Shown one piece after another: positions 1 to 64,000 of a stretch of DNA of 64,000 nucleotides; the stretch's first letter is position 1, and each line of letters opens with the position of its first letter. A program made the position numbers and the translations under genes. The notes below the pieces were generated by a model. That model worked only from the letters and a program-made list of their open reading frames with translations. It did no database searches and was not told the DNA's origin. Origin of the DNA: Amphiscolops sp. MND2022 (lineage: Eukaryota); assembly GCA_964187785.1 (NCBI GenBank), contig OZ076417.1, positions 47,244,001 to 47,308,000 of the forward strand. Reading direction: 5' to 3'.

Positions 1-1184
1 TAAGAGAGAAGGAAGATAGAGTGGTGTATCTTGCTTTTCATTGAATTCAATAAGTTTTTGTTTTGCATATGAGTATGGAAAACATCTTGTATAGAGAGTG
101 TGATGTTTTGGGGATGGATTGTTCTATAGTATGTCCAAGTACTTATTCCTTTAACTGGGTTAAAATAACTTGAAAAGGGTTTTGCGATTGTGTTATTTCA
201 AGTCTTTTATATCGAATGTAATATAGATAAGAGTCACAATGTTCTCTTTCCAATGAACTATATGTATCGTATGGGGTTCTGTTTCAAATGGAAGTGGATT
301 TGCAAAAGTCGATTTTGTCTTTTTTTCTGTAGATAAAACAAATGGGGGAGGAAGCATTATAGGTTGTAATGATTAGTCAGTATTGTAGGATTGCCATAGG
401 GGATAAATGTACTGTAACAGAAGATGTTTTGTATTAAATTGAGAGTTATATGGTAAGATTTGATCTACAAACATAACTTGTAGGAGTATTGTAAGTACTG
501 TACAGAAGGAAAGAAGTAGTGGGTTTTGTATATATGGTAGGAGAGTACAAAAGGTATGATAAATACTAAGTAGTCCAAAAAAGGCAGTATTATACTTGTT
601 AACATAGAAAGGAAAAGTTATATTTTAATATTTTGGTATAAAAGGTATTAGAACTTTGTCAATGAAAAGTGCAAGACCAGCAAGGAGTGCAAAAAAGAAC
701 CAAAAGCAGACAATGATTTTAACTAAATCATCTACTAAAGGCGACATGTATAATAATAATCTATCAAGAATATGTTAGAAATTGTGTAAGATATTTTGTA
801 CAAGTATGTGAAAATTCGAATGTTATATAAGTTTATGTTCAATGATTTGAAGTTATTTAAGTTGGGGTTCAATTGAGTTATATGAGTTGGTGTTCAATTA
901 TTTGTTATTAATTTGGATCCGTTAACTGGTTTAGAAAGCGTTTTATATGGTAAATGTACTATATAGAGGATGGGAAAGAGATGTACTAAAATATTTTGAT
1001 TGACGAGTATGTATGTTATATATGTGTGCCAACTTTAAAGTTGATCCGAGCGGCTAGAACCAAAGTATATTACTAGCAGGAATCACTGGATAGCACTGTA
1101 GAAAGGCCAACACGTATCGCACGTCTGCGGTTGGAACGGAAAAATGAGAAGATGCCAGCACGAATTCACTCAGAGGTGGTTGAA

Positions 1185-1290
1185 ACGAAAAAGTAATTAA
1201 CAGGAATTACGTTGAAGAACGCAGTCAGAACCAAGAAATGTGACTGACAGGAATTACCTTGAAGGACGTAGTCAGAACCATAGCAACACG
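1185..1290 (-). repeat. Leader tandem repeats (~40-45 bp, ttctgactgcgt...acgtaattcctgtcag)
   Basis: 2-3 imperfect units; homologous arrays at 29400-29530 and 38100-38180. Confidence 0.75.
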
Positions 1291-1465
1291 AATCAGTTTC
1301 GTATAGAAATTGGTTGCAACGTTGAAAATTAATAACGGTAGGCAATGTTGAGAGGTGGAGAAACTGTGTGTCGAACAAAGAGATATCTGATAAGAAAGTA
1401 GAGGAAAGGTGTACAAAAGTTGTAGAGTTGTGAAATGAGTCGGAGCGAAAGAAGAATTTTCTTGG

Positions 1466-1473
1466 TCGCACCA
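1466..1473 (-). promoter_or_regulatory. Putative primer-binding site TGGTGCGA
   Basis: TGG-initiated motif just 3' of the LTR; identical 8-mer at the same position in 3 other copies. Confidence 0.7.
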
Positions 1474-1480
1474 ATTGAGC

Positions 1481-1895
1481 TGTTAAAAACGTTTGTTGTT
1501 GTTTCTTTTAGATGTTTTATTACAGACATAAGAAGTCTAAGATTTAACAGCAGAGTCGTCTTATTTCAAGTGAGTTTAGCTAGCTAGTTCTAAGTCTAAT
1601 CGCTCTGAGATCTCAGTTAGTTATTCTGAAGAGGAAGACCGTTTTTCAGATAAGATTCTAATTTTCTCCGAGTAGATATACTCTCTCAAACTAGGGTGGG
1701 TTATAATCATTTAAATTAATAAGAAATGACAGTAACAGGATGGATCTGAAAAGCTTGTCACAGAATATATTAAGTGAAGTTCCTTCAGAGGTAATTAGGT
1801 TTCAAATAGAATTACATTCAATAATTACTTGGGTCAAGAGATCAGGTCTATTTCAAGATTATAGAATCTTTGAGGACATGCATCATGGCATCACA
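1481..1895 (-). repeat. LTR (TGTGATGCC...TTTTAACA)
   Basis: TG...CA termini on the minus strand; same start motif tgatgccatgatgcat as the LTR at 28764; followed after 7 nt by TGGTGCGA. Confidence 0.8.
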
Positions 1896-1937
1896 CCTTA
1901 AAATTTTAAAATTGTATAATTGGTCAGTTTATAAAGA

Positions 1938-1992
1938 CTAGATGTTTATAAAAGTTGTTCCAACGTGGACTGACGGTCCACGTGGCCTCTAG
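1938..1992 (+). repeat. Short hairpin-CTAG element (Helitron-like 3' end?)
   Basis: acgtggac-tgacg-gtccacgt stem-loop at 1963-1983, CTAG at 1989-1992, and CTAG at 1938. Confidence 0.35.
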
Positions 1993-3269
1993 GGGCAAAA
2001 CTCCTGTATCGTTTGCGGCAGCCTGCGACACATAGCACTGGTTTTCAAACAGCGCAGAAATGTTCCAGAGCGTCGGTTAGCATGCATGGTATATATGCTA
2101 CCAATCACAACTTGTTCGTATTTCGAATCTACGCGGTACAAAACAGGGTTCTTCATTTGTGCAATACCTTTCTCTCGCAGTACTTCACTACTTTTATTAC
2201 CCCAAACGCCGCTTCGCCTTCAGCTCTGCTCCATGTTAGTACTGCCTATTTTAGCACGTATTATTCTCATATAAACAGGACTCATCCCTTGAACATTTGT
2301 CAAGCGTTAGTCATAAGGTGACGATTTCCTTACTCTCCGTCCCTATATTTCCAAATGTGAAAGTAAAAAGACAACTGAACTGCGTTCCTAAAGCAAAATA
2401 GTTTCTAAAAATTGCCATTATCAAAGATGGTACCCCAATTTTAGTTTAATGGGATGTGTATTTGTACTTTTTGTTTTTGTCTGCCACAAACGGGCACCTA
2501 AATTGCGAAAAAGTTGCATTTTTTATTTAAATGTTTGGTCTTTCATCCGTTTTCGTTTTCGTGTAGTCTTCAGGTATTTTCGTGGGTTAGCAAACCCAAA
2601 AGGTTCCTTGACGAAGAAAACAAACATATCTAGCTAGGATGTTTCTTGGAAAACAAACCTGAAAAGTTTGATACCAAAACTATCTCGAAAGGATCCCAAA
2701 ATTCCTAAATATCAACAAAACTTTCCAATTCGTAAAGTTTTTGGAAATTATGTCACAATGTTTGAAATGTTATCCAAAAAACCTCCAGGCCAAAAAATCA
2801 ACTACCCAAACCGCCTTCCAGGAAGAAATTGAAACACAAATGATCAAAAGATGTTTTAAAATGACCACCTAAAAGCTAAAATTTCAAAAGTTCACCAATA
2901 ATTCAACACTTGTTTTGCAGTTTTTCTTGTTTTCGAATATGTTGAAAAAGGCAAAGTGCTGAGCCGAAAGAATCAACTATTCAAGACCATTAGAAGTACC
3001 ATGGAATAATTTCGTTGGTTTAAAATTGACTCCGGAAGTCTTGAATGTTTTTGAAAAGTCGATTTTATGAACAATTTTGATTGTTTAGAAAGACCAAAAC
3101 AGCGAGAGTGATCAGAAAACCAGCTAACTTTACCGTAGGATGTTAAAAGAAATAATCTGTTGGTATTTTGTCAAAAAGTAACAAATTTACACCCAAAAAA
3201 GCTGAACAATCTTACTTTGGACATTTTTTTCGAACATATTTTCGAACCTTAAAAAAATACACACTAATA

Positions 3270-3680
3270 GATTCCATATACCTAGCGAACAGTTATCTGA
3301 TACACTTTTACGACGAGCAATTTTGAGTTTACGGACTGAAATGACATCAAAACAACAAACATTTTCAGTTTTTGATCATTATCTCGTAATTTGTGTTCGT
3401 TCTGACGAAACGCTTTCGAAGTAAGTTTTCTAGAAAAGAAATTTGATGCTGTTTGTTCAACAGAAGACGATGATGCTTCTCAAAAATTCGACCAATTTCC
3501 ATATATTGCAATTTTATGCAATTTTAATTCAATGTTCCAATGTTTTCATGGATACGAACAACTATATTTTTCGAAACCAAAACATTCACTAATAAGGTGC
3601 ATGGTTAAGAATGTCTACATTTTTTAAAACAAACGACAACATTTACTAGTTTAGCAAAACTTTCGACAGAACAACAAGAC
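3270..3680 (+). repeat. Interspersed non-coding repeat, homologous to 50797-51480
   Basis: Shared blocks tagattccatatacct, ttttacgac.agcaatt.tgagttta.ggactgaaa, aaaccaaaacattca. Confidence 0.75.
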
Positions 3681-4191
3681 GCCCGCTAAGCACCGGTGTC
3701 ATTTTCGTAGTTTTGAAGCTTTTTTGAAGTTTAGAAAACCGAGAGAATAGAACGACGAACGAAACAACCATACATCACGTTTTCAGATGAGAAAGTTCCA
3801 ACGTTTTTCCGGAAAAGTCACCAAAAAGCCCACGAAAACAAACTTCTCAGACATTTGAACTGTGTTAGACGTTTTCCTTGTATATTGGAACTTTCATGTG
3901 GTATGAATACTCACAGCATCAAAAGACAGAAAGTTCCTCTTTAGCGTTCTGATAGAAGTGAAAATTTTTAAATCGGCGCTTTTTTCAGTTTTTTTTCACC
4001 AGCGAAGTTACATATTTCGATTTTTCTAACGTGCGCCAGTACGACATGAGAAAGACCCAATCCTCCGCAAATGGGATAAGTGTGTGGCTGTAAAACTAAA
4101 ATGTGTGAGTCCAAGGATGGACCTTGTTTTCTGATGTTCACTTTTTATTCAAGACCAAAGTGTCTCCCTTAGGGTTTTTCGGTTCATCGGA

Positions 4192-4516
4192 AGTAAAGTA
4201 CTTGTATTTTGTTTTGAGATAGTGACTTTATTTTAGACGAAGTACTTTAAAAACATTCTAACAGAGCTGCATTATCAGGTCTTGAAAACGGTGACAACTT
4301 GATGGTAAAGACTTTATCAGTGTTTTTTCCGGTTATAAATCAAATAGGTGCTTTACAGTATAAGGTATGGTACTGAATTTAAATTGAATACATCTAAATT
4401 CATGATACAAGATTTAAGTCTCGACGTTCAATTATTGGATGATGGGGCAACTGGCCGAACAAAATGGGTGATGGGGGTTTTGACCGAATAAAAGATTATA
4501 GGTATATCATCAGACC
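4192..4516 (-). repeat. 3' LTR of element A
   Basis: Colinear with 20948-21271 (e.g. ttataaatcaaataggtgctttacagtata.ggtatggtactgaat; gaataaaagatta). Confidence 0.85.
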
Positions 4517-6737
4517 GGGTTTTGAAAAATTCAACTTTTTACATAAAAGGAATTACCATGGAGAGAGGTCAATGAAGGTGTTAATGAATGTCTGAGTTCG
4601 GTTGAATATGTTGAGTCAGGCTTAATGTGACGGCAGAGGTGATTTTAAGATTGATAAGAAATAGGGAGAATAGGTAATCACGCGAGGCAGGTAAAGAAGA
4701 GTGAAAAGAAAGTTTTCACTGAGAGAAGATTAGCAAAAAGATTCATTTGACTAGAACTCAAAACCAGAAGTGAACAAATTTCAATATTTGAACAAATAGG
4801 AGTAAGATCGAATAGAAAAAAATTGGTTAGAATCGAAGTTCTTTAGGAGTAATGTGGAAAATATTAAATCAGGTGAAAAAAATGAGTTTAGGAAAAAACA
4901 CGTTTTTTAAAATGGAAAAAAGACAAAACTGTCGGTAAAAATTCCATCTGAGGGCCATGGAAGGATCATAATAGGTATGCCAAACGTAAAGTTTGCAAGA
5001 TATAGGGGGTAGAATTGAAACTAAAGGGCGACAAAATTGAAAAATTGCATAGAAAATAGACAAAATTGTACATTGTCTTGGAATTAAAAGGCATTGAAAC
5101 ACAGGATATTAATCAGAAGCATGTGAAAGTTAAAGCGGTTGACAAAGACGAAAAAATGGGTGCTTGTGAACGAAAATTAAGAGGGTAGAACAAAAGTTTA
5201 ATGGCATCAAATTTAAAGTTTTTACATTATGTATGTTGCCAAATTAGTCAACATCTTTGAGGGAATTTATTAGTGAAGCAAAATAATTTACAAAAATATG
5301 CGTCGAGGGGGGGGGTCGAAGGTGAAATGGGTTCAATACGAATAGGAATTAAAGCAGGGGAGGAGAAAGATGGGGGAAAAAGCATTTGTACAATATTTAT
5401 GGGGTACATGTCAGCAGCAAGGGGATCGCAGTGAAAGCAATTATCTCAATTATTAGGGAGAATTTGTATATGTAGCTGTAATATTCGAGGGAACGTATTT
5501 TTGGGGGACTTAAATTTAATCAATTTTGAGGGAGTTTGAAAATGATTGACAATTGCATCGATATTTTTTGAACTTTATGGAATTCAATTGCTTGCGCAGA
5601 AAGGAGTTGGTTAATATTTTGTTCATATAGTTTTAGCGAAACGTTATAATAAGCTAGTTTCTGTTTCTATGCAGCTGTGTGGACAAGTTATTTAACGGGT
5701 GTTCCAGCTTCGTATGGAGGGGCATTCTTTGTTGCAAAACCCGAGTCAATTGACGGACTGCAGAGAATTGCTGCAAATGAGAAGAAGTCGCAACAGCATC
5801 TGGGGCAGAAGAGGAAGAGGCGTAGAAGACGAAGTCGGGGCAGTTGTGGGTAGCTGTGAAGTAATGGGAGACAGTGTAGATGACAGTGGAAGTGGCAAAA
5901 TGAAAGTTGACGAAGTAGAAGAAACAGAAGTCCAACAGTTTGTTGAGATGATTCTATGCCAGCAAGGCAGGAGGATAAGGAGTGGAAGAATAAAGTGATT
6001 TTTTTGCGACAAGATGAAGAGGATGTGTGAGATTTGAAACAAACTTTTCGATTTAAGGTTTTGTAGATGTATTTTTATTTTTGAGTGGTAGTTTTAAAGG
6101 TTGTGTATTTTGTGTTGTGATCAAAATTATTGATAACAGGTGAAGTGTCGAAGAGTAATAGAACATCTAAAAGAGTCCAAGATATCTTTTTAAACTGACT
6201 GCGAGTTTTCGACGATAGAGTGAAAATGCAAACATTGACAACGTAATTTCAAAAATTAGTTTGACACAGTTACCAACTTTTTCTTGTAGATTTTTGTAAC
6301 TTTTTCGGAGTAAAGTTATCCGGAGGAGATTGTGAAACTTCTATACAGCTCAATTATGCAACCACTAGAGTTTGGAATAAATGGGAATCAAACTTTAGGA
6401 ATAAAATGGAGAATAATGATATGAGGAAAACACAATTGTGTTTTGATAGAAAAAGGTAATGAAATACAAAGTGTATGACTTTCGAAAAAGGAAATAGGTG
6501 GACTCTTCTGTGAAAATATGATAAAATTGTAATGAAGAGTGAATATAGTAATCTCGTTTAACTGAATATGTCACGGAGAGATGAGAAATGATAAAATTTG
6601 CGTTTTTGAAAAGTGAAAAGGTTATGAAAGAGTATTTAATGATACGGAGGAAGCAGTCAAAAAATGAGAAGTACAATTTTGTAAAAGAGCAAATTTTGAA
6701 AAAAAACTTTTAGAAAAATTTGGAGAAAATTTGAATA

Positions 6738-6894
6738 GTATCCCTGTTGAAATCAACAAAGCTCTTCCAAAAATAGTTCCCCCATTTCCGAGTTTTCAGG
6801 TGAACCCGCAGCCTTCTTTAGGCTGCGGGTTCACCTGAAAACTCGGAAATGGGGAACTATTTTTGGAAGAGCTTCGTTGATTCAACAGGGATAC
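6738..6894. mobile_element. 157 bp palindromic (foldback) MITE-like insertion flanked by TA
   Basis: Arms 6738-6814 and 6820-6894 are reverse complements apart from one substitution and two 1-nt indels; loop TCTTT; TA at 6736-37 and 6895-96. Confidence 0.85.
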
Positions 6895-8233
6895 TAGTGA
6901 TGGGAAAATTTATATTGTTTTTTTTTCAAAATGAAAGAGGAACGTTTAGCGTTTGTGAACGTTTAGCGATTGTAAAGTTCAGTTGTGTCCAAAGGAGTAG
7001 TGTTTATATACAAACGCGATAAATAGAAAGCGATAGCGGTCATCAGGAGTTGTTTCAAACATATTATTCAATTTTGGGAAGAAACTTGGAACACTATTAG
7101 GAACAAGAGTTGGCAATAAGAAATCGTCATTGAGAGTAGGAGATTCGTTAGGAACAAAAAGAGGAGGGTCGTGACACGAAGCGAGTATTTATTACTGTTT
7201 AACTGGGTCATAATTGCGAAGTATGCCAATAGTGTAGAGGTGTAGAGTAGTGAGAATGATGAGAGAAAGGTGAAGTGATTTTGTGATTTTGGATGACCAA
7301 ATTTTGTGGGTGTTTCTGTTCAAGAAAGTGTTGGTAAGTTTGGTGATCAAGTTGTTAAAGTCATTTTGGGTTGGTAATTGGAATCGAAACAAGCGAAACA
7401 AGGAGAGTTGTTCTAAGATTTCGGAGGCGTAAGCAACATAGTGATCGAAGTTACGATCGTGTGGAAATCAGTCAAAGTATTAGTTTGAGAATTGTTTTTG
7501 CAGGGTGGAATACAGGAGGTAGAATACCCGAGTCAATGAAAACACGATCTTCAAGAACATTATAGTTCGTCTTAGAAAGGACAGTGTAGGTGACATTATC
7601 AATAGTAACTTAAAGATTAGTAGGCAGAGGAGTCCGCGAATGGCGAGTTTGAAGAGTAGAAGAGATGGGTTGAAAATGTAGAGTAGAAGAAAGCGTTGAA
7701 GATGATTTTTGAATGTCAGTTATTGTAGGTTTAGGAGTAGACTTGATTCAAAGCTTAATTGGAATAATCAGAGTTATGAGGAAGTTCAAGGGTACCAGAT
7801 TTGAGAGAAAGTGGTGGTGACAAAGAAGCAATACTAGAAAGAAGTTCTTCATGGCAAGTAGGTGAAGTCATTTTCAAATAGTAGTTGAGTTTTTGAAAAT
7901 GTATTTGTTATACAAATATTTTGTGATTTATATGACGTGCTAGGAAGATGTGACAGTGTAATAGGTGGCATCTAACAGTTTTGTGAGTAGAAAGGATAAG
8001 ATTCATATAAAGTATAGATTATGAAAAGAATATAGATGTTCGAAAGCAAGACAAGTTGAAGATATTAGAGATAAGATTTTTGCGAATTATATGAGAAATT
8101 AAAAAGAATTTAGCCGTTTTGAAGTTGCAACTGAACGATGAGCAAAGAAGAAGAGAAGTGATGAATTTTTATGGAAGGAAGAGACCTAAATTTATTTAGG
8201 TGGAAAGCGACAGAATGAATAAGTTTTCAAATC

Positions 8234-8734
8234 CAACCCGGTAACAGATTGTTTAAGGGCCTTAATTTGTAGCTACAAGTTATATTATTGTATACAGTAA
8301 AAAAGCATGGATGAAATACATGTGTACACCTGCTTGAATGCAGTTAATACGTACTATGCACGGTACAGCTTAGTTACGATAACTAATTTTTTAATGAATC
8401 ATTGTTCAATTTGACTGTTTTACGATGTAGTGGAATGAATTTGAGTTAAAATGAACATTGAGTTTTGATTGCATATAAACAAGGTGTAAGACAGTCAACT
8501 TCGACATCATTGTCTTTTTAGCAAACTGCAAATTGCTATATTTGCAAAAAATGGAAATTAGTCAAAATTTTGACTGAAATACGGAAAAGTCTATTTTTTG
8601 GACTAACTTCCACTTTTCACTAACTACGTGCCTTGACTACATTTCACTATTTTCCTTTACGCACTTACGCCAAATAACCATTTTACGGATTACACAGATT
8701 ACGCTGCGTGAACGAAATCCATTTTACCGGGATG
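8234..8734. mobile_element. ~500 bp insertion with 11 bp imperfect TIRs (caacccggtaa / ttaccgggatg)
   Basis: 10/11 inverted match; loses the host element's strand bias; subterminal ttacg repeats; TSD not confirmed. Confidence 0.5.
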
Positions 8735-9376
8735 TGTGTCGTAATATTAACGGGACTTTCGGGTTGATTAAATATACTATTGACAGATGTTAATGGGAAG
8801 TCATTTAATTTCTTTGGTGATGGAGTAGAAGGATGAATTTGCGTTGATTGCCATTCATTGAGTATGGAAGAATTAATAGAGGAGTTGTCAAAATTAGTGT
8901 CATCAGGAGAATGGGAACTAGGTAAATAGGGAAAAGAAGAAATTGAAGGTGATTGGGAATGACGTGGAGAAAAGTTCTTAGGAGGATTATTGGGTAAGCT
9001 ATAAATAGGAGGAGGGGCGAATTGTTGTCAGTTACCTGAGGGGTGGTGATGAAAGGGTAAAGTGGAGAAATACTAGAAGAAGAATTTTTTGGTGGACACC
9101 TTTGCATGTTGTTTTTAGCTCAAGTACTTAAAATTGTGGACTTAATTTTAGGTTTCTTTTTATCATCTTTAAAGTGTTTTAATTTTGAATTACCAGTAGA
9201 TTTGGAACGAGGAGGCGGAGATGTATCAGAATCATCGGAATCAGACTTAGAATCAGCAGGTTTTATCATAGCAGACATCATTGTTTTGGTTACGGTTCCA
9301 AAAAAGCCATAACCAAAAGATGAAACAAGGGACTTTGTTTTTTTAAAAGAAATTTCCTTACTCGAAAAAGGCGATA

Positions 9377-11340
9377 TCAACTAAGGAATGCGCTGAAAGC
9401 AAATTTTAGGAGGGGAGCAGTGTAAAAATAACTTCCACCTTGGGTTAAAATATAACATGAATACCCAAAAAAATTAACGAATGCATCCTTGAACCATTCA
9501 GGCGTAACGAAAGGAGTTAAATTTATTATATAGTCAAGAAGACCAATTCGAAGAGACTTGTAGAGATTATTCGGAAGGAGTTCAGAAATTTGTTTACTCA
9601 AGAATTGATAGCAAATAGCTTTACCAAGAAGTTGTTATGTATTATCAGAATGTTTAGCAAAGAGAACACGATTCCAAAAACGTTCGAGTTCCTTTGAGAA
9701 TAAATACCTGCATCTTAAGAAGTGAAGGTGTCGGGGTTTGAAGTAGTTTGAACTTGAGTGGGTTCAAAGAGTAGAGGATCTTCTTTATTCGGTTGTGGAG
9801 TTAAGACATAATATTGATCGGTGTCAGGATCAAGGGCAATAACATTTTGCCGGGTATTTTCACATGGTATTTGACGAGCATTATCAAAGGTTTGACGAGT
9901 TATAGGGTCAACATACATAACAGTATCAAGATAATTACCAGGTGTTTTTTCATAACATTGTTCAGCTATATATAGATGAGAAAGATGGTGAGGGCAGTCA
10001 TAAAGCCAGGCAGTTGAGCCTTCAAGAATTAAACAATTACTACGGTTTTGAGTTAAGAAAAAAACCAGCGAGTGGTGGGTTTTTAACAGACATTGCGAGA
10101 ATGGTTAAAAGTTGAGTTCGTTCTACTTCACAAATAGTATGCAGGGTGATAAGTTCAACGACTGACATTGTTTTACAAACATGAATTTTTGAGTAGTCTT
10201 TTTTAGTATTTACATGAGCTTCAAAGTCAATAGTGGCTGAATAGTTCGAGGAGCAGGAAAAAAGTGTTTGATTTGATTTATCAGAAATTAATTGTGCAGA
10301 ATGTCGTGTATATTGTTCAACATCAGGTAATTGAAGGGGGTTACGTTTACCAGAGTGCATATGAAATCCTTCTTTGTAGGTAATAAACAGATCAAGGTAT
10401 TGAGTGGCACATGAAAGTGTAGGTTTATTGCAAAATATTTAACTTTCGGGGAAAATTTCAAAGCGAGAGGATCGGGTTTGAGGTCTGGAGTCATGGTAAT
10501 GAGTTTGAGGAGGAACATTAGTGTTATTGGTAATAAAAAAGTGTTCGGTTTTGAGACAAAAACGGTTATCAAAGTTTAGACATACGTCCAATCAAAGAGT
10601 GAATTGAGAAAATTAAACAGAGTTCATCAGGAAACCGAACAATGGTGTATGGGGTTAGAAAAGTAGGGTTGCAAAAACCATCATCATGGAGGCAAGGTAA
10701 AGTGTGTCCATCATAAGTTATATTATTATCTTTGTCATCAAAATTGAATTCAACTTCTTTAACGAGTAAAAACCAACAATCTTTTTCAATTATATATCCA
10801 TAGCGGTCCCAACAAATATCTTTTTTTAGCAGTTGAGTTTAATTTAAGTTGAGAGTTTGTTATCCAAGCGAAAGCACCATAATCAAAAGTGTTAGTTTTA
10901 ATTAGGCGAAAAGGAGGTTGTTTATTTTCAAGAATGCGTTGTTTTTGATTATCATTAAAGAAGGTGATGAAATCACTACAATCAAACGCATTAAGATGAG
11001 GGTTATCCGTTCCATTGAGGGGACGAATAGCATGTTTGCTTTTCGTAAGGTCTATGGTACGAGGACGTTCCTTAATATTTTTGTGATAATCAGTACGATC
11101 ATGGCGACAGTATTTGTGATCAGATTGTGCGCAAACAAATTTTTCACAGGTCCAAGCCTTGAGACGTTTGGCTTTAGCGCGGAAGGAGGTAATAAAACCG
11201 TGAGGAAGACGGAAAAGAGGATGATCACCAACAAAAAGACTAAGAATAGTAGTAAGGATGTGGTATAGATTAAAAATGGACAGTAGTATGAGAAGGAATT
11301 GGGTGTGGACTTAAGTTATGAAACATAACAGTGACTTCAA
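9377..11340 (-). pseudogene. env: env: class III fusion-glycoprotein-like, frameshifted
   Basis: Stitched translation: hydrophobic N-terminus ...AKRLKAWTCEKFVCAQSDHKYCRHDRTDYH... ITYDGHTLPCLHDDGFCNPTFLTPYTIV.. CEVERTQLLTILAMSVKNPPLAGF/FLTQNRSNCLILEGSTAWLYDCP..EQCYEKTP..YVDPITRQTF..QIPC, then a membrane-proximal hydrophobic segment (EWFKDAFVNFFGYSCYILTQGG..). Confidence 0.7.
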
Positions 11341-11490
11341 CTTTAGCTTCAAGACTTGTAGTGTCGAGTCATTGAAATTCTCTTCAAAGACGTTCGTCAG
11401 AATATTGAATATTGGAATTTAACTCATGAGTAGCAAGATTTAAATGTCGGGGAGCACGAAGATGGCTTGAAACAAGAGTATTGTTGACAG

Positions 11491-12258
11491 TTAGAGGGCA
11501 TTCAACAGGATTAGGTGTAGGTGAGGTAGAAAATGATCAGTGTTAAGATCAATATTTAGAAAGTGTGACACAGAAGAACGAACCCTGGCATTTTGAGAAG
11601 TAGGTCGAGAGAAAAGATGTTCTGTTCGACGATAGGAAAAAATAGAAGAGCGTTGAGAAAAGACGGTATCAACACCAGTTGTTTGAAATTTTTTGTCAGA
11701 TAAAAAAGAATCAGATGAGCGAGATTGAGCGTGTTGTCTCTCTAAGGGGGAGTTTGTGCTTGGCAAAGAAGGCGTAGGGTTACGGTCATTTCTAAGAACA
11801 TATCTATGGCGGGGACGCCAACTAATAGTAGATTCCGAAGTGGTTTCTAAAAGATTATCCAAGAAGGAAGTTGTATGTTTAGAAGCGGAATTAGTAGGAG
11901 GAAGACGACGATAATTGACAGAAATTGTGTCAACGTCACTAGGATATATTTCGCTTAGTGTGTCAAAGGATTCAAGAACAAGGATTGTGAACGGTTTGGG
12001 AGGTGGAAGAGAAGGGCCAGGTTGAAAATGTTTACAGGGTTGTGGTACAGGAAGTGAAGGATCAAATCTAAGACGTCCTTTACTGGAGGTAGGAACTAAG
12101 ATTGGTGTAAAAGGTTGAGGTTTGTTAATTTTTTGTAGAAGGATTGGGTCGCAGTCACTAGGGTCTGGAATATGAGGATGGGGAGGTGGAGGAGAATTAG
12201 TAGATGTGATGTCAAAAGGAGTCAAAGGCAATTCTGTATCAGAAAAAGGAAGTGTCAA
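11491..12258 (-). CDS. 255 aa Pro/Ser/Thr-rich ORF between IN and env (IN tail or accessory protein)
   Basis: Open frame in the ORF track; low complexity; contains RHRYVLR; no recognised family. Confidence 0.4.
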   Translation of the reverse strand: MTLPFSDTELPLTPFDITSTNSPPPPHPHIPDPSDCDPILLQKINKPQPFTPILVPTSSKGRLRFDPSLPVPQPCKHFQPGPSLPPPKPFTILVLESFDTLSEIYPSDVDTISVNYRRLPPTNSASKHTTSFLDNLLETTSESTISWRPRHRYVLRNDRNPTPSLPSTNSPLERQHAQSRSSDSFLSDKKFQTTGVDTVFSQRSSIFSYRRTEHLFSRPTSQNARVRSSVSHFLNIDLNTDHFLPHLHLILLNAL

Positions 12259-12899
12259 AGACTTTTGGGTTGTAGTTTAATGGGTTAGGATTGGTTTTGG
12301 GAGTGAATGTTGGAGCATTAGAAGGAGTGGTGTTTAAGGAGGGGTGATAGGAATGGGATTTAAAGGAGGACGATGTAAGATGAAGAAAGATTGTTATAAT
12401 AAAGAGAAGTGTAGTTAGGAATTATTGTATTTATGGATGATAGATGTTAAGATGTGTTAAAGTTCAGAACATGAAACAGATTTAATTTAGCCTCGTTTAA
12501 CTGACTGTTCACCCAAAGATTATGGACAAAATGAACAGAGGGTAGGTGTGGAATTTGGTAATTTGAATTTGGATATCAATTCTCAGGCATATTTAAATGT
12601 CTAGACACCAGACGATTCAGTGAGAGTCTGACAGGTAATGCAATTAAAGATTGATATTTATATTAAGGGAGGAACTTTTGTGGGTTTTGAGTTATGATAG
12701 TCTTTGGAAGGGGGAGAGATTGTAAATTATATGTTGAACGGTGAGCTCAAGTATGAGTGAGTAATGATTGAGAGTCTGGTGAATGTTAAAAAGAGAACCT
12801 TGAAGAGTCAGCAACACGTGGAAAAATCTGAGGTAAGGAGGTGGAGTTGAATGTCATTGACGGAGATATGTGAACAAAAAAATCGGTTCTTTAGGATAC

Positions 12900-14100
12900 A
12901 ATGGCAAATTATGAACGCAGTGATTGTGAAATGTAGAGCCATCTGGGGCCATAATCATGAAAACATCAGATAGATGTTGAATAATTTTGTACGTGCCAAT
13001 TCGGAGGGTTTTGAATTTAGTTGAGAGTTTGACAGGTTTTAGGTTGGTGTGTATAACAAAAGTAATAAGAGGAAGTTGTTATAATTGAGTGGTTTAAAAT
13101 GTGAAGTTTTGTGAATTTAATTTATTGGTTATTTGACGATGAACGGTAAAGTAGATTCCTAACATTGCATGTTCAGCTGTTCAAAACCACGAGAAAAAGG
13201 ATTGGCAAAGTGTGAATGGAAAAAAAAAGATTGAGGTCTTGGTCACTTTATTGTGTATGAGATGGAAGTGAATTACAATATGTTGCATTACAATTTTTGG
13301 ATAAGTCAAGGGAGAGACAAAGTTAATGGGATACGAGGATGTGTATAGAAAATGATTTGATGTGGAGAAAGTTGAAGTTGAGGAAGATGAGTTGTATTGA
13401 GAGCTCATTGTATTGAGAGTTTGGAATCACAAATTAATTGGAGGACTTTGTAAAAAGAAACGTAGATGAGTTCCAAGGCTACGATTTTGGACTTGGACTA
13501 AACTATTTGTCCAAGAAGAAAATTAAGTACGTGGAGTTTGGCTAAAATTGGAGCGTATCGTAATAAGAGGAAATATGAGGAGCAGTTTTAGTAGCAATAA
13601 AATTACTGATTGTATCTATGATAACAAAAATATAGAAGTTTCCTTGGAAGAAAGGAGAAATAGGTCCTTTAGTGTCCATAGAGAATCTATAACTTAAATG
13701 AGTTGCGTATTCATAAAATGGTAAAGGAGGGAAATATTATTAGCTTTGAATGGTTTGTTGGTTCGGCATTCAATACAATAATGATTGAGAATAGAGAACC
13801 AAAAAGATAATTGAGGAATATAAAAAATTTGGTTGACAATTTCAATAAAAAGTTTTTCACCGGAATGACCATGTGAACGCGTTTTGTTAAAAGCAGCAGA
13901 AAAGAGTGTAAATGGCAAACAACAGCGAGTTTGGTTATTAGAGGGTTGAGTTTTGATGAAGAGTTCTTCAAGATTCTGGAGTTTGGTATATAGTATTGTG
14001 TAAGACGTGAGTTTGGGTCATTAAATAGATGTTGGAATTGTTTGTAATATCTATAGAGAAAAGAGTTAGCTTTAATAACAGTGGTCAAGGTGTAAAGTCT
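12900..14100 (-). pseudogene. Integrase (HHCC + core), disrupted
   Basis: TRSHGHSGEK...YCIECRTNK zinc-binding motif (13694-13918) followed by FSMDTKGP..FVII core start. Confidence 0.8.
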
Positions 14101-14799
14101 TTGTTTTGGTTCGAGCCATTTATAAACAGTAAGGAGAACGGGATCAATATTTTTGAGCTTGAAGGTGAACCGGTATTGTTGAAAAGGTATCAGATGGGAG
14201 AAAAAATTTTCAAAAGTTTTACAAGGACCAAAAAAGAATGGATCGAAAAATGGTAATGATTGAGTAGAGGTGGGTTTAATAGGAGATTGTATTATAGCAT
14301 TCGTATGAGTAGAATCAGCATGAGCCGAACCATCAGAATCGGAGGAAAAAAATTTGTCGTATGGGTTAAGATGTTTTGGGAAAGGTGAAAGTCAATAAAT
14401 TTTAATATTGACTTTCAGAGAAGAGGGTACGGACAAATTGGGACAATTGTGATTGTAAATTTTGCTGAGGAATAATTTAGTAACAGGATCATCCTCTTCA
14501 TACCAATCAATTTCGTTTAAACGAAGGATTTGTTGAAGTAGTGTTTTGACTTTATTTTCTATAGGTTTCTTATATTCGATTAAAAAAGATGATACAGATT
14601 GAAAAGAATGAATCTAAAGGAGTATAAGTGACAGTGTTACCTTTATCTTGAATACGAGGCGAAAATTGATCATCACCGTAATCAACCAAAATTGGGTGTG
14701 AATCATTTTTTGAGTGGGCGAAACATCTTCAGTTTTAACTAAATAGTGGACTTGTTTTATCGAGTTATTGGGTTTTGGTTGTATATATTCAACATGTGG

Positions 14800-16100
14800 A
14801 GGGCACGTTGTGTTTTGTAAGTGACAAATTTTATTTGTAATTTGGGAAAAATCTCAACTGATCATAACAGCAACATTTAAATTAGTACCTGCAGCATGAA
14901 TCAATTGAAGGTCTGCGAATTTTGGTAATAACGTTTGAGCTTTATTTGAGTTGGAGTGAAGGTTCCTTTACGGGTAAAGAGGAAATGAATAGGACTGTGA
15001 TCTGTGACAACAGTGATTATGAATTTAGAACTGATAATAATAAATTCGTATTCAGAAAAAGCAATAGATATAGCACAGAGATCTCTCTTACATCTAGAAA
15101 GTTTTTGTTCTTGTGTTGTCAAAATACGAGAGTCATAAGACCTAACTTGCATTTTTATGGCGGTGTTAGGCTTAAACAATTTGGCACCTAGTCCAAGGAG
15201 AGAAGGCGTCAACAGCATTATATAAAGAGTGAGTGGTATTAGTGATTGCAAGCTCAGCTTCTTCTGAGAGAGAAGCTTTAATTTCATTGAAAAGTTTGTC
15301 TAATTCAAGAGTCCATTCAAATGAAACATCATCATGGAGAAGTGTGTAAACGGGTTTGAGTGAAATGTAGAGTTTGTTTATAAATTTGGAGTAGAAAATC
15401 ATTGCACCAACAAATCGCATTTGGTCAATTTTGGAAGTGGGGGTTCTCAATTTGTGTGTACCATCGACTTTAGAGGAGATCGATTAATTATTAGTGTTGC
15501 CAATTTCATGTCCAAGAAGTTTGACAGTGAGTTGAAGATGAAAGGATTTTTCAAGGGCAATTTTAAGATTGTTAGAGCTACATCTTTGGTGTAATTGTTC
15601 AATTGAATCTAACATATGAGTTTTGGTATGAGCAAGAAGTAGGATATCGTCGAAATAAACAAGTGCGAGACCTCAATGAAAGATTTCTTGAAAAAACGAA
15701 TACATTTGTATGGTGAAAAATTTGGTAGTCCTTTAAGACCATGAAATTCTCGGATAAAGGCATAAAATTGCTCTCCTGAAGAGAAACTGGTAAGAGAGAT
15801 GGTGTCTTCATCCAAAGGGGCATGTGCATAAACATACATGAAATCAATTGCAGATTTGAATTTTTTGTTGGCGCGGGCAAATTGAGGAGCTAAAGGTTCA
15901 ATAGGCCAAGACTCAAAGAATTGATTAGTGTTAGAGTTCAATTTTTTAGTGTCAAGGACGACTTTAATTGTCTCCTTCAGGGATAATAATGAGCGGATTT
16001 AAAAAGGTTGTACCTTTATGGATTCATCAGAGGGAGTTTAGTTAATTTGTCTGAAACGAATTCTTTGGTGCAAATTCTAAAAGGAATGGCTATTATACCA
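14800..16100 (-). pseudogene. Reverse transcriptase + RNase H, disrupted
   Basis: DFMYVYAHAPLDEDTISLTSFSSG...HGLKGLPNF; LVYFDDILL (~15637-15665); F.GAMIFYSKFI; RNase H ..LCAISIAFSEYEF...TDHSPI. Confidence 0.9.
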
Positions 16101-16668
16101 ACATCATTACGATGAGTATCATAGCAATGTTGGTAATTAACAAAATTGACGCAAAGTTTAAATATTCATCATCAGTGACATCATAGTATTGAAAGTCAAA
16201 TTTTTTCAAGAATCGTTAAACAACTGGGAGTACGGTAAAGAAGGACAGTTTAAAAGCTGAGAAGGTTGTAGTCTATTACTTTCAATATTATTTCTTTAAA
16301 GAGAACGTCGAACCGGCTTTGGTTCTGAGAGATCTGGGTAATAGGTATGAAATATAGTGTGTATTGAAGAGTTTACATCATTACCATTATAATGTGGTGG
16401 TTTAATATCAGTGACAGGGACTTCAATGCAGCATATAAATCCTGGTTAGAGGATGACTGAATGATGAGTAATAGTTTGGATTATAACAGAGCAGCTATTG
16501 GGTTCGATTTTATTATTTCGTTAAACTTAGAGAAAAGTAAAGGTGGAATTGAAGCAACTATTGAAATATGGATGTGGAGTTGAAGTAAATATAATTTCAT
16601 TTTCAGAGGTTGTGAAAGTTAAAGGAAGAGTAGGTTGGATTGGAAAAAAATGATTTGAGAAGCTTACA

Positions 16669-17200
16669 TTAAATTTTGTGTATAACATTGGCTGTGTAAA
16701 TGTAAGAGAAATCTTTTTCTTTAGGAGCAATAAAAGGTAAAGAATTGACATGCGATTCATGAGTTGTATTAAATAAAAAAGACATGTGATCAATGTTAAA
16801 AATTTTTACAATTTTTGCGAAGAAGGGAGTTCCAAGTATATTATATTTGATACTTGTGACTGCAAATGAAAATACAGGAGTGCGAGTACCTCCATGGATT
16901 GAGGTATGAAGTATGAGCATCACATCATATAGTATAGGAACTTCAGCTTTATTGGCTACTGTGAGGGTTTTAAAGTCATATTTGCAGGAGTGGATTTGGA
17001 ACACTTAAGTAGGTGATCAGGTAATATTGCGAAAGTGGGTATTTTTAAAACACAAAAAGAGGCACCGCTGTCAAGCAGGGAAGAAAGTTCTACTACAGAG
17101 GGTACAGAGGTGTCTTCTGGTGGTTTGAAAATGTATAGATTGACATAACAAGTGGAAGGAGTTAAGGTATTAGCATGATCATTTGAAAGAATTGAATTTT
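16669..17200 (-). pseudogene. Retroviral-type aspartic protease
   Basis: LLDSGASFCV at ~17050-17075 and NILGTPFF downstream. Confidence 0.85.
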
Positions 17201-17249
17201 GTGAACCAGAACAGTTCTTTGGATGGTATATTTTAATTTCAAACTTAAG

Positions 17250-18750
17250 TTCTATGGAAGAAGAATGGTGCGAAAGTGATGTCGGTTGTTGACTGAGGTC
17301 AGCAGTGCAGTGGGTTTGTGTTGGTAGTTTGATTGATTTTTTGAAGTAAAGTGAGATCGAATTTGATAGCTATCAGCCCGTGGTTTGGAAGGAGAACAAG
17401 ATGGTGATTTATAGGGTCGAAAAAAGGTACTCATTAAATCTTGAGGATCCTTCGCGAGAACGCGAATAAGTTTTGTATGGGATACGAGAGGATGTTGGAT
17501 TGTACTATGAGCGAGATGGGTAATATGTGCATGAAGGAGACTTTCGTTAATATTGGTTATAACGGGGTTGTTTACGGTCAAAATAAGGAGAATGGTTTTC
17601 AGAGATGAGATTATGATAATTTTTGAGCGATATTCAGAGCGACAAGGAGAACGACACTTATATCGAGATTCTCGACAGAAATTTTGATAATGCTTACTAT
17701 TATGTCCACTACGATAACAAGGAGTTTAGTTATTATATTTGTTGGAGGGCGTTTTAAAGTGTTGATAAAAGGAAAGAGTAGGTGACTTTGATTGAAGTTA
17801 AGATTTGTTAGGCATATTTAGTCTACGAAAACAAGTGGAGACAGAATGAGTCTTTTAATGGCAGAAGGAACAATATTTTTTATAATTGAGGTTTTGATTT
17901 ATTATTTGGGTCTACAGCTGGTATTTGTGGAGATTCAAAGACATTATCTGTGACAGTGGCATTTTGGTTAGAAGTGTCTGAGAGAGTATTAATTTCAAGC
18001 AAAATTACTTGCGTTTTAACCTTTTCAATTGTGATATCTTCAGAGTCAACCATGTTACAAAGAGAGTGGAAGAGAACGGAATGTTCAAATGAACTTGAAA
18101 AACGTTTGACTTGACGTTTATTGGCAATATTGTTATTTTTTTGGTGACCACGAGTAGAAAGTTCATTACATTTGAGGTTTATGGTGGATAGGTTTATGTT
18201 TAACAAGAATTTCAACTTTTGAAGCATAGTGTCTAACATTCTTGGTATAATTTTTGACGAGAGAGAGTGTTTCAAGAAGAGTGTTTCAAGTGTTTTCAAG
18301 TCTTGAGTGCAAGGTTAAGGTAACTAAGATTGTATATAAAGAGGCTGAGGTCCAAGTTGAAATGTTACACATGCAATGAGGTGAGCTAAAAATGTTTCAG
18401 AAGGATACGTGTGATCCAAGCACTGAAACGTTTTAATGGGATCGGAACTAGCAGCAAAAGGAACAGAAGGAGTCATGGTTGAAGAGGTTGAGATCAAAGT
18501 GGATTCAAAAGATAGGTAAAATGAGACGGTGGGAGTGGATTAGGAGGAAGGGGAGGTGGTGGCAAAGAGGAAGGTTATAAAAACCGGGATGGAGTGATGC
18601 GTAAGAATCATGAGAGGTAGAGGAAGGATGGAACGAAAGAGGTTGAAGTGTTGAAGAAGGATTTTGGTGCATTGGAGAGGAAGATGGGGGCTTAGGATGA
18701 GAAGAGAAGTAGGTAAGTATGTTTGAGAAGAGGTAGCTTGACATTGAGTA
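17250..18750 (-). pseudogene. gag: gag (capsid-like, one CCHC knuckle, Arg/Ser-rich tail)
   Basis: LDHTYPSETFLAHL..VTFQLGPQP; YCSFCH*KTHSVSTC (C-x2-C-x4-H-x4-C, ~17830-17874); RS-rich stretch ~17640-17700. Confidence 0.75.
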
Positions 18751-18929
18751 GTAATTACATGAGGAAAAGAAAGAGGGACTGGAGGAAGAGTTTGATGATA
18801 ATGAAAAGTAGATGGTTGTATAGTAATAGTATTTGGTGGTGGGTGAGAATTAGAAGAAGTGTTATATTGGTGTGTGTGGTGAGTGAGAGTTTAAAGGTTG
18901 AGTAGTAATGGGGTTGTTTAAAATAGTAG

Positions 18930-20420
18930 AAGGTGGGTCAAGATTTAGAGCGGGATTACCAATATTATGAGTACCTTATAAAACAAGGCACATGGAATGG
19001 TTTGGTGAGAGATATTAGATATACAAGGTGTGGTTTGAAGAGAGATATCAGAAGTAGTATCTACAGAAGGTATTTGAGGACGATGTTTTGCATATTTTTT
19101 AACAGGAGGAGGAAGTTTAAGACTTTCATCAATGCTATGATTGTCATAGGAGAGGTAGTTAAAATCAGTGACAATAAAGTCGCGGAGTTTATAGAAAAGA
19201 ATAGTTTCAGAGGTATCAATAAAAGGGAGGAGTTCGTCCTCAGAAAATTTGGAAGGAAAGTTATTACAAGCGTCTGGGAATTTAGAATCCCAATTGAGTT
19301 GGTAATGATGTCTAAAGAATTTACGAAGAAATAGAGGTTAGATTCAATTTTATTCATAATTTGAGTGTTTAAAGTGAGATTTTGGAAACACTGATATTGG
19401 AAATGATGAATTTGATGGATATCGGTAGTGAGCCAATGATGCGGGTTGTTTTCAATAGTGCGAAACTGTTCAATGTTAGGAAGGTCAAAAAAGGATTCTT
19501 TTCGGCGAAGTGCTTGAATAGCAGATGGAATGAAAGTATGTTTATGTAAAAGATTATTTTCGGTTTTTGAGGAATGTGGTAAAATTATGAGCGATAGGAT
19601 TATGATTATTGGTAGAGTATATGTTTTTACGAAAGGTATCAGTTGAATTAAAAGAATAGGTGGTAAGAATAGAAAACGAAGGTTCATCAGAAGTTTCTAC
19701 TAGAGAATGGGTGTCAATATAATAAAGATAGGAGTTGTGGTGTTCACGTATGAGGGGAATGGTGTAAATATCTTTCGGGTATGTTTCAAAAGAAAGCGGA
19801 ACTGTTGAGTTATAGATAAGAATTTTAAGGAGTTTGGTTAAAGTTTGGGTGGTGTCGCGTGAATTGCGAGAATGAGACTCATTGAGAGCAAAGGGGAGTG
19901 TGAGTAAAGGAGGAGGTTGATCAGTCATCAAGAATAACGATGAGGACTAAAAATTCGGGAAATACGGTCAAGGAGGGTTTCAGGATCTATAAGAGGTTCA
20001 GGGGGAGGAGGATGAAGATATATTGTGTGACGCTGATAGTGGTAATATGGTAGGAGATGGGAATAGAATTATTTGTATGAAAATAAAATATGGCAATGAG
20101 TAAGAGTTGTGAAAAAGTGAAAAATGGGTGGGGGTTTAAAAGAACCAGAAACATAAGTATATGAAAGGAGAGAGGTGGATTAGTTGATGAGGGTGTGATT
20201 AAATTATGGTGAGGTTAATGATAAAATGATGGAGTTTGAAAAAGTAGGGGTTATGGAGTATGGAAGGTTTTATGTGAGAATTGGGAAAATAGTTGAAAAG
20301 AGTGGTGATTTTTTTTCAAAAAGAAGAATGAGAAAATCAAGCATAGCAAAAATGTAGAAAACAAAAAGAAAAATGGGTGCAAGAATTTCAGCTAAAAATA
20401 ATATAGGATGTGAAAAATAG
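18930..20420 (-). pseudogene. ORF0 upstream of gag (unknown function)
   Basis: PLSFETYPKDIYTIPLIREHHNSYLYYI and NNPHHWLTTDIHQIHHFQYQCFQNLTLN motifs shared with three other copies. Confidence 0.65.
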
Positions 20421-20589
20421 TTATCGGGGAATGAAACCAATCCTGAACTTGTCGACGACAAAAGGAAAGATTGCAGGCCAAAAAGATACAATAAATCATT
20501 AACATACAAGTGGAATCTTTTAAAGAAGGCATAAAAATTATGAAAAATATTTGAAATGAGTTGTACTAGCAGAAATGTTGAGTTTTTGA

Positions 20590-20880
20590 GTAGTACAGAG
20601 AAGGGTGTACCGCCAAAATGTCGAATCAATGAGGTTAGTACTGAAACTGTACAGACACGAGTCGAACCAACTTGATTAGTACAGAAAGGGTGTACCAGCG
20701 CGAAGCCGAATCATTTCCATGAGATTAGTACAGAAAGGATGTACCGACTACGAGGTCGAACCACTTTTTTGTGATTAGTTCAGAAGATTTTTTATGTTGT
20801 ACCGACAAACAGTCGAATCACTTTTTTGTGATCAGTACAGAAGAATTGCCTTTTTGTACCGATAATGAAACATCGAAACA
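20590..20880 (-). repeat. Leader tandem array (~45-55 bp, ..tagtacagaa.g..tgtaccg..tcgaa(t/c)ca)
   Basis: About six imperfect units directly 3' of the PBS. Confidence 0.8.
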
Positions 20881-20939
20881 AAAGTTCGTTAGCACAAAAA
20901 GTTTGTAGAAAACGGGAGGAAAGAAGGGAAGCGCACTTG

Positions 20940-20947
20940 TCGCACCA
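20940..20947 (-). promoter_or_regulatory. Putative PBS TGGTGCGA of element A
   Basis: Abuts the LTR end (caagtactttgac|tggtgcgacaag). Confidence 0.7.
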
Positions 20948-21271
20948 GTCAAAGTACTTGTGTTTTGTGTTGAGATGTTTAATTTTTTTACAAGGAGTAT
21001 TTTAAGAAGACTCTAACAGAGCTGCAGTATTAGGTCTTGAAAGCAGTTACAACTTGATTGTGAAGACTTTATCAGTGTTGTTTTCCGTTATAAATCAAAT
21101 AGGTGCTTTACAGTATAGGGTATGGTACTGAATATAAATTAAATATATCTAAATGCATGATACACATTTAAAGTCTACACATTCATAAATTGGATGATGG
21201 GGGAAATGACCGAAAACAACGGTTGATGAGGGTTAAGAACGAATAAAAGATTAGAGGTATATCAAAAGACA
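20948..21271 (-). repeat. 5' LTR of element A
   Basis: Starts TGTC on the minus strand; homologous to 4192-4516. Confidence 0.85.
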
Positions 21272-23325
21272 CCTCCTTGAGTATTTGAAGTTCTCGCTCC
21301 AGAAATAGCCCTCAGCGATGTTAAGGGGTCTAGTTTTTTGCCGCTTTACAATTTTCTGTGGTTTCTTCGCATGTTTTGTAGAATGAATAGTCATGGAATT
21401 CGTTTACACAAAACTTGGCCACTAAAGACACCTACCCTATTTGAAAAAACATTGTTTCAGTGCTTTTCAGCCAAAGCAAGCCAATAAATAATTTACAAGT
21501 TGTGTAACGTCAAGCTATCAGCTACTTTCTAGAAGTGGAACAATGCCTAGATTGCTTGAACAGGAGACCAGTGTCTTACTACAACCTAGACATTGGTTTT
21601 TAATCCCAAAATGGTCTCCTAAGGGGACGTTTCTAAGGTCAAAGGAGGTTCCTCAGGTAGAGCTCCGAGGCGACATGCCGGCACTCTCAAAGTCTGGACA
21701 CGTCCCAAAAGCCTGTAAAAACGAATCCTAAGGTTCTAACGTGTTCCCGCGACTCCTAAGTACTTCCGAGGTCCAAAATTGGTGTTCAGCAAAAACACAT
21801 TATATTTGCAGAATTAGATCTAAAATCAGGAAAATTGGATTATGCTAGATCCAGTTTCATCACGAACCTGCCAAAAACATTAAAAACAATGAAATCAACT
21901 TTATAAGAGTTCTTCATGATGGTTTCGGAGTTCTTGCAAAGATCCACTGACAGGTTGCACCTTGATTTTGGGGGGTCGTTTCAGACTTTTTCCTGGATGA
22001 TATGGCACCACACCACACTGGGTTTTACACTCATTTCAGCGTCTTCTGAGTGTATTCGGGTGTCGGGGCATTACGGGGTGGGGTGTTTTTGTTGGTTTTT
22101 TGTCTTTCTCTTCGATTTCTGGGACCTGCCCGGTCGGCCATTTTTATTGTGGCAATTTTTGTTATCGCACATTTCGAATTTTTCATCGAAATTTTCGAAA
22201 ACTTTTGCAACCCCAATTGCTGGACGTTACATTTTTAACGTTTTCAGAACATTCCGTAGCTAGTTTATTTCGGAACGGAAATAAACCCGCTCTTGAATGG
22301 GCGTCTTGTTAATCAGTTATCACTAGCTAAAAGCAATATGACACAATCCCTATTTCAGTTCAAAACGACGCTGTTCAAATCAACTCCTAAAAACCAAATT
22401 ATTGCGGGAATCTTTGGGAGCAATGTTCAATTCTTAAATAAAGAACCCAGAAAATTTTAAGGGACGAGACTAAAGGAATTCATGGCTTAAGAAACAACAG
22501 AAGGGAATGGAAACTAGTTTTAACTGAATTGAAACAAAGAAAAACTTAACTTCAACGAAATTTCTTCACCAAAGATTCGATAACACTAATGTTGATCGAA
22601 GACTTTCAATGCTCAGTCAGAGAAAACTCAAGTCCAGCAGGAGGGCAAATTTTTTGAGTCTATCAATCCACGCATGGTGCTAGAAAGAAACGCACTGTGA
22701 GGGAGGAGTTTTTCGGTCTTCTGAAATGGCCGCAATGAAGAAACCGGCCGAAGAAAGAATGGCCGTTTGCGAAGATTTCCAAAATTATGAGGAAGGGTAA
22801 TATGATTCGGGACCCGCAAGAACACTATTATAGCAGTCTTTGCGGGTTTTCAATTGTAGTTTCAACAAGGTTTTATTGGTTACCATTGAACATTCTCTGG
22901 TAGGATCCATTTCATTTCAAAATATTGAACCACCAAATGGAAATCCTCCGAACTCCATGAAGAGAAATTGAAGAAGAGTCCCAACGGGTCAAAATGGCTA
23001 AGTTTTCCAACATTTGTCAGAACTTTTTGAACTTGGCTCAAATTTCCAATTGGCTCAACAGAGAAGATTTTCAAAAGGTTGGAAAAACCTTGAATATGGT
23101 TAATGAAAGTTTTCGTCACAAAGTTAAAACTATTCAGACCAAATCTAAACAAAATGAAACACGTTCAGACAAATAGCTGATTTTTTCACTGAAGTTTCTA
23201 CTAGTTTACGAATATAACGAAGACAAATTTTCAGTATTCAAAACGTTTTTTTTCTAAATTATAGCTGATTTTCTTGTATTCAATTCTTTCATGAAACAAT
23301 TCCTTTCTCTCTGGCTATCAGTGAT

Positions 23326-24396
23326 ATGTTTTCCAAGTTCATTCGCAAATGCAATTTGTTATCTTTTCGACCTCTCAATCGTCTTGTTTTCGAAGGGATC
23401 TTCTTTTTTGTGGCACCTGCTTGTGTCGTTGCTTTCTTTTACATCAAGCTGGGGGTGGATTTGATGAGGCGATCGCGCTACCAAGCCCGCAATCGGATTT
23501 TAACTTTTGCCTTTGTTTTGAGCTGGCTAATGTGGATAGTTTGCTGGTCGCCCAGCTTGGCTATCATGGTTGTGCAGTATTATGATATACAGCGTTCTTT
23601 TAATGCAGACAATAGTCGTACAATGGAATATTACTACTCACCTATTTGGACATACGTAGTATCACTTCGCGTACCACTCCAATTACTTTACTCTCATCTT
23701 AACCCTTTTATTTACCTGATAGTGTTGAAAAAATTTCAAAAACATCACATAGACACACTCAAATGGATTTTCCGCATGTTTTTACAAACTCCAGTTGTGC
23801 AAAACAGCAACTTGAAAAACGCTTTTAATTTCTTGAAAGCAATTTGTTCAAGCATCGCTTTTGTATTAGCATGGGCGGTTTTGTTAATTGCATTTCATCA
23901 CGCAAGTGAATACTCTTCGTTGCTGAACTCTGGGACAACTAAAGCCTCAAGCATTTTGAGACAAGCGCTCGATAGCTCAAGGAAAAGAATTTCACTTGAT
24001 TATCCGCTTTCCAGAGATTGGGATTCGAATTTAAATATCAGGTCCGAATGCGGAGAATTAAGAGGGCTCTACGACCTGAAATTCAAAAGATGTTATTTCA
24101 TTATTGATCATCAAACCCAACCACTGAATTCTAGTGAGCTACTGAGTTCTTGCATGTCCAATGGGGGATATTTATGCTACCCTAGAAACAAAGAAGAAAT
24201 TAGTCTGCTTTGGAAATTCTTCGAACTCTGGGTTGGGCACAACTTCAACTTTGCAACTTACGATTATTACGCATTTTCTTATTTATACGAGTATTTTGGT
24301 TCAGACAATTATAAATATTTCTTGAGGTTTTACAAAGCCCACTTGGGGTTTGAACGTCTTGGTAAGGAATGCACAATGTTGGACAATCGTTACTGA
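23326..24396 (+). CDS. Class A GPCR-like C-terminal half (ECL2 Cys, TM5-TM7) + extra TM + C-type-lectin-like domain; TM1-4 not seen
   Basis: 356 aa ORF: TM5 FFFVAPACVVAFFY, TM6 FAFVLSWLMWIVCWSP, TM7 LYSHLNPFIY (NPxxY), eighth hydrophobic span SSIAFVLAWAVLLIAF, then ECGEL..KRCYF..SSCMSNGGYLCYP..EEISLLWKFF. Confidence 0.75.
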   Translation: MFSKFIRKCNLLSFRPLNRLVFEGIFFFVAPACVVAFFYIKLGVDLMRRSRYQARNRILTFAFVLSWLMWIVCWSPSLAIMVVQYYDIQRSFNADNSRTMEYYYSPIWTYVVSLRVPLQLLYSHLNPFIYLIVLKKFQKHHIDTLKWIFRMFLQTPVVQNSNLKNAFNFLKAICSSIAFVLAWAVLLIAFHHASEYSSLLNSGTTKASSILRQALDSSRKRISLDYPLSRDWDSNLNIRSECGELRGLYDLKFKRCYFIIDHQTQPLNSSELLSSCMSNGGYLCYPRNKEEISLLWKFFELWVGHNFNFATYDYYAFSYLYEYFGSDNYKYFLRFYKAHLGFERLGKECTMLDNRY

Positions 24397-24639
24397 AATC
24401 CAAGTTTCTGTAGAAGTTACAAATTCAAGAACCGCGAAAAAGACTATCTAGCTTCGATGCCATTTTAGAGTTTGTCAGGTTGACTGATTATTCAAAACCA
24501 AAGCATTGATTCTAAGACAACCAATTATTTAATTGACAACCGATTGTAAGAACGCATCTAAACGGTCCTCTGTTTGGTCATTGCAAAATATCCAATTTTT
24601 ACCCAGCTAGCCAAAGCAAAGGGTCTCCTGATTGTTTTT

Positions 24640-25039
24640 TCCATTAGCGTAGTTAGGGCGTAACGTTTTCGAGCCTGATCTCTCCTCTGATGTTCCGGCA
24701 CTGTGAGAGTTTTTTTAAAATTTCTTGTAAAACAGTCGTTGGGCAAATTTTTGAGCTTCTTGCGCTGTGTGTGTCAAACGGAGTGCTTAGATATTCTTTA
24801 CTTCAACTAAATTTGATCTATTTGTAGGCGGTAAAGAGTTCTTGAGTGTCGATGGAAAACTAAAAATCAGTAGTGAGACGGTGGATTGGTTGTTCTCGTG
24901 GGAAAGAGTGAATGGAGTTTTTGTGCATCGTGATTTCCATGGCCCCAATCTCTGTTTAACTGTTTTGCCCCAGACTCTCTTCGAATGTTGCCCATCTGAC
25001 TTGAATTTTGCAGCCATTTGCTGTAAGGAGTTCTATTAA
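24640..25039 (+). pseudogene. Probable second or continuing CTLD-like segment, disrupted
   Basis: DVPAL*EFF resembles EISLLWKFF; open frame from 24791 DLFVGGKEFLSVDG..DWLFSW..GPNLCLT..ECC..AICCK has CTLD C-terminal Cys spacing. Confidence 0.45.
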
Positions 25040-25363
25040 GCACTGATAGGGAGATCACTGGTACAAATTCAACACGAAATCTATTCTGATTGCTACCAAC
25101 GTTGAAAACATCTTCTTCTCCCTTATTGCCTAAATTATGCTATCCTTCTTTTTCAAAGACTCTGTGCCTCTTCCAGCAACCTGTTGAAACAGAATGTTTC
25201 ATGCAAAATGTTTCCTGAAGATGAAATTAAATATTACTCACCAATCGCAAAGTGTTCTACGCAATTTTTGTCAAAGTTTTCTTTTTTTTGAGAGTTTTTG
25301 TTAGGCCAAACCGTTTTCTGAGTTGAAATGGTGACTTTTCAAGAAATTTCTTATCACTAGAGG

Positions 25364-27365
25364 TGTCACGACCCGCTCCCGGTCGGGATTTTTCTTGCTG
25401 TGGAGGAATCTCGAAACTCGCCAAAGGATGAGGCCTTGGGAGAGCTGGACGTAACTAAGTAAAACTTTAACTAACTCTAGCACGAACGAAGCAAAAGTGA
25501 TTTTTGTACAAAACGAAACTTCCGGTTTAATGTTTTCATACGCGGCTATTTTGACTTACTTCCGGTTTCGTCTGCTGAAAATTCCATACCAATCTAAACT
25601 ACGAAACGAAAACATTCTTAACTCTGGGATCACCCTTTTCCTCTTCCTCACTGAAATTAAAACATTGAAAACGTTATTTAATTCCACGATCCCAACGTAA
25701 TACATACAATCTAAAATGAAAAGAACACTAAATAGCATAATGGAATTGTTTCCAATAGTTGAAGTAGCTGTAAAAACCCACTCAAATTGCAGTCAAGTAA
25801 TTTGAGTAAGCTCTTACAAAGTTAAGCTCTCTCAACTAAGCAAAGCACTGGTATTTCTAATTTTACGAACCATATTTGCGCTCAAGCTAGTGAGAATTAT
25901 TCTAGTGACGGCACTAAGAATGATTTAAGAATGGCTTATTACTCCGTTCTAACTCCGTTGACAGCAAGCCTGCTATACCTAACCTTAATACACACGGATC
26001 GCCTACGGAGCAAATTGTACAGCGATGAAGCTGTACCTAATCCTAATATGCACGGAGCACATACGGAGCAAATTGTAAAATAATGAGGTTATACCTAATG
26101 TTAATACGTGTAGAACAACTATGGAAAAGTTGCAAGATCAAAATCATTTTAATATATCGAAATACTCCACATGCCATACGGAATCGTATCGGAATGTTCA
26201 AAACATCATATTATTTAAATATTACCCCTCCGAATTTTCTCCGTTTTTATAACTAATCGAAATGATCGTGATGCAGGATAAGGCAAGGCAAATGTTCAAA
26301 CAAAAAGGTGCTTTTCTTTCATTTTGGAAAGAGTGTTTTGTATGTTTATTATGTTATGTTAATTGAGCTAAGTGATCTAGCCATTATGTTTCGACACATG
26401 TAAAATTATCTTAGAACGATATGGTGCCATGATATCTGCTAGTTCAATCCTTGACCTGTATTGACCATTTTCCAGCATCATTTGTCCCTTCTCAAATATT
26501 TCACTACAATAATCCAAAATCACTCCGAGATTTTTCCGTAGTCAATTTTGCTTGTCATTCTTTTACCGCGAACAGATGATTTTCACTAGTTTTGGGATGA
26601 ATCATTGTTCACGCCAGCGTACTTTTCTTAATAGAAATTCAACTAAACTTTTATTTTGCCGCCTTTTCCGCGATCAAACCGGAAATGATGTTGTTGAACA
26701 AAAATGATTTCAACAAGGTACTCCGTAAAGGAACCGTGACTAGGAATTTTAAAGTATGAACAATTAATTGAAGGGCTGAAATAATGAGGATGAATAGGCA
26801 TTTTTAATGAACAAAACCAATTTTAGGGATTCCTAGGAATTTTTAGCTGAGGAACGAGTGATGTTGTGAAAGTATATAAACCTAAGGATTTGTAAAATAT
26901 AATTATAATAAGTATAATTCTTGTTGCGTTAACACTTCGTTTTGGGAAACTAATTTTCTTTGAAGAATTTGAAATTTCTGAAAATGACTACTAGAAGCCA
27001 GAAAAGAAAAGCTGCTGAAGAACTAGTTTCCGCTGAGATTGAAACCCCATTACCTGAGAATAGCCAGAACCTAAATCCCGTAGCGGGAACGAGCAAATCG
27101 CTTAGAGTACTTACTGAAAATCTAGAGGAAATCAAATCCTCAATAAGGAAAGAGATAATGTCTGACCATGCTAAAATCTTAGCTGAAAACCAAAAGGAGG
27201 TGTTAAAACTAATAGCCCCTAAAACTGGAAAACAAACCGTTGTAACAGCTTCCGAAGAAACTGACTCTGAGTCCGAAAACGTTCCGGAGAATGCAACTTC
27301 AACTCCGATCAAAACTAAAACCACTGCGACTACTCATAAAACTACCCCGGTGAATAGTCGTAACA
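25364..27365 (+). mobile_element. 2002 bp solo LTR
   Basis: Termini TGTCACGAC...GTCGTAACA (8/9 inverted match); exact 5 bp TSD AGAGG at 25359-63 and 27366-70. Confidence 0.9.
25970..26120 (+). repeat. ~58 bp tandem repeat (~2.5 units) inside the solo LTR
   Basis: t(a/g)tacctaa...tacggagcaaattgta recurs. Confidence 0.7.
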
Positions 27366-27448
27366 AGAGGTTCGCTGCTGTAACTTTTTTCATTCTATTC
27401 AGTTGTAACAGTATACAAGAAAATCCACAGTGTCACTGTGTCTCGTGA
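26984..27448 (+). CDS. ORF starting inside the solo LTR (MTTRSQKRK..., probable Gag N-terminus) and fused to flanking DNA
   Basis: ATG at 26984; 127 codons open to the LTR end; stop only in the flank at 27448. Gag identity is inference. Confidence 0.5.
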   Translation: MTTRSQKRKAAEELVSAEIETPLPENSQNLNPVAGTSKSLRVLTENLEEIKSSIRKEIMSDHAKILAENQKEVLKLIAPKTGKQTVVTASEETDSESENVPENATSTPIKTKTTATTHKTTPVNSRNKRFAAVTFFILFSCNSIQENPQCHCVS

Positions 27449-29943
27449 TGGTACCCTGTCATAGTTGCATACTCATCAGTTGGCCATTCCAGAGTATAGA
27501 AAAGACTTAAAATGGGCAATTGAGAGGACTTATTTCGGACATGATCAGTTTCAACATTTTCCCATTGCTTGAGGTCATGTTTTTTCAGCACAGCTAATGC
27601 TTTTCATTCAAGTATAGGTTTACATCAAGTTCGAATGAAACTATACACGTTTCCAAGTTTCATTCGCTTTCGTTGATTTCATTCTGATGACTTTCATAAA
27701 CGGAGAAGGAAAAAATTTCAAGCTAGGAGGTTTCCATTGAAATTTACCGAAATCTCAAAAAAGTTTGTTCACTGTAACTGTTTGTCATTTTCGCTCTTTC
27801 GATTTTTCTGGAACTTCCGCATCTCAATCAATTGCAAAACCAGTCAATAAGAAACCCCTTTTGTATGACTACGCTTTTAGATTTTCATTTTTAAAATCTG
27901 TTTCTGAAAAACACAACAGATAATAATATTATTACTATAAGAGTATTTGTTCCAGTTTGCTGTAATCATTGGTCCGAGACATCAGTCCTTGGAAATGAAC
28001 CGCCGCAATGTCAAAAACTAATCGTAATTGTCAATCAAGTTTTATCAATCAATATTTAACATTGTAATCCAGCGTGGTTCGTGCAACTTCCTCTGGGTCT
28101 TGTAAGGAAAACTCAGCTCCGAGTTGCCGATGTGGGAAATTTCGTCAGCTATCAAACCTCAACCAGAAGAGATTTACCATGCATCGGAGTTGTAATAAAC
28201 AAAGACTGATGTATGGTCACACTGGCGCTAGCTTGTCACTGCGACCTTGGATAAACTTGAAGTGATGGGGCTTTGGTGAGGCCCATTCTCCCTTCCATTT
28301 CTTTTGGGTAATGTTACGTTGGAGGGGCTCCGCATCTATAGAGACTCCTCCGATCGATCCTAGTTCCTGTTTTGTCGCTGCTAACGGTAACGGTAATTTC
28401 CAGAACCACTGTTCCACTGGCCTTTGAAAACAGAGTCAAGAAAAAGGACTTGAGTTTTCTCTGCAAGTGATTAGTAACACCAAAGACCAATGTGTAGCAA
28501 ACAGTATCTCACGTGCTTAACAAAAAATGCACATGGAAAGCATTAAGAGTTTCCTTTTATCAATTTTGTTTTTGTCAGCACTTTCATGCAGGTCTTCTAA
28601 ATAATCAGGAATCTGGGTTTCAGAATCGAGTTTGATTAAGGGGGAAAAGATGTAAACGTTCTAAGTACCTAACCACGTAAATAAACGTAGAAGTAGTTAT
28701 TCATCAGCATTTTTGTGAACGGAGGTTAAATTTTCATTTCTTGCATGAAATAAGTTCTCGAAGTGTATGATGCCATGATGCATCTCCTCAAAAACATTCA
28801 AATATCTATTTAAACTTGAAGTCATCCAACTTTAGAAAGACATAAGTCACTTCATTTTGTAGTTAACTGAAGTTGACTAGATTGCTGACACTTCAAGATA
28901 ACTTATGTAATGATTTTGTGATAATATAATTAGTAACCCATCTAACCCATCTTGATGTTGTCACTTTTGATTAATTAGCATGTCAATATAAACTAATTAT
29001 AATCATTGATGAATTTGTAGAATATATCTACTCAGAGAAAATTAGGGTATTATCTGAAGAACGGTTTCACTTTGAAAGAAGACCTTAACTTAGATCTCAG
29101 AGATAATGCAAGATACCTAGCTAGTCAGGAAACTTCGTATCTTAGACGATTTGCTATTAAGAATTTTAGACTTCTTTTCTTCTCGATAAAAGAAATAAGA
29201 ACTACAACCACATACATTTTTAACAGCTCAATTGGTGCGATCTCGAAAACTCTCTTTTCTCTCCCTCTAGTACCCCAACTTCACTCTTGTTGTACATCCT
29301 TTCTCGACTTTCTCATCAGATATCTCTTTGTTCGACACACTGTCTCTCCTCATCTCTGTATAGTATATAGTTACAATCTCCGCGTTGCAGCCTATTTCTT
29401 CTGACTGCGTAACAAAACGTAATTCCCGTCAGTTAAATTTCTCCGGTTCTGACTGCGTACCCAACGTAATTCCTGTCAGTTAATTTCTTTGGTTCTGACT
29501 GCGTCCTAAGCGTAATTCCTGTCAGTTGAAAAGGCTTTCGTTCCAACCACCAGTGAGTGACTTCGTGTTGGTATTTTTTTTCTCTTCTTTCCGCTCAAAC
29601 CGCATACGTGCGATACGTGTTGGCCATTCTACAGTGCTATCGCGCGATTCCTGCTAGTGAAAATACTTTAGTTCTAGCCGCTTGGATCAACTTTAACGTT
29701 GGCACACCTACAAAACATAAAACTACAACACTTTTTTTTGATACACATTTTCCCTCGAAAATTTTCAGTACATTATACTTACAACACTTTCCCAAAACAA
29801 TGTTTAACGGATCCAAATATTTAACATGACTGTTTATTTAACCAATATAATAACTTCCAAATACTAAAAATTCTATGATACATTTCACTATAGTACGTAT
29901 TATATGTCAACTTCTAAAAAATAACTTCTCATCTCATATATAA

Positions 29944-31240
29944 ATGCCTTCAGCTGATAATATCGTTAAGTTCATCATATTTCTTTGTTTCGCCTTTGCA
30001 TTCCTTGCTGGTACTGCTCTTTTCTTTGACAAAATTTTAGTACCTTTTTTTACCTAAGTTCTAATATCTAGCCCTCTTCTTTATGTTTACAAGTATAAGA
30101 CTACCTCTTTTCGGACTACTTNNNNNNNNNNNNNNNNNNNNNNNNNNNNNNNNNNNNNNNNNNNNNNNNNNNNNNNNNNNNNNNNNNNNNNNNNNNNNNN
30201 NNNNNNNNNNNNNNNNNNNNNNNNNNNNNNNNNNNNNNNNNNNNNNNNNNNNNNNNNNNNNNNNNNNNNNNNNNNNNNNNNNNNNNNNNNNNNNNNNNNN
30301 NNNNNNNNNNNNNNNNNNNNNAGACCAACGTCAAACACGTTCTTTAACTCAAGATGCAATACCACTTTCAAACGACATCATATTTCAGTACGCAAATCCA
30401 CTCTCATTTGAAACAGAACCTCATACCATACATACTATTCCTTTGGCAAGAGAACATTGTGATTCTTATTTATATTACTTCCTATACAAATCACTAGAAC
30501 ATTTACGTTCACAAAATCCATTTCAAATTATTTTGAACAGTTCAAGGTATGAATACAGGAACATACTATAGAACAAGTCACCCACAAAATAAAGCTTTAT
30601 CTATACAAGATGTTTTCTTTACTTACATGGATAAACTTATAGAACATAATGAAAGTTGGACATACCAGTATATCTTCCTTCTCATCTAGAAAGTCTTAAG
30701 AAGAAACTTCTTTTGAAGTATCAGATCTCGAAACCAAAATATCGCGACATAATAATCCTCATTATTGGTTCAAAAAATATACTCCAAATCAAACAATTTC
30801 AATACAGATTCTTTCAAAACATTATACTGAATGAAGATACAGTACGACAAATCAAAGTCTTCTCACACTTTGTATTAAAATTCTTCCGATTTAATTACCA
30901 ATTGATATGGGAACAACTAGATCAAAATGCTTACATTAACTTCCCTCAAGTACTAACAGAAACTGAATTACTACCATTAATAATTAGAAATCCAAACAAA
31001 CATGTACAATATAGAGACCCTACCTCATTTGACATCACTTATTTTGAACTAATCAACTTTGATAATAATTTCATTACCGAACCTTCTGAAACATCAGACC
31101 ATCGACCATATACTAATCCTAATCTCATTTCTGAACCTTCGCCTGATGAACATAATCCTCATATGTTACAACATGATCCTGAACACAATATTTTACAACC
31201 CAATCAAGATGACACTACAGAATTATTTCAAAAGTGAGAA
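29944..31240 (+). pseudogene. ORF0 of element C (disrupted, spans gap)
   Basis: MPSADNIVKFIIFLCFAFAFLAGTALFFDKILVPF; PLSFETEPHTIHTIPLAREHCDSYLYY; QIKQFQYRFFQNIILNEDTVRQIKVF. Confidence 0.65.
30122..30321. other. Assembly gap (200 N)
   Basis: Run of N. Confidence 1.
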
Positions 31241-31361
31241 ACTTTACAGTTTAACAATATACCAGACCCTTCTGAACCAGCTACAATACAAAATGTTTCA
31301 AAATTATCTGAGGAAACTACAAATAACACACTAAGTATTACAATAACTGATGATTCAAATA

Positions 31362-34300
31362 TAGTACAAACTTCTGTTCACAACATAACACAAAACCTCG
31401 TGAATGATCAAACTCCTTAAAATACTTTTCATATTACACATCAGGACACTACTTCTACCCTATCTACTACAAATACTCTTACATTTCAAGAACTTCAACC
31501 AAAACAACCCTTACAACGAATTTATGACCCTCCTCATCTTTCACAATTTTCTCCTCAAACTACTCTACATAATTCTCCTCAACAAGGATCTTCTAATACC
31601 CAAATCACAAATACAGTACAATTTCAAACAACAGCTCCAACAACATATCCAGAAATACCAATGTTAGCATATACTCCAGCTCAAAAAAGTCAAACTCAAA
31701 ATATGCAACCTGCATTAACAATTAATACCCTTCATTCCAACCCACTACCCAAATACACTACCTCTAGAAATATCTCTAAACCTCCATTACAAACTATCCC
31801 AACTAACCCATTATCCTATAGCTTTATTAGTACAAACCCTAACAACACAGCCAACTATAACAAACAACAACCAACTCAATACTCTAAATCCTTTTCAAAC
31901 ATCTCAACAATCAAATGCATCAAAAAATATTGTTCAAAACACTCAATTTCAGATACCTGATCTTCCTTCCACAACAATTAGAACTAAGCCGTACATAAAC
32001 GCTACATATACACAACCTGTTTCAAATACATCCCATATGTCATCAAATGTCTCCAATATACTTACAAACAATACTCTTCCTCATCTACAATAACTCAGTC
32101 TACCCTTCCAAAACCAACATACATAAAATCCTCTACATCAAACTCTGAACCTATTAAACACTTCGAGGGCTTAGATCATAACTATACACCTGAAGAATTT
32201 TTTGGTTGATCTTCGATTGATGTTTGAATTGTAATGTAAAATCTTCTGTATCAATGTTTTGTGTGTATTCTTCGAAGAATGGAGTGCCAAGAAGATATAT
32301 TTAATATTGGCAACAGCAAAGAGAATTATGAACTGTCGAGAGTTTTGGTCTAAAGATGTATATAAAGTAATAGTTATACATTGTAGAACAGGAACTTCAG
32401 TTTAACTTGCAACAGTTAGTGTTTTTGATGTTTGGTTTGTTTGATTGTTACATGTTATGTTGAGAAATTTAGAAACTGTAAGATAAGTAGGGTAGTTGAG
32501 TACCAAAATTGAAGCACCGCTATATAGCAAAAATGAGATTTCTAATCTTGAAGGATGATCAATTTTATTGTATCTTCCAGGAGTATGCAAGTATAAAAAG
32601 TAGAATCAACTTGTAGGGGTTAAAGCATTAGCATCTCTGTGGAATGATACATGTGGATTTCAAAGTTATTAGGTGAAATTGATTTTTCTGGTTGAATGGT
32701 GTTCATTTTATTTCTTGTTTCAGAATGTGATGTATATCTCTTTAGTCTAGAGTCTCTTGGTCTAGAAGGTTGTCTATATGACAAAGTGTACTGCGGAAAT
32801 TGTTTGTCTCTAGAGTATGAACCTGATATATATCTAGAGCGTGAATCTCGACTGCATGGCGATCTATAAAAAGATCTGTGTGGTGAACGATAAGAGCGCG
32901 AATCTTAGAACAAATTTCTGTTCACAACATAACACAAAACCTCGTAAATGATCAAACTCCCAATAATACTATTCATATTACAAATCAGGAGACTAGTTCT
33001 ACCCTATCCACATCAAATACTCTTACAACTCAAGAACTTCAATCAAAACAACCCTTATAACGAAATTATGACCCTCCTCCTTCACAATATTCTTCTCAAA
33101 CTACTCTACATAGTTTTCATCAACAATGATCTTCTAATACCCAAATCACAAATACGGTACAATTTCAAACAAAAACTCCAACAACACAACCAGAAATCCC
33201 AGTCTTAGCTACACTCTAGCTAAAAAAACTCAAACACAAAAGATGCAACCTGCATTAACAAATAATACCCTTCATTCCAACCCACTACCCAATTACACTA
33301 CCTCTCGAATTATCTCTAGACCTCCATTACAAACTATCCCAACTAAGCCATTATCCTATAGCTTTATTAGTACGAACCCTAACAATACACAACCAACTAT
33401 AACAAACAACAACCAACTCAATCCTTTAAATCCTTTTTCCCACATCACAACAATCAAATGCATCACAAAATATCCTACGAAACACTCAATTTCAGATACC
33501 TAATCCTCCTTCTACAACAATTAGAACTACTCCGTACATAAATGCTACATATACACAACTTGTCCAAATACATCCCATATGTCGTCAATTGTCCCCAATA
33601 TACCTACTTACAATACTGTTGCTCCATCTACAGTACCTCAGTCTACCCTTCCACAACCAACATACATAATATACTCTACATCAATCTCTGAACCTATTAA
33701 ACACTTTGATAGCTTAGATCATAACTATACACCTGAAGAATTTTTTGGTTGATCTTCGATTGATGTTTGAATTGTAATGTAAAGTCTTTGATATCAATGT
33801 TTTGCATGTATTTTTCGAAAAAAGGAGTGCCGAAAAAATTATATTTAATATTGGCAACAGCAAAGAGAATTATGAACTGTCGAGAGGTTTGGTCTTTAGA
33901 TGTATATAAAGTAATAGTTATAAAATCTAGAATAGGAACTTCAGTTTGATTTGCAACAGTTAGTGTTTTTGATGTTTGGTTTGTTTGATTGTTACATGTT
34001 ATGTTGAGAAGTTTTGCAACTGTAAGATAAGTAGGGTAGTTGAGTACCAAAATTGAAGCACTATCTAGCAAAAATGATATTTCTAATCTTGAAGGATGAT
34101 CAATTTTATTGTATCTTTCAGGAGTATGCAAGTATAAAGAGTAGAATCAACTTGTAGGGGTTAAAGCGTTAGACACCTCCGTGGAATGGTACATGTGGAT
34201 TTCAAAATTAATAGGTGAGTTTGATTTTTCGGGTTGAATGGTGTTCATTTTATTTCTTGTTTCAGAATGTGATGTAGATATCAAAGGTCTTGGTCCAGAA

Positions 34301-34428
34301 GGTGGTCTATATGACGAAGTGTACTGCGGAAATGGTTCGCCTCTAGAGTTTGAACGTGATCTATATCTAGAGCGTGAATCTGTATGGCGATCTATAAGAA
34401 GATCTGTATGGTGAACGATAAGAGCGCG
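31362..34428. repeat. Tandem duplication (~1543 bp unit), each unit containing a +/- inversion junction
   Basis: 31362-32905 matches 32906-34428; junction cctgaagaat|ttttggttgatcttcg occurs at ~32198 and ~33741; copies differ by many substitutions. Confidence 0.85.
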
Positions 34429-37400
34429 AATCTCGCCGATAATTGTCATATCTTGATCTGTTAAATTGTGGAGAAGTTGTAGTTCTGTCATATCTGTATC
34501 GATCTCTAAAATGAAAACGACATCTATTTTGTGATAAAACGTGTCGATTTGTATTACTATGACGTGATGCACTTCTACTACGGTATCGATCAAGGGGTTC
34601 TGTAGGTTTATTCGTTCTGTATGAGGTATTTTCACGAGAAGAGCGAAAGTAGTGTACAAAAGATTTTTGTGGAGATTTAGATCTAGCATACTTGTCTCTT
34701 TTGTCTTCATCATCTTGTTGTTTTTTGAAACAAGCAGAGATGGAGTGGTTTCTTCTATGACAATATGAGCAATAATTTTTATATGCAGAATTGTGTTTGT
34801 AGTTGGGATCTTTGGGTTGTGTAAACATAAGTTGTTCAGGTTGTTGTATATCTAACATTTGTGATTGTTTTTGATTTGCAATAGAGCAATAGAAAAACCT
34901 TCGAGAGTAAGATCATGAGTGCGTATTTTATCGTTGGCTATATCTTCAGCGTCTATAGTTTCACAAATGTATGAAATGGTAATGAAGGTTCTAAAACAGT
35001 TGAAGAATGTTTCACTTGTCTTTTATTTGCGAAATCTTTAAGATCCTTTGGAAGACTTTTTGTGAAACTTTCATTACATTTTTACACCAGTCAAGCAAAG
35101 TGGCGTACTGTTTCATTATCCTTTTTGACAAGAGTTAGGGCTTCAACCTGTGAATAGTAGGCATTCTTCTGAGAAGAAAATTGTGTCCTAAAAGCTTGTA
35201 CAAAAGCAGACCAGACTTGTTTGTAGGTGTCATTTAAGTGAATGTACCAACTAAGAGCTGTACAAGTAAGAGAACATTGTATGAAAGCCATTCACCTACC
35301 GTGCCAAAAGTTATATTCATGAGGCGTTGTGGGTTGTAGACATAATGAAAACGTAACACGTGCTTCGATGTGTCGTAAACATTCTTCAGGTGTATATTTA
35401 TGATCTAGATCATCAAATGGTTTGATTGGTTCTTAGATAGAAGCAGAAGAGTTTGAATAAGTAGGATTTTAGACTGGTTGAGTACCCGGATGTGTTATAT
35501 GATAGTTTGAGTGTGAAGTATTTGTTTGTAAATAATTAAAGTTTGTTGGAATTTGTGACACAGGTATAAAGAATGAGTTAGTTCTAATGGAGGAGCTTTG
35601 TGGTACTGAAACAATATTATGTTGTATAGTGTTGTTTGATGTTACAGCTTGAGTATTGTGTACCGAAGAGGAGATAAAATTTTGAGTAGTATGCATATTT
35701 GTACTAGATACTTTACATTTTATTGGATTGGTAGGAATTGTTGGTCTTGGTGGTCTAGAAAGTGTTCCAGAAGTGACAACATTAGGAGGAGGATTTGTAT
35801 GTATCATATCAAGATCAAATGTGGATGGTGTATCTGTATCAGTGGTATTTTGTGCTGGAGTTAATGGATGCGATGAAACAGATGGACGTTCAGGAAAATG
35901 AGATTGAAATGTAAATATTGGGCGTGCATTAGTTATAAGACCATTAATGTTGGTTTGCGGGGCACTTGGTTGTTGAGATATGGAAGAAGAAGTACTTGTG
36001 TCGTATTCAGGTGGTGGAGGAGGATCTTAGTTTCTAGATGTTGTTAGTTGTAATTGTGGTTGTGTTATTGTGGATTTTGTTCTGTGCTAAGTTCTATCTT
36101 TTGTTCTTCAACACGTCTTACATGTACTAACAAGGCAGTTGAATCAGCTCTAAAAGGTATACTTTGAGTATCAAGAGTAGGAGTTGGGTTTTGAAGCTCA
36201 TCTTGATTATTATCGAAATTAGAATTTTCATTTGGTTGAAGTGACAATTTTTCAAGTTGTACATTCGGAGGTGGCTGTGTTTGGTTGGATTTGGTTGAGT
36301 TGTTTGTGGATTTTATTGTGGCTATTGAACTTGTGATTCAGAAGTATAAGAGAGAAGTTCATTTGGATCAATAATTTGAGTATTAGTGTCAGCAGGTGTT
36401 TCAATTGTAAGTATAATAGCATATGGCCGACTGTCGGATTTGTCAGAGTGTTCTACCAGGAAATAAATATCAAAAGTTAAAATGTCGAAACATCATATAT
36501 GAAGTTGTAAGGGATTGATATTAATATATAGTGAGTGTTTGAAATCATCTCTTATGATGAAAGGTAAAGAATCTATTTCATCAAAAGTTTGTGGGAAAGT
36601 AGTTTATTCAGATTGATCTTGTTGTACCCATAAGAGTTGATTGTTTATTCTAAAGAATATTAAAGGAATCTTGCAAAGACTTTAATTTGTGGTATAGTGT
36701 CATCATTAAGTGTAAGTTTCTGGGAGAAGTTGTATTCCAATTGTGTAATTTGTAATGTATCTTGTTGTAACCAGCAGTGAGGGTTATTATGTCTGGTCAC
36801 CTTGGTATCGATGTCAGGGACTTCAAAATATTAGTGTTTTTGCTGTAGGTTTTCTAATAATGAAGGACGATTTTCAGGTGTTTCTAAATTTTCATTGAAC
36901 TCTTCTAATTTGTTCATTTAATAATGAAAACTTCTTATATTTTTCTTCGTATGATTTGTGGATATATTTTTCTATCTGTTATAATTTCAACAGGGTTAAA
37001 ATGATTTGAAATTGTGTTTGTGATGGTGTTTTTTCATATGTTTTATATCGGATGTAATATAGATAAGAATCTAGGTGTTCTCTAAAAAACGGTTTGGTAT
37101 GTATGGAATGAGGTTCATTTTCAAAAGGTAATGGTTTTGTCTATTGATAATTGAGATTTTGTAACTATAGGTTTAATACAATGAGTAATTGAACGTACAT
37201 TACGAGTTGGTGGTGTACTACATTGAAAAATAGTAGGAAGCAATTTGTATATTGTTTTATAATCGTTTTGTATATAGTATGTACTATAAATTTGTATTTT
37301 TGTTAAATGTTAACGTAGTGTTGTAAGGTGGAAGAAATTGTATATTCTGTAATAAAATGTGTATGATAAGGGAAGAAATGATCAACAAAGAGGACTTGGA

Positions 37401-38835
37401 AGAAATTAGTAAAGATAAAAATCAGAAAGTGTATATATATGTTTTTTTATTTGTTTTATCGAAACGGGATGTATGATATGCCAAAAAGTCCAAAAAGAAG
37501 TAATAATGTGTTGAAATTCAAATGAGATTTGGAGTTTTAGAATTGTGGAATAAAAGGAATGAGAATGTGATCAAATCTTAAATCAAACTATAGCAACGAA
37601 GGCAAGAAGTTGAACCAAATGACTAAAATTATGCCAACAAAATTGTCTACAGCAAACATTTGACAGTGATATATTTGTTATATAAAACCTTTATAAAAAC
37701 TATTTTAGTCAATCTGTTATAAAAATATCATATATTGTTATATATCTGTTGTTATATATGTGATATCTACCAGTGTCTCTCTTTATGATTCTTAAAAAAG
37801 TGTTTTTGTGATATAGGATGAAGTACTGTATTGTTAGAAAAAGGTATAGTGATGTATGAAAAGAGTTTTAGAAAAGAAGATGGAGTATTATATGTATGCC
37901 TACTCAAAGAGTTGATCCAGACGGCTAGAACGAGTCTACTAGCAGGAATAGTCGGATATCACTTTGAAGAGAAACGTATCGCACGTCTGCGGTTGGAACG
38001 CGAAAAGAAAAAACCAACACAAATCACTGTTGTTGTGGTCAGAACGGAAAAGAAAGAGTCCAACACGAATCACGTTTCTGTGGTTGGAACGGAGAAAAAT
38101 TTTACTGACAGGTATTACGGGGGATACGTAGTCAGAACCATTAACTGACAGGAATTACGTTAAATACGCAGTCAGAACCATACCAACACGAATTAATGTT
38201 CCGTGAAAACTGGTTGGAACGATACATTAAAAGGTGTAGATTTTTCCAAGAGGAGGAGATACCGTGTGTCTGACAAAAAATATCGGATGAGAAAGTTGAA
38301 GAAACGTGTAGTGTAGGAGTAGCGTTGTGAAAAAAAAGTAGGTCAAAAACTTTCGTGATCGCACCAATTGTTCCGCTAAGACTTGGTGGGTATAGTTTTG
38401 GTATTTTCATAAGAAGTTACTTACGTCTTAAGCAGAGGCCGCTATCGATGTTGTGAGAGATCTCTTTCAATACTTAGCTAAGTCTTTGAGGTATACCTTT
38501 CTTTCACTAGTTCTAGACTGATACAAAACCCTATTGATAGATATAAGTAAACCCTGGGTAGGTATTAATTACGATATACGTCAAAAATATAATATAATCT
38601 AATTGTCATCAATAACTGTCTAGATGAAGTAGCATAGCTAAATCTGATATAGATTAGTGGGCTAATATCTAATTGGTGGAGCATTTACTAAATAGATCAA
38701 AGCATAGTAAGACCATTCACTAAATGACTTAAGTTAGCTTCTTTGGACAAGATGTCAACTGTCAAATTGTCAAAGAGAGAAAGTTCTAGAAAGTTTTATA
38801 AAGAAACTTTTGAGGTCATGTATCATGTCATCACA
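33742..38835 (-). mobile_element. 5' half of a gypsy element (D): LTR 38369-38835, PBS 38359-38366, leader repeats, ORF0, gag, protease
   Basis: Capsid PFDDLDHKYTPEECL..CSLTCTALSWY; knuckle YCSYCHRRNHSISAC (34730-34771); RS-rich region; protease ISFLLDS-ASILVLN; ORF0 PLPFENEPHSIHT..REHLDSYLYY. Confidence 0.85.
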
Positions 38836-39215
38836 CAAGCTGATATCTAGCATTGCACAGTCAGTCAATATTATTTAATGAACTTTTTGTCACAGGAACA
38901 AACACAAGAAGAACCTAAGATAGCACAAGAATCAAAGATCGAATATACCAAATCTTGAAGCAGTAGCCAACAACGGAAGAAGTACTCCGATGCAACGCTT
39001 GGGAAGTTCAAACAGTATTCAAAAAATGCAAAACTGATACAAACCAATTGCTAAGAAGGAATTGAAAGAAACAATTATTTACATTTTTCCCACATCAAGG
39101 AAATATACACAAAGCTTTCCTTCCGAAAATATATACGAAGGCAGCCACTATGTTATACAAAGTAGTCGTTATACAGAGATGTTACCATTTTACCAGTTGA
39201 ACCAAGAATTAGGTT

Positions 39216-40746
39216 TTACCAATTTTGTGTCTCTATAGCCCTATCGGGTTTATAGCCAAACCAAATACAACCTTCATTAAAAAAACTGGAGGCACAAATT
39301 TCAGAACTCCTACGATTCTGAAGTTCTCCATTCCTACATTCTTTACGGCTCCAACAATTTTCTTCTTGAAAAAATACAAACAGCGAAATTGGTTGTATTG
39401 AGTATTCTCCTACACGGAAAAATAAACAGAAACGATTTTGTGGAGGACACCAGAAATTGAAAGCTAGAATATTGGCTTGACTCGTACCGCTGGCGTTTAA
39501 TTTATTCTCTAGATCTTCACATTCAAGTTCCGGGATAACAATTGAAACAACTTGGTACTCTTTTTTCACACGAAAACAGAGTTCGTCGAATTGTTGTAAT
39601 TCTCTTCACGTAAGTTGTTTGTTGTGATCGTTTTTGGTAGCCTCGAAGTTCTAATTCCGAAATCAAAAATGTGTTCACAAAACAACGGAAAACGAAACCG
39701 GAACGGTCTAAATCGTCGCATCCGTTCAGGTGTCAAAAAAACGAAGTAGTTTTTTCCAAAACTCCTGTCAGTACTACAGGGGAAAAAGTCAATCAGGTCG
39801 ACCGTGTGACTCGGAAAAATAAAACTTTGATGTAACGTTTTTTCAACAAACTTTTCTTTCACCTTTGATGTCGAATTGTTACGTAATGCTCACAAGTGGC
39901 AGTTTATGCTCGTAACGCTTTGTAACGGCAAGCAAAAGTCGGTCGGTTAACACAATACTACAGGTGGAGGAACCTGTGGAATGGTTTTGTCATCGGGAAC
40001 AGGCGCCCATCGCCACAAGTCCATTTTGCCTACAGGATGAAATACGTTCTTGAGGCGGTGGGTGGGTCTCGTTTTGTCAGAATACCTATCAACCGGTCCT
40101 GGTCTTTCATCCTTAATATAAACGGGCATCTTTCTGGCTCTCTAAAGAACATCGTTTAACTAGTACATGAAAACAATGCCAAAACTAAGGTAGAATTCCC
40201 TTCTCAGAGGGAAGGAATAACGTCTAAAATCGCCAAAGGTAGTCCTCGAGATACAAAAAAACTGCTGCAACAGTGAATATACGTAGAAACACACATTAAA
40301 ACAGCAGAAGACGCATCTATAAGCTAGGTTTTCAAACACGGATTAATTTTTAAGCACAAGAGTTGCGGTTTTCGCAACTTGAGCTATCATTATGCTGAAA
40401 TCAAGAAAAACCTGCAAAAGAGTCTTTCCAGAGGTTTTCAGTCTCTGTGTGCCCTTAGGTCCTCGTATTCTCTGGGTTTGCGCCGTCTCTCGCTCAGTCT
40501 CTCGCGGTTTGCATTTCACCTAGTTTACCAAAATGGTGGAAACTGGAAAACGAGCAATGACATGCCCAACGCCACGTCACACAGCGAGTTCACCAAACTT
40601 CTGCAACAAACTCCAATAACAAAATAGACTGTATATTCGTATCCTAGAGGGTCGTTACAATTCGTTCCCGCTAAAAATCGAAGAAGGCTCTTGGGTTGAG
40701 GAATATTAAAAATGTTTGGCTCCTTGAATATGGACAAGAATCTCAT
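39216..40746 (-). pseudogene. Unknown ~250 aa coding sequence interrupted by the 39877-40659 insertion and one frameshift
   Basis: ORF pieces 40746-40660, 39874-39566 and 39569-39216; the first two join in frame after excision (..LAGTN-STSKVKEKF..). Confidence 0.35.
39877..40659. mobile_element. 783 bp TG...CA-bounded insertion (solo-LTR-like)
   Basis: Termini TGTTACG...CGTTACA; flanks cgaat / attcg, i.e. no 4-6 bp direct TSD. Confidence 0.5.
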
Positions 40747-41072
40747 ATTTTCAGACCAAGATCGCTCATATGCACAACGTATACCACAACCAGCCAGTAT
40801 TGAGCTTCCATTGGTGTATCATTACAAACTTCACTCTTCTCCTTGAGCATTTAGGTCTCTTCACTATTGACAACCCCAACACAACATTGAACTTTCTTCA
40901 GTTTCAATTATCACAAATCAACCATCTTCTTCATTTTTTTCAAATTTCTAAGCTAACCGTTTACTTCATTCACATTCAATACTGTTTCATAACCACCAAT
41001 TTTTGCCACTCATCATAATCACACGCTGCCTTCTGGAGCAACCCAATCACAGACACATACACACGTTTTTAC

Positions 41073-41123
41073 AATACAACCCCAACCCAATACAATCCCA
41101 ACCCGATACAATCCCAACCCAAT
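41073..41123 (+). repeat. Minisatellite (caatacaatcccaacc)x3
   Basis: Directly visible ~16-17 bp units. Confidence 0.8.
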
Positions 41124-41459
41124 GTTTTGAGATTCCTATGTTTGCCTCGTGTTAAGCATTTGCTATTCTTGAATTCCTCAAATCACTCACCATTGATAAG
41201 TTTGTCTCGCACCGTTCTTTTGTTTGAGGACTTGTCTGAACAGCTTAACTGTAATTCTTCCGTTGTTTAGCTGTCGTAGTTGCTCTGATGCAACCTCGAC
41301 GGAACTTTCTCAAGCGGATCGCTCTAAATGGGTATCGAGGAAACGCTATTACATGCTCGACTACTTCCTGCTCGAGCTGTATCTATTTCCTTTTTCAGCA
41401 ATTCGTATGGCTCTTGTCTTTCCATGTTTTGCATATCAACAACTTTTGTCACCTTTTGT

Positions 41460-41830
41460 AACAATAACAAGACGGGAACGTCCCAAGTCGGCGCCATATC
41501 TTAGGCTCAAAAATATTCAAGGAACAACTATTGTAAAAATTTGGAAAAAAAAATTTCAAAAAAAAAATTTTTGAATTTTTTTTCGAAAAAAGTATTTTTT
41601 AAGTCGCACAATGCCGAAAAACTCAAAAAGAGGCCATTCAGGCTCATTCAACGTTTTCTACAAACCGAAATTTTCAAAAAAATGCAAGGGGGTACCCTTT
41701 GATAAATTTCAAAAATTTTCGAAAAAAGTCGCATAGCATAGACCCTTTGGTCTCACCTGTACTTTTGGAAGCATTAAAAAATTTATGGTTTAGTGCGAGA
41801 ATCGAACCCACGCTCTCCGGCTGGGTCGAA
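41460..41830 (+). repeat. Interspersed repeat (aagtcggc..tatct.aggc..aaaa; aaaagtcgca.a.tgccgaaaa units) with a tRNA B-box-like end
   Basis: Related to 44590-44890 in opposite orientation; GGGTTCGATTC on the minus strand near 41800. Confidence 0.55.
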
Positions 41831-41984
41831 GATGGAAGATGAACAAATATGAAAATATGAAAGATGAACAAATTGTAAGAAAAGTGGACAACTCAGAGTG
41901 AGATTGTCAACTGAAAAAAAAACAAAAAAAAACTACTCACTGTAAGAGTCGGGCTTTTTTCCTTAAGGGAAAAGGCGCCGACTA

Positions 41985-44475
41985 AAAACATCGTCTAAAT
42001 GTCTACACAAATGAACAATCCATATTTACAAGTTGTAAATCCATTAAATTCTGGAATAGTTTGGTATTATTATTTGTCCGTATATTGCCGTTTTAAACGG
42101 TATGTACCGATTGATTTTCGGCATATAGTCTAAAAACTTCAGTGTTTTGTCGAAATTTCATCTAATGGAACCTGCCCCTATGTGTACTTTATGTCTGCCG
42201 ATAAACACAATACTTCTCCTTCTTTTCCGTCGATTTTTTCCGCGATCATGTCCGATAGATCATCTAGATTCGGCATTTGATACTTGTTGTTGCAATTGAG
42301 GTCTTCAGTGCGCGTGGGTCCAATGCTTCTTCAACTGGTCGATCTTTCTTCGCGGCTAATACTATCGGTTGTATAAAAACATAATCTTTCATGGTATTTA
42401 CTTTTTCAATGTGTCCCTGGTCTAATAAAATCTGTATTTCTTTATTTACTGGTTCTTGCAATTTTAATAAGATTCAACACCCTTTCTGCAGTGTAGCTCG
42501 CGTACCATCTTTCATCTCAATTTTAATTTAAAAACTGTTTTTTCTATCGCGTTATTTAAATACATTGGGAAACTCTTGAACTAATTGCTCCGCGTCCGGA
42601 CTTGAGCCTAACTTCCGATTCTTCACTTTCGCGGAATATGCTATTTACCGTGTTCTCACCTTTGGTGATTGGTTGTTCAATTTTGTACTTGTGCAGTAAG
42701 CCAATCACGTCCGACAATTGATTTTGCGCCTCTTTTCACGACCAGCACTCTAGCTTTGGACATCCTTGTCTTCCCCACTGGAATGCTCACAAACATATGC
42801 CCCAGCAAGTTTAGTGGGTGTCTGTTAAAATCTACAAATTTTTCGTTGTTGATCACTTCTCTGACGACGACCTAACGCTTTTCGATGATTCTTCTCACTT
42901 TGATGGTTGCCATTGATAGAATTGAAAGATCTCGTGTTGAATTTTGCCTTGAACTTGTTGCCACACACCACGCCTTCTATCATAAACTGCTCCACTCCTG
43001 GGCCATCCATTTGGAATACCAATTCGACCACATTGTCTGATTCTTCGGATACGTAGTTTACTCTTGAATTATTCTCTTGAATATTCTCTGCTTCATTTGC
43101 TTATTCCTTTTTGGGACATTTCTGGTTGCAGCATTTTTCCAACTGTCCAGTAATATTGCAGGTCTTGCATTTATGATTGGTGGCGGGGCATTTCTTTATA
43201 TATATATGGTCGATTGCAAATTTTCCCACTCGGCAAAGGAAACACACTCAAATTTTCACCCTGTCTACAGCACATACCGGTTCGTTCTTAATTGTCTCTT
43301 TCGAAACTCCTATGCTCATCGACTTTTGCCTCCCTATGCCTTCTTCGTAGGAAATGCTTGCACAGCATTTTTGAATCGTATATGGTTCTACACACAGTTT
43401 CTCCTGGACCTTTTTTTGTTCAATTTAAAAATGAAGACATCGTGCACCAATGCTTGGGTAATCTCCCCCAATTCACATTTTATACCAGGCCATTGAGCGC
43501 GTGCCAGAAATGCTGTGAAGACTTGCTTGGTTGTTGTTTACTGGACAGGAGCTTATGCCTATCTAACGTTCTATTCCACTCAAAGTGAAAGCAGTTTCCG
43601 CATCTCTCCATCATCTCTCGTGCTCGCAGTGTCCAGACTGACAGTTCAGGGTAATTGTCCTTAAACATTTTTCTCGCAAGTTCTCCTACATAGACAAAAA
43701 ACCATGTTACTACTTTCTTCTCCGCTGCTTCTTCTTGCATATCCCCGTCAGAGCTTTCGCCATGGGATGGTCCACATCCACAAATTTTGTGAGCTCCTCA
43801 ATTGATATCGAATATTTGGCCATGACAACCACAGTAAACAGATCTAGCCATCTTTTCCATTCTATTGCTGGAGATTTGATGACATGCTGTCAGTGGTTTT
43901 TGAACCGCTTCCCGAAATACTAGTACTATCTCTCACTAAATTCCTGATTTGAATTCAAATGAACATAACTTTCCTTGCCCATCTTCAAAACCCGAATCTA
44001 ATTCTCGAATTTCTAAAGACACTACACACCAAAACATTCACTAAGACTCTGAGCCAATTTTTACTGCGACTCGAATCAAAATATACAATCAAATCCACTG
44101 TTTTTATCATACCCGAGGTCCAGTTCCCAACCTTCCTCACCTACCTGGAAACAACATTAGTATTCAACACTATTTCCCCGTATCGCAGACACCACCCATG
44201 ATTTTGTGAACGTCACTCATGATTCCAACGTAACATTCACACCACCGTACATCTGTGTCATCGAATCGAAGGAATCACGCACATTATCCAGTTATAACTA
44301 TAAAGACTCACAAACTCTATATAATTTCTCTTAATGATAAAGTGAGGTAAAGTCCCTTATTTCGGCTAGTACCTAAACAAACGTAGTTTTCAATTCATGT
44401 CTACTGCTTATGTATTGACATAGACGTTCTACCTTCTGATCATTTATTTTCTGCCGTATTTTATCAGATAACATA
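41985..44475 (-). mobile_element. Truncated Ty3/gypsy element B (candidate LTR ~44200-44475, PBS TGGTGTCTGCG, gag, PR, RT N-half)
   Basis: gag NRTLDRHKLLSSKQQP..FWHALNGL; PR region EQFMIEGVVCGNKFKA; RT QEPVNKEI.LLDQGHIEKV..KYQMPNLDDL..GQVPLDE; truncated near a degenerate YxDD at ~41990. LTR limits uncertain. Confidence 0.75.
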
Positions 44476-44589
44476 ATGTATGTGTAGTGGACACTTTTTA
44501 CAGAACTACTAAACTACTGGACCGGCAACCGAAAACGCAACTAAGTTAAAGCAAAGGGCCCTTCTTTCATTTACTCCATTTTTAACGTT

Positions 44590-44890
44590 ACGATGCAAAA
44601 CCGGAGTAGAGGGTCACCCCTTTGATTTTTTTTTCGGCACTGTGCCACTTTTTTTGTCTCCAAAGGGTCCCCCTTTCAAAATTTTTTCATACTTTGCAAA
44701 AAACTGGACTTTCAAAAAGACCAAAGGTTACCTCCTTTTACAAACTTTGCGCTTTTTGGGCCTTAGATATAGTGCCGACTTTAGACGTTTTCGTTTTGTT
44801 CCTTCAATCGTTCACCTTCCTGTTTTTGAGCTGGCTATAAAACAGTTCGTTCTTATTGTGTGGAATTGTCGCACCAGTTAAAGTACCGTT
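44590..44890 (-). repeat. Interspersed repeat of the same family as 41460-41830
   Basis: tttttcggcactgtg.cactttttt and ccttagatatagtgccgacttt blocks. Confidence 0.6.
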
Positions 44891-45394
44891 TAATAGAACG
44901 CTCTTTTCAGATGATGAATAAATTACGAATTTCAAGATGGTTGGTACAATAAAAAAGAGCTGAAATGAATGGTCTTATAAAAATCAACATGAGTGAAAAA
45001 GATTATATTATATTATAAAGATGTTTATTGTGATTGGTTAATACAGCTAATAGAATGTAATTCCTCACTAAACTAGCTTAGTAGAGGTGATTATCCAGGG
45101 TGAATAGGCTAATAAAGCCGCATCATTAGTAACGACCCGTCGCTCCGCTTCGCTCGAGCATTCAAGGCACTAAAGCTATATGACCATACCTGACTACGTT
45201 ATTGTAATTTCCCATCAGTTTTATTTTGTTTTCAGTGTTTATTCCTTTGGGTGTTTGTTCTGAACACTTTTCCTGGTGCGCATCGTTATTTTAAATATAT
45301 AGCACTACAATCAACACAACCACCTCAATCATCAAGTAGTGGCTCGTGAAACACCTGAGTGAAATTGTCCAGTAAACAATAAACATTCCAGATT

Positions 45395-46108
45395 TTGCCA
45401 GATCATAAAATGTACACCACAAAGACCCAGTCTCCCCTACTTTCCTCGCCAAGAGCATTTTATACCGACGAGCCGTGCAACCTCAATCTTTTCACTGTGA
45501 TGGACGAGATGTTTTACAACATAATGCACAGCAAATTGGGATTGTCGACTTGGCTCAGCATCCAAAGTATCTTGATGAACACTCTCCTTCTTACGTTTCT
45601 GGTTTCAACACCCGAGTTCCGATCCTGGCAATTTTTTCCTTTAATGATGCAAGCAACCATCGATATCGTAGGTCCAGGTGTTGCGAATCTGGTCTATGAG
45701 TGGCAAATTTTTAAATATTTGCCAGTGTTGAAGAAAAAATAATCGAACACTTAGGATGTAGTCCAGCTTATATTCACAACTCGAACGACATATTGACAAT
45801 CTATGGAACTCTTGAGTGTCTAATCATGAATTTGAGATGTCTTCTGAACGAATATAGTACTGGGTTTTGTCTACTAGCAGTATCGTTGTATCGGTACCTG
45901 CTAGTTTGTCACCCGACTTTTACAGTAAACCAAAGATTTTACAAAACTGTTGCTGGGCTTCTTGTAAGCATTCTTATTCTATCCGTTATGGGTAGTTTTT
46001 TTCATATCATTTACCTCAAAGAGTACGGGGATGTTCGCAATACAGAGTGGGGTCCTGATCATTATGGTTCTGCTTATGCACCAGCGTTATCCAAGTTTGT
46101 GCAAGAGA
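45395..46108 (+). pseudogene. Class A GPCR-like N-terminal half (TM1-TM4, ECL2); one frameshift; truncated
   Basis: TM1 SIQSILMNTLLLTFLV, TM2 FFPLMMQATIDIVGPG, TM3 CLLAVSLYRYLLVCHP (DRY-position YRY), TM4 VAGLLVSILILSV; frameshift in the A-run at 45731-45739. Confidence 0.75.
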
Positions 46109-49100
46109 GAAAAAATTATCGCACTTAAGTTGAAAGGAAAAATGTTGCGTGGCACATATGGTACATGCATTGTTTCGATACATTATTGAAGGAATCAAAT
46201 TTGAAAGTCCAAATTTTAAACTCATGTTAATTGTTATTCTCCCTCCATCTTTCAACATGGTAAAGGAAACTTTGTAATTAGCCGCGTTTTTGTTGCACGC
46301 ACGGTTGGATTATTATTGTCTTTTCTTTTTTCTTAGGGTTTTTTTTATCATTATCAGCGTTAGTCACTTCAGATGTTATTGCAACTTAAAAAGAACGAAG
46401 TACATCTTCCTAAGTAAGTGAGAACTAATAGCTTAATCTGCGTAGTAGTGAAAAGGAAGTACCTTGCCTGTGCGAAAAAAAAATATTGCGTGAGTAAATG
46501 CAAGGCACTGTTTCAGAACCCCATTTTTGTGCTGTTGAAGAGACTGTCAAATCGGATTTCAAGAGGATTATAAACTTTGGATAGTCAACAAAGAATTTCA
46601 ACTAGTCCATCTAGCTTCTTACTTCAGTCATGTAATTTATTTCTTCACACTGAAATTGCAAGAAACAAATGTTGCGTTGCACATATGGTTCATGCATTGT
46701 CTGGATACATTATTGAAGAAATCATACTTGAGGGACCAAATTTGAAACTCAAGTTAATTGTTACACTCCGCCCATATTTTAATATGGAAAAGGAAAGTTT
46801 CTCAGTCAGACATGTTTTTGTCGCACACATGGTTGGATTATTATTGTATTTTCTAATTTCTGAGGATTTTTCTACTGTTATCAGTAAAAGTCAATCCAGA
46901 TGTTATTGCAACTTCAAAAGTACACTCAAGCGACCGGTCTATTCTATATACTAAGTAAGTTAGAGTCCTAATAACTTACACTGCGTAATAGTGAAAAGGA
47001 AGTTCCTTGCCCATGCGGAAACAAATTTTGCGTGAGTAAATGCAAGACAGTGTGTCACAACCCAACTGTTGTGCTGGTGCCATTATTGTATTTTCTAATT
47101 TCTGAGGATTTTTCTACTGTTATCAGTAAAAGTCAATCCAGATGTTATTGCAACTTAAAAAGTACACTCAAGCGACCGGTCTATTCTGTATACTAAGTAA
47201 GTTAGAGTCCTAATAACTTACACTGCGTAATAGTGAAAAGGAAGTTCCTTGCCCATGCGGAAACAAATTTTGCGTGAGTAAATGCAAGACAATGTGTCAC
47301 AACCCAACTGTTGTGCTGGTGCCATTGGGCCATTCTAAAGAAGACTAGAGACTGCCAAACCCGATTCTCAGAAGATTATGAATTTTGGATGATCAACAAG
47401 GACTATAAACTAATCCCTCAAGCTTCTTACTTTTGTCAGGTAAACTAGTTTTTGAAACAAATTTGTGTTATTTTAAAAAGTTCTAAGTGGCTGATCTCGA
47501 TATTTCCCAGTCATAATTGTCTAGAAATGTGAGTCATAAGTGATGATTATGTGAGAATATTTGTTCTTAAGGAATTTTGGATTTCATCATGGTTCATTTT
47601 GCGATAATTAGCATGAAAAAACGCAATACAGAGTGGGGTCCTGATCATTATGGTTCTGCTTATGCACCAGCGTTATCCAAGTTTGTGCAAGAGAGAAAAA
47701 TTATCGCACTTAAGTTGAAAGGAAAAATGTTGCGTTTCACATATGGTACATGCATTGTTTAGATACATTATTGAAGGAATCAAATTTGAAAGTCCAAATT
47801 TTAAACTCATGTTAATTGTTATTCTCCCTCCATCTTTCAACATGGAAAAAGAAACTTTGTAATTAGCCGCGTTTTTGTTGCACGCACGGTTGGATTATTA
47901 TTGTCTTTTCTTTTTTCTGAGGGTTTTTTCTATCATTATCAGCGTTAGTCACTTCAGATGTTATTGCCACTTGAAAAGAACGAAGTACATCTTCCTAAGT
48001 ATGTGAGAACTAATAGCTTAATCTGCGTAGTAGTGAAAAGGAAGTACCTTGCCTGTGCGAAAAAAAGATATTGCGTGAGTAAATGCAAGGGACTGTGTCA
48101 GAACCCCACTTTTGTGCTGTTGAAGAGACTGTCAAATCGGATTTCAAGAGGATTATAAACTTTGGATAGTCAACAAAGAATTTCAACTAGTCCATCTAGC
48201 TTCTTACTTCAGTCATGTAATTTATTTCTTCACACTGAAATTGCAAGGAAAAAATGTTGCGTTGCACATATGGTTCATGCATTGTCTGGATACATTATTG
48301 AAGAAATCATACTTGAGGGACCAAATTTGAAACTCAAGTTAATTGTTACACTCCGCCCATTATTTAATATGGAAAAGGAAAGTTTCTCAGTCAGACATGT
48401 TTTTGTCGCACACATGGTTGGATTATTATTGCATTTTCTAATTTCTGAGGATTTTTCTACTTGTTATCAGTAAAAGTCAATCCAGATGTTATTGCAACTT
48501 CAAAAGTACACGCAAGCGACCGGTCTATTCTATATACTAAGTAAGTTAGAGTCCTAATAACTTACACTGCGTAATAGTGAAAAGGAAGTTCCTTGCCCAT
48601 GCGGAAACAAATTTTGCGTGAGTAAATGCAAGACAGTGTGTCACAACCCAACTGTTGTGCTGGTGCCATTATTGTATTTTCTAATTTCTGAGGGTTTTTC
48701 TACTGTTATCAGTAAAAGTCAATCCAGATGTTATTGCAACCTAAAAAGTACACTCAAGCGACCGGTCTATTCTATATACTAAGTAAGTTAGAGTCCTAAT
48801 AACTTACACTGCGTAATAGTGAAAAGGAAGTTCCTTGCCCATGCGAAAACAAATTTTGCGTGAGTAAATGCAAGACAATGTGTCACAGCCCAACTGTTGT
48901 GCTGGTGCCATTGGGCCATTCTAAAGAAGACTAGAGACGGCCAAACCCGATTCTCAGAAGATTATGAATTTTGGATGATCAACAAGGACTATAAACTAAT
49001 CCCTCAAGCTTCTTACTTTTGTCAGGTAAATTAGTTTTTGAAACAAATTTGTGTTATTTTAAAAAGTTCTAAGTGGCTGATCTCAATATTTCCCAGTCAT

Positions 49101-49201
49101 AATTGTCTAGAAATGTGAGTCATGAGTGATGATTATGTGAGAATATTTGTTCTTTAGGAATTTTGGATTTCATCATGGTTCATTTTGCGATAATTAGCAT
49201 G
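46036..49201 (+). repeat. Tandem duplication of a 1586 bp unit with internal ~530 bp and ~240 bp sub-repeats
   Basis: cgcaatacagagtgggg at 46036 and 47622; gcgataattagcatg ends at 47615 and 49201. Confidence 0.9.
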
Positions 49202-49690
49202 GTAAAATGCGTCATTTTGCGTCATCACTACGGTTTTCGAATATACGTTAATACGCATTTTTATATAATCCGCTGATGCGACATTACACGATTTCTGGAT
49301 AATACGGCAAAAAACCGGCGGTAGGTATATGCGGTATTACGCGTTTTTGAGTTATGTAACGTCATACGCAATGTGAGATCACTCATATGCGGTGCTACGC
49401 GCATTTTAGAGTTATCCTATATGCTGTCGAATAGTTCGATCTTCTCGGTGCAAAACCATTATAGAATATGCGGCAACATGCAGAAATTGACATATGATGT
49501 ATGCGGTGCAATACATTTAATGAATGATGATTATACGCCGCCAGGCGGAAATCTGAGTGACGTGTATTCGTAATACTACGGATTTCTGGGATGTTATTAT
49601 TTCTTTTTAAATTATAGTTTATGTATGTCATGCAGTACGAGTTTGTAGGACAAAAATATAATTACGACACCTGGCGTAATTCTACTTATA
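49202..49690. repeat. CpG-rich segment with recurrent TACG/ATGCG/CGTA motifs
   Basis: Visible motif density contrasts with the flanks. Confidence 0.4.
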
Positions 49691-49719
49691 ACTTTATAAT
49701 GCCATGACTACCTTAGAAT

Positions 49720-50243
49720 TGAGTGTCATATTGAATCTTTTCAACAAACCCTGATTCACTAAATATGACTTTCACTTGAAATTTAATCTTTGTTGCAAGC
49801 AGTAGCTTCTCAGAAAGCAACTTAAACGCCTTGTAAACAATATCTTTGATATTTGTTTCACTCCCAACTTTTGATTTGTTGGATACTTCACAGAATTTTT
49901 GAAACATTTCCCTGCAAAAAAACCCTCTTTTTGCGTGAGCAAAATGCGAAAAGGAATAAACAAAAGGTCTAAAAGACTAAACACCCTTCTCCAGAGAGAC
50001 GTGAGAACAGCATAGAGATCTGAATGAATTGACAACAAAATGCGCAACATTCGGGATCCAAAAATGTACAATCTAGAGGAGTTCACGCAACAGATAACAA
50101 AAATACAAAACCAGAAGATTATCCTCTCAAAGCCTCTGAAATGAAGGAGTTAGGACATCCCGCTAAGCCTTTGTACCGAAACGAACTCCACCTAGACGAA
50201 ACAATAGTATCAAATGAGGGCTCAGAGGTAGAGGATTATCACA
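49720..50243 (+). mobile_element. Probable LTR 3' portion ending ...GAGGATTATCACA with an open frame reading through the end
   Basis: Frame ..EDYPLKASEMKELGHPAKPLYRNELHLDETIVSNEGSEVEDYH open to a CA end; left boundary and TSD not found. Confidence 0.35.
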
Positions 50244-50835
50244 CAGTCGTTGTGAAAGAGCTCTCCGTGTATCGAAAAAGTTAAGAAAGAAAATATGAAG
50301 AACAAGGTAAATTGATTGATACTAGGGAGGAATACATTTCTATAGGCATAGCAGTTTTTTCCATTCAGCCAATTGTGTGTCGCGTCACATTGTTGAAAAA
50401 AAAACTCACATGCAACCGAAGTAAAATTGCTTTTAACTATAGTTGTCCAACAAAAACGTTGAGAAATTAGACACTGATCTTTTTAGGATAACTTCTATAT
50501 ATTTTGCAACTTTTTTATATGAATTCATATTAACGCCGAACAAAATCCATATTCAATCCAAATTGAACAGAGAAATTCATATATGAATGTCTCCATTAAA
50601 AAGCATATAGGCTTCAAGGAAATTAGGTGTAAAGTTGGGATTTGAAAAAAGACCTTATTGTGCTGTTAGCTTTGTTACACTTTCGCTAACACTGGAAAAA
50701 CCTTGTTTTAACAGCCCGGGAAAAGTGAAAAGTCCATTTCTTGACTATTTTTGACTTTCTAAAATGTTTTCGATTGTTTACCAAATTACACACTAATAGA
50801 TTCCATATACCTCGCAAACAGTCATCTGGTCATTA

Positions 50836-51039
50836 CAGTGCATAGGCAAGCTATTTTGCTGCTTGTCGTGGAATCCGGGACACGAAAATTCCGCTGCTTG
50901 TCCGTGGAATGCTTGTTTGTGGAATCCGGGATCTATGACGTAATTTGCCAATTTTGCACGGTTAAAGGTATGGTCGTGGAATCCGAGGTATTGAAAGCAC
51001 AAATTGCTCTTTGAGCAAATTAAGCTTGCCTATGCACTC
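50836..51039. mobile_element. 204 bp Tc1/mariner-type MITE
   Basis: 17 bp TIR cagtgcataggcaagct / agcttgcctatgcactc; TA on both sides; absent from the homologous repeat at ~3290; internal gtggaatcc repeats. Confidence 0.85.
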
Positions 51040-51689
51040 TAATGGTACATTTTTACGACAAGCAATTGTGAGTTTATGGACTGAAAAGCCGTGATGACAC
51101 CAAAAACAACAAACATTTCCAGTTTTTGACCGAAATTCCAAATTTTATGTTCTGTCGGAACGTATTCAACTTTTAGAAATAACAATTTCATGTTGAAACG
51201 AACTTTCCAACAATTAGGTATAAGAAAGAGTTGATGTTGTTTGTTCGAGAAAAGCAATGATGCTTCTCAAAAACTCGAAAAAACTTTCAATTTTTGCAAT
51301 TTCAAACGTTGTCCGTTCATTGTTCCAAAGTTCCATGGGAATGAATAACTACTTTTACGGAACCAAAACATTCATTATTTGAGAAATGTTTTTTTCATGT
51401 TTGCATGGGTATAAGTATCTACACTTTCCAAAACCAACGACAACATTCTCTATTTTAGCAAAGTTTTTCGATAGAGCAATAAGCTGTTTGTCAATTAAAA
51501 CACCTTAGTTATGCATAAAAAAGCAAACAAAATTCCACTAATTTTTTCACAACTTGATGCACTTGTTCTCCAATGTCTGGTCATTTGGTAGTTTGTACTT
51601 TACACAGTGGTCCGAAATTAAATGAGTAGCTATATTATCTACTCTCGGGCACAGAGAACAGAAGCTTAATTCGAAAAGGCTTCAAAAAG

Positions 51690-54600
51690 ACCCCAGTAAA
51701 ATGCAAGACGACGAGAAATTGAAACAAGACGCACGTGACCGATGAAACTTATAACTCTAAACAGTTCAAAACTGTCAAAATTTTAGCTGGAAATTTTGCC
51801 AGAAAAAGTGCATCCCAAAAAATGGATAACCCCCGTCTGGGCGAACCACTTATTCAATCACCTCGAAATTCGGCACACATATATGGGTGGTACTAACCAA
51901 ACTTTTCACTCATTGCACACCCTCATCTCAGCTGGGTTCAGAGCATTTAACACCGAAAATGACCTACGTCGCACCCCAAGAAACCCCAATTTTTGCTATA
52001 CAAATTATTCTGTGACCTTCTTTACTGATCTTGAAGGAAGTGTAATGCTATTGGAATTGTCGACATTTACAATGTTTACATTGTCGATATTTACCTAATA
52101 ATCATGGCAAAACCACCTTGGATTTTGTTTACATAAGCAATCTCTTCGTATCATGCTTTAAATGTCATGTTTTTATACCACCTCTTTCGACGTTAAATTT
52201 ACTGTAGAATTGTAAACCATATTTATAGCATACTAGATAGAGGTTCTAACCACTGAAAAACTATGGTCAAGTTGGATCTTAGGACCACTTCAATTCTCAA
52301 TTCATTGCTCAACCTCTTTGTGACTTTTGGATCAACACTTAGGAACAGAAAAGTACTATTCGAACAGGTGTGCATGTAGTGTGAACGACCGCTGTTTCAA
52401 CCACTGTGTTGAACAAAGCTGTGTGTGCTGCAAAGTGATCTTAACTGAGCTTTCCTGAGTGCATAGTGTACTCTGGCGCTTGGGCTACTGCAGACACTGC
52501 GAGATTGTATTTGAAGTTGGATTACTGACGCTTTTGGGTATATAGTGTACTCTGATGTTTTGCGGCGCTACGTCATCGGTTTGTTGGGAGTTGTATTCGC
52601 AGTGGAGTATTTGGACTATTTGATTAGTTAGTGTACTCTAGGGTCTAAGAATACTTCAAAAAGGGCTGAACCTGAAAGAATTAATTGCAAAAAAAAACTG
52701 ACAACCAATTGAAGTGTTCTATGGACAAGATAATACGGGGAAGCAACACGAAAGCATTTCAAAACGAGACAAAAGTGGATGTTATACATGCTGAGCTGTG
52801 CAAAGAAAACGTGAAAAACTTGCAGACCGACCTTCTGTCAAACTGACAGGACCTACTGACTAGATGGGAGAACGTCATCGCAGCAAACAAAGCGGTTGCG
52901 AAAGTCAAGTATCCGTCAGAATTGACCGATAGTAAATTCGACAGTTTATGCAGGTATCAGGATGAATCAACAACATTAGAAGTACGAAAAACATTGGTCA
53001 GGAGATTACAATGACGTGGAGCCTCTAAAAAGGAGTGATAGTTAAAGGAATACTATAACTCCAAGTACATAGGTAATGAAATGCTCAGAGAAACGAAGAT
53101 GAAACGAAGATGAATTGGATAAGAGTCAGGATATTCTTTCCAATTCAGAGGGTCACAGAACAATGTTGGTCGGAAACAACGAAGAAACTCTTTTGAGTAA
53201 ATTTACGAAAAGTAGTGCAAAATAGTATGTTTGTTCAGTCATCCACTTGAATTTAGTTCAAGAAAAGATGCCGCCAATCGCGTCAAGCATAAAGTCGTGG
53301 AATCCAGGAATTTTATGATTTCTGCAATCTGATTGGTTCGATTTGCAAAACTTACGTTTTTGTGGAATCCGGGACACCGCTGCATGTCGACAGTTCGTAC
53401 AGCTAAGCATTTGTTACTGGAATCCACGACGAAATCCGTGGAATCCGGGACTTATGACGTAATTTGCCAATTTTGCACGAGATCCGAAAGGAACAAGGGG
53501 AGTTTAATAAGAGGATATTAGCGGCATAGCTACAACTACTCTCGAAGAAGAAATGGCGAGGACTGAACGGATCTCGGAAAAGGAAATAAAAATTTTGAAA
53601 AGGTTACTTCTTGGCTTGATCAAATTGAATAAGACAGAGAATGGGAATGATATATCCATAACCGCATTGGCCAGTGAACCTGTTCAATGATAACTTGATG
53701 CATTGCCACCGACAACGCAAGTATTTCAATCAGCGGCAAAGTTGACACAGCCAAGAGTAGCAAACAAGAGTAACGCAGTTAATCGTTTTCTCCCAAAACC
53801 CGCATCTGTAAAGCTGAAAACTGTTGCGCCACAGCATGTTCAGTTTGAAATCGTTCCACGTCCAAATCAACCATCAACTAACAACAAGATGGGAAACTAA
53901 AAAGTACTGCCACACGTGACACCCAAATTTAAGCTTCACTGCACTAACACAAAGTAATGCCAGACTCACAAGAATCAAAAATGAGAGTCTACCAGCCAGT
54001 TTGCCGAAACTGAAGTTAGCAGTTCTCCAAAATCTCATTAGATTGGCCCGAGTGGTCAGGTTTGTTTCTGTCAACCGTACATGCTGCAACTTTCGACGTT
54101 AGCTTAAAGATGAACCATTTCAAGACAAGGGTTACTGAGCAAGACAAAGAAGTCATCGCTAGACTAGGCTACACTGGAGGAAAGTACGACACTGATTGGA
54201 ATACCTTGTTTGCGTACTTTAGAAGATCAAACGCGATAGTTAACTCACACCTGGGGCGCATAAAGGAAGCGTCCGATTCTGGTTTCGCTAAAGTCCTCGT
54301 GAATAGCTCCAAGTTGTGTTCAAGTTCTGACGCAGATGAACTATATTGGGTATTTGCAGACAGAAGGGTTCTTGAGTATTAGGACCAGAAAACTGCTTCT
54401 GAACAACAAACTAAAATGGTTTACGTACGCGAGACAAAATGCCACTTACTACTTGGGGCTGGAAGCGTTCAGCGTATGACTACAAGAGAACAAGAGATAG
54501 CAGCGAGCAGGGTGTTGTTCTCATGGCAGGCAATTCAAACGCTGACAACTCTAAATGGACAAAAACGACAAACGAAAGAACTCTAACTTCTCAACAATCG

Positions 54601-57600
54601 CTACGACAATATCGACAAGAAGCTTGGTCAGAATTGTCCTTTCAAAGATGGTAAACATCCTTCGTGGAAATATATAAATGAAAAAGCTGAAATGAAAAAG
54701 CTCTCCCGGTATGAAAAAGCCAAAGAGTTGAAAGTCTGCTTTTGTTGTTTGACTGGGAAACATGCGGTCAAAGATTGCACATTCACAACGTGTTGAGTCA
54801 AAAGACGTAGCAGGCGGCATCATCCATTGCCACATCGCGAGGCGAATGGACGGCCACAAAATGGAGTGGAAGACCCACAACAGCAAGTAGAGAAGTAGAG
54901 GTGAATTCGGAATCTTACTCCCTGAGGAGCGGTGGAATTCAGCCAGTTATACCTGTCGTCATCCATATTGGAAGGAAGCAAGAATCAACCTTGGCGTTGT
55001 GCAACTCTGGACTAAGTCGTTCATAGACAAGACATCGGCCGAAAAGTTAAATTCTCAAGGGGAAAAATGGACAAACGACGTTAAATGCAAGCAATTCAAC
55101 ATGAGAATTCGTGGCGAGACAAAGCGCAACACACATGAGACGCCGAACTACACACATCCAAACATAGACACCGGAACAGAAATCTATATCTACAGAGAAC
55201 TCAAACATGCCTATCCTCACTTGTCGGTACTAAGCGAAGAAACTTTGAAACTCAAAGATATACGAATTGCTACCACATACATCGGCCCGAATGACGAGTC
55301 AAGGGCAGTGAAAATGACGCGCTGGCACAACAGGCAAAAACCTGGTGGGACACAGAATCATGAGCATCTCGCTGTAATGAGTCTGGAAATTCTAAGGAAG
55401 ATGAGAAAATTTTACAGATTCTCGAGCAAACCACAAAGTGTGATGGTAAAAGATACAAAGTTGGTCTGGTCTTCTCTGGGAAAAAATGACACCTCCTTAG
55501 CGAACAATTTCTCTTCTACAAAAAGCCAGTTGACTTTGTTGGAGTATACCCTTGAAACGAAATCGGAGTTGAAGAAGCTCTATCAAGACTCCTTCGAAGT
55601 AGAGGTTGAAAAAGGATTCGTCAAAATCCTGAAGCAAGAAGATATAGAAGCTACAAATTTGGAAAGACATTGGTATGTACCACATCACTCAGTAGCAAAT
55701 CCGAACAATCCAGGAAAAGTGAGGCGAGTGTGCAACGCAGCCTCTGAATTCAGTGGATTTTCACTCAACGGCAACCTCTTCAGGACTGGACTTACTGCAG
55801 ATTCTGATTGGAATGTTCTTCAGGTTTTGAGAACACGAGATTACCGTTGACATTGAAATGATGTTGCTCAAAGAGATATTACCGGAAAATTGTAACGTGT
55901 TCCAACTTTTATGACGAGACAATCCGAATGACACTGATAAGGTGTATGAGTATGGAACACATGGCTTCGGAGCAAAACGTTTACCAACTTGGGCTAATTA
56001 TGCTTTGAAACAAGCGGCAAAAATCTGTTCTCAGTGCCGAGCAGGCAATTGGGAACTACAAATCATTGTGAGCAATCTCGGCCAAGAGACAAAATGGATT
56101 AGCAACTGCGGGAAAGCTAAAACGACTATCGACGCAGCAGACATGTCACCGTCTTCTAGTTAAATCTTTGAAGCAGAGTGGACTTCACCGTCCACATTGT
56201 GAACACAATGGAACGTTGACGTAGAAAACCTGGAGGTCTGTAGAGGACTGCAGAAGGATTACGCAGAGTGTGAACTATCTCATGATTCAGCTGTACTCGA
56301 CACTCTGGGAATAGTGTCTCGTCTCACCATCAGAATGCGACTGCTACTAAAATCAATATGGAAGGAGAACGCACAGTCCTGGGACAAAGACCTGATTGAA
56401 AAAGATCCACTTGAATTCAAGAAGAGGACATCAGAGATGATTCATGTGAAACAAATGGTCTTTGGGAGAGCGTGTTTTGAGTCGGGTGTGAACAAAGATG
56501 ATCTACAAATCTTATCAGATGCTTCTATAGAAGCAATGGGGTGATTGACTATATGAGAAAGCAAATAATGGAGAAGTGATTTTTGTGATCGGGAAGTGTA
56601 GAGTAGCTCCAATACGAATCATGACAGTGGCTAAGTCGGAAATGCTCCCAGAGCTCACAATGGGTGAGCATGATTTTCAAATAAATCGAATGGTACATTG
56701 GACGATTTCAACAACGGTCCTGCAATGGCTCAATTTAGCTAACAAGAACCTACCAGACTTTGTGACGAAGAGTTGCGAAACCTCGAAGGGTCAACAATAA
56801 ACCGATGGCAACATGTGGCTGGTAAATTGAATCCCGCAGACATTAGACCTCAATGGTTCACAGTGGAGGCCCTGAAAAAGCGAGTGGCTCAGATTTGCAC
56901 GTGGCTTAGCGAGTTAGAAGACGCTCGGCCGAGGGCGCTCAAAACTTTGCAATTTAGCATTCAAGAAGAGCAAGAAACTGAAATGGAACCTGTTGTAATG
57001 GAACACCCATTTGAAAGGGGAAAATATTAGGTCATTCAAGAAAATAGTTCGTGTACTGTCATACTGCTTTAGATAAAGGAAAAGGGACTCGTAAGGAATA
57101 TTGACAGTTGTAGAGCTCAATCGTGCAAAACGGGCTATAGTGAAACGGTGTCGGAGGAAAGTTTTCCTGACGCTTACGAGAAGATCAAAAAACAGCAGTT
57201 GTCGGCTTCCGAACAATTTAACAAAAAAATTACCGTTTCTGGACGAAATTGGACTGCTCTGACTACAAGACTACAAGGGCGACAGCAGCATTCAAAATCA
57301 AGTTAACAGATCAAGTCGGCAGGTCAAACACCCGCTATTGTTGTCAGCAAAGCAGTATGATGTCGTCAACTTGATTTATCATCGAGGGACAGAATACATA
57401 AGAAATGCCCTGAGGCAATAAATTTGGAATATTGGATTGAGAATTCTCCTGAGGAACGTCAAAGCGAAACGTGTAAAATGTAGAAACAACGAGTTGGAGT
57501 GTCTCATCCATTTTTTTGATGGTTTACGACGAGAAACGTTGCAGGAATGGGTGTTCCTTTTCACCAACACTGTCGTTGATTGTTTTGGTCCTTTTGAAGT

Positions 57601-58700
57601 GAATTTCATAAGCGAGACCATGAAAAGATGATGCTGTCTCTTCACTTGTTTGACGACTAGAGCAGCACATATTGAAGTTGTTCTATCGGTTTATTGCCCA
57701 GAGAAGGCAAACCTGCTCAAATTTTTGGCGAGAATGGAACAAACGTCGTCGGCGCAGCTAAAGAAAAGGGGATTGCATTAATTCATGAAATCAGTCCACG
57801 ATTGAGGAGTCTCTAGCTCGAAAAATGAAAAGTCAAATTTCAACCTTCCTGGAGCTCCACATTTTGGCGGGATCTGGGAACCGATGGTTCGAATTTGTAA
57901 AAAAGAAATGATGACTGCATTGGATGGACGATCCTTGACAGACGAAGTACTCATAAAACAATGTATTTGGTAGAGCAGACGTTGAATGCTAGACAACGGA
58001 CCAGTGTTGGTGACGATCCAGACAATTTTGAAGCGATGTTAGATCCCTAATCACTTCTTGTAATGAAATGCTAATCTAGACACTCCATTCCTACCAGACG
58101 CTCAAGGTTAATGGGTTTGAGACGAGTATTTCGAGTATCGCCAGCGTATTCAGATATGATCTGGAACACTTGGAATAAAAAAACCTGCCGGAATGGAATG
58201 TGCGTATTAAATGGAATGAAGATGATGTGGGACAGCTAAAAGAGAACGATTTGGGTTGGGTTGTCGATAAAAATGTGCAAAGTTAAAAATACAATATGGC
58301 GAGAGTCTTGAAAATGCAAGAAGGAAGCAATAGCAGAGATAGATATTCGCCAATTGTGACAAAAATGGCAAACTGAAGTGACCCGTGATAAAACTGGCAC
58401 CTCTCATATGTGAAAGTGTTTTTCGAAAGAACAACAGTGCCGTCAATGTTGACGCAAGTCCATTGCAGGACATCAAACTGAAATCCGAACATGACTGATG
58501 ACACTGATAACTCAACAGACTTTGAAAATTTGTCAATTTTTGATTTTAGTTGGAAATTACCACTTTTAGGAAAATTAGCCCTGGTAAAAAAGGACCATCC
58601 ATTCTCGTTAATTGGCAATTGATTATTGGGTTCAGCAGTTGACACTTCGGACCGATCAACTTGCAGAAACTGGGAAAGTGAAAGGGTCGTCAAGAAACTA
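51690..58700 (+). mobile_element. Decayed Bel/Pao LTR retrotransposon (gag, PR, RT, RH, IN); 3' LTR starts 58447, diverged 5' LTR near 51690
   Basis: CFCCLTGKHAVKDC knuckle; ALCNSG (PR); WYVPHHSVANPNNPGKVRRVCNAAS and FGAKRLPTWANYAL (RT); SDASIEA, FVIGKCRVAP, WQHVAGKLNPAD (RH); FTNTVVDCFGPF, LFTCLTTRAAHIEVV, PGAPHFGGIWE (IN); tgttgacg after the IN end. Confidence 0.85.
53269..53526. mobile_element. ~260 bp MITE-like insertion within the Bel/Pao element
   Basis: Inverted termini atgccgccaatc / tattagcggcat (10/12); internal gtggaatccggga repeats shared with 50836-51039. Confidence 0.6.
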
Positions 58701-61650
58701 TTGTGTAGTCAGAAAGCTCTCAATTAAACAAAAAGATCAATATGAACAAATGAAAGCAAAAAAGAGTTCGAGGCGCAGCATCCTCGAATAACAAACGAGT
58801 TTGATCGAAGAAACACAACGCAGAGGCAAGAACTGAGGGAACTCAGAACAAAACATTCGGAAAATGGTTCAGACTAGTAATTGTGACGCTACTATGTGGA
58901 TATTGTACCCACACATAGGCAAAGGATCCATTCTTTGGTTAAAGACCTTAATGACAAGCTTGATGAGAACGAAACTGTTCTCGTCAAAGTGGACTTGTTA
59001 AAATGGTTAATTAATTGCTGCGAAGCAAACATGACTTGCTAATTCATGTAGACTACCTGATGAGTCATATGAATAAGGAAACGCAAAGACCGCTCAGTTG
59101 AAGGGTGACTGAATGGGAAGAACTCTTCGTACAATTGGAAGCAGGCTGGGGAGTTTGGATTCCCCGGTGAAAAAACAATGTTAAATGTTAAATGTTAAAT
59201 GGTCCATTAGACGAGACAAAAAAACCGAAACTTCGCCAAACGGCTACTGGAGTCTCTACAAACAGGGCTTTGAGATGCCCTCGCACAAGGAAGCTCAAAC
59301 AAAGCAGCTTCAATACAACAGAGAGCAATTGCTCATTAAAAACAACTAGTGAGAACAGCTCACTGAGACACACCAGCAAGATGAAATATTAAGTGCAAAA
59401 ATTTGTCAAAGGATCAAATCCCGTCGTTATCGTCAATTCAATCAGTGATGAGAACCCGATACCCGGAGAAAAAGTCCCGTGCGTAAGCGAAAGGTATTCA
59501 CACGGCAACAGAACACGAGTTAGTCCTAAGTCCTTCAATGCAAGGTGAGTGCTTCTTTCAAAATCTGAAGCATTGAAAAACAAGATGAATTTGATGAGCA
59601 TCTAGCTGCCAAGAATCGTAAAGTCGAGATAGTAATGAAAGAAAGAGAAGTGATGGATATGAAGTATGAAGATACTCGCAGCAGAACTAGAAATTGCTAA
59701 ACTTGAAAAGAAAAGGCGAGAGCCAAACAAATCTCCAACCAAGAGAAGGAATTAGCGCGAAATGGAACACTGCTAAGACAGACACAATCACAGAAGGTGA
59801 CAAAGCAATTGCAATAAAAAAAGGCCAGCATAGAAGTTATCGCCCTTCAAAGAAATCTCACCCTCAACAATGTCTCCTAAGGATTTAAAAACTGTGAGCG
59901 GAGCAGTTACCCTCAAAAGGACGTGAATGGAGTGGCGAGCAAGGAATCACACCGTAGAAGTAACAGAGAACTTTTTTGGATCATTCGATGCAAAGAGTAA
60001 TTTTGGATCACAGTGGCGCTCGAACCAAAAGTAAGGCATTTGACAATAGGTCGTCCATGAGAACAATGGAGCAAACTCGAACAAGACAAACTTCGAGTAA
60101 CGAGAGTTCAAGTGGAAGCGAATTGAATCGCAGAAAACAAACAGCGAACTCATGGCAAGCAAGATGAAACGGCTTTGCTATGAGCTCTTGACCGGACAAC
60201 AAAGGAATATATACAATGGAGAAAGGGAAATCTGAACAGTTTGATTGCTCAATCAAATCCCCAAAATATAGAACGTCGCAAGACAAATATATCGATTGTG
60301 AATAATCTGTGCGCCCAATTTTGGTACATGCTGAATGCGAGGCAAAAAAAAAACAAAAAGTATACCTCAAAGCTTCTCGCGGCAGAACGAATGCAGGACT
60401 TGCCAAAAATTTACGTGGCAATGGTTGGCAAGCCTTCAGATCAGAAACCCTCTGATGGATACTATACAAGTTTTGGAATGGTAGATTCATTTGGCCCAGA
60501 GTGAGCACTTGATAGTACAAACCAGGGAGATCTTGGATTACCCAATGACTGAAACAAGGAAAACGCATAGAAGCCTAGCTTTCGCATCTAATAAGCAAAC
60601 GTCGAAAGCAGTGCAATTGAAACTGCCGCAGGAGAGTGCAGAATTTAACACCGCACTACAGCCCGTACAGCAGGGAATACGATTCCTAATGAAAATGTTC
60701 TGTGCCGGTACACTCCTTCAAGAAGAAAACAAACTTTTTGAATTGAATATAGTTATCGGTTTGTGAATGAGCGAAGATATACCCCGCCTGAAATTTCGGA
60801 TGAAATAGCCAAGTATTAAAAGTTATGCCACGGTGCAATGAAACATGAAAAACACTTGACTAGAAATACCAAATGTTAAACACAAGCCATGAATGCACCT
60901 CTTGGAAAGAAAATTGATTTCGACTTCGAGGAAAACCTTGTTGAAGAAACTATCCCGAGTGATAGAATTGTATGGGACCATTGGACTGCTAATAGAAACA
61001 CCATTGGGATGAACGCTATGTCACAAGCTACGAGTTGCGATAAAATTCAATTGTACAACGGTCGCCGAAAACCGCCGAAGAAAAGAACTTAACAGAAGAA
61101 AAATGAACATAACTCGAACCTGGTTTGTACAATAGAGAAATGAACTCAGTTGAACAAAAATGGATTCCAGAGAGACACAATTGGGCTACATGATTTCAGA
61201 GGCAACGTATCAGTGAAAAAACACAAATAAATTCTTTGAAAGTACCAACAACAGCAAGTTGAGCAAGTTGGAGCAATGTGTGTTGCAATGGGCCGGCTAC
61301 ACTATTCAAGACATTGAAGACTCAGTATGGGTTTTTTGGGAAATGGAAAGTTTCTAATGATCATTCGGAGACTGATAGAATCCCATATGATAAGAAGTCG
61401 GAGTTTTTTGTTGGTAGAAGCTCGGTGTCTTTCTATAAACAGAAGCGGAATCGAATTCATACAGCATTGTCTTTACAGAGAAAAAACTCGGTTGTAGCTA
61501 CGCAAAGCGTTGTGTCTGAAAGAAAAGAGCAAAATGTAGCGCAGCATTTGAGTTCAAAACACAAAACTGCCTACTGAATATGATGAAGGATGATTCAACA
61601 ACCTTTCAAGAAAAAAGTATCCGGAACATGACTATGGGAGGATTAGAGAA
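58700..61650 (+). mobile_element. Second highly decayed Bel/Pao-like remnant (gag to pre-RT region)
   Basis: Weak gag-like fragments (EYIQWR; FGPE/EHLIVQTREILDYP), a Cys/His remnant near 60830, and pre-RT-like text at 61278-61620. Confidence 0.4.
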
Positions 61651-62130
61651 CAAACTCTGTTTGACTTGTCTCCCCCGCGGATAGTTAATTTTGATTATGA
61701 AAAGCGTAGCAGAGCAAATAACAAGAAACTGGCTGGACACAATTTCGTCTTACCTGGAAATCTCTTCTTTGGAGGTTGAAGTAATTATGGAAGGTGGTTA
61801 ATTAAATGAGATGAAGTATTTTGCTAATGTACTTCCAATAAGTGGTATACAACCTATTCTGTGACATTCTCTACTGACCTTGAAATAATTTTATTGCTCA
61901 TGGAATTGTTGATCCTTACATTGTTTAAACATACTTTCATACTTTCTAACCCACCTAACATTAATCATGCCAAAGCCAACACATAGTTTTCTTACCTAGC
62001 CAATAACTTTATATTAAACTTGAAAGTCATTATTCTATACTTACTTATTTTTGCACGATATCTAATGTAGAATTATAAACCAAATTTATACCATTACTAA
62101 ATAGTGATTTCAACAATTGAATAGCTATAG

Positions 62131-62763
62131 TCAAGTTGGGTTTTGAGACCACTCCAATTCGCAATTCGACTTCAAGGGTTTTATATGAACAAAGACGTTG
62201 TAACTGGCCCAATTGTCCGGGAGCACAAAAACTTTTTCGTCCAATTTGTAAAACCCACGTCTCGATTTACACCCAGGGCGCACGAGCACGTTAGCACAAG
62301 ACATTACCAGTTGGAATTCCATCTCCGCAAAGACCGTCGATAGAGATTTGAGCACTTCAGTAGAACTGCCAAGATCATGGGGTTGACTAGCAGCGAAGTC
62401 TGAGGCCAGGACGGTAATATTTCGACAATTCTGAAACGTGGAAAAAGGCCCTTGTTTGAAAACGCGCAGTTAGTGGACAAAGGCTTCAAAACCCCATTCA
62501 ACGATGAGTACACTACTGGTGTGGGTGCCTCCTCCAACCCCACTGAGATGCAACTGATTATGCAGGTTACCCTGATCGTTCAATTCGTCCCACACTACGG
62601 CATTATTTTTTGCTACAGACCTTGTGGACGCTAGTATGCATAACCGCCAATCACCAGAAGCTCTTCTCGGTTTTCTATTGGGAGCCTCCGCCCTCAAGGT
62701 GTGTAGTTTTCTTCTCATAAGGGTTCCTTTAATAGGGGTTCCTTTACCAGTATACCGTCTCAA
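62131..62763 (-). pseudogene. ~210-codon frame with a single internal stop, product unknown
   Basis: ORFs 62470-62763 and 62131-62355 are in the same frame; only one stop (FVH*LRVF). Confidence 0.35.
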
Positions 62764-62859
62764 GTCCTTTGTTCCGTTTCAGACTCTCTCATCACATCTT
62801 CCTGTGTGCAACTACCGACATCTTCCTTCAGATCACCAGATCACTTACACTGGCTAGTA

Positions 62860-64000
62860 TGCACTCGAGTACCAATCTAGAGGAGCGTTCGCGAAAACGA
62901 GGGAAATACTCATATGAGCAACGAGAGGATGTTGAGTGGTAGTGTGAGTGAGAAGGATAAAATGTTCGTGAAAGAGATTTTCTATAATATTGGTCACAGC
63001 GAGATTGGTTACGATCATAATACGGAGAATGCTTATGGGAGGAGTGGTTACGATAATATTTTGAACGAGAGCTTGAGCGGGAACGAGATTTATATCGAGA
63101 TTCGTGAAAAAATTTTGACAATGATTACAATTACTTCGACTACGTTAACGAGGCGCTTGGTTACTATATTTGTTGGAGGGTGTTTTAAAACGTTGATAAA
63201 AAAAGGAGTAGGTGATTTTAAATGAGGTTTAGGTTCTTAGGGCATTTTGAGTTTTCCATAGCTAGTGGAGACGGAATGATTATTATTATGGCAAAAGGAG
63301 CAATATTTTCTAAGTTTAGGTTTAGATTCAATATTAGGATCTACAACTTGTAGTTGTGGAGATTCTGAGGAATTATCTGGAACAGTGGCCTTCTGGTTAA
63401 AATTATCGTGGAGAATCTTAAGTTCAACAAGAGAGTGGAAAAGAACGGAAGGTTCAAGTGAGCTTGAAATATGTTTGAAATGACGTTTGTTGGCAAAATC
63501 GTTTAATTTTTTTGAGAGACCACGAGTGAAAACTGCATTACATTTGAGATTTAAGGTGGATGGGTATTCATTATACCAACCTTGTTAACCAAGATATTCA
63601 ACTTTTGAGGCATAGTGTCTAACATTCTCATTATCTTTTTTGACAAGAGATAGTGCTTCAAGTTAAGCATGGTATGTATAATTTTGAGAGTAGAATTATT
63701 TTTTCGAAACTTTGGAGAAAAGAAGATCAATCTTTTTTATCAACTTGAGCGAGACGATCATTCCAGTTAGAGGCAGTTCCTGAGAAGAAGCAAAAAAGAA
63801 TAGATATGCGTCTTGAGTGACAAGTTAAAAGTGAATGTATATCAAGACGTCGAGGTCCAAGTTGAAGTTTTATACGTGTACTGAGGTGAGCTAAACATCT
63901 TCCAGGAGGGTACGTGCGATCCAAGTTATCAAAAAAATTAATGGGATCATAGAGCGCAGCAAAAGGAACAGAAGGACGCATTTGAATCACTGGTGGAGGA
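62860..64000 (-). mobile_element. gag: gag fragment of the element A subfamily; continues beyond the right edge
   Basis: Homologous to 17640-18500: PFAALYDPI..LDRTYPPGRCLAHL; YCSFCHNNNHSVSTS; SRSRSSSRS tail. Confidence 0.8.

What the first reader, a model, noticed from the sequence alone, without database searches (positions are those of the whole stretch)
23326..25039. GPCR with an eighth TM helix and C-terminal C-type-lectin-like domain(s)
Seen: after the NPFIY TM7 and a short tail comes another hydrophobic span, then a CTLD-like Cys pattern, and probably a second decayed CTLD. Established: in known GPCR-lectin combinations (adhesion GPCRs) the lectin lies at the N-terminus. Inference: TM8 would flip the C-terminus outside, creating a receptor with a tethered C-terminal carbohydrate or ligand sensor, possibly a lineage-specific chemosensory or symbiont/immune receptor family.
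Basis: partly seen in the sequence, partly recalled or inferred. Interest (0 to 1): 0.75.

Follow-up and report, generated by a model that had tools for sequence, protein, structure and literature searches.

The report
Eight-helix GPCR with outside lectin-fold tail
This stretch holds the last two exons of an animal receptor gene that joins a rhodopsin-type G-protein-coupled receptor to an extra eighth membrane helix and one C-type-lectin-fold domain, predicted to sit outside the cell; I found this layout in no annotated protein or paper.

Summary
Window 23322-24361 encodes TM5-TM7 (CWSP, NPFIY), helix 8, a strongly hydrophobic eighth span and the N-terminal half of a Cys-rich domain. After a 466-bp GT-AG intron, 24828-25039 encodes the C-terminal half of the same domain. 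It is one C-type-lectin-like domain (CTLD), not two.

The TM1-4 exon lies about 42 kb upstream, outside the window, and is open.

The gene belongs to a family with at least 131 matching loci in this 1.07-Gb genome. Many members carry 7TM, TM8 and CTLD in one open frame. Models of paralogues match class A GPCR structures, and their C-domain matches solved CTLDs (Z 14.5). Charge bias around TM8, conserved cysteines and glycosylation sequons put the CTLD outside the cell. The canonical sugar-binding motifs (EPN/QPD, WND) are absent.

dN/dS against an intact paralogue is 0.19. No RNA data exist, so expression and topology are inferred. Three of the four nearest copies are pseudogenes.

All family hits in public protein sets are unnamed ENA sequences, from at least two assemblies. 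I found no paper describing the layout.

This scan already found the same family elsewhere in this genome (s1-151600, s1-183094, s1-183082, s1-178861).

The parts
1..23321 (+). 3' part of putative intron 1 (about 42 kb). It ends in a polypyrimidine tract and AG at 23320-23321.
   Evidence: The TM1-4 exon is at G000:C9:47224507-47225192 (L022:1504-2189), 19.5 kb before the window's start. It is open from Met to a phase-2 donor TCCAA|GTTTGT. Its identity to paralogue exon 1 copies (82, 73 and 70%) tracks that of exon 2 (82, 74 and 67%).
23322..24361 (+). Exon 2: end of ECL2, TM5, TM6 (CWSP), TM7 (NPFIY), helix 8, cytoplasmic linker, TM8, stalk, and the N-terminal half of the CTLD.
   Evidence: Open frame. 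At least 131 paralogous loci. dN/dS 0.19 against intact paralogue L004.
23383..23460 (+). TM5 (approximate)
   Evidence: Hydropathy peak LVFEGIFFFVAPACVVAFF, KD 2.33. Aligns with TM5 of paralogues.
23701..23715 (+). NPFIY motif of TM7
   Evidence: Read directly from the sequence. N and the following residues are nearly invariant in the family alignment.
23839..23895 (+). Eighth hydrophobic span (TM8), predicted N-in/C-out
   Evidence: KD 2.52 over 19 residues. Family mean is 2.41. The K+R bias is on the N-terminal flank in 29 of 33 members and never reversed. The equivalent segment is helical in the full-length paralogue model.
24037..24361 (+). CTLD, N-terminal half: beta-hairpin Cys pair, alpha-1 with Cys C1, expanded alpha-2 region, 'HLGF' (WIGL-like)
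   Evidence: Alignment A1. HMM match. Paralogue model is a CTLD.
24362..24827 (+). Intron 2 (466 bp, GT..AG, phase 1)
   Evidence: The donor and acceptor sequence context and exon 3 are conserved in L002, L003 and L005. The join restores the single-domain alignment. DNA contigs run through it unspliced, as expected for genomic DNA.
24828..25039 (+). Exon 3: CTLD C-terminal half (FLSVDGK, GPNLC = C2, EC = C3, ICC = C4) and stop codon TAA at 25037-25039
   Evidence: dN/dS 0.25 and 0.18 against L003 and L005.

Best explanation
Window 23322-25039 holds exons 2 and 3 of a three-exon gene of about 645 codons. Exon 1 (TM1-4) lies about 42 kb upstream, outside the window.

The protein is an eight-pass receptor. 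It has a divergent class A (rhodopsin-type) GPCR core with xRY, CWxP and NPxxY. After that come helix 8 and a 40-60-residue cytoplasmic linker, then an eighth transmembrane helix oriented N-in/C-out. A roughly 50-residue stalk then leads to one disulfide-bonded, glycosylatable C-type-lectin-like domain outside the cell.

The TM8-stalk-CTLD module has the topology of a type II CTLD receptor such as CD69 or NKR-P1. The family therefore looks like a GPCR fused at its tail to such a receptor.

Most likely mechanism (inferred): the outside CTLD captures a ligand, more likely a protein or other non-canonical ligand than a Ca2+-bound sugar. Through the stalk and TM8 lying against the helix bundle, it modulates G-protein signalling of its own 7TM core in cis. 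The large, tandemly arrayed and diversified family suggests environmental, microbial or symbiont sensing.

Shown here: sequence anatomy, family conservation, purifying selection, and the folds of paralogues. Inferred: membrane topology, splicing, expression, signalling and ligand.
For: - Anatomy and splice model.
- Family: at least 131 matches to exon 2 and 149 to exon 1 in the genome, most without stops. 35 fetched open frames carry TM7, TM8 and a complete Cys-domain in one frame.
- GPCR core: Pfam 7tm_1 at 32.5-45.6 bits (cut-off 30.5) in paralogues. The AF2 model of L044 (pLDDT 80.6) matches NK1R, beta-1AR and M4 with Foldseek probability 1.00 and TMt 0.6-0.74.
- CTLD fold: the AF2 model of the L007 C-domain (pLDDT 81.9, pTM 0.80) gives CTLDs for all top 50 Foldseek matches. 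VIA Z is 14.5, rmsd 2.3 A over 127 of 132 residues of DCAR2.
- CTLD sequence signal: the domain profile hits 32 CTLD chains among 34 PDB sequences (E 0.007-1.2). In 1.84 billion representatives it reaches mannose-receptor-type multi-CTLD proteins (E 1e-8 to 2e-4). Pfam Lectin_C scores 15-16 bits at the same place in three paralogues.
- Topology: TM8 KD mean 2.41. K+R 3.79 before TM8 against 1.03 after it. 2.6 N-x-S/T sequons per C-domain against 0.24 in the TM7-TM8 linker. Six to nine Cys per C-domain.
- Selection: dN/dS 0.19 against L004 overall, 0.12 for the 7TM part and 0.19 for the CTLD N-half. Exon 3 gives 0.18-0.25. Both alleles keep the frame.
- Functional analogue: CD69, a type II CTLD protein, activates S1PR1 in cis through its TM helix (PMC9949048).
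Against: - No RNA run holds the stretch, so splicing of the 42-kb and 466-bp introns, and a single transcript from TM7 to the CTLD, are unproven.
- The target's own pieces get no Pfam hit.
- TM8 has only moderate model confidence (pLDDT 57-71). I could not measure how it packs against the bundle.
- Three of the four closest paralogues (L002, L003, L005) carry stop codons.
- No canonical sugar-binding residues are present. No ligand, G-protein coupling or tissue is known.
Confidence: 0.72

Rival explanations
1. This particular copy is a silent relic. The family architecture is real, but the gene in the window is no longer expressed or spliced correctly and is on its way to becoming a pseudogene like its neighbours.
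For: L002, L003 and L005, its closest relatives in the same 280-kb cluster, have 1-2 in-frame TGA stops. The exon 1 copy inside the window (45407-46122) is frameshifted. Intron 1 would be about 42 kb of compositionally odd DNA. No RNA evidence exists.
Against: All three exons are open, and the splice-site context matches that of the paralogues. dN/dS is 0.19 against the intact L004. The second allele (P0001, 99% identical) is also open. All conserved cysteines and motifs are kept.
Confidence: 0.22
2. TM8-stalk-CTLD acts as a separate polypeptide, made from an internal start or promoter or by cleavage in the cytoplasmic linker. It would then work as a type II CTLD receptor that associates with GPCRs non-covalently, as CD69 does with S1PR1.
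For: The module has exactly the type II CTLD receptor layout. The TM7-TM8 linker is long, poorly conserved and modelled with low confidence. Many short database ORFs contain only this module, though these may be ORF-calling fragments.
Against: There is no stop between TM7 and TM8 in any of the 35 complete open frames. The linker shows some constraint (dN/dS 0.38). No stand-alone gene of this module was identified.
Confidence: 0.1
3. The C-terminal domain stays inside the cell or in no defined compartment. The eighth span would be a peripheral or re-entrant segment rather than a transmembrane helix.
For: Topology was not measured. TM8 pLDDT is only 57-71. The target itself has a single sequon in the C-domain.
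Against: Six nearly invariant cysteines lie at the positions of the CTLD disulfide-forming cysteines, which would not form disulfides in the cytosol. A sequon (LN-x-S/T-EQ) is conserved in most members. Hydropathy is 2.4 over 19 residues, with a consistent positive-inside bias.
Confidence: 0.05
4. The domain is a classical Ca2+-dependent carbohydrate-recognition domain, and the receptor is a sugar sensor.
For: The best structural matches include true lectins: DCAR2, langerin, DC-SIGN and CD23.
Against: No EPN/QPD motif in the long-loop region and no WND before C3 in any of 29 aligned sequences. The position before C3 is E or P, and the residues before C2 are G-P-A-V. The best sequence-level matches are NK-type non-lectin CTLDs: CD69, KLRD1 and CLEC2D.
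Confidence: 0.07

Closest known systems
Class A (rhodopsin-like) GPCRs, Pfam PF00001 7tm_1; nearest by language-model features are invertebrate chemosensory or Srw-like orphan receptors (scores 0.77, leads only)
   Same: Seven-helix fold. R of the DRY motif, CWxP and NPxxY-x5-F, followed by helix 8.
   Different: The acidic residue of DRY is replaced (FYRY, AFIRY). The chain does not end in the cytoplasm; it re-crosses the membrane and carries a folded ectodomain at the C-terminus.
[quoted passage not shown]
   Same: N-in single helix, stalk, one CTLD with an N-terminal Cys pair plus C1-C4, and no Ca2+/sugar motif. These are the best sequence-profile hits and are among the best structural hits.
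   Different: Here the module is not a free-standing protein but the C-terminal extension of a GPCR. The alpha-2 region is expanded, and in one subfamily it carries long Asp-Tyr-rich inserts.
CD69-S1PR1 complex (PMC9949048)
   Same: A type II CTLD protein's TM helix lies against a class A GPCR in cis and controls its activity. That is the same set of parts as in this family.
   Different: It consists of two gene products that associate non-covalently, in vertebrate lymphocytes. Here it is one polypeptide. Whether TM8 contacts the bundle is not shown.
GPCR-type proteins with N-terminal lectin domains (adhesion GPCRs; polycystin-1 with an N-terminal C-type lectin domain, PMC9672506)
   Same: A lectin-fold ectodomain combined with a multi-pass signalling core.
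   Different: Those carry the ectodomain at the N-terminus, with GAIN/GPS autoproteolysis and a class B2 or 11-TM core. None of these features is present here.
Eight-helix enzymerhodopsins (my own knowledge, not tested here)
   Same: An extra helix added to a seven-helix core changes the side on which a terminus lies.
   Different: There the extra helix is N-terminal, the core is a microbial rhodopsin, and the fused domain is a cytoplasmic enzyme.

Membership tests
Class A rhodopsin-like GPCR (Pfam 7tm_1) | Pfam 7tm_1 match above the gathering score | tested here: inconclusive
   The target's exon 2 alone (TM5-7 only) gives no hit. Full-length paralogues score 32.5-45.6 bits against a cut-off of 30.5; others fall below it.
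Class A rhodopsin-like GPCR (Pfam 7tm_1) | Seven-helix bundle superposable on solved class A receptors | tested here: met
   Model of paralogue L044 (pLDDT 80.6): all top 50 Foldseek matches are class A GPCRs, probability 1.00, TMt 0.6-0.74. This was shown for a paralogue, not the target.
Class A rhodopsin-like GPCR (Pfam 7tm_1) | Motifs E/DRY (TM3), CWxP (TM6), NPxxY (TM7) | tested here: met
   FYRY in exon 1 (R and Y kept, acidic residue lost), CWSP and NPFIY in exon 2.
Class A rhodopsin-like GPCR (Pfam 7tm_1) | Couples to heterotrimeric G proteins | not testable with these tools
   Needs a signalling assay.
C-type lectin-like domain (CTLD) superfamily | CTLD fold (two helices, two sheets, long loop) | tested here: met
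   Paralogue L007 C-domain model: VIA Z 14.5, rmsd 2.3 A over 127 of 132 residues. 531 chains reach Z of 8 or more, and all 50 listed are CTLDs. The target's spliced domain matches the same family HMM end to end.
C-type lectin-like domain (CTLD) superfamily | Conserved cysteines C1-C4, plus the N-terminal pair of long-form CTLDs | tested here: met
   C5, C19, C47, C164, C175 and C186 (L007 numbering) are 90% or more conserved, and all are present in the target.
C-type lectin-like domain (CTLD) superfamily | Pfam Lectin_C above the gathering score | tested here: not met
   14.7-15.8 bits against a cut-off of 22.6 in three paralogues. No hit for the target pieces.
Ca2+-dependent carbohydrate-recognition domains (true C-type lectins) | EPN or QPD in the long loop, and WND before C3 | tested here: not met
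   Absent from all 29 aligned sequences. The only EPN lies in the alpha-2 region of four paralogues.
Type II CTLD receptors (NK-receptor-like) | Single N-in/C-out signal-anchor helix, stalk and CTLD as a free-standing protein | tested here: not met
   The orientation and order of parts fit. However, the module is continuous with TM7 in every complete open frame.
Adhesion GPCRs | N-terminal ectodomain with GAIN/GPS, and a class B2 7TM | tested here: not met
   No 7tm_2 or GPS hit in any member scanned. The ectodomain is C-terminal.

The most novel reading that the evidence does not exclude
The family is a covalent, single-chain version of the CD69-S1PR1 principle. TM8 docks on the helix bundle, and ligand binding by the outside CTLD switches the receptor's own G-protein signalling. 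This would give the animal lineage a repertoire of over a hundred receptors that read proteins or surfaces (microbes, algal symbionts, conspecifics) through a GPCR output. That would be a new way of building ligand specificity into class A GPCRs.
Probability: 0.3. Interest if true: 0.85.

Novelty: new variant of a known kind. Interest (0 to 1): 0.68.

Why it matters
To my knowledge, class A GPCRs are described with an outside N-terminus and an inside C-terminus. Here an eighth helix turns the tail outward and adds a folded binding domain, and the family has more than a hundred matching loci, several of them tested here and found under purifying selection. That would be a distinct receptor design.

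It gives a natural test of whether a tethered single-pass helix plus ectodomain can gate a GPCR in cis. That principle is so far known from the two-protein CD69-S1PR1 pair.

It also shows that gene annotation and Pfam-based screens miss the family. All public hits are unnamed, and both domains sit at or under the Pfam thresholds.

Tried and rejected
- 'Second decayed CTLD': rejected. It is the C-terminal half of one domain behind an intron.
- TM1-4 exon inside the window upstream of 23326: none found. The only copy in the window (45407-46122) lies downstream, is frameshifted, and belongs to the next, broken paralogue.
- RNA evidence: none. The four runs that hold the stretch are genomic DNA contigs of one sample.
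- Transposon origin of intron 2: an approximate 8-bp direct repeat, GGTAAGGA/GGTAAAGA (7 of 8 bases), lies at the intron start and the exon 3 start. I found no terminal inverted repeats, and no other copies among the fetched DNA apart from the paralogues' own introns. This is left as a note.
The window's other long ORFs have no Pfam hits.
- Language-model atlas search: only generic class A GPCR clusters, score 0.77.
- TM1-4 exon for the second-species homologue P0007: not within 8 kb upstream.
- Folding the target's own spliced C-domain: not done. The spliced sequence has no reference and was not typed.
- Five literature searches found no description of a GPCR with a C-terminal CTLD or an eighth helix.

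Full report
**What is in the sequence**

The window is low-GC eukaryotic DNA, G000:C9:47244001-47308000, from a 1.07-Gb assembly. ORF 23326-24396 (+, 356 aa) reads as follows:
- TM5.
- TM6 with CWSP.
- TM7 with NPFIY (23701-23715).
- A helix-8-like LKKFQKHH.
- About 41 mostly polar residues.
- The span AICSSIAFVLAWAVLLIAF (23839-23895). Its Kyte-Doolittle mean over 19 residues is 2.52, above TM5 at 2.33.
- About 50 residues of stalk.
- A Cys-rich domain beginning CGELRGLYDLKFKRCYF.

**The two pieces are one domain**

A strong donor (CTTG|GTAAGG, GT at 24362) and an acceptor (TTTGTAG|, AG at 24826-24827) join the frame in phase 1 to 24828-25039. That exon supplies FLSVDGK..., GPNLC, EC and ICCKEFY-stop.
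- The donor and acceptor sequence context and the third exon are conserved in the close paralogues L002, L003 and L005.
- In more distant paralogues the whole domain lies in one open frame.
- In alignment A1 the target's two pieces fill the N- and C-terminal halves of one domain with six nearly invariant cysteines.
- An HMM built without the target matches the spliced product as a single domain, positions 1-162 of 174, at 128.5 bits.

**The rest of the gene**

The ORF's ATG is not the start. The exon begins at 23322 behind a polypyrimidine tract and AG.

A TM1-4 exon was recognised in paralogue L004. Its only match inside the window is at 45407-46122, downstream. That copy is frameshifted and belongs to the next, broken paralogue, L002.

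The matching exon for this gene is at G000:C9:47224507-47225192, 19.5 kb before the window's start.
- It is open from Met through ...SFYRYLLVCHP... to a phase-2 donor TCCAA|GTTTGT, which fits the acceptor at 23321|23322. L004 has the equivalent donor and acceptor sequences.
- Its identity to the exon 1 copies of L002, L004 and L005 (82, 73 and 70%) tracks that of exon 2 (82, 74 and 67%), so the two exons have diverged together.

The gene model has three exons and about 645 codons, with introns of about 42 kb and 466 bp.

**Family**

Exon 2 finds at least 131 places and exon 1 at least 149 places in the genome. Most have no stops, and many lie in tandem clusters.

Of the open frames I fetched, 35 carry TM7, the eighth span and a complete Cys-domain in one frame. 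Several are complete intronless genes of 619-700 codons.

**GPCR core**

Full-length paralogues reach Pfam 7tm_1 at 32.5-45.6 bits against a cut-off of 30.5. The target's exon 2 alone gets no hit.

An AlphaFold2 model of L044 (pLDDT 80.6) shows seven helices, helix 8, a further long helix at 387-417, and a beta-rich C-domain. All top 50 Foldseek matches in the PDB are class A GPCRs, with probability 1.00.

**C-terminal domain**

The model of the L007 C-domain has pLDDT 81.9 and pTM 0.80. L007 is 34-40% identical to the target's two pieces.
- All top 50 Foldseek matches are CTLDs.
- The best VIA score is Z 14.5 at rmsd 2.3 A over 127 of 132 residues of DCAR2. The other 49 rows shown are all CTLDs, at Z 13.4 or more.
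- The sequence profile hits 32 CTLD chains among 34 PDB sequences. CD69, KLRD1, tetranectin and CLEC2D are on top, with E-values from 0.007 to 1.2.
- Pfam Lectin_C scores 15-16 bits, below threshold, at the same place in three paralogues.
- Against 1.84 billion representatives the profile finds 121 proteins. The weak tail consists of annotated mannose-receptor-type multi-CTLD proteins.

EPN/QPD and WND are absent from all aligned members. It is therefore a CTLD of the non-lectin kind.

**Topology (inferred)**

Across 33 members:
- The eighth span has a mean hydropathy of 2.41.
- The 15 residues before it hold 3.79 K+R on average and the 15 after it hold 1.03. The N-terminal flank has more in 29 members and never fewer.
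- N-x-S/T sequons average 2.6 in the C-domain against 0.24 in the TM7-TM8 linker. One sequon, LN-x-S/T-EQ, is conserved in most members.

Together with the conserved CTLD cysteines, which are expected to form disulfides, this places the C-domain outside the cell, which requires the eighth span to cross the membrane. I could not inspect model coordinates, so how TM8 packs against the bundle is unknown. Its pLDDT is 57-71.

**Is this copy alive?**

For:
- All three exons are open.
- dN/dS against the intact L004 is 0.19: 0.12 for the 7TM part, 0.38 for TM8 plus linkers, and 0.19 for the CTLD N-half.
- Exon 3 gives 0.18-0.25.
- A second allele is also open. It carries D87Y and A94T, is seen in read contigs, and appears as P0001 in ENA assembly ERZ25074608.

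Against:
- L002, L003 and L005 have stops.
- Intron 1 is very long.
- No RNA run exists. The four holders are genomic contigs that run straight through intron 2.

I put about 0.2 on this copy being silent.

**Distribution and novelty**

None is in NCBI or UniRef.

P0007 comes from a different assembly (ERZ26859043). Its best match in this genome is only 37% identical, so at least one other organism has the family.

Five full-text searches found no GPCR with a C-terminal CTLD or an eighth helix.

The nearest functional parallel is CD69. It is a type II CTLD protein whose TM helix contacts TM4 of S1PR1 in cis and activates it (PMC9949048). The present family contains the same parts in one chain.

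Earlier notes of this scan describe the same family at other places in this genome (s1-151600, s1-183094, s1-183082, s1-178861). I reached the same reading independently and tested it here.

**Verdict**

The finding is a real and unusual receptor architecture. Expression, topology and function remain to be shown.

Noticed in passing
window 45407-46122 (+): A second copy of the TM1-4 exon, 82% identical in protein to this gene's exon 1. It has a frameshift near 45727-45742 and an in-frame stop. It is the partner of the broken paralogue L002, whose last exons lie just beyond the window's end. The cluster G000:C9:47.03-47.31 Mb holds four copies of this subfamily (a fifth, L004, lies about 2.7 Mb away), and three of the four have stops.
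   Followed up: partly
window 1-22000: About 22 kb in which the + strand is strongly C-poor (GC skew +0.23 to +0.56 in 10 of 11 bins; 2001-4000 is -0.09). There are no tandem repeats and only one dispersed 288-nt repeat. It lies inside the putative 42-kb intron 1. It looks like strand-asymmetric decay, for example of old mobile DNA.
   Followed up: partly
L022:2185-2192 with window 23332-23339; window 24360-24367 with 24830-24837: Both introns of this subfamily begin inside an 8-bp sequence that is repeated at the start of the next exon's conserved coding part (TCCAAGTT/TCCAAGTT exact; GGTAAGGA/GGTAAAGA, 7 of 8 bases). This is what an insertion with an 8-bp target duplication that became an intron would leave. 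Intron 2 has no terminal inverted repeats. Earlier scan notes report hAT-made introns in this genome.
   Followed up: partly
L029, L030, L033, L035-L037, L039 (G000:C9:43.69-43.78 Mb and other chromosomes): One subfamily has a long Asp-Tyr-rich insert (DYDYEYDYDY..., up to about 60 residues) in the long-loop region of the CTLD. It may be a tyrosine-sulfated acidic patch. Several members of this subfamily are truncated before the last cysteines.
   Followed up: no
window 23584 and 23605: Read contigs of two of four runs (one sample) carry G>T and G>A, giving D87Y and A94T. These are the same two changes as in database protein P0001 from ENA assembly ERZ25074608, so this is an allele of the same species. 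Both changes are non-synonymous.
   Followed up: yes
L027:1-4177: In the other organism's contig (ERZ26859043), a Ty3/gypsy-type retrotransposon (aspartic protease, RVT_1, RNase H, integrase) lies upstream of the family member P0007.
   Followed up: no
window 30122-30321: A run of 200 N (assembly gap or masked). It was left untouched.
   Followed up: no
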